From the NCBI GenBank assembly GCA_965277405.1, contig OZ255726.1, forward strand, positions 1,472,001 to 1,536,000: DNA of 64,000 nucleotides, given 5' to 3'. The notes beneath the pieces were generated by a model. It searched no databases. It was not told where the DNA came from and saw only the letters and a program-made list of their open reading frames with translations. Of this stretch, positions 1 through 64,000 are shown piece after piece; within the stretch, counting starts at the first letter, position 1; every line of letters begins with the position of its first letter. The DNA is from Gammaproteobacteria bacterium (GTDB lineage: Bacteria; Pseudomonadota; Gammaproteobacteria; G965277405). Both the position numbers and the translations under genes were made by a program.

Positions 1-495
1 TTGCCGTTGCTGATGGTGACTGCAAACAACGACTTTGTCTGTCCGTTGAGTTCGAGTCGCGATGGGCAAATGCTGACCCATATTATCCAAAAGCAGCAAA
101 ATATTCGTTATGTTTTTGGGTCATCAAACCGGCGCACAGTGCCAATGTTGCGTGGACTAATCCGCGCATTGGCGCAAGGAAAGAATATTTTTTTTGCCGC
201 AGATGGTCCGAGGGGGCCAATGTTTATTGCCAAACAAGGACCGGTGTTTATTGCCAATCGTGCCGACGTTCCAATCGTATTGCTGTGCGCAAAGTTTACT
301 GGTGGGCTGCGTTTTAGCAAGATGTGGGACGCTACAATCATTCCATGGCCGTGGAGCAAAATTAGCTTTGCTGCGCAACGTTTTGTATTGCCTGCGGATG
401 TCAAAAAAGAACAAATTCCCCTGTATAGCCAACAGCTCAGTGAGCAACTCAACGCGGTAAATAGATGCAATGGTCGCGACACATGGAAGCGCTGA
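1..495 (+). CDS. DUF374 / lysophospholipid acyltransferase-like protein, 5' part outside window
   Basis: Motifs S-S-S-RDG, GSS-R, ADGPRGP and WD...IPWP typical of DUF374 proteins; stop TGA lies in a MITE terminal-repeat remnant. Confidence 0.7.
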   Translation: MPLLMVTANNDFVCPLSSSRDGQMLTHIIQKQQNIRYVFGSSNRRTVPMLRGLIRALAQGKNIFFAADGPRGPMFIAKQGPVFIANRADVPIVLLCAKFTGGLRFSKMWDATIIPWPWSKISFAAQRFVLPADVKKEQIPLYSQQLSEQLNAVNRCNGRDTWKR

Positions 496-513
496 TTAAC
501 TCGCTGATTGAGC
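485..513 (+). mobile_element. MITE left-end remnant
   Basis: GGAAGCGCTGATTAACTCGCTGATTGAGC matches the left end of the copy at 9805. Confidence 0.7.
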
Positions 514-544
514 AATATAACCGCAACAATAGTATGATACTGCA

Positions 545-1546
545 ATGAATATCAGCAACATCCACACTACAGATTTATTCGCATGGCATGCGCCGTTGTA
601 TCAGCATTTAACCGAGCAAAATTCGACCAATCGTCTACCGCACGGCAATCTATTGCATGGGATAAAAGGTGTTGGCAAGTTGATCGTTGCTTATAAATTA
701 GCCGCTAGATTATTGTGCAAAAGCGCATCAACAACTCCGTGTGGTTCATGCGCCAGTTGCCAGCTATTACAAGGTGGCTTTCATCCTGATTTGCAGTATA
801 TCGATCGTGGCGAAAAAACTGTTATTGTCGTCGAAACGGTGCGCAAAATGATTGATGCGGTTGCACAAAAATCGCATCAAAATGGTAATAAAATTATCAT
901 CATTAACGATAGCCATTTGCTACATAAAGCTGCAGAAAATGCGTTGCTCAAGGTCATAGAAGAGCCGTTCGCCAATACGTATATTTTTTTGCTTACTCCT
1001 TCGCTACACCAAATTATGCCAACCATCCGCAGTAGAATGCAAAAGATTGCTGTCCCCGCCCCAACGCAGCAGCAGGCTCATGCTTGGATTATTACTACGC
1101 TGCAGCAACGTGCTGGTAGCGATCAAATCGATCTGGCATTGATAGATGATATGTTGGTCGTAGCAAATAATGCCCCGTTGCAAGCATTAGCAATGTTGCA
1201 AGTACAGCCGAGAATAGTCGTCGATGCGATTGCTGCGTTGCAGCCAACGGCAACGTATGACGGTATACAACAACTAAGGGCATACCAGCCAATTGATGTG
1301 TTGTCTGTATTTGCGATGCTGTTGCACGATGTACTAGCAATACACTACCAAGCTCAAGTAATCAAATTGCAGCAATATCGTCAGTCTATCCAAGCGTTGG
1401 CAGACATGATTGACAACAAGAAAGTCGCTCGGCTGTTTGATGGTATTTATGACGGTATTCGTCAGCTGCAATTTCCTATTCATCCAAACTCATCGATGCT
1501 GTTGATGAGTTTTTTAACAAGGTGGCAACAATGCAGAATCAATTGA
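545..1546 (+). CDS. holB: DNA polymerase III subunit delta prime
   Basis: LPHGNLLHG-KGVGK, CGSCASC zinc motif, HPD, NALLKVIEEP, PTIRSR. Confidence 0.9.
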   Translation: MNISNIHTTDLFAWHAPLYQHLTEQNSTNRLPHGNLLHGIKGVGKLIVAYKLAARLLCKSASTTPCGSCASCQLLQGGFHPDLQYIDRGEKTVIVVETVRKMIDAVAQKSHQNGNKIIIINDSHLLHKAAENALLKVIEEPFANTYIFLLTPSLHQIMPTIRSRMQKIAVPAPTQQQAHAWIITTLQQRAGSDQIDLALIDDMLVVANNAPLQALAMLQVQPRIVVDAIAALQPTATYDGIQQLRAYQPIDVLSVFAMLLHDVLAIHYQAQVIKLQQYRQSIQALADMIDNKKVARLFDGIYDGIRQLQFPIHPNSSMLLMSFLTRWQQCRIN

Positions 1547-2385
1547 ATGTCTGGTGTAATGGGGTGCTGGTGCCAAAAGCCGACGCCAAAATATCGGTGT
1601 TTGACCGTGGCTTTTTATTCGGTGATGGGGCGTATGAAGTTATCCCTGTCTATAATGGCAAATGTTTTGCGCTCACAGACCACTTGCTGCGGTTGCAGCG
1701 CACGTTACATCACATTGGCATTACCAACCCGCATACCCTCGATGAATGGCAGAGCATTATCCGGATATTGATTGACGACTTTGCCGAGTCAAATTGCGCG
1801 GTATACCTCCAAGTTAGCCGTGGAGTTGAGGACATTCGCAGTCATGTGTTTCCGCAGCAATCAGTTGCACCAACAGTTGTTGGGTTTTGTCAACGACGAA
1901 AAGTTGTTCGAGGTGACGCAGAAGTAGCGGCGATTACTGTTGATGATTACCGTTGGCAAAAGAATTGTTTGAAAACAACGTCGCTGATCGCCAATGTGTT
2001 GATTAGCCAACAGGCAATAACTCAAGGCGTGCAAGGAACAATATTATTGCGTGATGGCTATGTCACCGAAGGTGCAGCAACAAATGTTTTTATTGTGCGC
2101 AATGCTACGGTTGTTACCCCGCCGTGCACAGACTTGATTCTGTGGGGCATTACCCGTAAACACGTGTTGCAAGCGATGGCTGCCGCAGGAATTGCATATA
2201 CAGAAGCGGAAATTTCTTATAACCAGTTGTGCGCAGCTGACGAAATATGGCTAACGAGTTCGATGAAAGAAATTCTCGCAATCACTACACTAAATAATCA
2301 ACGTGTAGGTCATGGAAATATCGGCAACATTACAGCAAAAGCAGGAAAAGCGTTGCGCGACTATATTGCACAACATTTGGAATAA
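1522..2385 (+). CDS. dat: D-amino acid aminotransferase (class IV PLP enzyme)
   Basis: ISVFDRGFLFGDGAYEV, YLQVSRG, KTTSL, TEGAATNVF, ILWGITR. Confidence 0.8.
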   Translation: MATMQNQLNVWCNGVLVPKADAKISVFDRGFLFGDGAYEVIPVYNGKCFALTDHLLRLQRTLHHIGITNPHTLDEWQSIIRILIDDFAESNCAVYLQVSRGVEDIRSHVFPQQSVAPTVVGFCQRRKVVRGDAEVAAITVDDYRWQKNCLKTTSLIANVLISQQAITQGVQGTILLRDGYVTEGAATNVFIVRNATVVTPPCTDLILWGITRKHVLQAMAAAGIAYTEAEISYNQLCAADEIWLTSSMKEILAITTLNNQRVGHGNIGNITAKAGKALRDYIAQHLE

Positions 2386-2392
2386 TTGCGTA

Positions 2393-3256
2393 TTATTTGC
2401 TGGTTGGTTTGAGTTGAGATAAGCATACCCCAATACTAACAAGCGCTGCGCAAGCAATATCAAACCATGTCATCGGGGTAGCAAAAATCAGCCACGCTTG
2501 TAATATCGCTAAGATCGGTATGAAAGAGAAGAAAACGGCAGTCTGCGTTGCCCCTATTTTTTGTATCCCATCAAAATACCAAATAAAAGACATTGCGGTA
2601 GAAAATACACCAAGCACTGCGATCATCAGCCATAGCGAGAGGGTGATATCTGGCAACGTTGTCCATAATGCTTGCTGTTCATAGCTGGCAATAATTATCA
2701 GCGCAATAATAAATGCCCAGCAGTTAAGCTGCTGTGATGAGTACTTGACAAGTAAGCTCTTGCCAAGAAACGTAAACGTAGTCCAAGAGACGATAGCCAA
2801 CACTAAATACCCGTCGTATATCGTAATTGCTGACGTGTCAAAACGACCGTTGGTTGCGGCTAATATTGCCCCAAATAATGATAGCACGACCCCTAGCCAC
2901 TGTATTTTGCCAATAGTTTCTTTAAAAAAAAGCCAAGCACAGATGGCAATAACTGCCGGATTTGCTGGAATAATAGTAGCCGCACGCACCGTAGTAACGT
3001 GTTGTAGCCCTGTCATAAAGGCATAGTTGTAAATGACCACCCCCGTCAACGATAATGCGACGATGTACACAATGTCTTGCCAACGTTTAGGCAGCTGAAT
3101 GGCGGTATTCCAAGAAACCGCAAGGAGGATGACACTGCCAATGGCGTATCGATAAAACACCGCTACGTTTGGCTCAATTGTTGCGACAATTTTATGACTT
3201 AACACGAACGACAGTGACCATGAAAAGACAGCAGCAAAAACTTTTATGTATACCAT
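2393..3256 (-). CDS. DMT/EamA family transporter
   Basis: About 10 hydrophobic segments in a two-fold EamA pattern, WLFFKE. Confidence 0.85.
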   Translation of the reverse strand: MVYIKVFAAVFSWSLSFVLSHKIVATIEPNVAVFYRYAIGSVILLAVSWNTAIQLPKRWQDIVYIVALSLTGVVIYNYAFMTGLQHVTTVRAATIIPANPAVIAICAWLFFKETIGKIQWLGVVLSLFGAILAATNGRFDTSAITIYDGYLVLAIVSWTTFTFLGKSLLVKYSSQQLNCWAFIIALIIIASYEQQALWTTLPDITLSLWLMIAVLGVFSTAMSFIWYFDGIQKIGATQTAVFFSFIPILAILQAWLIFATPMTWFDIACAALVSIGVCLSQLKPTSK

Positions 3257-3399
3257 TGCAGATTTCCGCTGTTAGATGCCTTTATTCTTGCGTAATGCCA
3301 ACGCTGTTGTGCTGTTGTATGTTAACCATATCGGTTGCAAGAATATTTGTCGATGTCAAAAAATTAGCAATACGCAGGGTGCAAGCGCAACGGCGGTGT

Positions 3400-3963
3400 T
3401 TATCGATCAAAAATGAACGTTCGTGTGAGGGTTATCGTAGCATGTAATTTGGCTACGGTTGCTGAAAAAATCGGATACGGAGCCGCCGCATATACCATAT
3501 CAAGTGCGGCTTGTTGCAGCAACGTAGCAGGTGTATTTGCATCAACAATATTTGCATCGATTATATCTCCACGTAGGTTGATGGTGAACGTAACACGGAC
3601 ACTTCCCTGGATGCTATGAGTATTTGGGTAATGGCTGTTGCCCCAATCTTCTAAATAATCGAGAATTCTATTCGCAGTATCATCGATTGTCTGGTCTGCG
3701 CTTAAGCGGCTAATCTGTTTATCAATCGTACGCAACGCATGTGAGTTGCTATCAACGTAGCTGCCGTCAAAAGCCGGAACATATTGAACATCGATTGTAT
3801 CAGGTGGACCTTGGTATGTTGGTATGATGCCATTGTGGTTGCTGAACCAGTGCCAACCACTGGCGAACATCATTACAGATATAATGCATAGCCGTGTATT
3901 TGCAGCCCCATATTCCAGCGACGGGCGTTGAATATGGCGCCAGATACAGCGCAAAGCTGACAT
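3400..3963 (-). CDS. TonB C-terminal domain protein, start uncertain
   Basis: YP...GSVRVTFTINLRGDI...LLQQAALDMVYAAAPYPIF. Confidence 0.6.
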   Translation of the reverse strand: MSALRCIWRHIQRPSLEYGAANTRLCIISVMMFASGWHWFSNHNGIIPTYQGPPDTIDVQYVPAFDGSYVDSNSHALRTIDKQISRLSADQTIDDTANRILDYLEDWGNSHYPNTHSIQGSVRVTFTINLRGDIIDANIVDANTPATLLQQAALDMVYAAAPYPIFSATVAKLHATITLTRTFIFDR

Positions 3964-4129
3964 GTGGTGTATTCAGGCGCAAGTAATATTAGCAATGTGC
4001 ACTGTATTTGCTCGAATAAGCTGGTCGACCGAGTCGCTCCATACCCGTATTGTGGTTGCATAAAAAACGCAATGCGACGCAATAGATAGCGTCCGCAGCC
4101 GTTCCTTGTCGCCAACCATGAATACCTAA

Positions 4130-5353
4130 TTATCTGGTTTGCATAACGATGCTGGCGTTGGTACCACCAAAGCCAAAGCTATTACTCATAATGATATTCA
4201 AAGCATGGGTCTTTTTTTCCGTAACAATTGGAAATGCTGCTGCGACTGGGTCGAGCTTATCGATGTTAATACTTGGAGCAATCCAGCCATGCTTGGCCAT
4301 CAGCAACGAATAAATCACCTCTTGTACCCCAGTCGCGCCGAGTGAGTGACCTGACATCGATTTTGTTGCCGAAATAAACGGAATATCATCAGCAAATACA
4401 GACTTAATGGCATGAAGTTCAGATACATCACCAACAGGGGTTCCTGTACCATGTGGGTTTATATAGTCAATTTTAACCCCAGCTGGCATCGCTCCGCGCA
4501 TCGCTGCAGCACCACCAAGACCAGACGGCGACACCATGTCATACCCATCAGATGTTGCGCTATACCCGATTATTTCCGCATAGATTGGCGCGCCTCTTTT
4601 TTCGGCATGTTCGAGCGATTCCATCGTCAGCATCCCCCCACCACCAGCAATAACAAAGCCGCCGCGGTCAACATCAAATGGGCGTGATGCGCGGTGCGGC
4701 TCATCATTAAAGTTTTCTGCCATCGCCCGCATGCCATCAAACAACACCGAAAGCGACCAATGTTCTTCTTCACTGCCGCCAGCAAGGACGACATCTTGGA
4801 CACCGTGTGCAATCAGCTCGTATGCATTACCAATACAATGTAAGCTGGTAGTACACGCTGATGAAATTGAATAACTAACGCCGTGTGTTTGTAGGAATGT
4901 CGACAATGCAGCAGAAACCCCACTTGCCATCGTTGGTGTTACCGCATACGGGCCGACTCGTTTTATCCCACGCTCACGCAAGGTATCTACGGCGTTGATC
5001 AACGTGCTGGTGCTGGGACCACCTGAACCTGCAATTACTCCACAGCGTGGTGATTGAATATCCTCAGGTCGCAGCCGTGCATCGGCAATAGCGTCGAGTG
5101 CAGAGACATATGCATAGCGCATATGGTCTGCCATGAATCGATTTTTCTTGCGGTCGATGCGACTATGAATCGATGCTAAAGCTGCAGCGGATATGCTGCC
5201 GGCTACATGGCTGCGAAAACCCAAGCGTTGGTATTCTTCTTGAAAAGTAATACCACTTTTCCCAGTCGCAAGAGCGTGAGCAACACTATCAACATCAAGC
5301 CCTAAACAAGAAACAATACCTAAACCCGTTATGACAACACGTTGCTGTTTCAC
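4130..5353 (-). CDS. fabB: Beta-ketoacyl-ACP synthase I
   Basis: RVVITGLGIVS, ISSACTTS, HGTGTPVGD, SNSFGFGGTN; GTG start proposed at 5353; follows fabA. Confidence 0.93.
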   Translation of the reverse strand: MKQQRVVITGLGIVSCLGLDVDSVAHALATGKSGITFQEEYQRLGFRSHVAGSISAAALASIHSRIDRKKNRFMADHMRYAYVSALDAIADARLRPEDIQSPRCGVIAGSGGPSTSTLINAVDTLRERGIKRVGPYAVTPTMASGVSAALSTFLQTHGVSYSISSACTTSLHCIGNAYELIAHGVQDVVLAGGSEEEHWSLSVLFDGMRAMAENFNDEPHRASRPFDVDRGGFVIAGGGGMLTMESLEHAEKRGAPIYAEIIGYSATSDGYDMVSPSGLGGAAAMRGAMPAGVKIDYINPHGTGTPVGDVSELHAIKSVFADDIPFISATKSMSGHSLGATGVQEVIYSLLMAKHGWIAPSINIDKLDPVAAAFPIVTEKKTHALNIIMSNSFGFGGTNASIVMQTR

Positions 5354-5363
5354 TATTATGCTC

Positions 5364-5903
5364 CTATGCTCCGTTATCAAAAGTTTTTAGCTGGCTTGGG
5401 GAGAACATCCCAACGCGCAAATCTTTTGCCGAATAAATTTTTTGATCTGCAACATACAATTCACCGTCAGCAACTCCTAGTATTAACTTGCGCTGAATGA
5501 GACGTTTAATTGATATTTTATACGTGATTTTTGCAATATTCGGCAATACCTGCCCAGTAAAGCGTACTTCGCCACAGCCAAGCGCACGACCACGACCAGG
5601 CATCTCGCTCCAGCCCATAAAAAACCCCACCAGCTGCCACATGGCGTCAAGGCCTAAACAGCCTGGCATGACAGGGTCATGCTTAAAATGGCAGTCAAAA
5701 AACCAGAGTGAGGGGTCAATATCAAGCTCGGCGATAATTTCTCCTTTGCCATATATGCCTTGGGTAGCAGTGATAGAAATAATGCGGTCAGCCATCAGCA
5801 TGTTTGGTGCTGGGAGTTGGGCGTTACCAAGGCCAAATAACTCCCCGCGCGAACATGCGAGCAGCTCATCTTTTGTGTATGCGTTTTGTTTGTTTTTACT
5901 CAT
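5364..5903 (-). CDS. fabA: 3-hydroxydecanoyl-ACP dehydratase/isomerase
   Basis: [33 protein letters not shown]. Confidence 0.95.
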
Positions 5904-5931
5904 TTAATACATAAATATATATAATAAAGTT

Positions 5932-6507
5932 GTGTATACGGACAAATCACAACATGGATTTTCAATGATTGAATTACTCATTGTCATCGTGCTAGTTGGA
6001 TTGATGACAACCATTAGCATAACGAGTATTCGTTCATTGCTCAACAATACTGTAAGTGACTCTGAACAGCAAACAATGCTATCAATACTTAAACAAGCCA
6101 GAAATCACGCATTAACTGCAAATGTAACGGTGGTTGTTTGTCCAATCGATATCAATGGAAATTGTATCGCAGCTTGGGAGGAAACATGGATAGTATTTAT
6201 TGATAATAATGCAAATAAAAATATTAGCGCATCAGAGCGGGTTTTGTTGACATACCAGCCAAAAGGTCAAAATATTTTGCTTCGCTTTAGCGGATTTGGC
6301 GCAAGTTCAAGGTATATTCAGTTTATACCACAAGGAAGAATGAAAGCAAATAATGGCACCTTGGTATACTGCCAAGCTGGGGATTTATCATATGCCCGTG
6401 TCATTATCATCAATAGACAAGGGAGAGCACGGGTTGGTGTCGATGCAAATCAAAACGGAATTGTTGAAAACGCCAAGAATATTGATATTGCATGCGGATA
6501 TGACTGA
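5932..6507 (+). CDS. fimT: GspH/FimT family minor pilin
   Basis: Prepilin motif GFSMIELLIVI; VVVCP...W...WIVF; NGTLVYC. Confidence 0.8.
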   Translation: MYTDKSQHGFSMIELLIVIVLVGLMTTISITSIRSLLNNTVSDSEQQTMLSILKQARNHALTANVTVVVCPIDINGNCIAAWEETWIVFIDNNANKNISASERVLLTYQPKGQNILLRFSGFGASSRYIQFIPQGRMKANNGTLVYCQAGDLSYARVIIINRQGRARVGVDANQNGIVENAKNIDIACGYD

Positions 6508-6742
6508 AAACACCAACACCATCGATGCGCGCGGTTTGCGTTGCCCAGAGCCAATCATGCTGTTGCATACAGGGCTGTACAATGTGGCAGCAGGTCAACA
6601 TATCGAACTCCTAGCAGATGACAGCAACACCGCTACGGATTTACGCAAACTCTGCCATTATTTGGGGCATCAAATTATCGCTACCCACCACCATGCCTGC
6701 TATACGACGTTTGTCATACAAAAACGCGTAGCAGCACAATAG
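6500..6742 (+). CDS. tusA: Sulfur carrier TusA
   Basis: IDARGLRCPEP motif; ATG at 6500 overlaps the fimT end. Confidence 0.85.
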   Translation: MTENTNTIDARGLRCPEPIMLLHTGLYNVAAGQHIELLADDSNTATDLRKLCHYLGHQIIATHHHACYTTFVIQKRVAAQ

Positions 6743-6863
6743 TGAACACCAATCGGCTACCAAATATCATGAAGTTGAGCCAGCAGCTGCAGCAGCAAAC
6801 GGCGTATCCGCAACCCAATTTAACCAAGACTGTTGCTGCAATGGTATCCGTAAGGGCGTTAAC

Positions 6864-7916
6864 ATGCACCCATTGATGATGCAGCGCGCCATCAATACCG
6901 CGCAACAAGGGCTGTATACAACTGGCGAGAATCCTCGGGTGGGTGCGGTATTGGCAAGGGGCGACCAACTATTAGCAACAGGTTATCATGCCACGGATGG
7001 TGGCGACCATGCTGAAGTTGCATTGCTAAAAAATTTTACAACCGTGCCCGATGAAAGTACCATGTACGTCACCTTAGAGCCATGCTGTTATCGTGGCAAA
7101 ACCCCCGCGTGTACGGAGGCGTTGATACAGGCTGGGGTAACAAATATCTACGTTGCGATGCTTGACCCAAACCCGCGTGTTGCCGGCAAAGGTGTGGCGC
7201 TATTAAGGCAAGCTGGGTGCAAGGTTACTGTTACCAACACCCAACAGGCGCATGGTTTAAATATTGGGTTCATCCAACGGATGCAAACAGGAATGCCGTG
7301 GGTGCGGGTAAAAATCGCAGCTACGCTCGATGGCAATATTGCAGCAGCAGATGGTTCTAGCCAGTGGATAACTGCCCAGCCAGCGCGGGATGACGGGCAT
7401 CATTGGCGTGGACGAGCGCAAGCTATATTGACAACAGCAACAACAGTGATTGTCGATAAAGCGCGGCTTAATGCGCGGTTGGATGTGGTTGTTACCCAAC
7501 CTGACGTGTATGTGCTCGATACAAATTTTAGCTTGCCGCCAACAGCTGCAATATATCGCTGCACTTCACCACGCCAAGTCATACGGATTGGCAGCAATCC
7601 AGCCAAGGCAGAGGCTGATGATTGGTTGCTTGCAGGTGACATCGAGCTAGCAGCAATTATCCGCATGATTGGAGCGACTGGGGTGAACGAATTACACGTT
7701 GAGGCTGGCGGAACGTTGGTTGGCGCGCTGCAAGAGCAAGGGCTTATCGATGAAATTATCCTGTATCAAGCAGCTGCAATTGTTGGCGGGCAAGGAAGAA
7801 GAGCAATAGCGAATCAACGCGGGCTAACGCTGGCTGAACTCCAACATTGGCAGAGTATCGACACCCGCTGGTTTGGCAGCGATTTACGCAGGGTACTGCG
7901 CCCAGCAGCAAAATAG
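6864..7916 (+). CDS. ribD: Riboflavin deaminase/reductase
   Basis: NPRVG, HAE, YVTLEPC, TPAC, TLDG, VEAGG. Confidence 0.93.
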   Translation: MHPLMMQRAINTAQQGLYTTGENPRVGAVLARGDQLLATGYHATDGGDHAEVALLKNFTTVPDESTMYVTLEPCCYRGKTPACTEALIQAGVTNIYVAMLDPNPRVAGKGVALLRQAGCKVTVTNTQQAHGLNIGFIQRMQTGMPWVRVKIAATLDGNIAAADGSSQWITAQPARDDGHHWRGRAQAILTTATTVIVDKARLNARLDVVVTQPDVYVLDTNFSLPPTAAIYRCTSPRQVIRIGSNPAKAEADDWLLAGDIELAAIIRMIGATGVNELHVEAGGTLVGALQEQGLIDEIILYQAAAIVGGQGRRAIANQRGLTLAELQHWQSIDTRWFGSDLRRVLRPAAK

Positions 7917-8039
7917 TATTGTCTGGATATGGCAGCTATGATGAACACAACGCGGTCTAGCTATTATTTGGGACATTGTAATGGCTAATTTAAGGTAGAA
8001 ATGGGATTGGGTTCAAGTTGCTATTCTTATTTACTCTTG

Positions 8040-8172
8040 CATAGGGGAAGATGGGAAATGTATTCCTTTTTTTTGTGTAATTTGTTGCCAAGATGATTAG
8101 TAATGTTTGAGGGTAAAACATATAGTATTAACGGATATGATATTTAAGAATTTTTTTATTTCAGGTGGAAAA
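8040..8172 (+). promoter_or_regulatory. Conserved leader of lipoprotein 1
   Basis: About 130-bp block repeated before all five paralogues; TAGTAA-N17-TATAGT at 8098-8126. Confidence 0.5.
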
Positions 8173-9819
8173 ATGAACAAACAGATATTATTTTTAGCGC
8201 TAGGACTATTAGCTATAGCAGGCTGTAACAGTGATAGTAGCAGCGATAGTGAAACCAACAGTAGTAAAACCAACAGTAACGAAACTAGCAGTAGCGAAAC
8301 ATCTGCATCAGCAATCCCAGACGCACCAAGCAATGTAAGCGCAACAGCAGGTGATAGGGGAGGAGAAATAACCATTAGGTGGAATCCGGTATTTAATGCC
8401 GATTCATACAATCTATATTGGGCAACAACAGCTGGATATGGTAAATCTGCCAGCAAAATATCGCCAGTAACCAGCCCGTACACGCATACAGGGCGTTATA
8501 ATGAATCCACATACTATTACACAATAACCGCTAACAATGCCAGCGGTGAGTCTAGTACCAGTAACGAAGTTGCGGCAGGTCAAAATGATTCTAAGATTAA
8601 AACAATCTATGCAACCGACTTAGCTTTTGCCGCGCTTAAAAACGATGGGACTGTCGTTACTTGGGGGAGAGAGTATTACGGCGGCGATAGTGCAGCGGTG
8701 CAGCATCTACTGAATAACGTTACAGCAATCTATGCAGCCAGTCATGCTTTTGCCGCGCTTAAAAACGATGGGACTGTCGTTACTTGGGGTGCTAGAGGCG
8801 GCGATAGTGCAGCGGTGCAGCATCTACTGAATAACGTTACAGCAATCTATGCAGCCAGTCATGCTTTTGCCGCGCTTAAAAACGATGGGACTGTCGTTAC
8901 TTGGGGTGCTAGCGGCGGCGATAGTGCAGCGGTGCAGCATCTACTGAATAACGTTACAGCAATCTATGCAAACAGGGAAGCTTTTGCCGCGCTTAAAAAC
9001 GATGGGACTGTCGTTACTTGGGGTGATGAGGATTGGGGCGGCGATAGTTCAGCGGTGCAGCATCTACTGACTAACGTTAAAGAAATCTATTCAACTGGCG
9101 CTGCTTTTGCAGCGCTTACCAACGCCAGGACTGTCGTTACTTGGGGGATTGAGGATTACGGCGGTGATAGTGCAGCGGTGCAGCATCTACTGAATAACGT
9201 TACAGTAATCTATGCAACCTATTATGCTTTTGCCGCGCTTAAAAACGATGGGACTGTCGTTACTTGGGGGAGAGAGTATTACGGCGGCGATAGTTCAGGC
9301 GTGGAGGATCAACTGAATAACGTTACAGCAATCTATGCAAACACCCACGCTTTTGCCGCGCTTACAAACGATGGGACTGTCGTTACTTGGGGTGCTATCG
9401 GCGGCGATAGTGCAGCGGTGCAGCAGCAACTGACTAACGTTAAAGAAATCTATGCAAACATCGGGGCTTTTGCCGCGCTTACCAACGCTGGGAGTGTCGT
9501 TACTTGGGGTTCTGGTGGCGGCAGCGATAGTGCAGCGGTGCAGCAGCAACTGACTAACGTTACAGCAATCTATGCAACCGAAAGTGCTTTTGCCGCGCTT
9601 AAAAACGATGGGGGTGTCGTTACTTGGGGTAGTTATAGTGCAGGCGGCGATAGTGCAGCGGTGCAGCAGCTACTGAATAACGTTACAGCAATCTATGCAG
9701 CCAGTCATGCTTTTGCCGCGCTTAAAAACGATGGGACTGTCGTTACTTGGGGTGATCAGTATAACGGTGGCGATAGTTCAGGCGTGCAGCAGCAACTGCT
9801 CTCAGGAAGCGCTGATTAA
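8173..9819 (+). CDS. Variable repeat lipoprotein 1 (FN3 + 10 RCC1/BLIP-II-like repeats)
   Basis: MNKQILF...IAGC lipobox; FN3 (PDAPSNVSA...W...YNLYW...YYYTITA); 10 repeats of about 41 aa. Confidence 0.85.
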   Translation: MNKQILFLALGLLAIAGCNSDSSSDSETNSSKTNSNETSSSETSASAIPDAPSNVSATAGDRGGEITIRWNPVFNADSYNLYWATTAGYGKSASKISPVTSPYTHTGRYNESTYYYTITANNASGESSTSNEVAAGQNDSKIKTIYATDLAFAALKNDGTVVTWGREYYGGDSAAVQHLLNNVTAIYAASHAFAALKNDGTVVTWGARGGDSAAVQHLLNNVTAIYAASHAFAALKNDGTVVTWGASGGDSAAVQHLLNNVTAIYANREAFAALKNDGTVVTWGDEDWGGDSSAVQHLLTNVKEIYSTGAAFAALTNARTVVTWGIEDYGGDSAAVQHLLNNVTVIYATYYAFAALKNDGTVVTWGREYYGGDSSGVEDQLNNVTAIYANTHAFAALTNDGTVVTWGAIGGDSAAVQQQLTNVKEIYANIGAFAALTNAGSVVTWGSGGGSDSAAVQQQLTNVTAIYATESAFAALKNDGGVVTWGSYSAGGDSAAVQQLLNNVTAIYAASHAFAALKNDGTVVTWGDQYNGGDSSGVQQQLLSGSAD

Positions 9820-10122
9820 CTCGCTTATTGAGCGAGTTTGCTGGCAATTGCTGATGATTGCAAGGCGCAAACCGCTGAGCGCATGACCTAGCTATACGCC
9901 AAGGGGTGCAACACAGCAAGTAGCGCTGCCGCAAACCCAAAGTATATGCAACACAACGACGGGAAACAAGCGCTACTAACGTCGTTGCCGCACTTGGCAA
10001 TACCCGCACGTCCCCACCAGCACAAGCCCCACCAGTGTTAGCTGCGCACTGCGCCTTGCTATCCATCAGCCATTGAGCGTTTTTGCCGCGTTTCGCCCGT
10101 CATGGACTTAATCAGAGGTGCC
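9805..10122 (+). mobile_element. MITE with IS5-type terminal inverted repeats, copy A
   Basis: GGAAGCGCTGATTAA...TTAATCAGAGGTGCC; internal sequence shared with other copies. Confidence 0.85.
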
Positions 10123-10180
10123 ATATGAGGAAGCGGGGAAATGTATTCCTTTTTTTTGTGTAATTTGTTGCCAAGATGAT

Positions 10181-10209
10181 TTGTATTGTTTGAGGGAAAA
10201 ACATATAGT
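10181..10209 (+). promoter_or_regulatory. Putative sigma70 promoter, lipoprotein 2
   Basis: TTGTAT-N17-TATAGT conserved in paralogues 2-5. Confidence 0.55.
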
Positions 10210-10255
10210 TTTAACGGCTATGATATTTAAGAATTTTTTTATTTCGGGTGGGAAA

Positions 10256-13200
10256 ATGAACAAACAGATATTATTTTTAGCGCTAGGACTATTAGCTATA
10301 GCAGGCTGTAACAGTGAAAGTAGCAGCGATAGTGAAACCAACAGTAGTAAAACCAACAGTAGCGAAACATCTGCATTAGCAATCCCAGACGCACCAACCA
10401 ATGTAAGCGCAGCAGCAGGTGATGTGGGAGGAGAAATAACCATTAGTTGGGATAGTGTCAGTGGTGTAGCTGCATATAATTTGTATTGGTCAATAACGGC
10501 TGGATCTGGTAAATCTGCCAGCAAAATATCGCGAGTAACCAGCCCATACACGCATACAGGGCTTGCAAATACAGAGACATACTATTACACGATAACCGCA
10601 AACAATGACGGCGGTGAGTCTAGCTTGAGTAGCGAAGTTGCGGCAACAGCAACTGTATCCAATAACGACGGTGAGTCTAGCTCAAGTAGCGAAACATCTG
10701 CATCAGCAACCCCAGATGCACCAACCAATGTAAGCGCAGTAGTTGGAGTTGGAGAAATAACCATTAGTTGGAATCCAGTATATAATGCCGACACATACAA
10801 TCTATATTGGGCAACAACAGCTGGGTATGGTAAATCTGCCAGCAAAATATCGCGAGTAACCAGCCCCTACACGCATACAGGGCTTGCAAATACAGGGACA
10901 TACTATTACACAATAACCGCAAACAATGACGGCGGTGAGTCTAGCTTGAGTAGCGAGGTTGCGGCAACAGCAACTGTATCCAATAACGACGGTGAGTCTA
11001 GCTCAAGTAGCGAAACATCTGCATCAGCAACCCCAGATGCACCAACCAATGTAAGCGCAGTAGTTGGAGTTGGAGAAATAACCATTAGTTGGAATCCAGT
11101 ATATAATGCCGACACATACAATCTATATTGGGCAACAACAGCTGGGTATGGTAAATCTGCCAGCAAAATATCTGAGGTAACCAGCCCATACCTGCATACT
11201 GGGCTTGTAAATTCAGAGACATACTATTACACAATAACCGCAAACAATGACGGCGGTGAGTCAAGCTTGAGTAGCGAAGTTACGGCAGGTCAAAATTATA
11301 CTAAGATTAAAACAATCTATGCAACCGCCGATGCTTTTGCCGGACTTACCTACGCTGGGGGCGTCGTTACTTGGGGGGGTTATACTAGCGGCGGAAATAG
11401 TTCATACGTGCAGCAACAACTGATTGACGTTAAAACAATCTATGCGACCAAGTACGGGGCTTTTGCAGCGCTGACAACCGCTGGGGGCGTCGTTACTTGG
11501 GGTGATAATCGTTACGGCGGCGATAGTTCAGGCGTGCAGGGTCAACTGAATAACGTTAAAGAAATATATGCAACCCTCGGGGCTTTTGCAGCGCTGACAA
11601 CCGCTGGGGGCGTCGTTACTTGGGGGGGGATTGGTTACGGCGGCGATAGTTCAGCGGTGCAGCCGCAACTGACTGACGTTACAGCAATCTATGCAGCCAA
11701 GTATGCTTTTGCCGCGCTTAAAAACGATGGGACTGTCGTTACTTGGGGTGATGAAGATTACGGCGGCAATAGTTCAGGCGTGCAGCAGCAACTGACTAAC
11801 GTTACAGCAATCTATGCAACCGATAGGGCTTTTGCCGCGCTGACCAACGCTGGGGGCGTCGTTACTTGGGGTGATGAAGATTACGGCGGCGATAGTGCAG
11901 CGGTGCAGCAGCAACTGACTAACGTTACAGCAATCTATGCAACCGATAGGGCTTTTGCCGCGCTGACCAACGCTGCGCGCGTCGTTACTTGGGGTGATGG
12001 GTATGACGGCGGCGATAGTTCAGCCGTGCAGGATCAACTGACTGACGTTAAAGCAATCTATGCAACCGAGGGAGCTTTTGCGGCGCTGACAAATGCTGGG
12101 GGCGTCGTTACTTGGGGGAAAGTGTCTGGTTGGGGGGGGAGCACGTATGACGGCGGCGATAGTTCAGCCGTGCAGGATCAACTGACTGACGTTACAGCAA
12201 TCTATGCAACCAACTGGGCTTTTGCTGCGCTTACCAACGCTAGGAGCGTCGTTACGTGGGGGAGAGAGAATGCTGGCGGCGATAGTTCAGCCGTGCAGGG
12301 TCAACTGACTAACCTTAAAGAAATCTATTCAAACAAGTATGCTTTTGCCGCGCTGACAACCGCTGGGGGCGTCGTTACTTGGGGTCATGAGGATTACGGC
12401 GGGATTAGTGCAGACGAGCAGCAGCAACTGACTAACGTTACAGCAATCTATGCAACCGACGATGCTTTTGCCGCGCTTACCAACGCTGGGCGTGTCGTTA
12501 CTTGGGGGAGATATTTTAATGGCGGCGATAGTTCAGCGGCGCAGCAGCAACTGCTCTCAGGAAGTGCACCAACCAATGTAAGCGCAGCAGCAGGTGATAG
12601 TGGGGGAGAAATAACCATTAGTTGGAATCCGGTATTTAATGCAGATTCATACAATCTATATTGGGCAACAACAGCGGGATATGGTAAATCTGCCAACAAA
12701 ATATCGCCAGTAACCAGCCCGTACACGCATACAGGTCTTGTAAATTCAGAGACATACTATTACACAATAACCGCGAACAATGACGGCGGTGAGTCTAGCT
12801 TAAGTAGCGAAGTTGCGGCAGGTCAAAATTATACTAATATTAAAACAATCTATTCAGCAGGCTCTGCTTTTGCCGCACTTACCAACGCTGGGGGCGTCGT
12901 TACCTGGGGGAATCAGTATTCTGGCGGCAATAGTTCAGGCGTGCAGGATCAACTGACTAACGTTAAAACGGTTTATTCAAACTGGCAGGGTTTTATAGCG
13001 CTTAAAAACGATGATACTGTCGTTACTTGGGGTGATGGGTATTTGCGCGGCAATAGTTCAGGCGTGCAGGATCAACTGACTAACGTTAAAGCAGTCTATG
13101 CAACCTACAACACGATCTCCCCGGCTTATGCCGCGGTTATAAACGATGGGACTGTCGTTACTTGGGGTGATGAGGATGCAGGAGGCGATAGTTCAGACGT

Positions 13201-14095
13201 GCAGGATCAACTGACTAACGTTAAAGAAATCTATTCAACCAGAAGGGCTTTTGCTGCGCTTACAAACGCTGGGGGCGTCGTTACTTGGGGTGATGATGAT
13301 TTCGGCGCCGATAGTTCAGGCGTGCAGGGTCAACTGACTAACATTAAAGCGATCTATTCAACTAATGAACGGGCTTTTGCGGCGCTTACAAACGATGGGG
13401 GCGTCGTTACTTGGGGGAGTGATTTTTGGGGTATTAAGTGGGGCGGCGATAGTTCAGGCGTGCAGCGTCAACTGACTAACGTTAAAGCAATCTATGCAAC
13501 ATACAGGAGTTTTGCTGCGCTCACTAACGATGGGCGCGTCGTTACTTGGGGTGCTGGGGGTGCTGGCGGCGATAGTGCAGGCTTGCAGGATCAACTGACT
13601 GACGTTAAAGAAATCTATACAATCGACTATGCTTTTGCTGCGCTTACCAACGCTGGGGGCGTCGTTACTTGGCCGAGTTTCAATCCAGGCGGCGATAGTT
13701 CAGGCGTGCAGGATCAATTGACTAACGTTAAAGCAATCTATGCAAACGGCGGGGCTTTTGCTGCGCTTACCAACGCTGGGGGCGTCGTTACTTGGGGTCT
13801 TGAGGATTACGCCAGGATTAGTGCAGACGAGCAGCAGCAACTGACTGACGTTACAGCAATCTATGCAACCGACTTTGCTTTTGCCGCGCTTAAAAACGAT
13901 GGGACTGTCGTTACTTGGGGTAATGAGGATTGGGGCGGCGATAGTTCAGGCGTGCAGGATCAACTGACTAACGTTACAGCAATCTATTCAAATTACTCGG
14001 CTTTTGCCGCGCTTACCAACGCTGGGCGTGTCGTTACTTGGGGGAGTGTGGGTGGCGGCGGCGATAGTTCAGCGGTGCAGCATCTACTGCACTAA
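10256..14095 (+). CDS. Variable repeat lipoprotein 2 (3 FN3 + 10 repeats + FN3 + 10 repeats)
   Basis: Same lipobox; near-perfect 321-bp FN3 duplication; second FN3-repeat module from about 12565. Confidence 0.85.
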   Translation: MNKQILFLALGLLAIAGCNSESSSDSETNSSKTNSSETSALAIPDAPTNVSAAAGDVGGEITISWDSVSGVAAYNLYWSITAGSGKSASKISRVTSPYTHTGLANTETYYYTITANNDGGESSLSSEVAATATVSNNDGESSSSSETSASATPDAPTNVSAVVGVGEITISWNPVYNADTYNLYWATTAGYGKSASKISRVTSPYTHTGLANTGTYYYTITANNDGGESSLSSEVAATATVSNNDGESSSSSETSASATPDAPTNVSAVVGVGEITISWNPVYNADTYNLYWATTAGYGKSASKISEVTSPYLHTGLVNSETYYYTITANNDGGESSLSSEVTAGQNYTKIKTIYATADAFAGLTYAGGVVTWGGYTSGGNSSYVQQQLIDVKTIYATKYGAFAALTTAGGVVTWGDNRYGGDSSGVQGQLNNVKEIYATLGAFAALTTAGGVVTWGGIGYGGDSSAVQPQLTDVTAIYAAKYAFAALKNDGTVVTWGDEDYGGNSSGVQQQLTNVTAIYATDRAFAALTNAGGVVTWGDEDYGGDSAAVQQQLTNVTAIYATDRAFAALTNAARVVTWGDGYDGGDSSAVQDQLTDVKAIYATEGAFAALTNAGGVVTWGKVSGWGGSTYDGGDSSAVQDQLTDVTAIYATNWAFAALTNARSVVTWGRENAGGDSSAVQGQLTNLKEIYSNKYAFAALTTAGGVVTWGHEDYGGISADEQQQLTNVTAIYATDDAFAALTNAGRVVTWGRYFNGGDSSAAQQQLLSGSAPTNVSAAAGDSGGEITISWNPVFNADSYNLYWATTAGYGKSANKISPVTSPYTHTGLVNSETYYYTITANNDGGESSLSSEVAAGQNYTNIKTIYSAGSAFAALTNAGGVVTWGNQYSGGNSSGVQDQLTNVKTVYSNWQGFIALKNDDTVVTWGDGYLRGNSSGVQDQLTNVKAVYATYNTISPAYAAVINDGTVVTWGDEDAGGDSSDVQDQLTNVKEIYSTRRAFAALTNAGGVVTWGDDDFGADSSGVQGQLTNIKAIYSTNERAFAALTNDGGVVTWGSDFWGIKWGGDSSGVQRQLTNVKAIYATYRSFAALTNDGRVVTWGAGGAGGDSAGLQDQLTDVKEIYTIDYAFAALTNAGGVVTWPSFNPGGDSSGVQDQLTNVKAIYANGGAFAALTNAGGVVTWGLEDYARISADEQQQLTDVTAIYATDFAFAALKNDGTVVTWGNEDWGGDSSGVQDQLTNVTAIYSNYSAFAALTNAGRVVTWGSVGGGGDSSAVQHLLH
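10508..11172 (+). repeat. Near-perfect 321-bp tandem duplication (FN3 + linker)
   Basis: Identical antisense ORFs at 10585-10845 and 10906-11166, offset 321; boundaries approximate. Confidence 0.85.
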
Positions 14096-14355
14096 GGAAG
14101 CTCTGAAAACCGCTGGTGCAGGCGTAGCATATACGCCAACGCATGCAACTCAGCAAGTACCGCTGCCGCAAACCAGCATATATTCAACACAACAACGGGA
14201 AAAAAGCGGAACTAACGGCGTTGCAGCACTTGGCAATACCCGCGTCCCCACCAGCACAAGCCCCACCAGTGTTAGCTGCGCACTGCGCCTTGCTATCCAT
14301 CAGCCATCAGCGTTGTTGCTCCGTCTCGCCCATCATGGACTTAATCAGAGCTTCC
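14096..14355 (+). mobile_element. MITE copy B, internal deletion near left end
   Basis: CTAA then GGAAGCTCTGA...TTAATCAGAGCTTCC. Confidence 0.85.
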
Positions 14356-14412
14356 ATAGGGGAAGAAGGAAAATGTATTCTTTTTTTTTGTGTAATTTGC
14401 TGCAAAGATGAT

Positions 14413-14441
14413 TTGTATCGTTTGAGGGTAAAACATATAGT
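14413..14441 (+). promoter_or_regulatory. Putative sigma70 promoter, lipoprotein 3
   Basis: TTGTAT-N17-TATAGT. Confidence 0.55.
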
Positions 14442-14489
14442 TTTAACAGCTATGATATTTAACAATTTTTTTATTTAGGGTGGAAAAAA

Positions 14490-17120
14490 ATGAACAAACA
14501 GATATTATTTTTAACACTAGCACTATTAGCTATAGCAGGGTGTAACGCTGAAAGTAGCAGCGATAGCGAAACCAACAGTAGTAAAACCAACAGTAGTAAA
14601 ACCAACAGTAGTAAAACCAACAGTAGTAAAACCAACAGTAGTAAAACCAACAGTAACGAAACTAGCAGTAACGAAACTAGCAGTAGCGAAACATCTGCAT
14701 CAGCAATCCCAGACGCACCAAGCAATGTAAGCGCAGCAGCTGGAGTTGGAGAAATAACCATTAGTTGGAATCCGGTATTTAATGCCGATTCATACAATCT
14801 ATATTGGGCAACAACCGCTGGGTATGGTAAATCTGCCAGCAAAATATCGCGAGTAACCAGCCCGTACACGCATACAGGGCGTTATGATGAATACACATAC
14901 TATTACACAATAACCGCAAACAATGGCGACGGTGAGTCTAGCTCGAGTAACGAAGTTGCGGCAACACCAACTGTATCCAATGACGGCTTTGAGTCTAGTT
15001 CCAGTAGCGAAGTTGCAGCAGGTCAAAATGATACTAAGATTCAAACATTCTATACAACCGACGGGGCTGCTGCCGTGCTTACAAACGCTGGGGGTGTCGT
15101 TACTTGGGGTGATGAGGATTACGGTGGCGATAGTTCAGGCGTGCAGCAGCAACTGACTAACGTTACAGCCATCTATGCAACCAACGGGGCTTTTGCCGTG
15201 CTTACAAACGCTGGGCGAGTCGTTACTTGGGGTGATGAGAATAACGGCGGTGATAGTGCAGCGGTGCAGCAGCAACTGACTAACGTTACAGCCATCTATG
15301 CAACCAACGGGGCTTTTGCGGCGCTTACAAGCGCTGGGACTGTCGTTACTTGGGGTGATCAGCATAGCGGCGGCGATAGTTCAGGCGTGCAGGGTCAACT
15401 GACTAACGTTACAGCAATCTATGCAACCGATGGGGCTTTTGCCGTGCTTACAAACGCTGGGGGCGTCGTTACTTGGGGGAGTGAGGAGGACGGCGGCGAT
15501 AGTGCAGCGGTGCAGCAGCTACTGAATAACGTTACAGCAATCTATGCAACCGATAGGGCTTTTGCCGCGCTGACCAACGCTGGGGGCGTCGTTACTTGGG
15601 GTGATGAAGATTACGGCGGCGATAGTTCAGCGGTGCAGCAGCAACTGACTAACGTTACAGCAATCTATTCAACCAGCTATGCTTTTGCCGCGCTTAAAAA
15701 CGATCGGAGTGTCGTTACTTGGGGTGATGTGGATTGGGGCGGCGATAGTTCAGCTGTGCAGCAGCAACTGACTAACGTTAAAGAAATCTATGCAACTGAA
15801 TGGGGTTTTGCGGCGCGTACAACCTTTGGGGGCGTCGTTACTTGGGGTGTTGATATTTACAGTGGCGGCGATAGTTCAGCGGTACAGCAGCAACTGACTA
15901 ACGTTAAAGAAATCTATGCAACCTTATTTGCTTTTGCCGCGCTGACAAACGCTGGGAGTGTCGTTACTTGGGGCCCCAATTTTGGCGGCGGCGATATTTC
16001 AGCGGTGCAGCTGCAACTGACAAACGTTAAAGAAATCTATGCAACTGGCTTAGCTTTTGCCGCGCTGACAAACGCTGGGGGTGTCGTTACTTGGGGGAGT
16101 GAGGATCACGGCGGCGATAGTTCAGGCGTGCAGCTGCAACTGACTAACGTTAAAGAAATCTATGCAACCACCTCTGCTTTTGCCGCACTTACCAACGATG
16201 GGACTGTCGTTACTTGGGGGAGTGAGGATGAAGGCGGCGATAGTTCAGCGGTGCAGCTGCAACTGACTAACGTTAAAGAAATCTATGCAACCTCCTCTGC
16301 TTTTGCCGCGCTTACAAACGCTGGGACTGTCGTTACTTGGGGGCGTAGCGGTGGCGATAGTTCAGCGGTGCAGCAGCAACTGACTAACGTTAAAGCAATC
16401 TATGCAACCAGCTATGCTTTTGCCGCGCTTAAAAACGATCGGAGTGTCGTTACTTGGGGTGATAATCGTTACGGCGGCGATAGTTCAGGCGTGCAGCATC
16501 TACTGACTAACGTTACAGCAATCTATGCAACCGACGATGCTTTTGCCGCGCTTACCGACGCTGGGGGCGTCGTTACTTGGGGTAATAATCGTTACGGCGG
16601 CGATAGTGCAGCGGTGCAGCAGCAACTGACTGACGTTAAAGCAATCTATTCAAACGACAGTGCTTTTGCCGCGCTTACAAACGCTGGGGGCGTCGTTACT
16701 TGGGGGGATAGTTATTTAGGCGGCGATAGTTCAGGCGTGCAGCATCTACTGACTAACGTTAAAGAAATCTATTCAACTTTCTTTGCTTTTGCCGCACTTA
16801 CCAACGCTGGGGGCGTCGTTACTTGGGGGAGTGATGATTTGGGCGGCGGCGATAGTTCAGCGGTGCAGCAACAACTGACTAACGTTAAAGAAATCTATTC
16901 AACTTTCTTTGCTTTTGCCGCACTTACCAACGCTGGAGGCGTCGTTACTTGGGGGAACAATTTTAGCGGCGGCGATAGTTCAGCGGTGCAGCAACAACTG
17001 ACTAACGTTAAAGAAATCTATTCAACTTTATTTGCTTTTGCCGCACTTACCAACGCTGGGGGCGTCGTTACTTGGGGGAGTGATTGGAGAGGAGGCGATA
17101 GTTCACCGGTGCAGTTTTAA
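14490..17120 (+). CDS. Variable repeat lipoprotein 3 (FN3 + 17 repeats)
   Basis: Lipobox IAGC, (TNSSK)x5 linker, FN3, 17 counted repeats. Confidence 0.85.
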   Translation: MNKQILFLTLALLAIAGCNAESSSDSETNSSKTNSSKTNSSKTNSSKTNSSKTNSNETSSNETSSSETSASAIPDAPSNVSAAAGVGEITISWNPVFNADSYNLYWATTAGYGKSASKISRVTSPYTHTGRYDEYTYYYTITANNGDGESSSSNEVAATPTVSNDGFESSSSSEVAAGQNDTKIQTFYTTDGAAAVLTNAGGVVTWGDEDYGGDSSGVQQQLTNVTAIYATNGAFAVLTNAGRVVTWGDENNGGDSAAVQQQLTNVTAIYATNGAFAALTSAGTVVTWGDQHSGGDSSGVQGQLTNVTAIYATDGAFAVLTNAGGVVTWGSEEDGGDSAAVQQLLNNVTAIYATDRAFAALTNAGGVVTWGDEDYGGDSSAVQQQLTNVTAIYSTSYAFAALKNDRSVVTWGDVDWGGDSSAVQQQLTNVKEIYATEWGFAARTTFGGVVTWGVDIYSGGDSSAVQQQLTNVKEIYATLFAFAALTNAGSVVTWGPNFGGGDISAVQLQLTNVKEIYATGLAFAALTNAGGVVTWGSEDHGGDSSGVQLQLTNVKEIYATTSAFAALTNDGTVVTWGSEDEGGDSSAVQLQLTNVKEIYATSSAFAALTNAGTVVTWGRSGGDSSAVQQQLTNVKAIYATSYAFAALKNDRSVVTWGDNRYGGDSSGVQHLLTNVTAIYATDDAFAALTDAGGVVTWGNNRYGGDSAAVQQQLTDVKAIYSNDSAFAALTNAGGVVTWGDSYLGGDSSGVQHLLTNVKEIYSTFFAFAALTNAGGVVTWGSDDLGGGDSSAVQQQLTNVKEIYSTFFAFAALTNAGGVVTWGNNFSGGDSSAVQQQLTNVKEIYSTLFAFAALTNAGGVVTWGSDWRGGDSSPVQF
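14569..14655 (+). repeat. 15-bp in-frame tandem repeat AAACCAACAGTAGTA (TNSSK)
   Basis: Five full units plus a partial, against one plus a partial in paralogues 1, 2 and 5. Confidence 0.9.
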
Positions 17121-17129
17121 CAGCACCCA

Positions 17130-17433
17130 GGAAGCGCTGATTAAGTCGCTGAGTGAGCGAGTTAGCCAGCAATTGCTGATGACTGCAAGGCGCATTCCGC
17201 AGGCGCATGCCGTAGCATATACGCCAAGGGATGCAACACAGCAAGTAGCGCTGCCGCAAACCCAAAGTATATGCAACACAACGACGGGAAACAAGCGCTA
17301 CTAACGTCGTTGCAGCACTTGGGCAATACCCGCACGTCCCCACCAGTGTTAGCTGCGCACTGCGCCTTGCTATCCATCAGCCATCGAGCGTTTTTGCCGC
17401 GTTTCGCCCGTCATGGACTTAATCAGAGGTGCC
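17130..17433 (+). mobile_element. MITE copy C
   Basis: GGAAGCGCTGATTAA...TTAATCAGAGGTGCC. Confidence 0.85.
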
Positions 17434-17490
17434 ATATGAGGAAGCGGGGAAATGTATTCCTTTTTTTGTGTAATTTGCTGCAAAGATGAT

Positions 17491-17519
17491 TTGTATAGTT
17501 TGAGTGAAAAACATATAGT
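17491..17519 (+). promoter_or_regulatory. Putative sigma70 promoter, lipoprotein 4
   Basis: TTGTAT-N17-TATAGT. Confidence 0.5.
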
Positions 17520-17565
17520 TTTAACAGATATGATATTTAACAATATTTTTATTTCTGGTGGGAAA

Positions 17566-19003
17566 ATGAACAAACAGATATTATTTTTAACGCTCGGACT
17601 ATTAGCTATAGTAGGCTGTAACAGCGATAGTTCAGCGGTGCAGCAGCAATTGACTAACGTTACAGCAATCTATGCAACCAACGGGGCTTTTGCCGCGCTT
17701 ACAGATGGTTAGCGGCGGCGATAGTGCAGAGGTGCGGCAGCAACTGACTAACGTTAAAACAATCTATGCAAACGAGTATGCTTTTGCCGCACTTACCAAC
17801 GCTGGAGGCGTCGTTACTTGGGGGTCTGAGGAATTCGGCGGCGAAAGTTCAAGGGTGCAGCAGCAACTGACTAACGTTACAGCAATCTATGCAACCAACC
17901 ATACTTTTGCCGCGCTTAAAAACGATGGGACTGTCGTTACTTGGGGTAATGAGGGTGGGGATGGCGATAGTGCAGAGGTGCAGCAGCAACTGACTAACGT
18001 TACAGCAATCTATGCAGCCGAGTATGTTTTTGCCGCACTTACCAACGCTGGTGGCGTAGTTACTTGGGGGAGTGAGGATTTCGGCGGCGATAGTTCAATG
18101 GTGCAGCAGCAACTGACTAACGTTACAGCAATCTATGCAACCAACGGGGCTTTTGCCGCGCTTACAACCGCTGGGGGCGTCGTGACTTGGGGGAGATGGG
18201 ATGACGGCGGCAATAGTTCAGGCGTGCAGCAGCAACTGACTAACGTTAAAGAAATCTATGCAACCAAGTACGGGGCTTTTGCCGCGCTTACCAACGCTGG
18301 ACGTGTCGTTGCTTGGGGGAGTCAGGATTTCGGCGGCGATAGTGCAGAGGTGCAGCAGCAACTGACTAACGTTAAAGAAATCTATGCAAACAAGTATGCT
18401 TTTGCGGCGCTTAAAAACGATGGGACTGTCGTTACTTGGGGGAGTGAGGATTATGGCGGTAATAGTTCAGTCGTGCAGCAGCAACTGACTAACGTTACAG
18501 CAATCTATGCAACCGACTATGCTTTTGCAGCGATTACCAACGCTGGGGGCGTCGTTACTTGGGGGAGTGAGGATGCCGGCGGCGATAGTTCAGACGTGCA
18601 GCAGCAACTGACTAACGTTAAAGAAATCTATGCAACCGGCGAGGCTTTTGCGGCGATTACCAACGCTGGGGGCGTCGTTACTTGGGGTAATGATGATTAC
18701 GGCAGCGATAGTTCAGGCGTGCAGCAGCAACTGGCTAACGTTAAAGCAATCTATTCAACCGTCAGGGCTTTTGCGGCGCTTACCAATGCTGGGGGCGTCG
18801 TTACTTGGGGTAACGCTGGGGGCGTCGTTACTTGGGGTAATGATGATTACGGCAGCGATAGTGCAGCGGTGCAGCAGCAACTGGCTAACGTTACAGCAAT
18901 CTATGCAACCGACAGGGCTTTTGCCGCGCTTAAAAACGATGGGACTGTCGTTACTTGGGGTGATGTGGATTACGGCGGCGATAGTTCATATTACTTGGGG
19001 TGA
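17566..19003 (+). pseudogene. Variable repeat lipoprotein 4: FN3 deleted, frameshifted near 17705, 10 repeats plus a partial
   Basis: Signal peptide joined directly to a repeat, stop at 17712, repeats continue in another frame. Confidence 0.8.
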
Positions 19004-19030
19004 TGTGGATTACGGCGGCGATAGTTCATA
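18951..19030 (+). repeat. Perfect 40-bp tandem duplication
   Basis: TTACTTGGGGTGATGTGGATTACGGCGGCGATAGTTCATA twice. Confidence 0.9.
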
Positions 19031-19034
19031 TTGG

Positions 19035-19300
19035 TGATTGCAAGGCGCAAACCGCTGAGCGCATGACCTAGCTATACGCCAACGCATGCAACTCAGCAAG
19101 TACCGCTGCCGCAAACCAGCATATATTCAACACAACAACGGGAATAAAGCGGAACTAACGGCGTTGCAGCACTTGGCAATACCCGCACGTCCCCACCAGC
19201 ACAAGCCCCACCAGTGTTAGCTGCGCACTGCGCCTTGCTATCCATCAGCCATCAGCGTTGTTGCTCCGTCTCGCCCATCATGGACTTAATCAGAGCTTCC
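19035..19300 (+). mobile_element. MITE copy D, left end deleted
   Basis: Internal MITE sequence ending TTAATCAGAGCTTCC. Confidence 0.8.
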
Positions 19301-19357
19301 ATAGGGGAAGAAGGAAAATGTATTCCTTTTTTTTGTGTAATTTGCTGCAAAGATGAT

Positions 19358-19386
19358 TTGTATCGTTTGAGTGAAAAACATATAGT
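19358..19386 (+). promoter_or_regulatory. Putative sigma70 promoter, lipoprotein 5
   Basis: TTGTAT-N17-TATAGT. Confidence 0.5.
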
Positions 19387-19434
19387 TTTAACAGCTATGA
19401 TATTTAACAATTTTTTTATTTAGGGTGGAAAAAA

Positions 19435-21676
19435 ATGAACAAACAGATATTATTTTTAACACTAGCACTATTAGCTATAGCAGGGTGTAACGCTGAAAGT
19501 AGCAGCGATAGCGAAACCAACAGTAGTAAAACCAACAGTAGCGAAACATCTGCATCAGCAATCCCAGACGCACCAAGCAATGTAAGCGCAGCAGCAGGTG
19601 ATGGGGGAGGAGAAATAACCATTAGTTGGAATCCAGTATATAATGCCGATTCATACAATCTATATTGGGCAACAACAGCTGGATATGGTAAATCTGCCAG
19701 CAAAATATCGCGAGTAACCAGCCCGTACACGCATACAGGGCGTTATAATGAATCCACATACTATTACACGATAACCGCAAACAATGCCAGCGGTGAGTCT
19801 AGTACCAGTAACGAAGTTGCGGTAGGTAAAAATGCTACTAAGATTAAAACAATCTATGCAACCAACGGGGCTTTTGCCGCGCTTACAACCGCTGGGGCGT
19901 CGTTACTTGGGGTGATGAGGATGACGGCGGCGATAGTTCAGGCGTGCAGCAGCAACTGACTAACGTTAAAGAAATCTATGCAACCAAGGACGGGGCTTTT
20001 GCCGCGCTTACCAACGCTGGGACTGTCGTTACTTGGGGGATGAGTATTACGGTGGCGATAGTTCAGCGGTGCAGCAGCAACTGACTAACGTTGCAGCAAT
20101 CTATACAACCGACAGGGCTTTTGCCGCGCTGACAACCGCTGGGGGCGTCGTTACTTGGGGGGGCAGTTGGCCTGGCGGCGATAGTGCAGGCGTGCAGCAG
20201 CAACTGACTAACGTTACAGCAATCTATGCAACCTCCACTGCTTTTGCCGCGCTGACCAACGCTGGGGGCGTAGTTACTTGGGGGAATGAGAATTACGGCG
20301 GCGATAGTTCAGGCGTGGAGGATCAACTGAATAACGTTACAGCAATCTATGCAAACACCCACGCTTTTGCCGCGCTTACCAACGCCAGGACTGTCGTTAC
20401 TTGGGGGTATGAGGGTTGGGGTGGCGATAGTACAGGCGTGCAGCTTTTACTGACTGATGTTAAAGAAATCTATTATGCAACCGACTGGGCTTTTGCCGCG
20501 CTGACCAACGCTGGGACTGTCGTTACTTGGGGGCATGAGTATTACGGTGGCGATAGTTCAGCGGTGCAGCATTTACTGACTGACGTTAAAGAAATCTATG
20601 CAACCCGCTATGCTGTTGCCGCGCTGACCAACGCTGGGGGTGTCGTTACTTGGGGGATTGAGGATGACGGCGTCGATAGTTCAGCGGTGCAGCAGCAACT
20701 GACTGACGTTACTGCAATCTATGCAACCAACAGGGCTTTTGCCGCGATGAAAAACGATGGGACTTTCGTTACTTGGGGGTATGAGGATTGGGGCGGCGAT
20801 AGTTCAGGCGTGCAGCATTTACTGACTGACGTTACAGCAATCTATGCAACCGGCTATGCTTTTGCAGCGTTTACCAACGCTGGGGGCGTCGTTACTTGGG
20901 GTGATGAGGATTCGGGCGGCGATAGTTCAGGCGTGCAGCATCTACTGAATAACGTTCAAGCAATCTATGCAACCGACTGGGCTTTTGCCGCGCTGACCAA
21001 CGCTGGGGGCGTCGTTACTTGGGGACATGAGAATAGAGGCGGCGATAGTTCAGGCGTGCAGCATTTACTGACTAACGTTGCAGTAATCTATTCAACCAAG
21101 TGGGGGGGTGCTGCTGCGCTTACCAACGCCGGGGACGTTGTTACTTGGGGGTCATGGGATTACGGCGGCGATAGTTCAGGCGTGCAGCAGCAACTGACTA
21201 ACGTTAAAGAAATCTATGCAACCGACTGGGCTTTTGCCGCGCTGACCAACGCTGGGACTGTCGTTACTTGGGGTGGGAGCGGTGGCGATAGTACAGGCGT
21301 GCAGCAGCAACTGACTAACGTTACAGCAATCTATTCAACCGACTGGGCTTTTGCCGCGCTGACCAACGCTGGGACTGTCGTTACTTGGGGTGGGAGCGGC
21401 GGCGATAGTTCAGCGGTGCAGCAGCAACTGACTGACGTTAAAGAAATCTATTCAACCGACTGGGCTTTTGCCGCGCTGACCAACGCTGGGACTGTCGTTA
21501 CTTGGGGTGGGAGCGGCGGCGATAGTGCAGCGGTGCAGCATCAACTGACTAACGTTACAGCAATCTATTCAACCTACCGGGCTTTTGCTGCGCTTAAAAA
21601 CGATGGGACTGTCGTTACTTGGGGTGATGAGGATGACGGCGGCGATAGTGCAGCGGTGCAGCATCTACTGCACTAA
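19435..21676 (+). pseudogene. Variable repeat lipoprotein 5 (FN3 + 15 repeats), two -1 frameshifts at G runs
   Basis: G4 instead of G5 at 19894-19897 and one base missing at 20035-20040; otherwise intact. Confidence 0.75.
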
Positions 21677-21677
21677 G

Positions 21678-22706
21678 TGTCAAAACTACACACGTTGTTT
21701 ACAAAAACCAACAATTCTAGCAGCTGGTGGTAGCTTCCCTAAAGCGGAATGTGTGCGACTGAGGTTATAGTGATTAAGATATTTTGGAAGAGCTTTGTTG
21801 TGCTCATCACTTGTTTGCTATGGCTGCGAAAATGCCCATTCCTTGCTAAGCGTTTGTATCAACCTTGCTGCTTTTCCGTTGGTCTGCGGTCTGTATGGTT
21901 TGGTAAAAACGTGCTTGATTTGACAAGCATCAAGATATCGATTGACGAACTTTGATCGATATGCAGGTCCGTTGTCTGTCATCAGCCGTTGCACCGCTAT
22001 TCCCAAAGATGAAAAATGCTCCAATGCTCGGTGTATAAACCCCTGAGTCGTTGCCTTTTTCACATCAGGAAGCACCTCCACAAACGCCCATCGACTATGG
22101 TCATCTATACAAACATGGGCGCACTCAATACCATGGCCTGTATTTGCTGTTGCAGGAGCACCAAATTTATGCCCAGTGGAGTAAAACGTTGCAGTTTGTT
22201 GATGTCCAGATGCAGCATGTCGCCTGGATGCTCATATCGATGCGCTTTTTCTCTTTTTAAGGTCTTTTTTGTCAGGCACAACCGTCTCAAAATTTTGGTG
22301 ACAGTGGCGTATGCCAATTGCAAATAGCTGGCAATGCTCCGTGCATTCATTTGTGACTCTAAATAGAGTTTTTGGATGCGTTGTGCCAAGGTCTCAGCGA
22401 GCTTAGCTGGGCTTGAAATTGGCCTGCTGGAAAGATTGTACAGTGCAGATGTTCCACCTGATGTATAGCGTCTGAGCCACTTGTAAACAGTTAGTAGCGA
22501 ATAGTAGCGAAATGGCAAAATCGTTGGCTACGCGATTCACAGGGTGCTTGTCGACAAGTACCCTGTGAACCATAACTTCTCGACTATGAAACGTTGTTTT
22601 GGCACAATGATGTGGGTTGTTCATGCTGTACTCCTTTGTTTAGTAACTATATAGAGTACCAGCTGCTTAGTTAGCTGATGTGTGAACAACCTCCGTAGCA
22701 TTTACA
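21678..22706 (-). mobile_element. IS481-family element with frameshifted transposase
   Basis: TGT...ACA ends with 26-bp imperfect inverted repeat; fragments RYEH..PGDMLHLDINKL, RLMTDNGPAY, TKPYRPQTNGKA. Confidence 0.9.
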
Positions 22707-22860
22707 ACTAGGAACTTACGAATCCACCTTAGTCTGTGGCTATCTCAAAAATAGCTTCATCTATTTCAATGGTGTCCCCAACCTCTTTCAGCCATTTTGT
22801 GAGAGTAGCTTCGGCAACACTCTCACCCATTTGCGGTAATTTTAGCTCAAATTTTGACAT
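22707..22860 (-). pseudogene. 5' fragment (lipoyl domain) of a 2-oxoacid dehydrogenase E2
   Basis: Hand translation MSKFELKLPQMGESVAEATLTKWLKEVGDTIEIDEAIFEIATD, then frameshifted KVDS*VPS, cut at the IS481 end. Confidence 0.8.
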
Positions 22861-22956
22861 ATTGTTATTTTATATGCTATTTATGGATAGTATTTTACAA
22901 AATTACTAAAAAAGAGTGTTTTATTAAATTAATAAAACATTTAATCTATTCGGGTT

Positions 22957-25900
22957 TTAACTAAATAATTCTTCAATACTTTCTTTAGATAATGATTTTA
23001 CAAAACTTTCTTCTGTTTGTATAATATCATCAGATAGTTGTTTTTTATTGGACTGATGCTGAACAATCTTTTCTTCTATAGTTCCTTTACATATCATTTT
23101 ATACGCCATTACATGTTTGCTCTGACCTATTCTATAACACCTATCTATTGCTTGAGCCTCTACTGCGGGGTTCCACCAAGGATCTACCAAATACACATAG
23201 TCAGCCGCAGTGAGGTTAAGCCCAGTTCCTCCTGCTTTAAGACTGATTAGAAATACTCTTATGTTTTCATCTTCCTGAAAGCTCTCTACTCTTTCTTGTC
23301 TGTTTTTAGTTTTACCATCTAAATATTCATACTTAATATTTTCCTTGTCTAGTTCATCTTTAATCAACCTTAGCATTTTTACAAATTGAGAAAAGATCAA
23401 TATTTTATGATTTCCTGTTTTTTCTGTAATATGCTGTATGAGTTCTTTTATTTTAATCGATTCCCCAGTATATTTTTCATCTTCCTTAAGCAGTTGTGGA
23501 GAGTCGCATATTTGTCGCAATTTTGTTAATCCTTCTAGCACATACATTTTTGATTTTCCCAATCCTGTCTCATCTATTTTATTCAGTAAATAATCACGGT
23601 ATTTATTTCTATAGGCATCATATAATTGTTGCTGTTCTGTATCCATAGTACAAAATAGTATCTGCTCTGTTTTTTCTGGCAATTCTGTTGCCACCTGTTC
23701 TTTAGTTCGTCTTAATAAAAAAGGATTGATCAGTTCTTTTAGTTCTTTTGCAACCTCTGTATCTCTATTTTTATCTATTGGAGTTGAAAATTCTTTTTTA
23801 AAATTCGCCATACTTCCTAAAAGACCGGGGTTTACAAAGGTCATTTGCGAATATAGATCAAACGTATTGTTTTCTATAGGGGTACCTGTAAGCACTATTT
23901 TATTTTTTGATTGTAATAATCGCACTGCTTTAAACCGTTGTGAGTTTGGGTTTTTTATGGCTTGTGATTCATCTAGAACTATATAATCAAAATTGTATTC
24001 TTTTAGATAATCTATATCTCTCATTACAATACCATAAGTAGTTAATACCAAATCGGTTTTCTTAAATATATCTGTATCTTTTTTCCTATCACCTCCTATA
24101 AGGGCAAATATTTTAAGTGTTGGGCAGAATTTTTTAATTTCTTCCTGCCAATTAAAGATTAAGGATGTTGGTACCACTATTAAATGTGCATTAGTGGTCT
24201 TTTTTTTATCTTTTAGATATTTAAAAAAAGTGATGATCTGTAATGTTTTCCCCAATCCCATATCATCTGCCAAACAGCCTCCAAAATTATACTCATCTAA
24301 AAAGTTAAGCCAATTAAGACCTTCTTTTTGGTAATCTCTCAATTTTGCCTTTACCCTACGGGGCTCCGTTATTTTATCAATTTCTTTAAAAGACTGCAAT
24401 TTCTTTTTCATCTCTCTATGATTTTTTATCATATCAGAGTCCTGATCTAGTTCATCATATAAACTGTCTATTGCCGAAAGCTGGTATTTAGAAATTGTTA
24501 TGCTATCTTTTTTTACGTCTCCTGTTCTGAACAGATGTTTGTATTTTTCTATCCACTCTTTAGGGAGTATTCCTATTGTTCCATCTTTTAATTCTATATA
24601 GTTGCTTTTATTAACAATAGATTTACTGACGTCTTTTAGGCTTACGGTTAGGTCTCCAAAAGCAATTTGTATATTAACATCGAACCAATCTGTTTCAGAA
24701 TTTACATTTACAGATATATTTGCCTTATTTCTATTGTATTTTATATTGGATAGGGTATCAAAACCAAATATTTCTATATCATTTTCTTTTAATACTTCAA
24801 AAGCATCTATAAACCAAGCTCCTTTAATAAAATCTTCCATAAAAAGATAGAAAAATGATTGATCTTGATTATAGAAATCCTGGTGCAGTGTTCTTATTGT
24901 ATCAAGAAACTCTTTTTCGTAATCAGCATCCCTTTTTACCCTAAATAATGTGCCATTTTTTATTTCTTCTGGCATTTTTTTACTTAAAACCCCTATATGT
25001 TGTTCGTTGTATTCCAAAACAGGTTTAAACAGTATAAAACCGTCGTGTTCTGACAAATACAATTGCTTTTTAAACTCGTTTATCTCGGGTGTTTTAGTTT
25101 TGTATTTTAGGTGTGTTGTTTCTATTTCATATTTTTCGCAAAGCGGTTTGATAAATTTTGAATAATAGGCATCAAAGCCCTCTTTTGGGATTCGTATTTC
25201 GGGGTTTGAATCAAAAAATATTAACGTCTTAGCATAATTGATAGATTTGTTAAGGTAATATGTATCCTTATCTTCCACAAAAAGAAAATTCCCGCCAATT
25301 TCCTTTTTGGACAATAAGCTCTTTTTTTCGTTTATAGTTATATAAGCTTTTAAAATATGGTGATGGACTTCTTCTACAATTTTAAATGAAAGTTCTGTGC
25401 TTTTTATAGATAGCTTAATCGGTGTTAATTGCCTTTTTGTAATTTGTTTACTATGCTCATAATAATTCATTTTATATATGAACTGGTTTTCTAATTTTGG
25501 CATTAGTTCTTTTAGTACTGTATGCTCATATTTTTCTATAACGAATTCATCCTCATTCCTTAAATCATAAAGTGAATGTTCGGATAATTTTAATGCACAG
25601 CTTAAAAGATTTATTTCTTCTTCTTTTAGGGAATATTTTTTTAGTATTAGGTCTTCTGCTTCTATTTCTTCTATTTTAGAAATCAAAGCTGCTCCATCCT
25701 TGTTTAAGTTTCCTCTTAAGGGGATTAAGATTACAGGGGGCGAATGATTTTGATATTCATGAAATATAAATCCTATGGCAATTCCTTTTGCTTTGGTTTT
25801 CTTTTCTAGCACAGGAGCGTATGGCAATTCATATTTTTTTACTTCTTCATCAGATACCAAAGTGTTAAGCATTATATTAAGCCCATCCTTTTCGTCTAAC

Positions 25901-26361
25901 TTAACCATACCTGGTTTCTTATTTAGGATCTCTACTCCATCAGTATTTAATTCAAAAGAAAAATACTCTTTGTAACTATTATCTTTTAAAGAAAATCCAT
26001 ATTCTCTTAGTTTTTGTTCTTTTATTTTGTCTAATTCTTTTTCAGAAATAAAGATTTGTTGCATTTCATTGCCTATATGTTCTAAATACAAATCTATTTC
26101 ATTTGCAACTGCTACTACGTGTTTACATACATTTCCCCAATCAAAAGGACAGGTACAAGAACTAGAGACCATTCCTGATTGTAACCCATACAAGTGAACG
26201 ACGTATCTGTTTCTACCACTACCTTGAACATTTGCTTTCACAGATTCATAATCTGGGGAAAATTTACAATCTACAATAGTTACTTTATCTCCCCTAGCCC
26301 TAATTGTAGATGTAGTATTATTGTTTATATATTCTCTAAGCCTAGCATTTTTAATTTTCAT
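22957..26361 (-). CDS. SWIM zinc finger + SNF2/RAD54-family helicase
   Basis: CTCP...CKH SWIM; LRDYQ, LADDMGLGKT, LDESQ, LTGTPIEN, DPWWNP, DRCYRIGQ; markedly AT-rich. Confidence 0.92.
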   Translation of the reverse strand: MKIKNARLREYINNNTTSTIRARGDKVTIVDCKFSPDYESVKANVQGSGRNRYVVHLYGLQSGMVSSSCTCPFDWGNVCKHVVAVANEIDLYLEHIGNEMQQIFISEKELDKIKEQKLREYGFSLKDNSYKEYFSFELNTDGVEILNKKPGMVKLDEKDGLNIMLNTLVSDEEVKKYELPYAPVLEKKTKAKGIAIGFIFHEYQNHSPPVILIPLRGNLNKDGAALISKIEEIEAEDLILKKYSLKEEEINLLSCALKLSEHSLYDLRNEDEFVIEKYEHTVLKELMPKLENQFIYKMNYYEHSKQITKRQLTPIKLSIKSTELSFKIVEEVHHHILKAYITINEKKSLLSKKEIGGNFLFVEDKDTYYLNKSINYAKTLIFFDSNPEIRIPKEGFDAYYSKFIKPLCEKYEIETTHLKYKTKTPEINEFKKQLYLSEHDGFILFKPVLEYNEQHIGVLSKKMPEEIKNGTLFRVKRDADYEKEFLDTIRTLHQDFYNQDQSFFYLFMEDFIKGAWFIDAFEVLKENDIEIFGFDTLSNIKYNRNKANISVNVNSETDWFDVNIQIAFGDLTVSLKDVSKSIVNKSNYIELKDGTIGILPKEWIEKYKHLFRTGDVKKDSITISKYQLSAIDSLYDELDQDSDMIKNHREMKKKLQSFKEIDKITEPRRVKAKLRDYQKEGLNWLNFLDEYNFGGCLADDMGLGKTLQIITFFKYLKDKKKTTNAHLIVVPTSLIFNWQEEIKKFCPTLKIFALIGGDRKKDTDIFKKTDLVLTTYGIVMRDIDYLKEYNFDYIVLDESQAIKNPNSQRFKAVRLLQSKNKIVLTGTPIENNTFDLYSQMTFVNPGLLGSMANFKKEFSTPIDKNRDTEVAKELKELINPFLLRRTKEQVATELPEKTEQILFCTMDTEQQQLYDAYRNKYRDYLLNKIDETGLGKSKMYVLEGLTKLRQICDSPQLLKEDEKYTGESIKIKELIQHITEKTGNHKILIFSQFVKMLRLIKDELDKENIKYEYLDGKTKNRQERVESFQEDENIRVFLISLKAGGTGLNLTAADYVYLVDPWWNPAVEAQAIDRCYRIGQSKHVMAYKMICKGTIEEKIVQHQSNKKQLSDDIIQTEESFVKSLSKESIEELFS

Positions 26362-26438
26362 CTGTTTATAATTAATCACCTTGATGTTTAACCTATACAA
26401 CAATCAGTTATACCATAATACTTTTAGATTGCTTATGG

Positions 26439-27167
26439 TCTTGAATTTTGGGCGGTTGTATCCTGTTAGCTGTCCGCGCAGCATGTATAAGTTCGTCAAT
26501 GCCAGCAAAGAAAATACTTGTACTCGATTCTTTTCTAGTCGTTTGTAGCGACCTTGCTGATAACCAAACTGACATTTGATTACGCGAAAACAGTGCTCAA
26601 TCCGGGCGCGCATTAGAGTTCTGTGTATTGCGTTTGCGCTGCGAGCCGCTCATTTGCTGCTTTTGTATGACCCTGCGGGCAATTCAAGATGGTGGTTGCA
26701 GCAGGGATGGCATCGTCTATCAGCTCTATCTGGGCAAAACGCTGCATGCTTTCCATGTCTATAGTGCTTCTGCTACCCCTGGTCTGATACCTGGGTCTGA
26801 TACCTGGGTCTGATAAAGGTGTACCATTGCTGTAAACAATACACGCGTAACATGGTCTGCATATTCATTGGTGGTCCTAGCCATTCCCTTTCTTTGGAAT
26901 AATGCGGTTGTATTAAGCCTAACAACCGCTATTAACGCTAACATGGAGCTAATTTATCCATCGATTGCAAGAATTTTTTTTGGTTTCGTTGTTACTTTCT
27001 TGTGGAAAGTATGCAGCACTGGCAAAAGTTGTTTGTTTCATAAGATTATCCGCTTATTCAAATATTCAAATATTCAAATATTCAAATATTCAAATATTCA
27101 AATATATTCTCCATTAAATATTTTTGTATTTGATATTGCTGTTGCTTGGGGCTTAATCAGAGCTCCC
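26439..27167 (-). mobile_element. Degenerate, internally deleted IS5-family copy
   Basis: Homologous to 56211-57272; ends TTAATCAGAGCTCCC then TTAG; RARIEHCFRVIKCQFG fragment. Confidence 0.85.
27055..27102. repeat. (TATTCAAA)x6
   Basis: Six 8-bp units; two units at the same place in the intact IS5. Confidence 0.9.
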
Positions 27168-27348
27168 TTAGAGCATTATGACAGATTTAGTAGGATTTTT
27201 TGGGGTTTTGCAGCGATGCCTTAACATATATTCTAGATAGATGTTTCCCATTGGCATGAAAACTGGGGTACGATAGCGTTGTAATACAATAGACTTTGTG
27301 TTTACACACTACAAACGATCACAAAACAATCTTGCTAGGGGGTAACTT

Positions 27349-28311
27349 ATGTTGAAATTAACTTGCGCAATACTTACTTGCGGACTTTTTTCTACTGCGA
27401 GTTTTGCAGAAAAATGGCACATGCCAACGCCGTATGGTGACGGTAATTTACCGACTCAAATCGCCTATTCTTTTGCTAAAGAAGTGAAAGACAACACTAA
27501 TGGTGAACTGGATATTATCGTGCATTCTGGGGGTTCTTTGGTTAAACACACAGAAATCCCACGTTCAGTAAAAACGGGGCAAGTCCAAATAGGCGAAGTG
27601 TTCTTGGGTTTGTTGGGCAATGATCACCCAGTATTTAAACACGACAATATCCCTTTTATAGCGACAACGTTTGTAGACGCTGCAAAACTTTGGGAAGCGG
27701 CTAAACCCTCAGTTGCCAAACAATTAGATATAGACGGCATGAAGCTGCTATACGCTGTCGCTTGGCCTGCTCAAGGTCTGTACAGTAAAGAAGCTGTGCG
27801 GTCTTTGGCAGATCTAAAGGGTGCTAAAATGCGTACTTACAGTCCTTCCACATCTCGGCTTGCTGATTTGATGGGCACCGTACCTACGATCATTCAAGCG
27901 CCTGATATTCCACAAGCATTTAGCACTGGCATCATCCAAGCTATGATTACTTCTCCCTCGACTGGTGTTGACAGCCAAATATGGGATTACGTAAAATATT
28001 ACACGGATGTTAAAGCATGGGTTCCCAAAACCATGGTTATGGTCAATAAACGCGCTTTCCTGCGCTTGGATAAAGCCACTCAACAAATCATGCTGGATGC
28101 GGCGCAGCACGTCGAATCAATTGGTTGGATAAAAGTTGCTGCCCGCGCTGCAAAAGATACAGCAACCTTGCTTGCCAAAGGCATGGAGGTATCAGAGCCA
28201 TCTCCAAAGCTACTAAAAGAGCTACAAGCTATTGGCAAAATTATGATAGATGAATGGCGTGCTGAAGCGCCAAAAGAAGTTGGCGAGATTTTATCTCGTT
28301 ACCAGAACTGA
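27349..28311 (+). CDS. dctP: TRAP transporter substrate-binding protein
   Basis: Signal peptide, LKGAKMR, QAFSTGII; followed by dctQ/dctM. Confidence 0.9.
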   Translation: MLKLTCAILTCGLFSTASFAEKWHMPTPYGDGNLPTQIAYSFAKEVKDNTNGELDIIVHSGGSLVKHTEIPRSVKTGQVQIGEVFLGLLGNDHPVFKHDNIPFIATTFVDAAKLWEAAKPSVAKQLDIDGMKLLYAVAWPAQGLYSKEAVRSLADLKGAKMRTYSPSTSRLADLMGTVPTIIQAPDIPQAFSTGIIQAMITSPSTGVDSQIWDYVKYYTDVKAWVPKTMVMVNKRAFLRLDKATQQIMLDAAQHVESIGWIKVAARAAKDTATLLAKGMEVSEPSPKLLKELQAIGKIMIDEWRAEAPKEVGEILSRYQN

Positions 28312-28359
28312 TACGCTGCTACAACAAAATCCGCTTAGGTAACCTAGCAAGTCTAAGCT

Positions 28360-28905
28360 ATGTTCTTCAGGGGAAAAGCGAATTATATAAGTTCTGTTAA
28401 AGAAAAATGCTATCAATGCTCTGGACTGTTATCTGGATTTTGCATTGTGGCTATTACGCTACTGTTACTTGCGCAAATTATTGGCCGTGTATGCGGTTTT
28501 ATAGTACCGTCTGCAGAAGATTTTGCAGGGTACGCACTGGCGGCTTCTACTTTTCTTGGGCTGGCTTATACTTTTCGCGAGGGTGGTCATATTCGTGTGA
28601 CTATGTTAATACAGCGTTTTTCACCTTTTCCACGTAGGATACAAGAAGGAATAATTCTCACCCTATCCTTGGGGCTACTGTGCTTTTTGTCTTACGCATG
28701 TTCCTTCATGGTATACGAATCTTATCTGTATGCAGAAGTCTCTTACGGCTACATCCCTGTGCCTTTGTGGATACCTCAAGTACCCGTCGCAGTTGGAGTG
28801 ATCGCCTTAAATCTTGCTGTCTTTGATGCTTGGTTAATGGTTATTCAAGGGCAGCGACCGACTTACAGTGAACAAGAAGACGCCCTATCTATGGGGAACC
28901 TCTGA
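28360..28905 (+). CDS. dctQ: TRAP small permease
   Basis: Four TM segments, GGHIRV, PLWIPQ; stop within MITE end. Confidence 0.88.
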   Translation: MFFRGKANYISSVKEKCYQCSGLLSGFCIVAITLLLLAQIIGRVCGFIVPSAEDFAGYALAASTFLGLAYTFREGGHIRVTMLIQRFSPFPRRIQEGIILTLSLGLLCFLSYACSFMVYESYLYAEVSYGYIPVPLWIPQVPVAVGVIALNLAVFDAWLMVIQGQRPTYSEQEDALSMGNL

Positions 28906-29178
28906 TTAATTCCATGATGGGCGAGACGGAGAAAAAACGCTGATGATAACTAGACGCAGTGCGCAGATAATACTGGTGGTATTATTAAGTGCTGCAACGA
29001 CGTTAGCGCAGCGTTTTTTCCCGTCCTTCTGTTGAATATACTTTGGGTTTGCTGCAGTGGTACTTGCTGTGTTGCATCCCTTGGCGTATAAGCTTGGCAT
29101 GCGCTTAGCGGAATGCGCCTTGCAATCATCAGCAATGGCAGGCAAACTCGCTCCATCAGCGAGTTAATCAGAGGTTCC
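28895..29178 (-). mobile_element. MITE copy E, inverted, between dctQ and dctM
   Basis: GGAACCTCTGATTAA...TTAATCAGAGGTTCC, perfect 15-bp inverted repeat, 284 bp. Confidence 0.9.
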
Positions 29179-29192
29179 TTAGGAGAAATCTA

Positions 29193-30500
29193 ATGGATAT
29201 GATGTGGATTTCCATCCTGTTGGCGGTTGCCATGTTAGCCCTATTATCGATGGGGGTTTGGGTATCATTTACCCTGATTATCATCGGTGGTTTGGGGCTA
29301 ATTCTTTCAGAAAATTATCAGGTTTATTTACTTTTTGCTACCTCAAGTTGGGGGGCGAGCACCGCTTGGTCACTCACCGCTTTACCTCTATTTATTTGGA
29401 TGGGAGAAGTGTTATTTCGCACCCGTCTTTCTGAAGATTTGTTCAAGGGATTAGCCCCTTGGTTAGACGGTGTTCCTGGTAAATTGCTCCATGTAAATAT
29501 CTTAAGTTGCGGTATTTTTGCAGCGGTTTCTGGCTCGTCGGCCGCGACAGCGGCAACCATTGGGCGTATGACCTTACCAGAACTGCGTAGGCAGGGCTAC
29601 AGTGAGCGTATGGCGATTGGCACCTTGGCAGGGTCTGGAACTTTGGGGCTGTTGATCCCGCCTTCGATTATTTTGATCGTGTATGGCGTCGCGGCTGAAG
29701 TGTCTATTGCGCGTTTATTTATTGCTGGTGCTTTACCTGGCTTGTTGTTAATCGCCTTATTTATGGGCTTCACCATGATTTGGGGTTATTTGCATAAGAG
29801 CGAAATGCCTGCAACAATAGGGCAACAGACGAGCTGGCTAGCGCGGATGAAGGGCTTGCGCAAACTATTGCCTGTTGTTGGTTTAATTGGTTTTGTGTTG
29901 GGCTCTATTTACGGCGGTATTACCACCCCGATAGAAGCCGCTGCCATAGGGGTAAGCGGCGCTTTAGTTCTTGCCGCTGGTACTGGTTCTTTGAGCCTCC
30001 ATAGTTTTATGGAAAGCTTATTGGGAGCAGTAAAAAGTTCCTGCATGATAGGTTTTATTTTGGGTGGCGCGCATTTCTTAACCCTTGCTATGGGCTTCTT
30101 AGGTATTCCAAAAGCCTTAGCGGTATGGATTGTAGGGATGTCCCTCTCGCCAATGGAGCTGATTTTCGCGCTTAGCGTTCTTTTTATCGTACTCGGTTGT
30201 TTCTTAGATGGTATTTCTGTGGTAGTGCTGACTGTAGCGGTTATTTTACCTATGGTGCAAGCTGTCAATATTGACTTATTATGGTTTGGTATTTTGATCG
30301 TCTTGGTGGTGGAAATGGCGCAGATTACCCCTCCAGTGGGTTTTAACCTATTTGTTATTCAAGCGTTAACGGGGAAAAACATTCTATACGTGGCTAGGGC
30401 CGCTTTACCGTTTTTTTTGTTGATTGGTGTGGCCATTGTATTGATCAGTATCTTCCCTGAAATTGTCACCTACTTACCGGCAACTATGTCTAAGAATTAG
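29193..30500 (+). CDS. dctM: TRAP large permease
   Basis: LPLFIWMGE, SGSSAAT, LIPPS, ITPPVG. Confidence 0.92.
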   Translation: MDMMWISILLAVAMLALLSMGVWVSFTLIIIGGLGLILSENYQVYLLFATSSWGASTAWSLTALPLFIWMGEVLFRTRLSEDLFKGLAPWLDGVPGKLLHVNILSCGIFAAVSGSSAATAATIGRMTLPELRRQGYSERMAIGTLAGSGTLGLLIPPSIILIVYGVAAEVSIARLFIAGALPGLLLIALFMGFTMIWGYLHKSEMPATIGQQTSWLARMKGLRKLLPVVGLIGFVLGSIYGGITTPIEAAAIGVSGALVLAAGTGSLSLHSFMESLLGAVKSSCMIGFILGGAHFLTLAMGFLGIPKALAVWIVGMSLSPMELIFALSVLFIVLGCFLDGISVVVLTVAVILPMVQAVNIDLLWFGILIVLVVEMAQITPPVGFNLFVIQALTGKNILYVARAALPFFLLIGVAIVLISIFPEIVTYLPATMSKN

Positions 30501-30522
30501 TCGAGACTACAAGGAATTCAAT

Positions 30523-31281
30523 ATGAAATTGAACTGCGATATGGGCGAGGGTTTTGGTCGATGGAAGATGGGGTTGGATGAGCAAATTATGCCATTTGTC
30601 GACCAAGCCAATATCGCCTGCGGGTTTCACGCTGCCGATCCGCGCACCATGGCAACAACCGTTTGTTTGGCAAAACAGCATAATGTTACTATCGGCGCAC
30701 ATCCTGCCTACCCAGATTTGCTGGGTTTCGGACGGCGTAACATGGACATTGACCCCGCGGAATTGAAAGCTGTTATTCAATATCAAGTCGGTGCGTTAAC
30801 GGGTATATGCCAAAGTCAAGATGTGCAGGTGGGCTACGTCAAGCCCCATGGTGCTCTTTACAACCAAATGATGGCAGACTTCATGATTCTAGCAACCGTG
30901 ATGCAGGCAGTAAACGAATTAAATACGACGCTGCCCTTGATGGTGATGGCCATTCCAGAATCCCTTGAAGTAAAAAAAATGGCTAAGCAATATGGGGTTA
31001 CGCTGTGGTTCGAAGCCTTCGCCGACCGTTTGTACACAGACGACGGGCGTCTCACACCGCGCAACCAAGCCAACGCGGTGCACCCCACCTTGCAACTCAT
31101 CGAAAACCAGGTAGAACAACTGTGTGCAACAGGGACGATCACTACTTCATCTGGGAAACAACTTGCGCTTGATGCAGACACTATTTGTGTGCACGGAGAT
31201 GGTGTTCACGCTGTGGATGCCGTAACCCGTACCCGCACTCTCGTTAATCGGCTAACTACGGGTAGCGGAAATCAGCCATGA
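30523..31281 (+). CDS. pxpA: 5-oxoprolinase subunit A (LamB/YcsF)
   Basis: LNCDMGE, ANIACGFHA, VKPHGALYN, TICVHGD. Confidence 0.92.
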   Translation: MKLNCDMGEGFGRWKMGLDEQIMPFVDQANIACGFHAADPRTMATTVCLAKQHNVTIGAHPAYPDLLGFGRRNMDIDPAELKAVIQYQVGALTGICQSQDVQVGYVKPHGALYNQMMADFMILATVMQAVNELNTTLPLMVMAIPESLEVKKMAKQYGVTLWFEAFADRLYTDDGRLTPRNQANAVHPTLQLIENQVEQLCATGTITTSSGKQLALDADTICVHGDGVHAVDAVTRTRTLVNRLTTGSGNQP

Positions 31282-32015
31282 TAGATGCGCATTTGCAGCA
31301 CGATTCGCTAGCCTCACCAGCAGGCATCCCCAACATCGACATGGTCAGTGACCATGCCTGCTTATTGAGTTTTAGCCAGAGCATTAGCGAGGCAACGTCT
31401 AAGCGGATTGCGCAGCTAACGCAGCATTTAAAATCAGTCGTCGGTGTGGTGGACCTAGTGCCGTCGTATACCACCTTATTAGTGGTGTTTGATGGTGACT
31501 ACTACGGCCGCATGGCTATTTGTAAAGCCATTCATCAAACTATAGCAGCAGCCAATCAAGATGATTTTGTTCTGGACAATCTACGTGAAGTAGTGCTCCC
31601 AGTGTATTATGCTCAAGAAGTCGGTTTCGACCTCGATTGTGTGGCAGAGCATTGTCAACTTGGCGTAGCCGAGGTCATTAAACTCCACAGTGAGAGAACC
31701 TATCGTGCCTACGCCATTGGTTTTACTCTGGGTTTTGCTTTTTTAGGCATTACTGCAGATGCATTACATATACCAAGAAAAGCTACTCCAAGGCTCAAAG
31801 TTCCCGCTGGTAGTGTCGCGATAGCTGAAAATCAAAGCGGGGTCTACCCGAGCGCCACCCCTGGCGGTTGGCAAATCATTGGTCGCACCCCAGTGCAATT
31901 AGTCGACTGGGATAGCGACAATATTGCGCTGATTGCCATGGGCGACTCAGTAAAATTTGAGCCGATATCTCGCGATGAATTTTTAGCATTAGGCGGGCAA
32001 CTCGGTGGCGTTTAA
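31278..32015 (+). CDS. pxpB: 5-oxoprolinase subunit B
   Basis: VPSYTTL, PRLKVPAGSVAI, PGGWQIIGRT. Confidence 0.9.
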   Translation: MIDAHLQHDSLASPAGIPNIDMVSDHACLLSFSQSISEATSKRIAQLTQHLKSVVGVVDLVPSYTTLLVVFDGDYYGRMAICKAIHQTIAAANQDDFVLDNLREVVLPVYYAQEVGFDLDCVAEHCQLGVAEVIKLHSERTYRAYAIGFTLGFAFLGITADALHIPRKATPRLKVPAGSVAIAENQSGVYPSATPGGWQIIGRTPVQLVDWDSDNIALIAMGDSVKFEPISRDEFLALGGQLGGV

Positions 32016-32928
32016 AGTCGTGAAAGCTGGTGTATTGGCGCTAATACAAGATCTGGGACGTCACGGTCAGCAGTCGATTGGTTTAACAACCGGCGGCCCG
32101 ATGGATGAAATGGCGTTCCGCTGGGGCAATGCCATCCTCGATAATGACCCCAATGCACCGCAAGTCGAAATCACTTTTGGCATGCTCACATTAGCGGCAC
32201 AAGCCGATACCAGCATTGCCATCACAGGAGCGGATTTGGGCGCAACTTTGAATGATATAAGCGTTGCTTCTTGGCAAACTTACAGCATCAAACAAGGTGA
32301 TATGTTAGCTTTCAACCAACCTGTTTGGGGCTTACGCGCCTATTTATCAGTAAAAGACGGTTTCCTCTGCAAAGAGATATTGGGCAGTGTCGCTACGGTG
32401 ATGCGCGAGAAAATCGGCGGTTTGACTGGGAAAGGCGACAAACTACACAACAACGACTTACTGAGATACTCCCCCTATACCCGCCATAAGCCAAGGGCAG
32501 TACCACGCGTAGCAACGCCAAATTATGCGCAAACAGCAATCCCGGTGATGCTGGGGTATCAGTATCAGTCTTTCACGCCAGCGGAACGCGCGCGGTTTTT
32601 TTCCAGCAACTATAGAGTATCGTCAGCTAGCGACCGTATGGGGTATCGTCTACAAGGTAGTGCGATTACGAGTGATGTCCAAGGCATCATATCCGAAGGG
32701 ATTGCCTACGGTGCCATTCAAATTCCTCAAGACGGGCAGCCAATTGTGTTGCTAAGAGACAGACAAACCATTGGTGGCTACCCCAAAATAGGCTGTGTAA
32801 CTAGCTATGGTGGCGGAATTCTATCCCAACAAACAACTGGTGCTGGTATTCAATTTACCCCGATAACAGTCGATCAAGCGCAGCATGAACGCCATTTGGC
32901 CATGACCAGACTCTCCCAATGGCGTTAA
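32005..32928 (+). CDS. pxpC: 5-oxoprolinase subunit C
   Basis: QDLGR, GPMD, DRMGYRL, DRQTIGGYPK. Confidence 0.9.
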   Translation: MAFKVVKAGVLALIQDLGRHGQQSIGLTTGGPMDEMAFRWGNAILDNDPNAPQVEITFGMLTLAAQADTSIAITGADLGATLNDISVASWQTYSIKQGDMLAFNQPVWGLRAYLSVKDGFLCKEILGSVATVMREKIGGLTGKGDKLHNNDLLRYSPYTRHKPRAVPRVATPNYAQTAIPVMLGYQYQSFTPAERARFFSSNYRVSSASDRMGYRLQGSAITSDVQGIISEGIAYGAIQIPQDGQPIVLLRDRQTIGGYPKIGCVTSYGGGILSQQTTGAGIQFTPITVDQAQHERHLAMTRLSQWR

Positions 32929-33256
32929 CGCAACTGGTTGCAGTCAAATATCAGATGATTATCTTCACCTGACGCAACACAGCGTCAATATACGATCAAG
33001 CAAAGGTCTGCAAGATATATTTGTAATTGGTTGTTATGCTTGACAGCAACGATAATATCAGTATCGAAGCTATATAGCTCGTTAGCTTGGTCTGTCCGCC
33101 CTGTTGGCGACATGCACAGGCGTTTGCCAGCATACAAAGCATACACCACCAGCAACGACGCGCTAATTTTGGCAAAAGAATACCACAGCGTTGTTGCGAC
33201 CAAAGGTTATCAGCAGAGCTATGAAATTAAGACACCACCACAATGGGGTAACATGC

Positions 33257-34984
33257 ATGTCTACAGTAGCAAGCCAACATACTTTAGCTAACAAAAACGC
33301 CTTAATCACGCGCATTCGTCATGGTGTGATTGGTAGAAATGCTCAAATTAACACGCCTTTTGGCAAGAGAAGGCTGACTTATGCAGATTACACCGCGTCG
33401 GGTCGCAGTTTAGACTTCATCGAAACTGCAATTTTGCAACATGTGCTACCTTTCTACGCTAATACGCATACAGAAGCAAATGCCACAGGCCAGCAAACCA
33501 CGTCATTTCGTGAACAAGCACGCCTGAAAATTGGCGATGCAGTCAACGCTAATCATGACGACCTAGTGTTGTTTTGTGGCAGCGGTGCGACTAGTGCTGT
33601 TAATACGCTTATCAGCCAATTGGGATTGCGCCAAATAAGTCCATCAGAAAAAGCGCAGGTTTGTATTCTAATTGGTCCGTATGAGCATCATTCTAATGAA
33701 TTGCCATGGCGCGAGTTGGGGGTTGAAATCATTCGCATTCCAGAAGCAAACACTGGTGGCGTTTGTCTTGTGTCATTAGCAAGGCGGCTACAAAACAACC
33801 AAGGAAGGCGACTTATCGGTAGTTTCAGCGCAGCTTCTAATGTTACTGGAATTGTATGTGATCAAGATGCTATCACTGCGTTATTGCATCGGTATAACGC
33901 GTTAGCTTGTTGGGATTTTGCCGCTGCCGCTCCTTATATTGCCTTAGACATGAACCCACCAGGCGCGGTGATGCTAGCCAAAGATGCCATCTTTTTTTCT
34001 ACGCATAAATTTATTGGCGGACCGAGTACCCCAGGTATGCTAATCGTAAAAAAAAGGATTATTCAGAATATGGTCCCAAGCGTAGTTGGCGGCGGTACCG
34101 TGTCTTTTGTTACGCCGCATGATCACACTTTCTTAGCTATTAGTGAGCGCCGTGAAGAAGGCGGCACCCCCTCTATTATAGAAGCGATACGAGCTGGATT
34201 AGTATTTCAACTGAAACAAGATGTGGGTGCCAACGTTATACAAGCACGAGAACACCGTCTAGCTGAATTGATAGACAAGCGTTGGCATAATCACCCTTCA
34301 ATACAACTCTTGGGTAAACCTCAATCTGCACGGCTGTCGATTACTGCCTTGCGCATAACAACCGATTTTGGCTATTTGCATCATGGCTTTATTACGGTTC
34401 TGCTGAATGATATGTTTGGCATACAAGTCCGCGGTGGGTGTTCCTGTGCTGGTCCATATGGTCACCAATTATTGCATATTGATACCGCTCAATCCGTGCG
34501 AATTCAACAAGCTTTGCAAGACCAAGAGAAACTGGTAAAGCCCGGCTGGGTACGGTTCAACCTAAATTATTTCCTCACCGATGCAGACGCTAAATTTATT
34601 TTAGCTGCTATAGAGTTTGTAGCGGAACACGGCATAACGATTCTCCCCTACTACGCCTATGATCAAAATTTAGATGTATGGCGTTTTCAAAACCGTGCGA
34701 CTACCCCGCTGTCACTCGACTCGATAATGAAAATCCAGCCAGCGCAAGGCGTTCGTGTGCAAAACGTTTTACCTCAAGATCAAGATATAGATCAAGATAT
34801 AGATATAGATATAGAGGAGCAAGAGAATTATTTCCACCAAGCAAAGTCCATCGTAAAAAAATGTCTCGATGGCGAGTATGAGTTACAGCAACAACCTTTT
34901 AATGCTACCTATAATGACATAAAAGATTTTGTTTTAGTGCAAGACTTGGAAACCTTGGATAAACTCGCTGCACCAGCGACCTAA
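33257..34984 (+). CDS. Class V PLP-dependent aminotransferase / cysteine desulfurase-like
   Basis: YADYTASGR, EHHSNEL, STHKFIGGP, RGGCSCAGPYG. Confidence 0.85.
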   Translation: MSTVASQHTLANKNALITRIRHGVIGRNAQINTPFGKRRLTYADYTASGRSLDFIETAILQHVLPFYANTHTEANATGQQTTSFREQARLKIGDAVNANHDDLVLFCGSGATSAVNTLISQLGLRQISPSEKAQVCILIGPYEHHSNELPWRELGVEIIRIPEANTGGVCLVSLARRLQNNQGRRLIGSFSAASNVTGIVCDQDAITALLHRYNALACWDFAAAAPYIALDMNPPGAVMLAKDAIFFSTHKFIGGPSTPGMLIVKKRIIQNMVPSVVGGGTVSFVTPHDHTFLAISERREEGGTPSIIEAIRAGLVFQLKQDVGANVIQAREHRLAELIDKRWHNHPSIQLLGKPQSARLSITALRITTDFGYLHHGFITVLLNDMFGIQVRGGCSCAGPYGHQLLHIDTAQSVRIQQALQDQEKLVKPGWVRFNLNYFLTDADAKFILAAIEFVAEHGITILPYYAYDQNLDVWRFQNRATTPLSLDSIMKIQPAQGVRVQNVLPQDQDIDQDIDIDIEEQENYFHQAKSIVKKCLDGEYELQQQPFNATYNDIKDFVLVQDLETLDKLAAPAT

Positions 34985-35030
34985 GCAGCGCTTGCTTATC
35001 TGGATTAGGTTGGCTCGAATAGTCCAGGTA
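34982..35030 (+). terminator. Hairpins after the aminotransferase gene
   Basis: TAAGCA/TGCTTA stem and TATCTGGATTA/TAGTCCAGGTA stem with G-U pairs; no clear U tract. Confidence 0.35.
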
Positions 35031-35387
35031 GTTGACTGGGCTCTTGCGTTGCACAAACGGCTATGCAATACTGCGTGCATCAAGCGGATACTATAGCGGA
35101 TACTATGTAGTTGCGTGGGCTTGGTACGATTGGTCTAAATACTTCCTACGGATGAGTTGACAACATCGCGATTGATAGTAGGATGCGCGACCTTCTGCCG
35201 TCTCTGGTGCTGTATAGCGCAGGTTTATAGGGGCAAACATCATAATGTCGTTTACACCGTTTGACTGTAAAACGCTTGGCTGCAAATGCTAACAAGCATG
35301 TGGTAAATGTTGTCTGCTGGTTGTTGTTCGGCTGCAGTTATTTTTATATATGATTACAATTAGGAACTACTAGATAGAAGTCGCACA

Positions 35388-35699
35388 ATGCAGAACCAAA
35401 AAATACGAATAAAGCTGAAAGGATTCGATCATCGACTTATTGATGCGTCGACGCAAGCAATTGTTGCTGCGGCAAAGCGCACTGGTGCGCAAGTTACTGG
35501 TCCTATCCCGCTACCTACAAAAAAGGAAAAGTTTACTATTTTGATTTCACCGCATGTGAATAAAGATGCTCGTGATCAGTATGAGATACGCACGCATAAG
35601 CGGATGCTAGAAGTAATTGCACCAACAGATAAAACGGTTGACGCGCTGATGAAATTAGACCTGTCTGCAGGGGTTGAAGTAAACATAAGTTTGGGTTAA
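35388..35699 (+). CDS. rpsJ: 30S protein S10
   Basis: [19 protein letters not shown]. Confidence 0.97.
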
Positions 35700-35703
35700 G
35701 AAA

Positions 35704-36354
35704 ATGGTGGCTGGTATTGTTGGTATTAAGCGCGGAATGACGCGAATATTTGATGAGAATGGGGTAGCAACTCCAGTAACGGTTGTGGAAGCACAGCCAA
35801 ATACAGTGGTCCAGTGTAAGACGCAGATAACAGACGGCTATAGCGCCATTCAAGTTAGCCATGGCAGGCAGATGGAAAAACGTATCAGCAAGCCAGTGCT
35901 CAAACATTATGGGCGTCATGGTGTCAGGCCAGGTAGACGCCTGCAAGAAATTCGACTTAACAGTGATAAAGAAACCGCAAATTATAGTAGCGGCGATCAA
36001 CTCACAGTGATGCAATTTACTGATGTGGAGAAAGTTGATGTAACATCTGTTTCCAAGGGAAAAGGTTTTCAAGGAGCGATTAAGCGTTGGCATTTTCGTG
36101 GTCAAGATAGTACCCACGGCAACTCGTTGTCGCATCGTGCACCAGGGAGTATTGGTAATTGCCAGTTTCCAGGAAAAGTTTGGAAAGGCAAAAAAATGGC
36201 AGGAAGAATGGGAAACGCTACTACCACTACACAAAATGTAGGGGTTGTTGGTGTGCGTGAAGCAACAAATGTGTTGTTGTTGCGCGGTCCTGTACCTGGT
36301 CCAAATGGCTCGGCGGTGTTTATCAAGGCTGCTGTAAAATCAATCCAAAAATAG
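35704..36354 (+). CDS. rplC: 50S protein L3
   Basis: GMT, SKGKGFQG, HRAPGSIG. Confidence 0.97.
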   Translation: MVAGIVGIKRGMTRIFDENGVATPVTVVEAQPNTVVQCKTQITDGYSAIQVSHGRQMEKRISKPVLKHYGRHGVRPGRRLQEIRLNSDKETANYSSGDQLTVMQFTDVEKVDVTSVSKGKGFQGAIKRWHFRGQDSTHGNSLSHRAPGSIGNCQFPGKVWKGKKMAGRMGNATTTTQNVGVVGVREATNVLLLRGPVPGPNGSAVFIKAAVKSIQK

Positions 36355-36360
36355 AGCAAT

Positions 36361-36993
36361 ATGGAACTCCCAATTTATGCAACTAATCAAAGCAAGGTGG
36401 TCACCGAGCAGTTTTTTGGTCGCGAGTATAATTCAGACTTAGTTCATCAAATTTTTGTTAGCTACTTAGCTGGTGCACGCCAAGGCAGTCATGCGCAGCG
36501 CACCCGTAGTGAAGTGCAGGGTGGTGGTAAGAAGCCTTGGCGTCAAAAAGGAACGGGTCGCGCGCGTGCTGGTACTATCCGTAGCCCGTTGTGGCGTGGT
36601 GGCGGCATAACCTTCGCCAAAAAACCGCGAGATTATTCGGTTAAAGTGAATAGAAAAATGTACAGGGCGGGTATTCAGTGCATTTTTTCTCAGCTTGTTC
36701 GCGAACAACGCTTGCATGTTTTTTCAAAGGAGTCGCTGTTGCTGGCTGAGCCAAAAACAAAGGCGTATTTACAGTTTGCAGAGCAGCAAAAAATTGCTGA
36801 TAACGTGTTGATTGTTTTTGAGTCACTCGATGATAATCGGAATCTTGTGTTGGCGTCGAGGAACATGAAGGGCGTTGAAGTGTTACGAATAAGCGAAGTC
36901 AATCCATATAGCCTGGTGGCGCATGATACTGTGCTGGTTGAAGACTCGGTGATAGATAAATTACAAGAGATGTGGTCACATGATGTATCTTGA
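36361..36993 (+). CDS. rplD: 50S protein L4
   Basis: KPWRQKGTGRARAG. Confidence 0.97.
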   Translation: MELPIYATNQSKVVTEQFFGREYNSDLVHQIFVSYLAGARQGSHAQRTRSEVQGGGKKPWRQKGTGRARAGTIRSPLWRGGGITFAKKPRDYSVKVNRKMYRAGIQCIFSQLVREQRLHVFSKESLLLAEPKTKAYLQFAEQQKIADNVLIVFESLDDNRNLVLASRNMKGVEVLRISEVNPYSLVAHDTVLVEDSVIDKLQEMWSHDVS

Positions 36994-37279
36994 TAAGTAC
37001 ACAGTAATTAAGGCGCCGATTAACTCTGAAAAGGCGAGTATGGTTGGTGATAGTGTCAATCAATACGTTTTTAAAGTTGACAGGCGCGCAACAAAAAAAC
37101 AAATCGCTGATGCTGTTACTCAACTGTTTGATGTGCAAGTTGTTGCGGTGAATACCCTCATCAACAAGCCGACAAAAAAGCGCGATATGCGTAGAGGAGG
37201 CACTAGAACAGTAAAAGGTTTTAAGAAGGCTTATGTGCAATTAGCGCCAAGTCAGAGTATTAACTATAATATAGGGTAG
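36980..37279 (+). CDS. rplW: 50S protein L23
   Basis: SEKA, YVFKV, KKAYV; operon position. Confidence 0.95.
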   Translation: MMYLDKYTVIKAPINSEKASMVGDSVNQYVFKVDRRATKKQIADAVTQLFDVQVVAVNTLINKPTKKRDMRRGGTRTVKGFKKAYVQLAPSQSINYNIG

Positions 37280-37285
37280 TAGATA

Positions 37286-38116
37286 ATGGCTCTGAAACAT
37301 ACTAAACCGACATCGCCTGGTGTGCGCCAGCAAGTCCGAGTTAAACGCGATGGATTGCATACAGGTCGCCCGCATATGGCGCTTACTGCAGGGCAACATA
37401 AAACTGGGGGACGGAATAATAATGGCAGGATTACTGTTCGCCATCGTGGTGGTGGGCATAAACAGTTGTATCGTATTATAGATTTTAAACGCGACAAAAT
37501 TGATATTGCAGGAGTTGTCGAACGTATTGAATATGACCCAAACAGAACTGCGCGCATTGCGCTTATTAAATATATTGATGGTGACAGGCGTTATATTATA
37601 GCGCCAAAAAACCTGACAGTTGATCAGGAAATACTTTCAGCAGATATTACCCCGATTCAGCTTGGCAACACGATGCCATTGTCAAATATAAAGCTTGGTA
37701 GTGTCGTACATTGTGTAGAGTTAAAGCCTGGCAAGGGCGCGCAAATTGCGCGCAGCGCAGGGGCGGCTGTGCAGTTGGTTGCTCGTGAAGCAGGGTATGC
37801 AACGTTGCGGCTGCGTTCTGGTGAAACAAGAAAAGTTCCTGAAGGATGTCGTGCTACATTGGGTGAAGTTGGCAATGGTGAGCATAGTTTGCAGTCATTA
37901 GGCAAGGCAGGGGCCAAGCGTTGGAGAGGCGTTAGACCGACTGTGCGTGGCGTTGCTATGAACCCTGTCGATCATCCCCATGGTGGAGGTGAAGGGCGGA
38001 CATCTGGTGGTCGCCATCCAGTTTCTCCAACAGGTGTGCCTGCGAAAGGGTATAAAACACGTCATAACAAACGAACGGATAGGCTTATTGTTCGTCGTCG
38101 TAACAAAAAACGTTAG
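37286..38116 (+). CDS. rplB: 50S protein L2
   Basis: [17 protein letters not shown]. Confidence 0.98.
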
Positions 38117-38124
38117 GAGTAAAT

Positions 38125-38403
38125 ATGGCTAGATCTTTAAAAAAAGGACCGTTCATTGATATTTCACTCCTCAAAAAAGTTGAGGTGGCGAGAGCATCAG
38201 GCAATAAGAAACCAATTAAAACATGGTCAAGGCGTTCAACTATTCTTCCTGAAATGATTGAGTTAACAATTGCTGTACACAATGGCCGTAAGCATATTCC
38301 AGTATATATTAACGAAGAAATGGTCGGTCACAAATTGGGTGAGTTTGCGTTGACGCGAACATTTAAACAACATGCGGGCGACCGTAAAACAAAAGGGCGG
38401 TAA
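38125..38403 (+). CDS. rpsS: 30S protein S19
   Basis: [15 protein letters not shown]. Confidence 0.97.
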
Positions 38404-38406
38404 ATT

Positions 38407-38745
38407 ATGTTGGTTAAGTCAATGCATAGAAATGCGCGTATATCGCCATTAAAGGCAAGAATCGTTGCAAATATTGTCCGTGGCATGAATGCTGAAAAAG
38501 CACAATTCACTTTGGACTATAGTCCGCAGAAAGCAGCTAAGATGTTGGGTAAGGTGTTAAAGTCCGCCTTGTCGAATGCTGAGCATAATCATAATTTAGA
38601 CGTTGATGGCATGAAAATTCATACTATTGAAGTAAACGAAGCCAGAAGTTTGAAAAGAATTAGCCCTAGGGCAAAAGGAAGGGCGGATCGTATAGTAAAG
38701 CGCAACAGCCATCTGACAATTATTTTAGCTGAGGCGCAGGAATAA
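38407..38745 (+). CDS. rplV: 50S protein L22
   Basis: [15 protein letters not shown]. Confidence 0.96.
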
Positions 38746-38747
38746 CT

Positions 38748-39443
38748 ATGGGTCAGAAAGTACATCCAATAGGTATTCGCCTCGGCATTGTTCGAGAACA
38801 TAATTCTAACTGGTATGCCAACGGTAAGGAGTATGCAGACAACTTGCATAATGATATTATCTTGCGGCGTAACTTGCACAAGAAATTGAAAGATGCGGCG
38901 GTCAGTAAAATCAAAATTGAATACCTTGCAGATAGAGCAATCGTTACCATCCATTCGGCGCGACCGGGTAAGGTTATTGGTCAAAAAGGTGTTGACGTTG
39001 AAAAATTGCGTACCATTGCAACAAAACAGCTGAAACGTTCAGTACATATTAATATTGCTGAAATTCGCAAGCCAGAACTTGACGCCTTTCTGGTTGCCCA
39101 AAGTATCGCCACCCAGTTAGAGCGCCGGGTGATGTTTCGGCGTGCCATGAAACGAGCAATGCAGAATACTATGCGTGCTGGTGCTGAAGGAGTGCGTATT
39201 CAGGTCAGCGGACGCCTCGGCGGCGCTGAAATTGCGCGCAATGAAAAGTATCATGAAGGCCGTGTGCCACTCCATACATTTCGTGCTGATATCGACTACG
39301 CTGTGTATGAGGCGTTAACAACATATGGAATTTTGGGTGTCAAGGTTTGGATTTCTCGTGGTGAGATTTATGGCGGTATTGCGGCAGCACAATTGCAGCA
39401 GCCACCAACACGTGCTGTTCGTCAACAACGCAGTCGTGGATAG
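38748..39443 (+). CDS. rpsC: 30S protein S3
   Basis: MGQKVHP, GRVPLHT. Confidence 0.97.
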
Positions 39444-39452
39444 GTATAGATA

Positions 39453-39866
39453 ATGTTACAACCAAAAAAAACTAAATACCGCAAGCAGCAGAAAGGTCGG
39501 AATCGCGGCCTAGCCCATCGCGGCAGCTCTGTAAGCTTTGGAGAATTTGGCTTAAAAGCAACAGGTCGCGGTCGGATGACTTCACGGCAGATTGAGGCTG
39601 GACGGCGTGCGATAACTCGCCATGTTCGTCGTGGTGGGAAAATATGGATTCGTGTTTTCCCAGACAAGCCGATTTCAAAAAAACCATTAGAAGTTCGTCA
39701 AGGAAAAGGCAAAGGCCCAGTTGAATACTGGGTTGCACAAATTAAACCAGGTAAAGTGTTGTATGAAATTGAAGGTGTTGAAGAAGACATTGCTCGCCGC
39801 GCAATGCTGCTTGCAGCGCATAAATTTCCTTTCCCCACAACTTTTGTTTCACGTACTGTTTTATAG
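39453..39866 (+). CDS. rplP: 50S protein L16
   Basis: [14 protein letters not shown]. Confidence 0.97.
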
Positions 39867-39871
39867 CGAAT

Positions 39872-40090
39872 ATGAATAAAAAAGAATGGCAACAGATTCA
39901 AGAAGCTCCGCTTGATCGCTTGTTTACTATGCGTGAAGAAGCGAAAAAAGAATTGTTTCAATTTCGTTTGCAGCATGCAACGAATCAGTTGAAACAAACT
40001 CATGTGCTGCGGCAATCGAGAAAAACCATTGCTAAAATTAATACTTTGATTACTGCAAAGCGTAGCACTGTTCATACAACCGTGTCATGA
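39872..40090 (+). CDS. rpmC: 50S protein L29
   Basis: ELFQFRLQHAT.QL; operon position. Confidence 0.9.
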   Translation: MNKKEWQQIQEAPLDRLFTMREEAKKELFQFRLQHATNQLKQTHVLRQSRKTIAKINTLITAKRSTVHTTVS

Positions 40091-40365
40091 ATATGCCAGA
40101 ACAACAAGCCACAAATCCAAGACTGCTTACAGGTACTGTTATCAGCAATAAAGCTGATAAAACCTGTACCGTTGTCGTTCTTCGTCGTATTAAGCACCCA
40201 AAGTATGAAAAGACATTAACGCGTTCTACAAAAGTGCATGCGCATGATGAAAATAATGAATGTCAGATTGGTGATGTCGTTACAGTTGTTGAGTGTCGAC
40301 CAATTTCTAAGTTGAAAACGTGGAAATTGATTACAGTGGTCACGCGTAGCAATCCTGCAGCATAA
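40087..40365 (+). CDS. rpsQ: 30S protein S17
   Basis: HAHDENN, ECRPISK. Confidence 0.96.
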   Translation: MNMPEQQATNPRLLTGTVISNKADKTCTVVVLRRIKHPKYEKTLTRSTKVHAHDENNECQIGDVVTVVECRPISKLKTWKLITVVTRSNPAA

Positions 40366-40393
40366 CGCTAGCGAGTATTGATAAGGAATAAGA

Positions 40394-40762
40394 ATGATTC
40401 AATCAGAAACAAAGTTAGAAGTTGCAGATAATAGCGGTGCTCGTAAAGTCCAGTGTATTAAAGTGCTGGGCGGCTCTAAGCGTAGATACGCGTATATTGG
40501 TGATGTTATCCGTGTCAGTATTAAAGAGGCTATTCCTAAAGGTAGGGTAAAGAAAGGTCAAGTGGCATTCGCTGTTGTGGTGCGCACCCGCAAAGGCGTG
40601 CGTAGACAAGATGGATCCTTGATTAAGTTTGATACCAATGCATGTGTGCTGTTGAATGCGCAATATGCGCCTATTGGCACGCGTATTTTTGGTCCCGTAA
40701 CACGTGAGTTAAGAAACGAACGCTTTATGCGTATTGTTTCATTGGCTCCTGAAGTGTTGTAA
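40394..40762 (+). CDS. rplN: 50S protein L14
   Basis: VADNSGA, SLAPEVL. Confidence 0.98.
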
Positions 40763-40772
40763 TAGGTAAAGT

Positions 40773-41096
40773 ATGAACAAAATTAAAAGAGAAGATGAAG
40801 TCGTCATTCTCGCTGGTAAAGATAAAGGAAAACAAGGCAAAGTCATGCGATTCAAAGGCGATCGTATCTTTGTATCAGGCATAAATATGGTGAAAAAACA
40901 TAGCAAACCGGTACCAGCGTTAAATAAGCCGGGTGGGATTGTCGAGCAGGAATCTTCGTTGCACATCTCTAATGTGGCAATGTATAACCCCACAGCGAAA
41001 AAACACGACAAGGTCGGCTTCTCAATAGAAGAAAAAGACGGTAGGAAAGTTAAATTTCGCATTTTTAAATCAGACGGTAAACGGATAGACTCCTAA
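40773..41096 (+). CDS. rplX: 50S protein L24
   Basis: [14 protein letters not shown]. Confidence 0.96.
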
Positions 41097-41632
41097 TGTT
41101 GCGCGAAACTTATTACCAGCAATTACGAGTTCAGCTCAAACAACAACTTGAGCTTGATAATATCTTTGCTGTTCCCATGTTGTCTAAGATCACTTTGAAT
41201 ATGGGTGTGGGTGAAGCCCTGCGTGACAAAAAAGTTCTTGAGAATGCTGTCAAAGATATGGAAATGATAGCAGGGCAAAAACCAGTTATTACTAAATCAA
41301 GAATATCTGTTGCCAGTTTTAAATTGCGTGATGGTTGGAATATTGGCTGCAAAGTAACGTTACGGCGCGAGCGCATGTGGGATTTCGTTGATAGACTTGT
41401 GCATATCGCATTGCCGCGTGTGCGCGACTTTCGCGGTTTGAATTTAAAATCATTCGACGGCTTTGGTAATTACAATATGGGGGTGCGTGAGCAAATTATT
41501 TTTCCTGAAATTGACTACGATCGCATCGATAAAATTCGCGGGTTAGATATTGCAATCACCACGACTGCAAACACAGATGAACACGCTCTGGCATTGTTGC
41601 GGGCGCTTAAATTTCCATTTAGGACACAATAA
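41096..41632 (+). CDS. rplE: 50S protein L5
   Basis: [18 protein letters not shown]. Confidence 0.97.
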
Positions 41633-41635
41633 CAA

Positions 41636-41941
41636 ATGGCACGTAAATCAATTATTGCACGAGAAAAACGCAAATATAAAACTGTTGCACGGCTTGGTGG
41701 TAAGAGGGAAATATTGCGAGAAACAATAAAAAGCGTGACTGCAACGGATGAAGAAAAGTGGCAGGCACAGTTGCAATTGCAACGGATGCCGCGTAACTCA
41801 AGTTATGTGCGCTTAACGCGCAGATGCAGTTTAACAGGGCGACAGCGAGGCGTGTATCGCAAGTTTGGTTTGTCTAGAAATATGCTGAGGCTGCATGCCA
41901 TGAATGGTGATGTGCCTGGCTTAACAAAATCAAGTTGGTAG
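41636..41941 (+). CDS. rpsN: 30S protein S14
   Basis: [16 protein letters not shown]. Confidence 0.96.
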
Positions 41942-41951
41942 GAGGAGTGCT

Positions 41952-42347
41952 ATGAGTATGCAAGATCCACTAGCTGATATGTTCACACGTATCCGCAACG
42001 CCCATGCCATGCTTCATCCAAAAGTGAGTATGGCTGGCTCGAAATTAAAAAGTGCTGTTGCCCAAGTGCTGTTGGATGAAGGATATATAAAACATTTTTC
42101 CACAGAAAAAGTCGATGGCAAACCACTGCTTGAAATAGAGTTACAATATATGGATGGACAAAAAGTCATTCAAATGTTGCGGCGAATCAGTAAGCCTAGC
42201 CTGCGAATTTATCGCTCGCATCAACAAATACCTGTGGTAAATAACGGATTAGGTGTAGCGATTGTATCTACTTCACAAGGGGTAATGAGCGACAAGCGCG
42301 CCCGCCAATTGCAGGTAGGTGGCGAAGTTTTAGCAACAGTATTTTAA
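41952..42347 (+). CDS. rpsH: 30S protein S8
   Basis: [16 protein letters not shown]. Confidence 0.97.
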
Positions 42348-42360
42348 TTGGTATTATCTG

Positions 42361-42897
42361 ATGTCACGAATTGCAAAAAATCCAGTGCCAATTCCACAAG
42401 GAGTTGAAGTTACTATTAGCGCAACGCAATTACACGCAAAAGGTTTGCTTGGTGAGCGGAGTATGCGAATTGTGACAGGAATTTCTTTGGAGCAAAACGC
42501 CCAGACAATCGTTGTTCATACCCATTCGCAAGCAAAGAAAGTGCGTGCAATGGCAGGAACAACGCGTATGCTTGCTGCAAATTTAGTTATGGGTGTCAGT
42601 CATGGTTTTCAAAAAACACTTGAATTGCGTGGTGTTGGATACAGATGTCAAGTACAAGGTTCCACCATAACGTTGGCCTTAGGGTATTCAAACCCGAGAG
42701 TGTTTACGTTACCAGCTGAAATAACAGCAACAACTTCTAGTCAAACTGTTTTGACAATTAAAGGGAATGACAAGCAGCTTGTTGGTCAAGTTGCTGCTGA
42801 AATCCGCCGGATGAGACCGCCCGAGCCATACAAAGGCAAAGGTGTGCGCTATCTGGGCGAAGTTGTTCGCATCAAAGAAGTTAAAAAGAAAAAATAA
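42361..42897 (+). CDS. rplF: 50S protein L6
   Basis: PEPYKGKGVRY. Confidence 0.97.
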   Translation: MSRIAKNPVPIPQGVEVTISATQLHAKGLLGERSMRIVTGISLEQNAQTIVVHTHSQAKKVRAMAGTTRMLAANLVMGVSHGFQKTLELRGVGYRCQVQGSTITLALGYSNPRVFTLPAEITATTSSQTVLTIKGNDKQLVGQVAAEIRRMRPPEPYKGKGVRYLGEVVRIKEVKKKK

Positions 42898-42917
42898 ATA
42901 GGATATAGAGATTATTC

Positions 42918-43271
42918 ATGGCAGTTACAACGAAAAAACAAAACCGCATCCGCAGAGCGCGTAAAATGCGCGCGAAAGCACGGGAGCTTGGGATTACACG
43001 ACTCGTCGTGTTCAAATCCCAGCGACATTTATACGCGCAAATCATTCAACACGAGAACAAAGGCGATCGTGTGCTTGCCGCAGTCAGTAGTGGGCAGGAA
43101 AAAAACACCAACGCCAATATGACTGTTGCCACAGTGTTAGGAAAAAAAATAGCCAAGCTGGCGCTCGCAAAAGGAGTGGAACGCGTAGCGTTTGACAGAG
43201 GCGGTTTTCGCTATCATGGCAGAATTAAAGCCCTAGCCGACGCAGCTCGTGCACAAGGACTACAACTGTAG
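42918..43271 (+). CDS. rplR: 50S protein L18
   Basis: [11 protein letters not shown]. Confidence 0.96.
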
Positions 43272-43279
43272 GAAAAGAT

Positions 43280-43765
43280 ATGGCTGAATCACAATTATAC
43301 GAAAAACTTGTAGCAGTTAACCGCGTTTCCAAAGTGGTAAAAGGCGGTCGTATTTTTTCATTTACTGCGTTAACTGTTGTTGGCGATGGCAACGGACGGG
43401 TCGGCTTTGGTCGCGGTAAAGCCCGCGAAGTGCCTGTTGCTATACAAAAGGCCATGGATGCTGCAAAGCGCAATATGATTCGGGTAAAATTACGTGGTGA
43501 CACCTTGCAATACCCAATTAATGCAAAACATGGTGCTTCAAAAGTTTATATGCAACCAGCTTCAAAGGGTACAGGGATTATTGCTGGTGGCGCGATGCGT
43601 GCGGTGTTAGAACTAGCTGGCGTGCAAAATGTATTGGCAAAAAGCCACGGTTCAACAAATCCTATCAACATTGTCCGTGCTACATTTGATGGGTTGAAGA
43701 ATATGCAATCAGCTAAAGATGTCGCATTTCGCCGTGGTAAACGCATTGACGAAATAGTTTCATAG
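43280..43765 (+). CDS. rpsE: 30S protein S5
   Basis: [18 protein letters not shown]. Confidence 0.97.
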
Positions 43766-43790
43766 GCTATTGCTACAGAATGGAATAAAC

Positions 43791-43973
43791 ATGACAAAGA
43801 AAACGCTGCGGGTGCAGATGATTAAATCTAAGATCGGTCGCAAACCAAGACATATTCAAACATTGACAGGTCTTGGCTTACGAAAAATCAATCAAATCGT
43901 CGAACTCGAAGATACGCCAGCAGTACGTGGCATGGTGAATAAAGTTTCATACATGGTGCAAGTCGTTCAATAA
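43791..43973 (+). CDS. rpmD: 50S protein L30
   Basis: [15 protein letters not shown]. Confidence 0.95.
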
Positions 43974-43986
43974 TTGAAATAGAGAT

Positions 43987-44538
43987 ATGGAAAATAGCGT
44001 GAGCACATCAGAAAACACACTTGCAAGTACTGCAGCATCTCAGGGATCACTGCGCTTGAACACCATTGCCTATTCTGCAGGAAGTGGCAAGAAAGCCAAG
44101 CGTGTAGGTCGTGGTATTGGCAGTGGATTTGGAAAAACCTGCGGACGTGGGCATAAAGGTCAAAAGTCGCGTTCAGGGGGGAAAGTCGCGCGTGGCTTTG
44201 AGGGTGGGCAAATGCCTTTGCAACGCCGCCTACCAAAATTTGGTTTCACATCGCGTAAGTCACTGTACGCTACCCAAGTAACACTTGCTGAACTTGATAA
44301 AGTAAAAGACGAGAATGTCTCCCTAGCAACGTTGGTTGCAGCTGGAGTAATAAATCGTAATATTCGCCAAGTGAAAATATTTTTATCAGGCGAAGTGCAA
44401 GGAAAGAAGAGCATTGAATTGGGTGCCATTCGTATTAGTAAAGGCGCACGAACAGCAGTGGAAGCAAAGGGTGGTGTGGTTCATGCCGCACCTGAAAAAG
44501 CTGTATACGCAAAAAAAGTTCTAAATAATGGTAAATAA
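43987..44538 (+). CDS. rplO: 50S protein L15
   Basis: [15 protein letters not shown]. Confidence 0.96.
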
Positions 44539-45829
44539 CAAAAAAAGTAAATCGTTAAGCGAGCTGTTTAGTCGGTTGCGCTTTGTGTTATTTGCATTGC
44601 TTGCCTATCGTTTTGGTTCACATGTACCTGTTCCTGGGATTGATCCTGAACAACTGCATACTATGTTCCAACAACAACAAGGAACAATTTTAGGATTATT
44701 CAATTTGTTTTCAGGTGGATCACTCGAAAGAATGAGTTTGCTGGCGCTCGGCGTTGTTCCATATATTTCCGCTTCAATTATTATGCAATTGATGACAGCA
44801 GTCGTACCGACACTCGAGCAATTGCGCAAAGAAGGAGAATCTGGACGCAAGAAAATTTCACAATACACGCGGTATGGCGCCATTGGCTTAGCTCTCTTTC
44901 AATCGATGGGCTTAGCTGTTGCTTTAGAAAGTAGCGGAGTAACGTATGTTGTTGGCTTTGCTTTTTTCTTTCCTGCGGTAGTTTCGTTCACGGCAGGCAC
45001 TGCATTTTTGATTTGGCTAGGTGAACAAATTAACGAGCGCGGCATTGGTAATGGTATTTCGCTACTAATTTTCGCTGGTATTGTTTCTTCGTTGCCAAGT
45101 GCCATCGGTCAATCGCTCGAATTGGCACGCCAAGGAGAAATCAACATCATTACGTTACTGACTGTGCTGGTGTGTGGCTTTCTACTGATTGCCTTGATTG
45201 TGTATGTAGAACGTGGCTTGCGCAAGTTAGTGATTAACTATGCTGGGCGTACCAACCAACAAGGTCAATATGCGCAGCAAAGCAGCCATCTACCGTTAAA
45301 AATTAACGTTGCTGGTGTCATCCCGCCAATTTTTGCTTCGAGTATTTTGTTGTTTCCTGCGTCACTTGGTCAATGGTTTGGGCAATCACCAAATATGCAA
45401 TGGTTAGAGACAATTTCATTATCGCTGGCTCCAGGTGAGTTTTTATACGCGATATTATTTGGCCTCGGGGTGATTTTCTTTTGCTTTTTCTATACCGCAG
45501 TGGTGTTCAACCCAAGGGATGTAGCGCAAAACCTGAAGCGCTCAAATGGCTTTATACCAGGCATTCGACCTGGCGATCAAACTGCACATTACATAGACAC
45601 TGTTTTGACCAGACTGACTGTGTTCGGTGCAATATACATAACATTTGTTTCATTATTGCCACAACAGGCATTAGTGCGACTTGGGCTGTTTTTGAATTTT
45701 GGCGGAACGTCAATTTTAATTATGGTTGTTGTAGTAATGGACTTTATCTCACAAGTACAGTCACACTTGGTTTCGCACCAATATGCTGGAATGATGAAAA
45801 AGGCTAATCTCGTCAATTACGGTAGGTAA
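44528..45829 (+). CDS. secY: Preprotein translocase SecY
   Basis: [23 protein letters not shown]. Confidence 0.97.
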
Positions 45830-45830
45830 T

Positions 45831-45944
45831 ATGAAAATTAAACCATCGGTCAAGAAAATGTGCCGCAACTGCCGAGTGATTCGCCGTCACGGTCGGGTGC
45901 GGGTGATTTGTACTGACCCAAAACATAAACAAAGGCAGGGCTAA
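45831..45944 (+). CDS. rpmJ: 50S protein L36 (absent from ORF track)
   Basis: Hand translation [37 protein letters not shown]. Confidence 0.96.
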
Positions 45945-46300
45945 TGGCACGTATTGCAAACGTCAATATTCCAGACAATAAACATACTGTAATTGCGCTT
46001 ACGCATATTTACGGAATTGGACTACCCACGGCTCAAAAAATTTGTGAGGCACTGCAAATTGATCCGGCGACAAAAATTCGCGAGTTAAATGAACAAATTC
46101 TTGGTAGATTACGTACTGAAGTAGCAACGTATAGCATTGAAGGCGAGTTACGCAGAAATGTTCAATTGAGCATCAAGCGATTGCTAGATCTTGGTTGTTT
46201 TCGCGGTATTCGTCATAGAAAAGGTCTGCCTGTACGCGGTCAAAGGACCAAGACAAATGCTCGTACTCGCAAAGGAAAAAAGCGTTCAGCTAACAAATAA
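45944..46300 (+). CDS. rpsM: 30S protein S13
   Basis: [16 protein letters not shown]. Confidence 0.97.
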
Positions 46301-46326
46301 TTATGTGCTAAAGATTAGGAGTTATC

Positions 46327-46710
46327 ATGGCAATACAAAAAGGGAAAAAGAAAGAAAAACGTAAAGTTGTTGAAGGAATTGCTCACATTCAGGCGTCATT
46401 TAATAATACTATTATCACAATTAGCGATCGTCAAGGCAATGTCATCGCCTGGGCCACTGCTGGCGGTAGCGGCTTTCGTGGCTCAAGGAAAAGCACGCCA
46501 TTTGCCGCACAGGTTGCATCTGAAAAATGCGGAAAAGCCGCGCAAGAGCTTGGTTTGCAAGCTGTTGATGTTCGAGTGAAAGGTCCAGGCCCTGGCCGTG
46601 ATTCTTCTGTTCGCGCATTAAATGCATTGGGGATTAAAATTTTAAGTATCAGTGATGTCACGCCGATTGCACATAACGGCTGTCGTCCACCTAAAAAACG
46701 TAGAGTATAA
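46327..46710 (+). CDS. rpsK: 30S protein S11
   Basis: [16 protein letters not shown]. Confidence 0.97.
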
Positions 46711-46711
46711 T

Positions 46712-47332
46712 ATGGCACGATATACAGGACCACGCTGCAAGCAATCACGCCGCGAAGGCGTTGAACTTGATTTACTCAGTGGTGTTCGTTCATTTGAAAG
46801 CAAATGTCATTCTAAATCCACCCCAGGGCAGCACGGTGCACGGCGTGGACGATTATCTGACTACGGACTGCAATTGCGAGAAAAGCAAAAAGTGCGCAGA
46901 ATTTATGGTGTGCTTGAGAAACAATTTCATAATTACTATGTTGAGGCGGTACGCCAACGCGGTACAACTGGTGAAAACTTATTGCAGATGCTAGAGTCAC
47001 GTCTTGATAACGTTGCCTATCGAATGGGCTATGCGGTAACACGGCGTGAAGCACGTCAATTAGTAGGGCATAAATCAATCCAAGTCAACGGTATAACTGT
47101 ATCTATTCCTTCATATCAAGTGCGCTCTGGTGATGTGGTCAGCGTTGTTGAGAAATCAAAAAAACAATTACGCATTCAAGCAGCACGAGAACTTTCTGAC
47201 CAAAAACCTGAAGTAGTGTGGGTTAATGTGGATGGCAGCACTTTATCTGGCATATATACACAAGCGCCAAGTCGCGATATGCTCTCAAGCGAAATTAATG
47301 AAAACTTGATAGTCGAGTTGTACTCGAAATAA
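46712..47332 (+). CDS. rpsD: 30S protein S4
   Basis: [20 protein letters not shown]. Confidence 0.97.
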
Positions 47333-47353
47333 TTATAAATCCGAAGAAAAAAT

Positions 47354-48385
47354 ATGACAACAACGCAAAATTCTATAAACGAATTCTTGATACCTGAAAA
47401 CATTCACATCAACGATGTTACCTCCAGTGAAAGCGGCAAGGCATATCATTCTGAAATCACCTTAGAGCCGTTTGAGCGTGGGTTTGGTCACACCCTTGGC
47501 AATGCCTTGCGCAGAATTTTGATATCTTCGATGCCTGGAGCCGCGATTACTGAAGTTGAAATCGAAGGGGTAAAACACGAATACGATCGAATTGCTGGGG
47601 TTAAAGAAGATGTATTGCAAATACTTCTAAACCTCAAAGAACTTGCCTTGCAAATGAATGAAGGCGACAGCGCAACGATTGAATTGCATGCAAGTGGCTC
47701 TGGAGTTGCTACAGCTGCTGATTTTATTCTGCCACACAATGTCGACATTGCAAATCCTGATCTGGTGATTGCCCACTTAGAAGAAAACGCAAAACTAGAT
47801 TTAATTGCATATGTCAATGTGGGGCGTGGCTACCAAACAATTGAAAGCAGGCATATAGAACAAGAAGAAAACCTATTGGATGATGCTCCTGTAGTCACTC
47901 GCTTACAACTTGATGCAACTTATAGTCCGATCAAACGGGTGGTATACCGCGTTGAAAGCGCACGGGTTGAGCAGCGCACGGATCTTGATAAACTTATTAT
48001 AGAAATTGAGTCCAACGGTACGATTGACTCCGATTATGCAATCCGCCGTGCGGCAACAATATTGCAACAGCAATTAACCAAGTTTGCAGATTTAGAAGCG
48101 AGTGATTTGAATCAACCCAACATGCCAGAAGAGCAAATTGAACCAATTTACTTGAAGCCTGTTGATGATTTAGAACTAACGGTTCGTTCAGCAAACTGTT
48201 TGAAATCCGAGCGTATTTACTACATTGGTGACCTTGTGCAACGGACTGAAAGTCATTTGCTCAAAACACCAAATCTAGGTAAAAAATCTCTCAATGAAAT
48301 AAAAGATGTACTCAACCAATTTGGGCTGCGCTTAGGCATACACATAGAACATTGGCCGCCCCATAACATAGTTAAACGAAATTAG
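47354..48385 (+). CDS. rpoA: RNA polymerase alpha subunit
   Basis: [26 protein letters not shown]. Confidence 0.98.
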
Positions 48386-48393
48386 GAAACAGC

Positions 48394-48951
48394 ATGCGTC
48401 ACCGTAAAAGCGGGGTAAAACTCAATAGGAATAGTTCACATCGCAAAGCGCTTTTTAGAAATTTGTCGATTGCTTTTATCGAGCATAAAATTATTAAAAC
48501 AACCGTTGTGAAGGCGAAGGAATTGCGCCGCCATATCGAACCATTGATTACGTTGACAAAAATTGACAGCGTGGCAAGTCGACGCAACGCGTATCGGTAT
48601 TTGAATAACAAGACCGCTGTTGGCGTGTTATTTCAAGACTTTTCCCAATATACCGGTTTTCGCAATGGTGGGTATACCCGCGTTGTCAAAGCTGGAGCGC
48701 GGGCTGGAGACAATGCGCCACTTGCGTATATAGAGTGGGTGGACAGACAAGCATTTGCCAATGGTGAGAAAGCACAGCCAATTCCATCTAAAAGCAAGAC
48801 AAAGAAAAAAATTAAACCCGTAATTGAAAAAATTACAGCAGCAGCTAACAACAACGATACTAGCTTGGCAGCAGATCCAGCGCCAGAACGAACAACAGCA
48901 ACGTCTCCTGCACCAACAAACACGGCAACTGCAACAGATGCTGAAAAATAG
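48394..48951 (+). CDS. rplQ: 50S protein L17 with C-terminal extension
   Basis: MRHRK, GGYTR, GDNAP; Lys- then Ala/Thr/Pro-rich tail. Confidence 0.95.
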
Positions 48952-48999
48952 TCACCAACGCAGAGCTTAGCGCCGCTACATCACACAACAAAATGTATT

Positions 49000-50124
49000 G
49001 TGGGAGTACAACGGCGGAAATTATCAGCAACTTCACGTCACTGGGTTTTTAAAGTCGGGAGTGCGATTGTCACCAATGCTGGTGAGTACTTGGCGGAAGA
49101 ATGGCTAGATTCAGTTGTTAACCAGTTAGCCAATATTATCGCCAAAGGCTATAAACCCGTTGTTGTTTCTTCAGGTGCAATTGCACTTGGGCGGATAGCT
49201 TTAGGCATAGACACAGCAACTATCCAAAATTCTCAAGTGTGTGCTGCTGTCGGTCAAATGAGCCTGACACAGGCATATCAAACGCGATTTACTCTATATG
49301 GACTGCGCAGCGGGCAGGTATTATTAACCCATGATGATTTAGCAAATAGACGCCGTTACTTAAACGCGCGCGCAACCATGCAGCATATGTTAAAATTGGG
49401 CGTTATCCCAATTGTCAACGAGAACGACTCGGTCGCAACACAAGAGATCGGCGTTGGTGATAACGACTCACTTGCAGCAAGTATTTGTAACTTGGTTGCA
49501 GCAGACTGCATGGTGTTATTAACGGATCAACAAGGCGTATATGATGCTGATCCGCGTGGCAATCCAAATGCTACATTTATTGAAGAAATACAAGCTGATG
49601 ACCCTTTGCTACAAACCTTAGCCGTTCCCAGCAAAGGCGTGTTGGGTAAAGGCGGAATGGCTACAAAAATTAAGGCAGCAAAATTAGCCGCACGTTCTGG
49701 CACCAGCACCATCATTGCCGATGGCAATGCCAACAATGTTGTAGAGAAATGTGTTGCAGGGGAAAAAATCGGTACGCTTATTCGAGCAACTATTACACCG
49801 AGCAATGCGCGCAGACAATGGCTTGCCAGTCAACTAAAACCAAAAGGCATGCTGCGACTTGATGGCGGCGCTATCCACGCATTGCGATATAATAACGCCA
49901 GCGTCCTTGCAGTTGGTGTTATTGAGTGCGCAGGCGTGTTTGGACGTGGCGATTTAGTTGAATGTGTCAACCCAGCAGGTGTGCCAGTAGCGCGGGGGTT
50001 GATCAATTATTCGCAACAAGAAGTTGCAAAAATTATTGGGAAAAAAAGTTCAGAAATCAGCAATATGCTCGGCTACAGCAATGAACCTGAGCTCATCGAC
50101 AGAACTAATTTTGTAATGGTATGA
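49000..50124 (+). CDS. proB: Glutamate 5-kinase
   Basis: KVGS, NENDS, GDNDSL, GGMATK, PUA domain. Confidence 0.94.
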   Translation: MGVQRRKLSATSRHWVFKVGSAIVTNAGEYLAEEWLDSVVNQLANIIAKGYKPVVVSSGAIALGRIALGIDTATIQNSQVCAAVGQMSLTQAYQTRFTLYGLRSGQVLLTHDDLANRRRYLNARATMQHMLKLGVIPIVNENDSVATQEIGVGDNDSLAASICNLVAADCMVLLTDQQGVYDADPRGNPNATFIEEIQADDPLLQTLAVPSKGVLGKGGMATKIKAAKLAARSGTSTIIADGNANNVVEKCVAGEKIGTLIRATITPSNARRQWLASQLKPKGMLRLDGGAIHALRYNNASVLAVGVIECAGVFGRGDLVECVNPAGVPVARGLINYSQQEVAKIIGKKSSEISNMLGYSNEPELIDRTNFVMV

Positions 50125-50969
50125 TTGCTGCAACAATAGCGAATCCTCGCAGCAATTTCATCGTTGCTGTCGCTCAATTAAACAGCGGTATTGGTGAACA
50201 CGAGAACGCTGCAACGGTGGTAGAGTTGATGCGCCAGGCGAGCGCAGCAGGCGCTGATATTGTAAGTTTTCCTGAATGCTGCAATGCGCTTGATAGACAG
50301 CAGCAAAACACATATACGCTACAAGCTGAAAATTTATTCTTACAACAAGTCTGCTCCCAAGCACGCGATTTAGCAATTTGGGTGCATCTTGGGTCGCTTG
50401 TTTTACAGTGCCCACACAGCAACAAACTCCTGAATCGCAGCATGGTGATTACCGCAACAGGTGAGATTCAGGATGTATATGACAAAATTCACTTGTTTGA
50501 CGTCGTCTTGGGCGGGGACGAGCAATACCGTGAATCTGACGCATATCTGCGCGGCAACCAAACTGTTGTCAGTCAATTGCCGTGGTGCGCGGCAGGGCTA
50601 GCGATTTGCTATGATGTGCGTTTTCCGTATTTATTCCGTAAACTTGTAGCTGACGGAGCGCAGGTTATCTGTATCCCAGCTGCATTCACGTATACAACAG
50701 GAAAAGCCCATTGGGAGATATTATTACGCGCCAGAGCCATTGAAAATAGCGTGTATGTTATAGCCGCAGCTCAAGTTGGCAGGCATCAAGATGGGCGGCA
50801 TACCTGGGGTCATTCGATGGTAATAAACCCATGGGGTGAGGTGGAATGTGACGCAGCTAAGACGGTAAATTCAATCCAGCTGGCGACGATTGATTTGGAA
50901 AAAATCGCATCTTGCCGTCGAGCAATTCCAGCGTGGTCGGTGGATAATAGCGATATTGGCAATATGTAG
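50121..50969 (+). CDS. Carbon-nitrogen hydrolase (Nit1-like)
   Basis: FPE, YDKIHLFD, ICYDVRFP, RARAIEN. Confidence 0.9.
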   Translation: MIAATIANPRSNFIVAVAQLNSGIGEHENAATVVELMRQASAAGADIVSFPECCNALDRQQQNTYTLQAENLFLQQVCSQARDLAIWVHLGSLVLQCPHSNKLLNRSMVITATGEIQDVYDKIHLFDVVLGGDEQYRESDAYLRGNQTVVSQLPWCAAGLAICYDVRFPYLFRKLVADGAQVICIPAAFTYTTGKAHWEILLRARAIENSVYVIAAAQVGRHQDGRHTWGHSMVINPWGEVECDAAKTVNSIQLATIDLEKIASCRRAIPAWSVDNSDIGNM

Positions 50970-50975
50970 CAGTTA

Positions 50976-51779
50976 GTGGCTAAGCAACGAACGCTGGTTT
51001 TCACCCAACCTGTAGCTACAGCAGGCAGATTGCTGCAAGCCCTTTGCGAATATGTCGGCGGGGCACAGCAGCTGCAAGTAAATACAATATTTGCCGCGAT
51101 GTTGCACAATCAACCGCTGCAACAGACGGTGGGTAAATATCATGCTGCGATTGATGCAGTAATTGTAACTAGCCCAGCATCGGCGCAATGGTTTGCAGCG
51201 CAGCTACCTAGTATAGCCGATTGGTATGCAGTGGGTCAGTCAACCGCTGCAACGCTGCAGGCACGAGGGATTGCAGCGCATTGTCCGCAGGAATGGGGTG
51301 GCGACGGGGTGTTGCGGATGTTAAGGCAACATCATGCCGATAAGCTCAATGTTTTACTCGTACAAGGGAGACATGCGCGACCCTTATTGCGGCAACAGTT
51401 GCAAAAACTCGGGCATACGGTGACGGTGTGTGAGGTGTATACAACGCATACATATAGCTATTCAACAGCATTTAAGCACCATGTTGCCGCTGCGTTGACA
51501 GCCGATGACTTGGTGGTGTTTTCGAGCATTATTGCGCTGGAAAACTGGGATAATTGGATGACCCATACCAACTATACATTGGCAGTCACCAGTTCCAGAA
51601 TTGCCAGCATTGCAGCACAGCTTGGCTATACAGCGGTGGTGTTGATAGGCAGCAGCAACCATCAAAATATCTGCAAGGTTGTAGCAGGTTTCCTCTGCGT
51701 TGGCTTGAGTATTATGGAATGTATAGCACCCATAAAATCAAATGATAACGCGTCGACATTAAAGGGTGAAGGGCTATAG
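50976..51779 (+). CDS. hemD: Uroporphyrinogen-III synthase
   Basis: VTSP, AVG.STA, VCEVY; upstream of hemX/hemY-like genes. Confidence 0.75.
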   Translation: MAKQRTLVFTQPVATAGRLLQALCEYVGGAQQLQVNTIFAAMLHNQPLQQTVGKYHAAIDAVIVTSPASAQWFAAQLPSIADWYAVGQSTAATLQARGIAAHCPQEWGGDGVLRMLRQHHADKLNVLLVQGRHARPLLRQQLQKLGHTVTVCEVYTTHTYSYSTAFKHHVAAALTADDLVVFSSIIALENWDNWMTHTNYTLAVTSSRIASIAAQLGYTAVVLIGSSNHQNICKVVAGFLCVGLSIMECIAPIKSNDNASTLKGEGL

Positions 51780-51812
51780 TATCAGCAACACGGATTTACA
51801 CATAAAGAGGTT

Positions 51813-52838
51813 ATGGATAAAAATTTACCAGTAAAGCATTTAGGTCTCCGCGCACCAGTTTCGTTGTCGTATAAAGCACCGTTATTGGTAGTTGTTATAC
51901 TGTTCGCTGCTGTGTGTGCGACAATGGGCTATTGGGGTTTTGCCAACCAACAACTAACAATGAATGCAATCCACTCTTTGCAGCAGCAATCGACATTGCA
52001 AGAGAAGTTTTATACCCAGCAAGTGGCTACATTAACAAATATTATTGAGCATAGAACCGCAGCGTTGCAACCAGAATACATTGCTGCAAAACTACAATTG
52101 CAACAAGAATTAGTAGATGAAATTCAGAAAAAAAATAAAACATTTGCAACTGAGCTAGAACGCATTGCCGCTGTATTGCAACAATCAGCTGATGACACGT
52201 GGTTTGTTACAGCGCAACGGATGATGGTGCATGAATTAGTGTATGTGGCACAGCAACATGCATTGTCGGTAGCAGATAGAAGTTCTGTACGCTCGGTATT
52301 GCAACATGCGCAGGATATTAACAACCAGATACGTGACCAAGCATCGTTAGTGCTTGGCAAGGCAATAACAATTGATATACAGCGGGCGGAGCAGTTAGAA
52401 AAGCAGGATAATAATGAAGCATTCCAGCTGATTCGTGGTTTTAGATCGCAGTTGATGGAATTACATTTTGTTGACCCTATTCGCAGCAAAGCCACAGTAG
52501 CTGCTGGCGGGTTTATGTCACACGTTGAGCAATTGTTAAATAAGTTTTTGGTAGTCAGCAAGGTCAATGTATCACCAGCTGCAAATCAACAGACCTTTGC
52601 GCTCGCCCGCTTATATATTGTCAATGAATTGCAGTTTGCCCAATCAGCATTATACAATAACGATGGAGCGGCATATGCCAATGCAATTGCCAATGCTACT
52701 GATATATTTCAGCAGTATTTATATCGCTATGCCTCTGCAACCATACTCAAGAGTATGGAACGTCTGGCAGCTGTAACCGTCATACAACCGCAGCAGTGGC
52801 GGTTGCAATCAGCACAAACATTGTCAGTAAGCGAGTAA
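51813..52838 (+). CDS. hemX: HemX-like membrane-anchored coiled-coil protein
   Basis: N-terminal TM, coiled coil, AQSAL...Y; synteny. Confidence 0.6.
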   Translation: MDKNLPVKHLGLRAPVSLSYKAPLLVVVILFAAVCATMGYWGFANQQLTMNAIHSLQQQSTLQEKFYTQQVATLTNIIEHRTAALQPEYIAAKLQLQQELVDEIQKKNKTFATELERIAAVLQQSADDTWFVTAQRMMVHELVYVAQQHALSVADRSSVRSVLQHAQDINNQIRDQASLVLGKAITIDIQRAEQLEKQDNNEAFQLIRGFRSQLMELHFVDPIRSKATVAAGGFMSHVEQLLNKFLVVSKVNVSPAANQQTFALARLYIVNELQFAQSALYNNDGAAYANAIANATDIFQQYLYRYASATILKSMERLAAVTVIQPQQWRLQSAQTLSVSE

Positions 52839-52841
52839 GCT

Positions 52842-53990
52842 GTGCAACAACTTATCAAGCTGCTATTTATCATTTTTCTACCCTTAATTGGTGGCGCACT
52901 GCTGGCATTTGGCGATAATCAGCGCAGCGGCTATGTGCTGATCTTGCTTGGGCAATATAGTATAGAAACCAATATTTGGATATTGCTCGCAGCGATTGTC
53001 ATAGTCACAGCATTACTTTGGTTGGTGCTAGGGTTCACCAATAGCATTACTGCCACAGTGAAATCGGTGTTTATATGGCAGCGCCGCCGTCAAGCAAGTA
53101 AACAACTGCAATGGCTGAATGAATCGCTGAATGCCCTGATTGTTGATGAGCCGCAACGGGCGATAAAACTACTAAAGAAAATTGATGAAACATCGCTGAG
53201 TCCTGCGGTAAACAAAGCATTGCAATCGTATGTGTGGATGCGCCACCGTGATGGTGATAAAGCAACTGGTGCACTGCGTCAGTTCAATCAACTCGCGCTT
53301 GCAAGCCCAAGCCGTGTCCAGGAAACACTGGCGATAGAGAGTGCGTATATTAACGGAAATTACCAAGTTGTCGTTGATATCATTGCCCCAGCATTGGCGC
53401 ACAAAACAGTGAAAACAACGTGGCGATTAAGATATTTGCAAAGTGTTATAGCGCTTAAAAAAATTGATCTTGTCGCGGCTGGTCTGCCGAAAAAAGCAAC
53501 AGGCGGGGTGGAGTTTAAAGCGGTGTACACCAAATTGTTGCAAGAAAAGACTAGCGAAGCAGATCTAGTATGGAACTCAATGAACCAAAGCATGCAGGCA
53601 GATGTTGAGGTTGCTGCCTTGTATCTGCAACGGTTAATTGACAGCGAAGCATTCCAGCAAGCCGATGCATTCCTATTAGCCCACACCCAGCGAGAGCTGT
53701 TTGCGTATGTCGGCAGCTACCCGCACATCAATGTCAAAAGCATATTCGACAAGTTTAATGGACTGCTCCAAGGCGATGGCGCCGATAGTAGTGCCAGTGA
53801 GTATGCAGCACTTGGAAAAGTAGCGTTGCAACAGCAACTTTGGGGTCAGGCAATCGAGTTATTACAAACGTCGTTGCAACAAGACCCGCGGCAGCAGGAT
53901 ACTGCTTGGACATTACTGATGGCGTATAAATTAAGCAACCAGCCCCAGCAAATCGAGCAACTCATCAGTAGCAGTGTGAGTAATCGCTAG
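52842..53990 (+). CDS. hemY: HemY-like TPR membrane protein
   Basis: GYVLI..GQYSIET N-terminus, LGKVALQQQLWGQA; synteny. Confidence 0.7.
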   Translation: MQQLIKLLFIIFLPLIGGALLAFGDNQRSGYVLILLGQYSIETNIWILLAAIVIVTALLWLVLGFTNSITATVKSVFIWQRRRQASKQLQWLNESLNALIVDEPQRAIKLLKKIDETSLSPAVNKALQSYVWMRHRDGDKATGALRQFNQLALASPSRVQETLAIESAYINGNYQVVVDIIAPALAHKTVKTTWRLRYLQSVIALKKIDLVAAGLPKKATGGVEFKAVYTKLLQEKTSEADLVWNSMNQSMQADVEVAALYLQRLIDSEAFQQADAFLLAHTQRELFAYVGSYPHINVKSIFDKFNGLLQGDGADSSASEYAALGKVALQQQLWGQAIELLQTSLQQDPRQQDTAWTLLMAYKLSNQPQQIEQLISSSVSNR

Positions 53991-54044
53991 CCGCCGTTGC
54001 CTACTGACTGCTGAATTTTAATTCACAATGCAGCCGTGAGATGT

Positions 54045-55658
54045 TTATTCAGCGCCCTCTGGGCTATCTTCATCAATACGGTCGATAAGCGCATTGGCAA
54101 CTTCTAGCAGTTTTTTTGAGTTAATACCATGATGCGTAGCTGTATACGAGATAAATAAGTTCTCATTGGCGCTAAAGCCGTTGCGCACATACCATGCTAT
54201 CGCTGCTTGATTGTCTTCTTTGCTATTGTGTTGGGGAAAATGTTCCCAAAGCAACACAGACCCTTTTGGCGTAATAACCGTGAAGGTTGGGTGCATTTCT
54301 CCAAGCGCATGAATCCCTGTTATTTTTCTTTCATATGTATAGGAAATACCAAGACTAAATAGTAAGTTTGCTATCACCAACTCAGATGCTCTGCGCACTT
54401 TATCACCAGCGAAAGTCGTGTGTATTAACTGCTCAGGATAAATTAAAGGAGTGTCAGGGGTAATAAAAGCTTGTTGGGTTTCGTCGTTAGGTAATTTATG
54501 CCTGAAGGCAGTGTTGACGTGCTCTTCTTCATTTTCTCTGTTCATTGCATCTGCTTGTGGTGATGGTGTAGCTAAATTTTCTGTATTGGTTTGGTGGTGC
54601 TGCAAAGGTTCTTTGCTGGTAAATAACTCAGTAGACACACCTGTATTGCTCTTTGCTGCTGGAGCTATTGTTGGTAATGATCCTGAGGCAGACGCGCTTG
54701 CAAAATCTTTTGTTGTGACATCAATTGCTGGGGCATTGCCCGAGGATGATGGGTTTGCAGTAGCTTGCAAATTGTTAGAATCTGTTGCTTTGTTGGCGTC
54801 ATTTTCTGTGTTACTTGTTGCTGCTGTTGCTGCTGTTGCTGCTGTATGGCCATTGTCAAAAATTGGCGTAATATCAATTGGTAAATCGTTGTGTTCGCTG
54901 TCGGCGTCTTTGGAAAATCGCAGTGGCTGCTCTGCCCCACTACTATAGTTGTGAGTTGGGGTTGTTGGTTGGTTTGGCTCAAGCGCAGACGTGTACATTG
55001 CATCATTGATTTCTGGAATATGATTGATCATTGCCGCAGCAACGTGTTTTTCATCGAATTGGAGTTTGACCTCGCCGCGAAGGCTAATAAAATAATCAGC
55101 AACGTCAGTGAGCAAGATTTTTTTGCCAAGTTCGTATGGCGTTAAACCATCATCGTTGCGTGCATTGACGAGCGCGCCAAGTTCAATCAACTCAGCAATA
55201 GCTGCTACAGAGTTATTCCATACCGCATAATGCAATGTGGACGATCCATCAGGTGTCCGCGAGTTGATAATGGCGCCAAATTTGATAAGCTCACGGATAC
55301 ATTGCACATTGTTATTCCATGCAGCAAGCGTCAGCGGCGTCAAACCTGTATCGTCTTTGATGTTTGGATTTGCTCCATTATTCAATAGCTTTGACGTAAC
55401 ATGTTTTGCATCAGCCCATACCGCACAATGCAATGGCGACACACCGTTTGCATTACAAATTTTGGTGTTGGCATTTGCAGTGAGCAATATGTCAGTTATT
55501 TCAGATAAATTTAGCTGGGAACTTAAATGGAGCGCGGTCCAATTATACGAATTTAATTCATCAATGTCTGTAGCTGCCTTATTTACAAGGGCTGCGACAC
55601 GGTCACTATCGTTCTGAATAACTGCTTGATGGAGTGAATAGTTTGGTTCTGCAATCAT
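54045..55658 (-). CDS. Ankyrin-repeat protein with low-complexity linker and nuclease-like C-terminal domain
   Basis: About five ankyrin repeats (TALH, SPLH, TPLT, STLH, TPYE); tail GDKVRRASELVIANLL...YTYE...PTFTV...WEH. Confidence 0.8.
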   Translation of the reverse strand: MIAEPNYSLHQAVIQNDSDRVAALVNKAATDIDELNSYNWTALHLSSQLNLSEITDILLTANANTKICNANGVSPLHCAVWADAKHVTSKLLNNGANPNIKDDTGLTPLTLAAWNNNVQCIRELIKFGAIINSRTPDGSSTLHYAVWNNSVAAIAELIELGALVNARNDDGLTPYELGKKILLTDVADYFISLRGEVKLQFDEKHVAAAMINHIPEINDAMYTSALEPNQPTTPTHNYSSGAEQPLRFSKDADSEHNDLPIDITPIFDNGHTAATAATAATSNTENDANKATDSNNLQATANPSSSGNAPAIDVTTKDFASASASGSLPTIAPAAKSNTGVSTELFTSKEPLQHHQTNTENLATPSPQADAMNRENEEEHVNTAFRHKLPNDETQQAFITPDTPLIYPEQLIHTTFAGDKVRRASELVIANLLFSLGISYTYERKITGIHALGEMHPTFTVITPKGSVLLWEHFPQHNSKEDNQAAIAWYVRNGFSANENLFISYTATHHGINSKKLLEVANALIDRIDEDSPEGAE

Positions 55659-55794
55659 GTGAAATATCGTATAATAGTTAATACAGTGAGTGAACAAAAA
55701 TATCGTGTATGAGCCTTGGTATGCAACGATTCAGTAAATATCAATAATAACAGCGGTAAGCGGTGTATGCTAAATTATGCGGTGTTGGAATGTG

Positions 55795-55860
55795 CTTGTG
55801 CTATATAATGTACTTGTGCTATATCTTGTGCTATATCTTGTGCTATATCTTGTGCTATAT
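55795..55860. repeat. 12-bp tandem repeat CTTGTGCTATAT
   Basis: One unit at 55795 and four contiguous units at 55813-55860. Confidence 0.9.
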
Positions 55861-56044
55861 AAAGTAGCGTAGGCTTACAATCAGTGCCTTTTGCTAGCAA
55901 ACGCGCGAATAGGATTTACTGCTGATTTGCTGTATTGGTTAGTTGGTCTAACTCACAGGTTGCACATACCACTTGACATTGATACTGTAAAATTTAGATT
56001 TTTGTTATTATGCGGTTGCATCAGAGGCATCAGCAGTTCCCTAA

Positions 56045-57272
56045 GGAAGCTCTGATTAAGACGCTCATATACTCCAATAACTCGCATATACTCCAAAAAA
56101 ATAATAGCAATAATTTTCAATGGTCAATATTTGATCATTTCGCTGATCTTCGTGTTGCTGTTTTACTGTTTTTTACTGTTTTTTACTGTTTTTATTGTTT
56201 TTTACTGTTTTTCTTGAATTTTGGGCGGTTCTATCCTGTTAGTCGTCCTCGCAGCATGTATAAGTTCGTCAATGCAAGCAAAGAAAATACTTGTACTCGA
56301 TTCTTTTCTAGTCCTTTGTAGCGAGCTTTCTTATAACCAAACTGACATTTGATTACCCGAAAACAGTGCTCAATCCGGGCGCGCACCTTAGAGTTCTGTC
56401 TATTGCGTTTGCGCTGCGAGGTGCTCATTTGCTGCTTTGGTTTACGTTTATCATTCACGCGCCAATCTATCCCAAGGTGACGCGAGCCGCGTTTATAACT
56501 GTCGCTCGTATATCCTGCATCGGCAAAGATAACCTTATCTGTTTCACGCAGCAATTTGGGGAGTTCATTGATGTCAGCTTCATTCGCGGCTGTAACTGTC
56601 GCGCTATGAATCATATTACTATTAGCGTCAGTTCCTATATGAATCTTCATGCCAAAATACCACTGATTGCCTTTGCGGGTTTGATGCATTTCAGGATCCC
56701 GTTTTTTCTCTTTATTCTTCGTAGATGATGGCGCATTGATGGTCGTGGCATCAACCATTGTCCCTTGTGAGATTATTATATTATTTTCCATACAATACTC
56801 ATTCACGACAGCAAGTATCTTGACGCTGAGTTGATGTTTTTCTATGATCCTGCGGAAGTTCAAGATGGTGGTTTCATCAGGGATGGCATCGTCTATCAGC
56901 TCTATATGGGCAAAACGCCGCATGCTTTCCATGTCATATAGTGCTTCTTCTACCCCTGGGTCTGATAAGTTGTACCATTGCTGTAAAAAATAAATGCGTA
57001 ACATGGTCTGCATATTAATCGGTGGGCGGCCATTCCCTTTCTTGGGATAATGCGGTTCTATTAACTCTAACAACTGTTGCCATGGAGCTAATTTGTCCAT
57101 TAACTGCAAGAATTTTTCACGTTTTGTTGTTACTTTCTTGTGGTCGTATGCAGCACTGGCAAAAGTTGTTTGTTTCATAAGATTATCCGCTTATTCAAAT
57201 ATTCAAATAGATTCACCATTGTATATCTTTGTAGCTGATATTGCTGTTGTTTGGGACTTAATCAGAGATTCC
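56045..57272 (-). mobile_element. Intact IS5-family element
   Basis: GGAAGCTCTGATTAAG...CTTAATCAGAGATTCC; flanks CTAA and TTAG. Confidence 0.93.
56231..57178 (-). CDS. IS5-family transposase
   Basis: PDETTILNFR, VDAT, WYFGMKIHIG, ADAGY, RARIEHCF. Confidence 0.95.
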   Translation of the reverse strand: MKQTTFASAAYDHKKVTTKREKFLQLMDKLAPWQQLLELIEPHYPKKGNGRPPINMQTMLRIYFLQQWYNLSDPGVEEALYDMESMRRFAHIELIDDAIPDETTILNFRRIIEKHQLSVKILAVVNEYCMENNIIISQGTMVDATTINAPSSTKNKEKKRDPEMHQTRKGNQWYFGMKIHIGTDANSNMIHSATVTAANEADINELPKLLRETDKVIFADAGYTSDSYKRGSRHLGIDWRVNDKRKPKQQMSTSQRKRNRQNSKVRARIEHCFRVIKCQFGYKKARYKGLEKNRVQVFSLLALTNLYMLRGRLTG

Positions 57273-57276
57273 TTAG

Positions 57277-57560
57277 GGAACCTCTGATTAAGTCGCTGAT
57301 GGAGCGAGTTTGATGGCAATTGCTGATGATTGCAAGGCGCATTCCGCAGGCGCATGCTGTAGCATATACGCCAAGGGATGCAACACAGCAAGTACCGCTA
57401 CCATCAAACCGTTGTATATTCAACAGAAGGACGGGAAAAAACGCTGCGCTAACGTCGTTGCAGCACTTAATAATACCACCAGTATTATCTGCGCACTGCG
57501 TCTAGTTATCATCAGCGTTTTTTCTCCGTCTCGCCCATCATGGACTTAATCAGAGCTTCC
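57277..57560 (+). mobile_element. MITE copy F abutting the IS5
   Basis: GGAACCTCTGATTAAG...CTTAATCAGAGCTTCC, 284 bp. Confidence 0.9.
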
Positions 57561-57591
57561 CTAATTAACTCAACTACTAACACCATAAAAA

Positions 57592-57750
57592 ATGAATGTC
57601 AATTGTCCGAGTTGTAACGCCGTAGTTGAGTGGGACGAAAAAAACCACAACAGACCTTTTTGCAGTGAAAAATGCCACCTGTTGGATTTAGGAAAATGGG
57701 CGAATGACGAGCATGTTACCAGCACAGAAAACGATTTAAGCAACCTCTGA
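57592..57750 (+). CDS. yacG: DNA gyrase inhibitor YacG (absent from ORF track)
   Basis: Hand translation MNVNCPSCNAVVEWDEKNHNRPFCSEKCHLLDLGKWANDEHVTSTENDLSNL. Confidence 0.9.
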   Translation: MNVNCPSCNAVVEWDEKNHNRPFCSEKCHLLDLGKWANDEHVTSTENDLSNL

Positions 57751-57841
57751 TTAATTCCATGATGGGCGAGACGGAGCAACAACAATGACGATCAGCAATT
57801 GCAGGCAAACGCGCTCCAGCAGCGAGTTAATCAGAGCTTCT
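57740..57841 (-). mobile_element. Mini-MITE copy G (ends only, about 100 bp)
   Basis: CAACCTCTGATTAA...TTAATCAGAGCTTC with the centre missing. Confidence 0.8.
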
Positions 57842-57867
57842 ATAAGTAAGTACAAAGAATAACCCAG

Positions 57868-58674
57868 ATGGAAGCATGGAATAGTATCTGGTTATTGTAT
57901 TACGCTGGGTTGGGTTTATTCGTTGGCGTTATAGCTGGTCTGTTTGGTATAGGCGGAGGAGTTGTGCTGGTACCCATGCTGATAATGATGTTTAGCGCAC
58001 AGCAGTTTCCAGCGGAGCATGTCGTGCACATCGCGCTGGCAACGACGATGTCCACAATTATATTCACCTCAATTTCTAGTACAATCGCGCATCGACGTAG
58101 AAAATCTGTGCGTGCTAATATTGTGGTATCAATGTTACCAGGGCTAGTGTTGAGTACCCTGAGTGCAACATACGTCGTTCTATTGATCGACAGCAGGTAT
58201 TTAGCATGGTTTTTTGCAGTGTTTATTGGCTTTGTCGCTGTGGGGATGTGGCGCAACACCACAGCCAAACCGGGTCGCGTACTGCCTGGATTATTTGGCA
58301 TCAATGTTGCTAGTTTTGCAATCGGGACGGTGGCTTCATTAGTAGCTATTGGTGGGGGAGCTTTAATTGTACCGTACCTAATTTACAATAACATTGAGCA
58401 TAAGTCGGCGATTGGCACGTCTTCATCAATTGGTGTGCCGTTGGCAATATTGGCAACAATTGGCTACGGCTACCATGGCTGGGGTGAGGTTGATGGCTTC
58501 GGCTTGGCGGGACTTATATACCTGCCGGCCGCATTGATCATCGCGGTGGCGTCGATGTTGACCGCACCGATCGGTGCGAAACTCGCCCACGCCTTGCCAA
58601 CGGCGATGCTGGCAAGGTTGATGGCTATACTGCTTATTGGTTTGGCATGCAAAACAGTAATCTCACAAATCTAG
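57868..58674 (+). CDS. TauE/SafE (TSUP) family membrane protein
   Basis: AGLFGIGGG, AIGGG, AIGTS. Confidence 0.9.
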   Translation: MEAWNSIWLLYYAGLGLFVGVIAGLFGIGGGVVLVPMLIMMFSAQQFPAEHVVHIALATTMSTIIFTSISSTIAHRRRKSVRANIVVSMLPGLVLSTLSATYVVLLIDSRYLAWFFAVFIGFVAVGMWRNTTAKPGRVLPGLFGINVASFAIGTVASLVAIGGGALIVPYLIYNNIEHKSAIGTSSSIGVPLAILATIGYGYHGWGEVDGFGLAGLIYLPAALIIAVASMLTAPIGAKLAHALPTAMLARLMAILLIGLACKTVISQI

Positions 58675-58707
58675 AACTTTTTAAGATTTCACCATACAAG
58701 GGAAGCT

Positions 58708-59571
58708 ATGTATCAAACACTTATCACCCCAGAGCAACTGCACAATATCCACGAAGACTGCGTTATATTCGATGTGAGTTACGATTTAACTACCCCTAAC
58801 CTTGGCCGTAGCCAATATGCAACCGAGCATATTGCTGGGGCGCAATACTTGGATTTGCGCGCAGATTTATCGGCAACAACTCCGCTGCAACACGCCTACC
58901 AAGGCGGTCGACATCCGCTGCCATTGCCGCAGGACTGGATTGCACTGCTGCAGTCGTATGGCGTGGATAACGATACACAACTGGTAGTGTATGACCGACA
59001 AAATACCATGTACGCCCCTAGATTGTGGTGGATGTGTCGTTGGGTAGGACACGCTAATATCGCCGTGCTCGATGGCGGACTACCAGCATGGAAAACTCTG
59101 TATCAAACCACTGCGGCTGGATCGCAGCTGCGGAGTTTGGGGACGATTGCGCTGCGGGCAACGACGCACGCCGTGCTTGACCGCGCACAAGTGCATGCGC
59201 GCCAACCAACAGATGTCTTGATTGATGCCAGATCAGCACATCGCTATCGTGGTGCTGAAGAAACCATCGATGCGCGGGCTGGACATATTCCAGGTGCGCT
59301 CAATCAACCATTTACCACGCTGTGGGAAGACGGAAAGCTGCGCGGCTGTGACGCAGTACACCGTGCATTTGACCGCTATATGGGTGCAACTAGCGTCATC
59401 CATTATTGTGGTTCAGGGGTTACTGCTGCGGTTAATATTTTAGCGATGCAGCACTGCATGCCAGATGTGGCAACGGCCTTATACGCAGGGTCATGGAGCG
59501 ACTGGAGCGCAACAATGCCTAAGGAAGCTCTGATTAAGTCCATGACGGGCGAGACGGAGAAAAAACGCTGA
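58708..59571 (+). CDS. sseA: Tandem-rhodanese sulfurtransferase
   Basis: GGRHPLP, LDGG, GHIPGA, YCGSGVTA, YAGSWSDW; last 15 aa encoded by a MITE. Confidence 0.88.
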   Translation: MYQTLITPEQLHNIHEDCVIFDVSYDLTTPNLGRSQYATEHIAGAQYLDLRADLSATTPLQHAYQGGRHPLPLPQDWIALLQSYGVDNDTQLVVYDRQNTMYAPRLWWMCRWVGHANIAVLDGGLPAWKTLYQTTAAGSQLRSLGTIALRATTHAVLDRAQVHARQPTDVLIDARSAHRYRGAEETIDARAGHIPGALNQPFTTLWEDGKLRGCDAVHRAFDRYMGATSVIHYCGSGVTAAVNILAMQHCMPDVATALYAGSWSDWSATMPKEALIKSMTGETEKKR

Positions 59572-59817
59572 TGATAACTAGACGCAGTGCGCAGATAATA
59601 CTGGTGGTCTTGTGGGTGTTGCCAAGTGCTGCAACGACGTTAGCGCAGCGTTTTTTCCCGTCCTTCTGTTGAATATACTTTGGGTTTGCTGCCATTGCTG
59701 CGCTTGCTGTGTTGCATCCCTTGGCGTATAGCTGGGCATGCGCTTAGCGGTTTGCGCCTTGCAATCATCAGCAATGGCAGGCAAACTCGCTCCATCAGCG
59801 ACTTAATCAGAGATTCC
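59523..59817 (-). mobile_element. MITE copy H with CTAA target duplication
   Basis: CTAA-GGAAGCTCTGATTAAG...CTTAATCAGAGATTCC-CTAA. Confidence 0.92.
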
Positions 59818-59848
59818 CTAAGTAGACCTGTATTGAAAACGGTCAAGA

Positions 59849-61153
59849 TTATGCGAGTTCACCCCAAAATGAATTCGGTTTTGCTGTGATAATTTGCACG
59901 TCAACTATTTGTCCGATGAGTGTCATATCGTCACTGGCAAAATTTACAATTCTGTTATTTGTGGTGCGCCCTTGTAAATGGCTGAGGTTTTTTTTAGAAA
60001 AATCATTGACTAAAATTGACTGAGTGCTGCCTACCATTGCGCTGCTAATCGCAGCTGCTTGGGAGTTGAGGATGTTCTGGAGGTGTCTCAAGCGTTGTTT
60101 TTTGGTGGCGGCGCTGGTCGAATCTGCTAATAGTGCCGCGGGAGTACCGGGGCGTGGGCTGAAAATAAAACTGTATGAAATATCAAAGCCTATGCGTTCA
60201 ATCAGGTCGATGGTTTGCATGAATTCAGCTTCGCTTTCATTCGGAAAACCAACAATAAAGTCTGAAGACATCTGGATGTCAGGGCGTGCTTGACGAATAC
60301 GCTCGAGTAAATCTAAATATATTTCTCGCGTATAGCCGCGTTTCATCGCTTGTAGAATAGTATTCGAGCCGCTTTGTACGGGTAAATGCAGGTGACTCAC
60401 CAGTTTTGGGACATCTTTGTACACGTCGACAATGCGTTGCGACATTTCTTTTGGGTGTGAGGTTGTAAAGCGAATTCTTGCAATACCTGCAAGTAGCGCA
60501 ACTGCGCGGATGACATCGGCCATATCCGCGCCATCGTGGCGGTAGGCATTGACATTTTGTCCTAGCAAGTTGACTTCACGAACGCCTTGGTCTGCTAAAT
60601 GCTGCACTTCTTCAATAATGCTTGGCAGCGGGCGGCTGACTTCTTTGCCGCGGGTGTACGGCACCACACAGTAGCTACAAAACTTACTGCATCCTTCCAT
60701 AATTGATACAAAGCCACTCACCCCAGTCGCGTGTGGTTTTGGCAGGTTATCAAACTTTTCTATTTCGGGAAACGTGACGTCTACACAGGGGATTCCAGCA
60801 GATTGGCGCTTATATAACTCAGGGAGACGATGGATGGTTTGTGGTCCAAAAATAATGTCGACATACGGAGCGCGTTTTTTAATTGTGTCGCCATACTGGC
60901 TGGCAACGCAGCCACCAACTGCAATTGTGACATGTTTTCCTTTGGTGCGTTTGCGAATGCGCCCAAGTTCACTGAATACTTTTTCTTCTGCTTTTTCACG
61001 AATTGCGCAAGTGTTGAGGACAATAATATCCGCATCGTCGATTGAGTCTACTCGTTCAGAGACGATGTCTGTGCTAAGAGCATCTACGATTCTGTTTGAG
61101 TCGTAGACATTCATTTGGCAGCCGTATGTCTTAACGAATAGTTTTTTATTCAT
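59849..61153 (-). CDS. miaB: tRNA methylthiotransferase MiaB
   Basis: [34 protein letters not shown] domain. Confidence 0.96.
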
Positions 61154-61245
61154 ACATGTGATTTTGAACACTGATTATGAAAAAGATGTGGGGTTACTAA
61201 ACTGAGCGTACCATAGTAATGAAATAGTATCAAAATGAAGCATTG

Positions 61246-61537
61246 GCAAGTTCTGATTAACTCGTTGATGGAGCGAGTTTGATGGCAATTGCTGATGATT
61301 GCAAGGCGCAAACCGCTGAGCGCATCACCTAGCTATACGCCAAGGGATGCAATACAGCAAGTACCGCTGCAGAAAACCCAAAGTATATGCAACACAACGA
61401 CGGGAAAAAACGCTGTGCACCGTCGTTGCAGCAGTTGGTAATACCCAGAAGACCCACCAGTATTGGCTGCGCACTGCGCTATAAGTGTCAGCAGCGTTTT
61501 TTCCGTGTCGCCCATCATGGCATTAATCAGAGCTATC
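61246..61537 (+). mobile_element. MITE copy I, diverged ends
   Basis: TTCTGATTAACTCG...TTAATCAGAGCT with the shared interior. Confidence 0.85.
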
Positions 61538-61858
61538 TATAGCCGTGACAACTGTAACTAAGTTAAAAACAATAGAGAACTCATATTATCGACACAATCA
61601 CCGCAGATAAGATAATTATATTGAATGAAGGCAATCAATAAAAATTGTTTATTACACAAAAACCAAACCGCTATGCTTGCTTTATGTTGGGGTTATTGGT
61701 TACTATGGGCGTTGAATTTATTTCATAATGCTTACGGGCACGCTAGAACACCAATATCAATACTGAAGCAGCGTTGCAACAAAATAACATGCAATAGCAC
61801 CAGGTATTGCTGCCGAAAAAAACATTATTGTAAGCAGTCATTCCAACAGGAAATATTC

Positions 61859-64000
61859 ATGCTATTGCGCCTTATGCGACAAAATTATGTCATTTATGGC
61901 ATTATCATGTTGTTATTCGGCTTAGTGGCAGGCTGTCAGGATAATGCGCCGAGTGAAGATGAACTTTTGGCTGCTGGTCTGTTAACTGGAGATGCATATA
62001 GTCCACAGCCAACGGTATTTAAAGTAATCAAAGAATGTGTTGGTAACATAACAGATCCAGTAGACCCGCAACAGGAATGTGCCTCATTGGGTAATGACGT
62101 TCCGATTGCTAGGGAATCCTTTAATACAGGCACGCTAAATGGCAAGGAAAACCCGCTGTTGCTGTATCTTGAGTTTGACCATCCAGTGTATTTTAATGAG
62201 GCGCGCCAAGCTAAAATACAACTAACCAACGCCCAATGGACAAACGCTGGTGCGGCCACTAAATTGATTAAACCAGTCAAGATCAATGAGAAGGGTGAGT
62301 TTAGTAGTGTTATCGATAATATTGATATGCCGCAAGCATATCAACACTTTATATTGGGCTTGCTGCATGGTGAGTCTGATGGCGATAGCGTCACTGTAGT
62401 TGTTCCTGCTGATTTTGTCTACCGCAAGACGGATTCTGGCTACATTGCGTATAATTCCGTTACAATAAAGCTGTCGTTTATTGAGGATAGATCGCCGCCA
62501 ACGGCAACGTTTGAGTTTACAGACGGGATGGAATATCTAAATAATGATAAGTATATTGGTGTCGACTACGAGCAATATGGGGAAATAGAATTTGATGTTG
62601 TTTTGTCGGAAAACGTGTGGATAGGTGCTGAGGTTAGCTCAGACGCAGCAGATTTTGATGAAAATAGTTTTAGCAGCTTTTTTAGAAATAAACCTCGGAA
62701 AAGGACAGGATCCTATATTAAAAAAAACTCTGACTTGTATCGAGCAAGTACTATAAATAATGCAAGAGAATTGGAGGATGGTGTAAGAAAACTAACGTTC
62801 AAGCTCAAAAACACTAATGATGCTGAGGGTGGTTCTGATGGTTATATAGCGATTGCTGATGGCAGTTTGCCAACGCATGGTGGTGATTACGGCTTTCAAT
62901 TGAAAAAAAACACCTTGTGTGACGAGGCGGGTAATTGTGTTGATTCTTTAGCAAAACAGTTAATTGTTGACTCAAAACCGCCAAAAATTAAGGCAGTTAC
63001 GGCGAGCTTGGGTGCTGGTGCTACCGCTAAACTTAACGCGGGTTCAGTGTTAATGGTGGGGGTGTGGTTCGATGAGGAAGTGGTGAAGCCGACTGGGATG
63101 CGGCTTAAGTTTGCGATTGGCAACGGGGCTGAAGGGCTTGGTGACAAACCAAGATATTTGACTGTTACTGGTGCTGCTTGTGACGACGGTGATGAGGAAT
63201 GTAAGCAGAGTGACGCTGATAATGATTTTTGGCAGTATAGCTATACTGTTAGCTCAGGTGACGGCACCAATAAGGCTGGGTATATTTATGATAACAGTGA
63301 TGTAGCTGCCTGTGATGCTGTTGATGATGACAGTGGTGTAGAGACCTGCAATGCTGCCGACGACAACAGTGCTGTCGCTGCACAATGGTCAAGTGATATC
63401 AACAACATGCTGCAGCTGGTACCAGGTGAGCAGGAATCGTTTGCTGGGGAGCAGCCCCAGTTTGCAGAAGTTGTTGATGCGTATGGAAATGTGATGCAGG
63501 TTGCTGAGGATATTGTTATTACGCATGGCTATATACCAACAGATAACAACCTGTATTTCACCAAGAGGCCAACCGTTGATGTTGATATAGCGGTTTTTAA
63601 TAGTAAAAAAATTGATGCTATTGCACCAAGATTAGATTTTCCAATAAATGGCGACGCTATTAAACTTAATTATGTCTCGACGGTCATGTCTGGTAGTCAG
63701 TCGACAGCTGCGGGTGATAACAGGGTTATAGGAGTGTATGCCCAAGCAGAAAAAAACACATTACGTAGTGGTGAATTTATCAGTATAGCTGTGCCATTTA
63801 CAGAAAAGCTGTCGATTAAGAGGGATGCGAGTGGTCAACCAATCCTCGCTAATTGGAGTGATCCATCAGCGTGGGGGATAACAGACTTAGTTATTAGCGG
63901 GCGCTCAGGCGTGGGTGAGCCGCTGCAAGAGTATGTGCTAGATTATACTGCAGACCTTACTGCTCAAGTGATTAGTGGTAGCAGAGGCGATGAGGATATT
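61859..64000 (+). CDS. Large surface lipoprotein with Ig-like repeats, open at window end (absent from ORF track)
   Basis: Hand translation: 714 codons without a stop; lipobox LVAGC; motifs DEAGN, DAYGN, D..PP, F.E.V, YTV..GD. Confidence 0.8.
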   Translation, partial: MLLRLMRQNYVIYGIIMLLFGLVAGCQDNAPSEDELLAAGLLTGDAYSPQPTVFKVIKECVGNITDPVDPQQECASLGNDVPIARESFNTGTLNGKENPLLLYLEFDHPVYFNEARQAKIQLTNAQWTNAGAATKLIKPVKINEKGEFSSVIDNIDMPQAYQHFILGLLHGESDGDSVTVVVPADFVYRKTDSGYIAYNSVTIKLSFIEDRSPPTATFEFTDGMEYLNNDKYIGVDYEQYGEIEFDVVLSENVWIGAEVSSDAADFDENSFSSFFRNKPRKRTGSYIKKNSDLYRASTINNARELEDGVRKLTFKLKNTNDAEGGSDGYIAIADGSLPTHGGDYGFQLKKNTLCDEAGNCVDSLAKQLIVDSKPPKIKAVTASLGAGATAKLNAGSVLMVGVWFDEEVVKPTGMRLKFAIGNGAEGLGDKPRYLTVTGAACDDGDEECKQSDADNDFWQYSYTVSSGDGTNKAGYIYDNSDVAACDAVDDDSGVETCNAADDNSAVAAQWSSDINNMLQLVPGEQESFAGEQPQFAEVVDAYGNVMQVAEDIVITHGYIPTDNNLYFTKRPTVDVDIAVFNSKKIDAIAPRLDFPINGDAIKLNYVSTVMSGSQSTAAGDNRVIGVYAQAEKNTLRSGEFISIAVPFTEKLSIKRDASGQPILANWSDPSAWGITDLVISGRSGVGEPLQEYVLDYTADLTAQVISGSRGDEDI

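Follow-up and report, generated by a model that had tools for sequence, protein, structure and literature searches.

The closest solved relative of the proteins described here is BLIP-II, the beta-lactamase inhibitory protein II of Streptomyces exfoliatus (PDB 1JTD, 3QHY, 3QI0, 9T9P), whose blades are formed by three antiparallel strands (PMC6121496). Both BLIP-II and the present proteins have blades of ~40 residues composed of three strands and a helix, and BLIP-II makes its contacts at positions that vary here. However, BLIP-II is a free, secreted protein of seven blades, whereas the present proteins (26–30% identity) are lipid-anchored and tethered, with FN3 stalks and ten repeats in each module. 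Highly repetitive RCC1/BLIP-II propellers have been published before (Pereira and Lupas 2022, PMC9218822). The array described here is likewise of the bacterial RCC1/BLIP-II type, passes the 60% median blade identity line of that work (0.61–0.71 per gene, 0.66 over 50 canonical units), and similarly has blade numbers (17, 15, and 11) that depart from the ten usual in its lineage. The passages on amplification in that paper make no mention of two hypervariable loops, ten-bladed modules, lipoproteins, or gene arrays.

Two other systems offer further parallels. The WD40 repeats of the fungal NOD-like receptors het-e, het-d, and hnwd are reported (PMC1805685, PMC4986451, PMC2873952) to share a near-constant scaffold with a few hypervariable positions on the binding face of the propeller, exchange between paralogues, and changing repeat numbers. 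These receptors are cytosolic and have an NTPase switch and a cell-death output, whereas the proteins here are predicted exported lipoproteins with no signalling domain. The variable proteins of diversity-generating retroelements likewise focus variation in a ligand-binding surface, with variable codons that are largely NNY. However, those systems have a reverse transcriptase, a template repeat, and one variable region in a different fold, in contrast to the many short variable sites here.

Among homologous proteins, those annotated as 'Ig-like domain-containing' in Aeromonas (P0004, P0039) and as 'RCC1 domain-containing protein' in Photobacterium lipolyticum (P0007) have a lipoprotein-type signal, a stalk, about ten repeats, and variable V1 and V2 loops. 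They are 50–60% identical to the present proteins, but have bacterial Ig or other stalks rather than FN3 and are encoded by lone genes at the loci examined. Literature searches on the function of these Aeromonas and Photobacterium homologues found no paper. We describe here a five-gene array that is probably a locally expanded family of lipid-anchored, stalked, putative binding proteins with variable-loop propellers.

Organization of the array

The array belongs to a small marine-type bacterium and lies within the window, the 64,000-nucleotide stretch of DNA that was analysed. Open reading frame listing and translation revealed five neighbouring, co-directional lipoprotein genes, A to E (8170–21676, + strand; Table 1), which together carry 72 repeats of 41 residues and one partial repeat. 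A scan of 8040–21676 for VVTWG-type anchors gave 73 anchors, one of which arises from a 27-nt internal duplication, and hence we count 72 repeats rather than 73. Tandem Repeats Finder detected a period of 123 nt, with scores of 975–2496. The initial annotation had described five paralogues with ~72 repeats (10, 10+10, 17, 10, and 15 in genes A to E) having a fixed framework and two variable loops, V1 and V2. The anchor scan and positional entropies agree with this description, with the addition of a truncated first repeat in gene D. The framework had also been called near-identical at the DNA level; this did not hold, as scaffolds differ on average at 15 of 105 nt (~86% identity). We parsed 71 units and calculated statistics on 68 of them, leaving out the unit at 18824, which is an artefact of the duplication, and two others that contain an in-frame stop.

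Table 1. Features of the array (window coordinates; MITE copies located by blastn and terminal inverted repeats).
Feature	Coordinates	Strand	Description
Leader/promoter region of gene A	8046..8169	+	Conserved, ~125 bp, 5' of gene A; from spacer alignment
Gene A	8170..9819	+	Intact; lipoprotein signal peptide, Ser/Thr/Asn-rich tether, one FN3, a single propeller of 10 repeats (8575-9816)
MITE copy 1	9805..10122	+	
Gene B	10256..14095	+	Intact; lipoprotein signal, three FN3, propeller B1 (10 repeats, 11285-12568), one FN3, propeller B2 (10 repeats, 12818-14092)
MITE copy 2	14096..14355	+	Internally deleted; directly 3' of the gene B stop codon
Gene C	14490..17120	+	Open frame; lipoprotein signal, tether, one FN3-like domain, 17 repeats
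MITE copy 3	17130..17432	+	
Gene D	17566..19040	+	Broken; 10 repeats and one truncated repeat
MITE copy 4	19033..19300	+	5'-truncated
Gene E	19435..21676	+	Frame broken twice; lipoprotein signal, FN3 domain, 15 repeats

Each gene terminates at a copy of a ~300-bp MITE, and the intergenic spacers consist of a MITE copy followed by the conserved ~125-bp leader. Gene A takes its stop codon and the four codons before it (GSAD) from the left terminal inverted repeat of MITE copy 1. The spacer has 264 matches genome-wide by blastn, and the terminal inverted repeats can be read in the sequence. The leader itself (spacer positions 310–436) was found by blastn at only seven genomic places, that is, preceding genes A to E and two loci outside the array, gene F and remnant G. 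The predicted RNA fold of the leader was not significant (z 0.51), and no consensus sigma-70 match was found on the + strand of the leader region.

Genes A, B, and C of the array and the separate gene F look functional, while genes D and E and remnant G are apparently decaying. The tether of gene C contains a perfect 15-nt tandem repeat, and its stop codon falls nine codons short of the usual end. Gene D has lost its FN3 domain, fusing the signal peptide directly to a repeat, and has a 29-nt deletion leading to a TAG stop near 17700 as well as duplications of 27 nt at 18788 and of 40 nt at its 3' end (18951–19032). Gene E has two apparent single-base losses, one near 19937 in a G run and one near 20034 at the first base of a V2, both of which shift the frame.

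Tandem 123-nt repeats are hard to assemble, and the array might have been mis-joined or inflated by the assembler. Short-read contigs (three runs of one study) reduce it to pieces of 150–320 bp, none of those listed spanning the array, and its copies align to each other. However, loop-bearing pieces identical to the window occur in two runs (e.g., 11233–11484, 12182–12370, 13471–13669, and 18683–18862), and a flanking contig of 16 kb shows no difference from the window as far as 7951. In addition, the 67 distinct combinations of V1 and V2 in 70 units would have given the assembler unique anchors, which counts against such an artefact; we regard it as exceedingly improbable.

Domain structure and predicted export

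The lipobox motif consists of [LVI][ASTVI][GAS]C at the end of the signal peptide. Genes A to F all encode the signal peptide MNKQILFL(A/T)L(G/A)LLAI(A/V)GC, which ends in this motif; the lipobox IAGC is evident in the sequence itself and fits the description of the proteins as lipid-anchored. They had also been described as FN3-stalked, and FN3 domains are indeed present, with up to five spacers in a row, although the Pfam cut-off is exceeded only in gene B (75 bits against 25, in four stretches). Pfam RCC1_2 (PF13540) scores 73–138 bits in all five repeat-bearing products (cut-off 22), and the RCC1-like domain PF25390 scores 181 bits in B and 176 in C, against a cut-off of 150 that A, D, and E do not reach.

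Gene F encodes a protein of 2171 amino acids with 30 repeats and a C-terminal F5/8 type C (discoidin) domain (E 8e-12). Such domains are typical of extracellular binding proteins. A few loops are reused in gene F, with 14 distinct V2 sequences among 29 units, a point that, like the strong V2 consensus described below, weighs against the explanation that we favour.

We infer that the proteins face outward. Gram-negative lipoproteins face the periplasm by default, and the propellers might instead sit on the inner face of the outer membrane as a repertoire of inhibitors or immunity proteins, binding incoming enzymes (cell-wall hydrolases or the toxins of competitors, for instance) tightly in the manner of BLIP-II. 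BLIP-II is an enzyme inhibitor, of class A beta-lactamases, that works through the same loops; the present lipoproteins have no demonstrated route to the surface; and, with its decaying members, the array is reminiscent of orphan immunity gene arrays. However, the long tethers, the consecutive FN3 domains, and the discoidin domain of gene F suggest outward reach, and there are no toxin or secretion genes beside the array. A PADLOC search for defence systems returned one spurious short match only. We consider a periplasmic role of this kind very unlikely.

Predicted fold and binding face

The ten repeats of gene A were modelled by AlphaFold2 with high confidence (pLDDT 92.9, pTM 0.89). DSSP assigned ten units to the model, each with three strands and one short helix, in agreement with the three-stranded blades of BLIP-II. 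BLIP-II was the best Foldseek match (E 2e-17, 28–30% identity), with UVR8, the HERC2 RLD, and RCC1 also matched, down to E 1e-11. Similarly, VIA Z was 17.7 for BLIP-II and 13–14.7 for UVR8, the HERC2 RLD, and RCC1, and phmmer detected BLIP-II at E 8e-11. Along with the Pfam matches, these results bear out the assignment of the repeats to the RCC1/BLIP-II family of propeller blades. Whole-length structural alignments were to nine- and ten-bladed propellers (sortilin/SorLA; 314–327 residues, rmsd 5.0–5.1, Z 7.7), from which we infer ring closure; ten repeats are thus predicted to form one ten-bladed propeller.

The BLIP-II interface comprises 22 residues (PMC10817188). In the phmmer-hit alignment, 20 of these 22 are in or directly beside V1 or V2 (numbering offset of 39, with residue types agreeing at all 17 positions used to set it), and therefore both loops are on the predicted binding face. 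Positions V1.2 and V2.4 correspond to BLIP-II hot spots. Whether V1 and V2 share one face had been put forward as a check, and in the predicted model and the BLIP-II contact alignment they do so, on the face that binds in BLIP-II.

Variable loops

V1 is two residues long in 62 of 68 units, three in five, and six in one, and V2 is four residues long in 55 of 68, the rest having 2, 3, 5, 8, 11, or 13. Entropy reaches 3.3–3.4 bits in V1 and 2.4–3.2 bits in V2, while 31 of the 35 scaffold positions stay under 1.4 bits. Tyrosine, tryptophan, and phenylalanine make up 23% of V1 and 20% of V2 residues, as compared with 9% of the scaffold, with aromatics concentrated at V1.2 and V2.4. The V2 sequences follow a pronounced consensus ([D/S/N]-E-D-[Y/W/F]), and this loop is therefore variable but not random.

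Loop codons are mostly NNT or NNC; at V2.3, for instance, 52 of 55 units have T as the third base. This usage superficially resembles adenine mutagenesis of AAY codons, and we considered whether the loops are hypermutated by a diversity-generating retroelement or comparable targeted mutator. However, a search of the genome (98% complete) for RVT_1 (PF00078) was negative, whereas three of 14 control genomes gave matches in it. There is no pair of template repeat and variable repeat, and the variation is spread over ~140 separate short sites. Such a mutator is hardly credible here.

Probable selection on the loops

Units with similar scaffolds have dissimilar loops: in pairs separated by no more than 3–5 changes among the 105 scaffold bases, 75% of V1 and 70% of V2 residues are already different. 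For 25 disjoint nearest-scaffold pairs, scaffold pS was 0.109 and loop pN 0.547 (ratio 5.0, bootstrap 4.1–6.3) by Nei-Gojobori counts, which are rough near saturation. Loop replacement differences are thus ~5 times as frequent as silent scaffold differences, and the excess of nonsynonymous change predicted for V1 and V2 is observed. Loop pN/pS in these pairs was 1.57 (bootstrap 1.30–1.99). Loop pS is also raised (0.35, against 0.11 for the scaffold), and so part of the contrast may reflect old loops kept while the scaffold was homogenized, rather than fast substitution.

The loops might also drift freely under relaxed constraint, with purifying selection acting on the scaffold and the paralogues being redundant structural or adhesive proteins. 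The homologues are consistent with this, in that V1 variability exceeds that of the scaffold in 111 of 111 and V2 variability does so in 110 of 111. Old, saturated loops are likewise evident at 39 other loci (median scaffold pS 0.57, loop pN 0.62, loop pS 0.67), and in the 34 of these with blades old at silent sites loop pN approximates loop pS, as loops that simply lack constraint would show. Two array genes are, moreover, decaying. However, the scaffold here is young (pS 0.11–0.18) and yet loop pN is 0.51–0.65, loop pN/pS exceeds the neutral value of 1, and loop lengths are conserved, with aromatics at the hot-spot equivalents V1.2 and V2.4. We therefore regard relaxed constraint as rather unlikely, and selection for loop diversity as the more plausible reading.

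Recombination and possible switching

The scaffold is a recombination mosaic, with all four gametes present at 366 of 435 pairs of informative sites. Scaffold differences within a gene (13.5 of 105 nt) almost equal those between genes (15.2 of 105 nt), indicating that the blades are not a single fresh amplification.

A mosaic of this kind, in which genes share loop-bearing patches (e.g., an 88-nt exact tract in A and E), could be a product of programmed antigenic or phase variation, with the broken genes D and E as gene-conversion donors and homopolymer tracts switching genes. Five of the genome's 50 G/C runs of at least 7 bases are in the array, including two G8 runs in gene B, and both frameshifts of gene E are single-base losses. 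Runs of 7–8 bases are short for slippage, however. Cassette systems of the pilE/pilS and vlsE kind have one expression site and promoterless silent cassettes. In contrast, all five genes here, including D and E, keep their own leader, start codon, and signal peptide, an arrangement unlike that of cassette systems. The neighbours of the array are housekeeping genes, with no recombinase or invertase among them, and exact tracts common to different genes are at most 116 nt long. The short-read contigs, which are too fragmented to decide the matter, contain no clear alternative forms. Programmed variation is accordingly doubtful, and we consider it quite unlikely.

Comparison with the protein family

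Ten is the commonest array length among homologues (38 of 142 arrays). Blades with young DNA-level similarity, as here, occur at five of the 39 other loci. A single gene is found at 73 of 78 other loci, and at least two genes, as tandem pairs or triplets, at the remaining five. The young DNA-level similarity and the five-gene array are each unusual. The initial annotation had put forward the loop-diversified, arrayed organization as a possible novelty; the loop pattern proves general in the family, whereas the five-gene array does stand out. Because the protein family is large and widespread, the array is an unusually expanded member of it and not a new kind of system.

Discussion

In the explanation we favour, that of a locally expanded family of putative binding proteins, each protein would consist of a lipoprotein signal peptide, a low-complexity Ser/Thr/Asn tether, FN3 spacers, and at least one propeller of ten BLIP-II-type blades. 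One face of each blade would carry both loops, V1 at the turn that links strands 1 and 2 and V2 immediately following strand 3. With two same-face loops per blade, each propeller would therefore display 20 variable loops, arranged in a ring and rich in aromatic and acidic residues, at the positions by which BLIP-II grips beta-lactamase. This ring probably binds ligands.

Loops may change by point substitution favoured by selection for new specificities, while short-tract recombination between blades would keep the scaffold alike and move loops around. Unequal crossing-over could alter blade number, and the array may have grown by segmental duplication of a unit of leader, gene, and MITE.

The initial annotation had interpreted the locus as a candidate receptor repertoire, for recognition of host or phage ligands or for antigenic variation. 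The lipid anchor, FN3 domains, blades, single predicted face, and replacement excess are in line with that interpretation, but no switching machinery was found. In its full form, a working combinatorial surface receptor repertoire would have 20 selectable loops per propeller at BLIP-II paratope positions, intact and decayed paralogues trading short patches by gene conversion, and cells of one population differing in binding, under an arms race that pits them against phages, hosts, or competitors. We think this unlikely as it stands. If true, it would represent a bacterial equivalent of variable receptors built from repeats, and the propeller would be a natural ten-bladed binder scaffold of a kind with no solved structure.

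Organization and surroundings of the gene array

The five co-directional lipoprotein genes (A–E) are located in a genome consisting of one contig of 2.17 Mb (44.8% G+C), with ribD to their left and a decayed insertion-sequence transposase to their right (see table). All five open with a common lipoprotein signal peptide (MNKQILFL.L.LLAI.GC), after which comes a Ser/Thr/Asn-rich low-complexity tether. FN3 domains occur in genes A, B, and E, and an FN3-like domain in gene C. The repeats have a period of 123 nt (Tandem Repeats Finder). The initial annotation had described a lipid-anchored, FN3-stalked build with about 72 repeats; this architecture is what we observe, and the repeats number 72 (10 in A, 10 + 10 in B, 17 in C, 10 plus a truncated one in D, and 15 in E).

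The tether of gene C contains 5.8 copies of a perfect 15-nt tandem repeat encoding KTNSS, and the tethers of genes A, B, and E have 2.6–3.6 less perfect copies, so that tether length varies among the paralogues. The integrase-core transposase reading frame that borders the array on the right is in split fragments. Beyond it, a SNF2-family helicase gene (1148 residues) lies within a stretch of 30–36% G+C, as compared with ~45% for the genome, and this stretch may be foreign DNA. An Rfam scan of positions 7800–22900 gave no match, no tRNA genes were found in positions 1–30000 of the window, and NCBIfam and PADLOC searches returned just spurious short matches, far under the cut-offs.

Features of the array and its flanks (window coordinates)
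Feature	Position	Strand	Description
ribD	6864–7916		left flank
Gene A	8170–9819	+	one FN3 domain, 10 repeats
MITE copy after A	9805–10122		
Gene B	10256–14095	+	three FN3 domains, 10 repeats, one FN3 domain, 10 repeats
Gene B linker	12554–12575		between the two propellers
MITE copy after B	14096–14355		
Gene C	14490–17120	+	one FN3-like domain, 17 repeats
Gene C tether repeat	14569–14655		15-nt tandem repeat
MITE copy after C	17130–17432		
Gene D	from 17566	+	10 repeats plus truncated one; broken
MITE copy after D	19033–19300		
Gene E	19435–21676	+	one FN3 domain, 15 repeats; broken
Transposase	21818–22518	−	decayed insertion sequence
SNF2-family helicase	22957–26403	−	

Duplication and decay of the genes

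The intergenic spacers are copies of a ~300-bp MITE that has 264 matches genome-wide (blastn). Its terminal inverted repeat is GGAAGC(G/T)CTGATTAAGTC, the left copy of which supplies the final four codons, as well as the stop, of genes A and C. The MITE adjoins the stop of gene B directly and sits farther from the broken end of gene D; there is no MITE downstream of gene E. Following the MITE is a conserved leader of ~125 bp, which in this genome is found solely before members of this repeat-gene family. This arrangement indicates that the duplicated unit consists of leader, gene, and MITE. No significant fold, no inverted repeats, and no consensus promoter on the plus strand were detected in the leader. 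Between its two propellers, gene B has a linker in which the initial bases of the MITE end survive, immediately before the start of an FN3 domain. To judge from these bases, gene B may have originated from two genes of one propeller each, through deletion of the MITE, leader, and signal peptide that separated them; the shared stretch is, however, so short that chance could account for it.

Two of the genes are broken. In gene D, the signal peptide is fused straight onto a repeat through an 11-nt microhomology with loss of the FN3 domain; the first repeat has acquired a stop from a 29-nt deletion, and the 3' end is disrupted by a tandem duplication of 40 nt. As assembled, gene E has two single-base losses, which result in two frameshifts inside ~100 nt. 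An extra G at window position 20034, within gene E, seen in read contigs, was rejected as it is accompanied by a G>C change at 20039; together, the two differences are what a contig from the sister blade (20519) would give when aligned onto the gene E blade.

Two further family members occur elsewhere in the genome. Paralogue F (positions 544,194–550,706 of the genome) encodes a 2171-residue lipoprotein in which three ten-repeat modules are combined with seven FN3 domains and, at the C terminus, an F5/8 type C domain. The loops of F are far less diverse, with 14 distinct V2 loops among 29 units. Remnant G (~787500–790300 of the genome) is a decayed seventh member with a different N-terminal domain.

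Variation is concentrated in two loops

Each repeat consists of two variable loops, V1 and V2, and a scaffold formed by the remaining positions (105 nt). Loop length and entropy were determined for 68 clean units. V1 is two residues long in 62 of these and V2 four residues long in 55. Per-position entropy peaks in the loops (3.3–3.4 bits in V1 and 2.4–3.2 bits in V2) and is mostly below 1.4 bits in the scaffold, as expected from the focusing of variation on V1 and V2 that had been noted from the sequence. Among 70 units, there are 47 distinct V1 loops, 63 distinct V2 loops, and 67 distinct V1+V2 pairs. The loops had also been described as rich in aromatic residues, and these account for 35% of residues at V1 position 2 and 49% at V2 position 4; V2 has a consensus, [D/S/N]-E-D-[Y/W/F]. 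The scaffold turned out not to be near-identical at the DNA level, as had been thought, having just ~86% identity (mean of 15 differences per 105 nt). Scaffolds differ just slightly less within a gene than between genes (13.5 vs. 15.2 differences), a gap reached in none of 2000 permutations.

The genome has 50 G/C runs of seven or more bases, five of which are in the array (at 11373, 11622, 12132, 20157, and 21102), two of them being G8 runs in gene B. The array runs arise at sites where the anchor TGGGGG meets a V2 loop starting with G.

An assembly error is unlikely, as several loop-bearing pieces of the array are matched exactly by short-read contigs. These contigs come from three runs of one study and cover pieces of the array, none spanning it. 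In two of the runs, word depth for contigs exactly matching single-copy array pieces (11233–18862) was about 55–60% (X1) and 45–50% (X2) of that for an identical flanking contig (6800–7951), for which strain mixture, coverage bias, or depth reporting may be responsible.

Possible selection on the variable loops

Proportions of silent (pS) and replacement (pN) differences were calculated by the Nei-Gojobori method. Over all unit pairs, pS and pN were 0.177 and 0.131 for the scaffold, 0.50 and 0.65 for V1, and 0.35 and 0.51 for V2. To lessen saturation and non-independence, we chose the 25 disjoint unit pairs with the most similar scaffolds (scaffold pS 0.109, loop pN 0.547, loop pS 0.349). For these, loop pN is 5.0 times scaffold pS (bootstrap 4.1–6.3) and 1.57 times loop pS (1.30–1.99), the latter being the excess of nonsynonymous change in V1 and V2 for which a dN/dS check had been suggested. 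Even in unit pairs having just 3–5 scaffold base differences, 75% of V1 and 70% of V2 residues differ. Third codon positions are also more diverse in the loops than in the scaffold, and the claim of selection is not based on codon positions.

The scaffold is a mosaic, with all four gametes present in 366 of 435 pairs of informative sites, including 38 of the 69 pairs no more than 10 nt apart. The exact tracts that different genes have in common are short, with a maximum of 116 nt, and some of them include a loop. The loops may be changing fast under selection, or they may retain old diversity as recombination over short tracts makes the scaffold alike. Either reading requires that loop diversity be maintained against homogenisation, and the elevated silent divergence of the loops indicates that the second process contributes.

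We found no dedicated diversification mechanism. No reverse transcriptase was found in the genome, which excludes a retroelement mutator within the reach of such a search. Cassette-based antigenic variation is possible, but the layout does not support it, since each gene of the array has its own leader.

Predicted fold and binding face

The ten repeats of gene A were modeled with AlphaFold2 from a 34-sequence alignment (pLDDT 92.9, pTM 0.89), and the model has ten units, each with three strands and a short helix. Among solved structures, the best match is to BLIP-II (Foldseek E 2e-17, VIA Z 17.7, phmmer E 8e-11), a seven-bladed inhibitor with three-stranded blades, in agreement with the proposed RCC1/BLIP-II-type β-propeller. 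Whole-model alignments were to propellers with nine or ten blades (eIF3b, eIF2A, sortilin, and SorLA; VIA), which would fit a closed ten-bladed ring. No ten-bladed member of the RCC1/BLIP-II family was among the solved-structure matches (Foldseek, VIA).

V1 is located in the turn after strand 1 and V2 after strand 3, which because of the three-strand meander order in the model places them on the same predicted face. The BLIP-II contact positions, a stronger and independent test, agree with this arrangement, which had been put forward as a structural check. In the Discussion of PMC10817188, 22 residues of BLIP-II are given as β-lactamase contacts. We applied a numbering offset of 39, with residue types agreeing at 17 of 17 positions checked, and took the residue printed there as 'Tyr19' to be Tyr191, since the alignment has Tyr at that position. 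In the phmmer alignment, V1 positions account for nine of the 22 contacts, and V2 or the residues immediately following it for 11; of the remaining two, one is four residues beyond and one outside the aligned stretch. Tryptophans 53, 152, and 269 of BLIP-II, which we take to be hot spots, correspond to V1 position 2 or the end of V2. This match in contact residues identifies the variable loops, at the level of sequence alignment, as homologues of a proven protein-binding surface. It is reasonable to regard the array proteins as binders, and a periplasmic inhibitor role is possible.

Distribution of the repeat family

The repeat family is very large: of the 8000 candidates scored in one library, 3225 were hits, and a second library gave 27,320 cluster representatives with E ≤0.001 (3629 with E ≤1e-30). 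At least 584 stretches were confirmed in species-representative genomes from many phyla. In the set of PMC9218822, highly repetitive RCC1/BLIP-II propellers, mostly bacterial, are given as 10%. The family is also abundant in dinoflagellate proteomes, and many of the top homologues of the ten-repeat module (P0002, P0006, P0008, and others; 50–57% identity) are annotated in Symbiodinium or other dinoflagellates, showing the module to be common to marine bacteria and these eukaryotes. Ten repeats is the commonest array length in homologues (38 of 142 arrays), and homologues from Aeromonas and Photobacterium resemble the array genes in having a lipoprotein signal, stalk, and ten repeats. No protein in either large library exceeds 62% identity to the array proteins. 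With this query the propeller was not found in 40 class-level relatives, two of which matched the FN3 part only, and among 50,697 phage records there were just three weak matches (26% identity). Our search found no paper on the bacterial function of the family.

Entropy within homologous proteins is higher than that of the scaffold for V1 in 111 of 111 cases and for V2 in 110 of 111, making the fixed scaffold with variable loops a property of the family. The arrayed, loop-diversified organization had been considered possibly novel. This does not hold for the loop pattern, which is family-wide, but multi-gene loci are uncommon: 73 of 78 other loci have one repeat-bearing gene and five have two or more, one of these having three. 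Other loci are mostly old at the DNA level (median scaffold pS 0.57, 39 loci). Scaffold pS is below 0.3 in just five of the 39 (L018, L023, L030, L041, and L048, from a Prochloron MAG, Psychromonas ossibalaenae, two cyanobacterial MAGs, and a Chthoniobacter MAG), with loop pN/pS of 1.07–2.06. The array genes fall in this young minority.

The constant scaffold with variable loops is thus a real observation, and the array is an unusually expanded, evolutionarily young case of a known way of evolving binding surfaces rather than a new mechanism. The WD40 repeats of fungal NOD-like receptors are described as likewise having a conserved scaffold, hypervariable contact positions, and repeat shuffling (PMC1805685, PMC4986451). 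The array is among the few loci with blades young enough at silent sites for loop selection to be measured, and the match between its loops and the BLIP-II contacts provides a concrete, testable picture of the putative binding face. If it is true that the proteins bind diverse ligands, the module would lend itself as a natural scaffold to the engineering of binders and, in uncultured marine bacteria, would mark biotic interaction.
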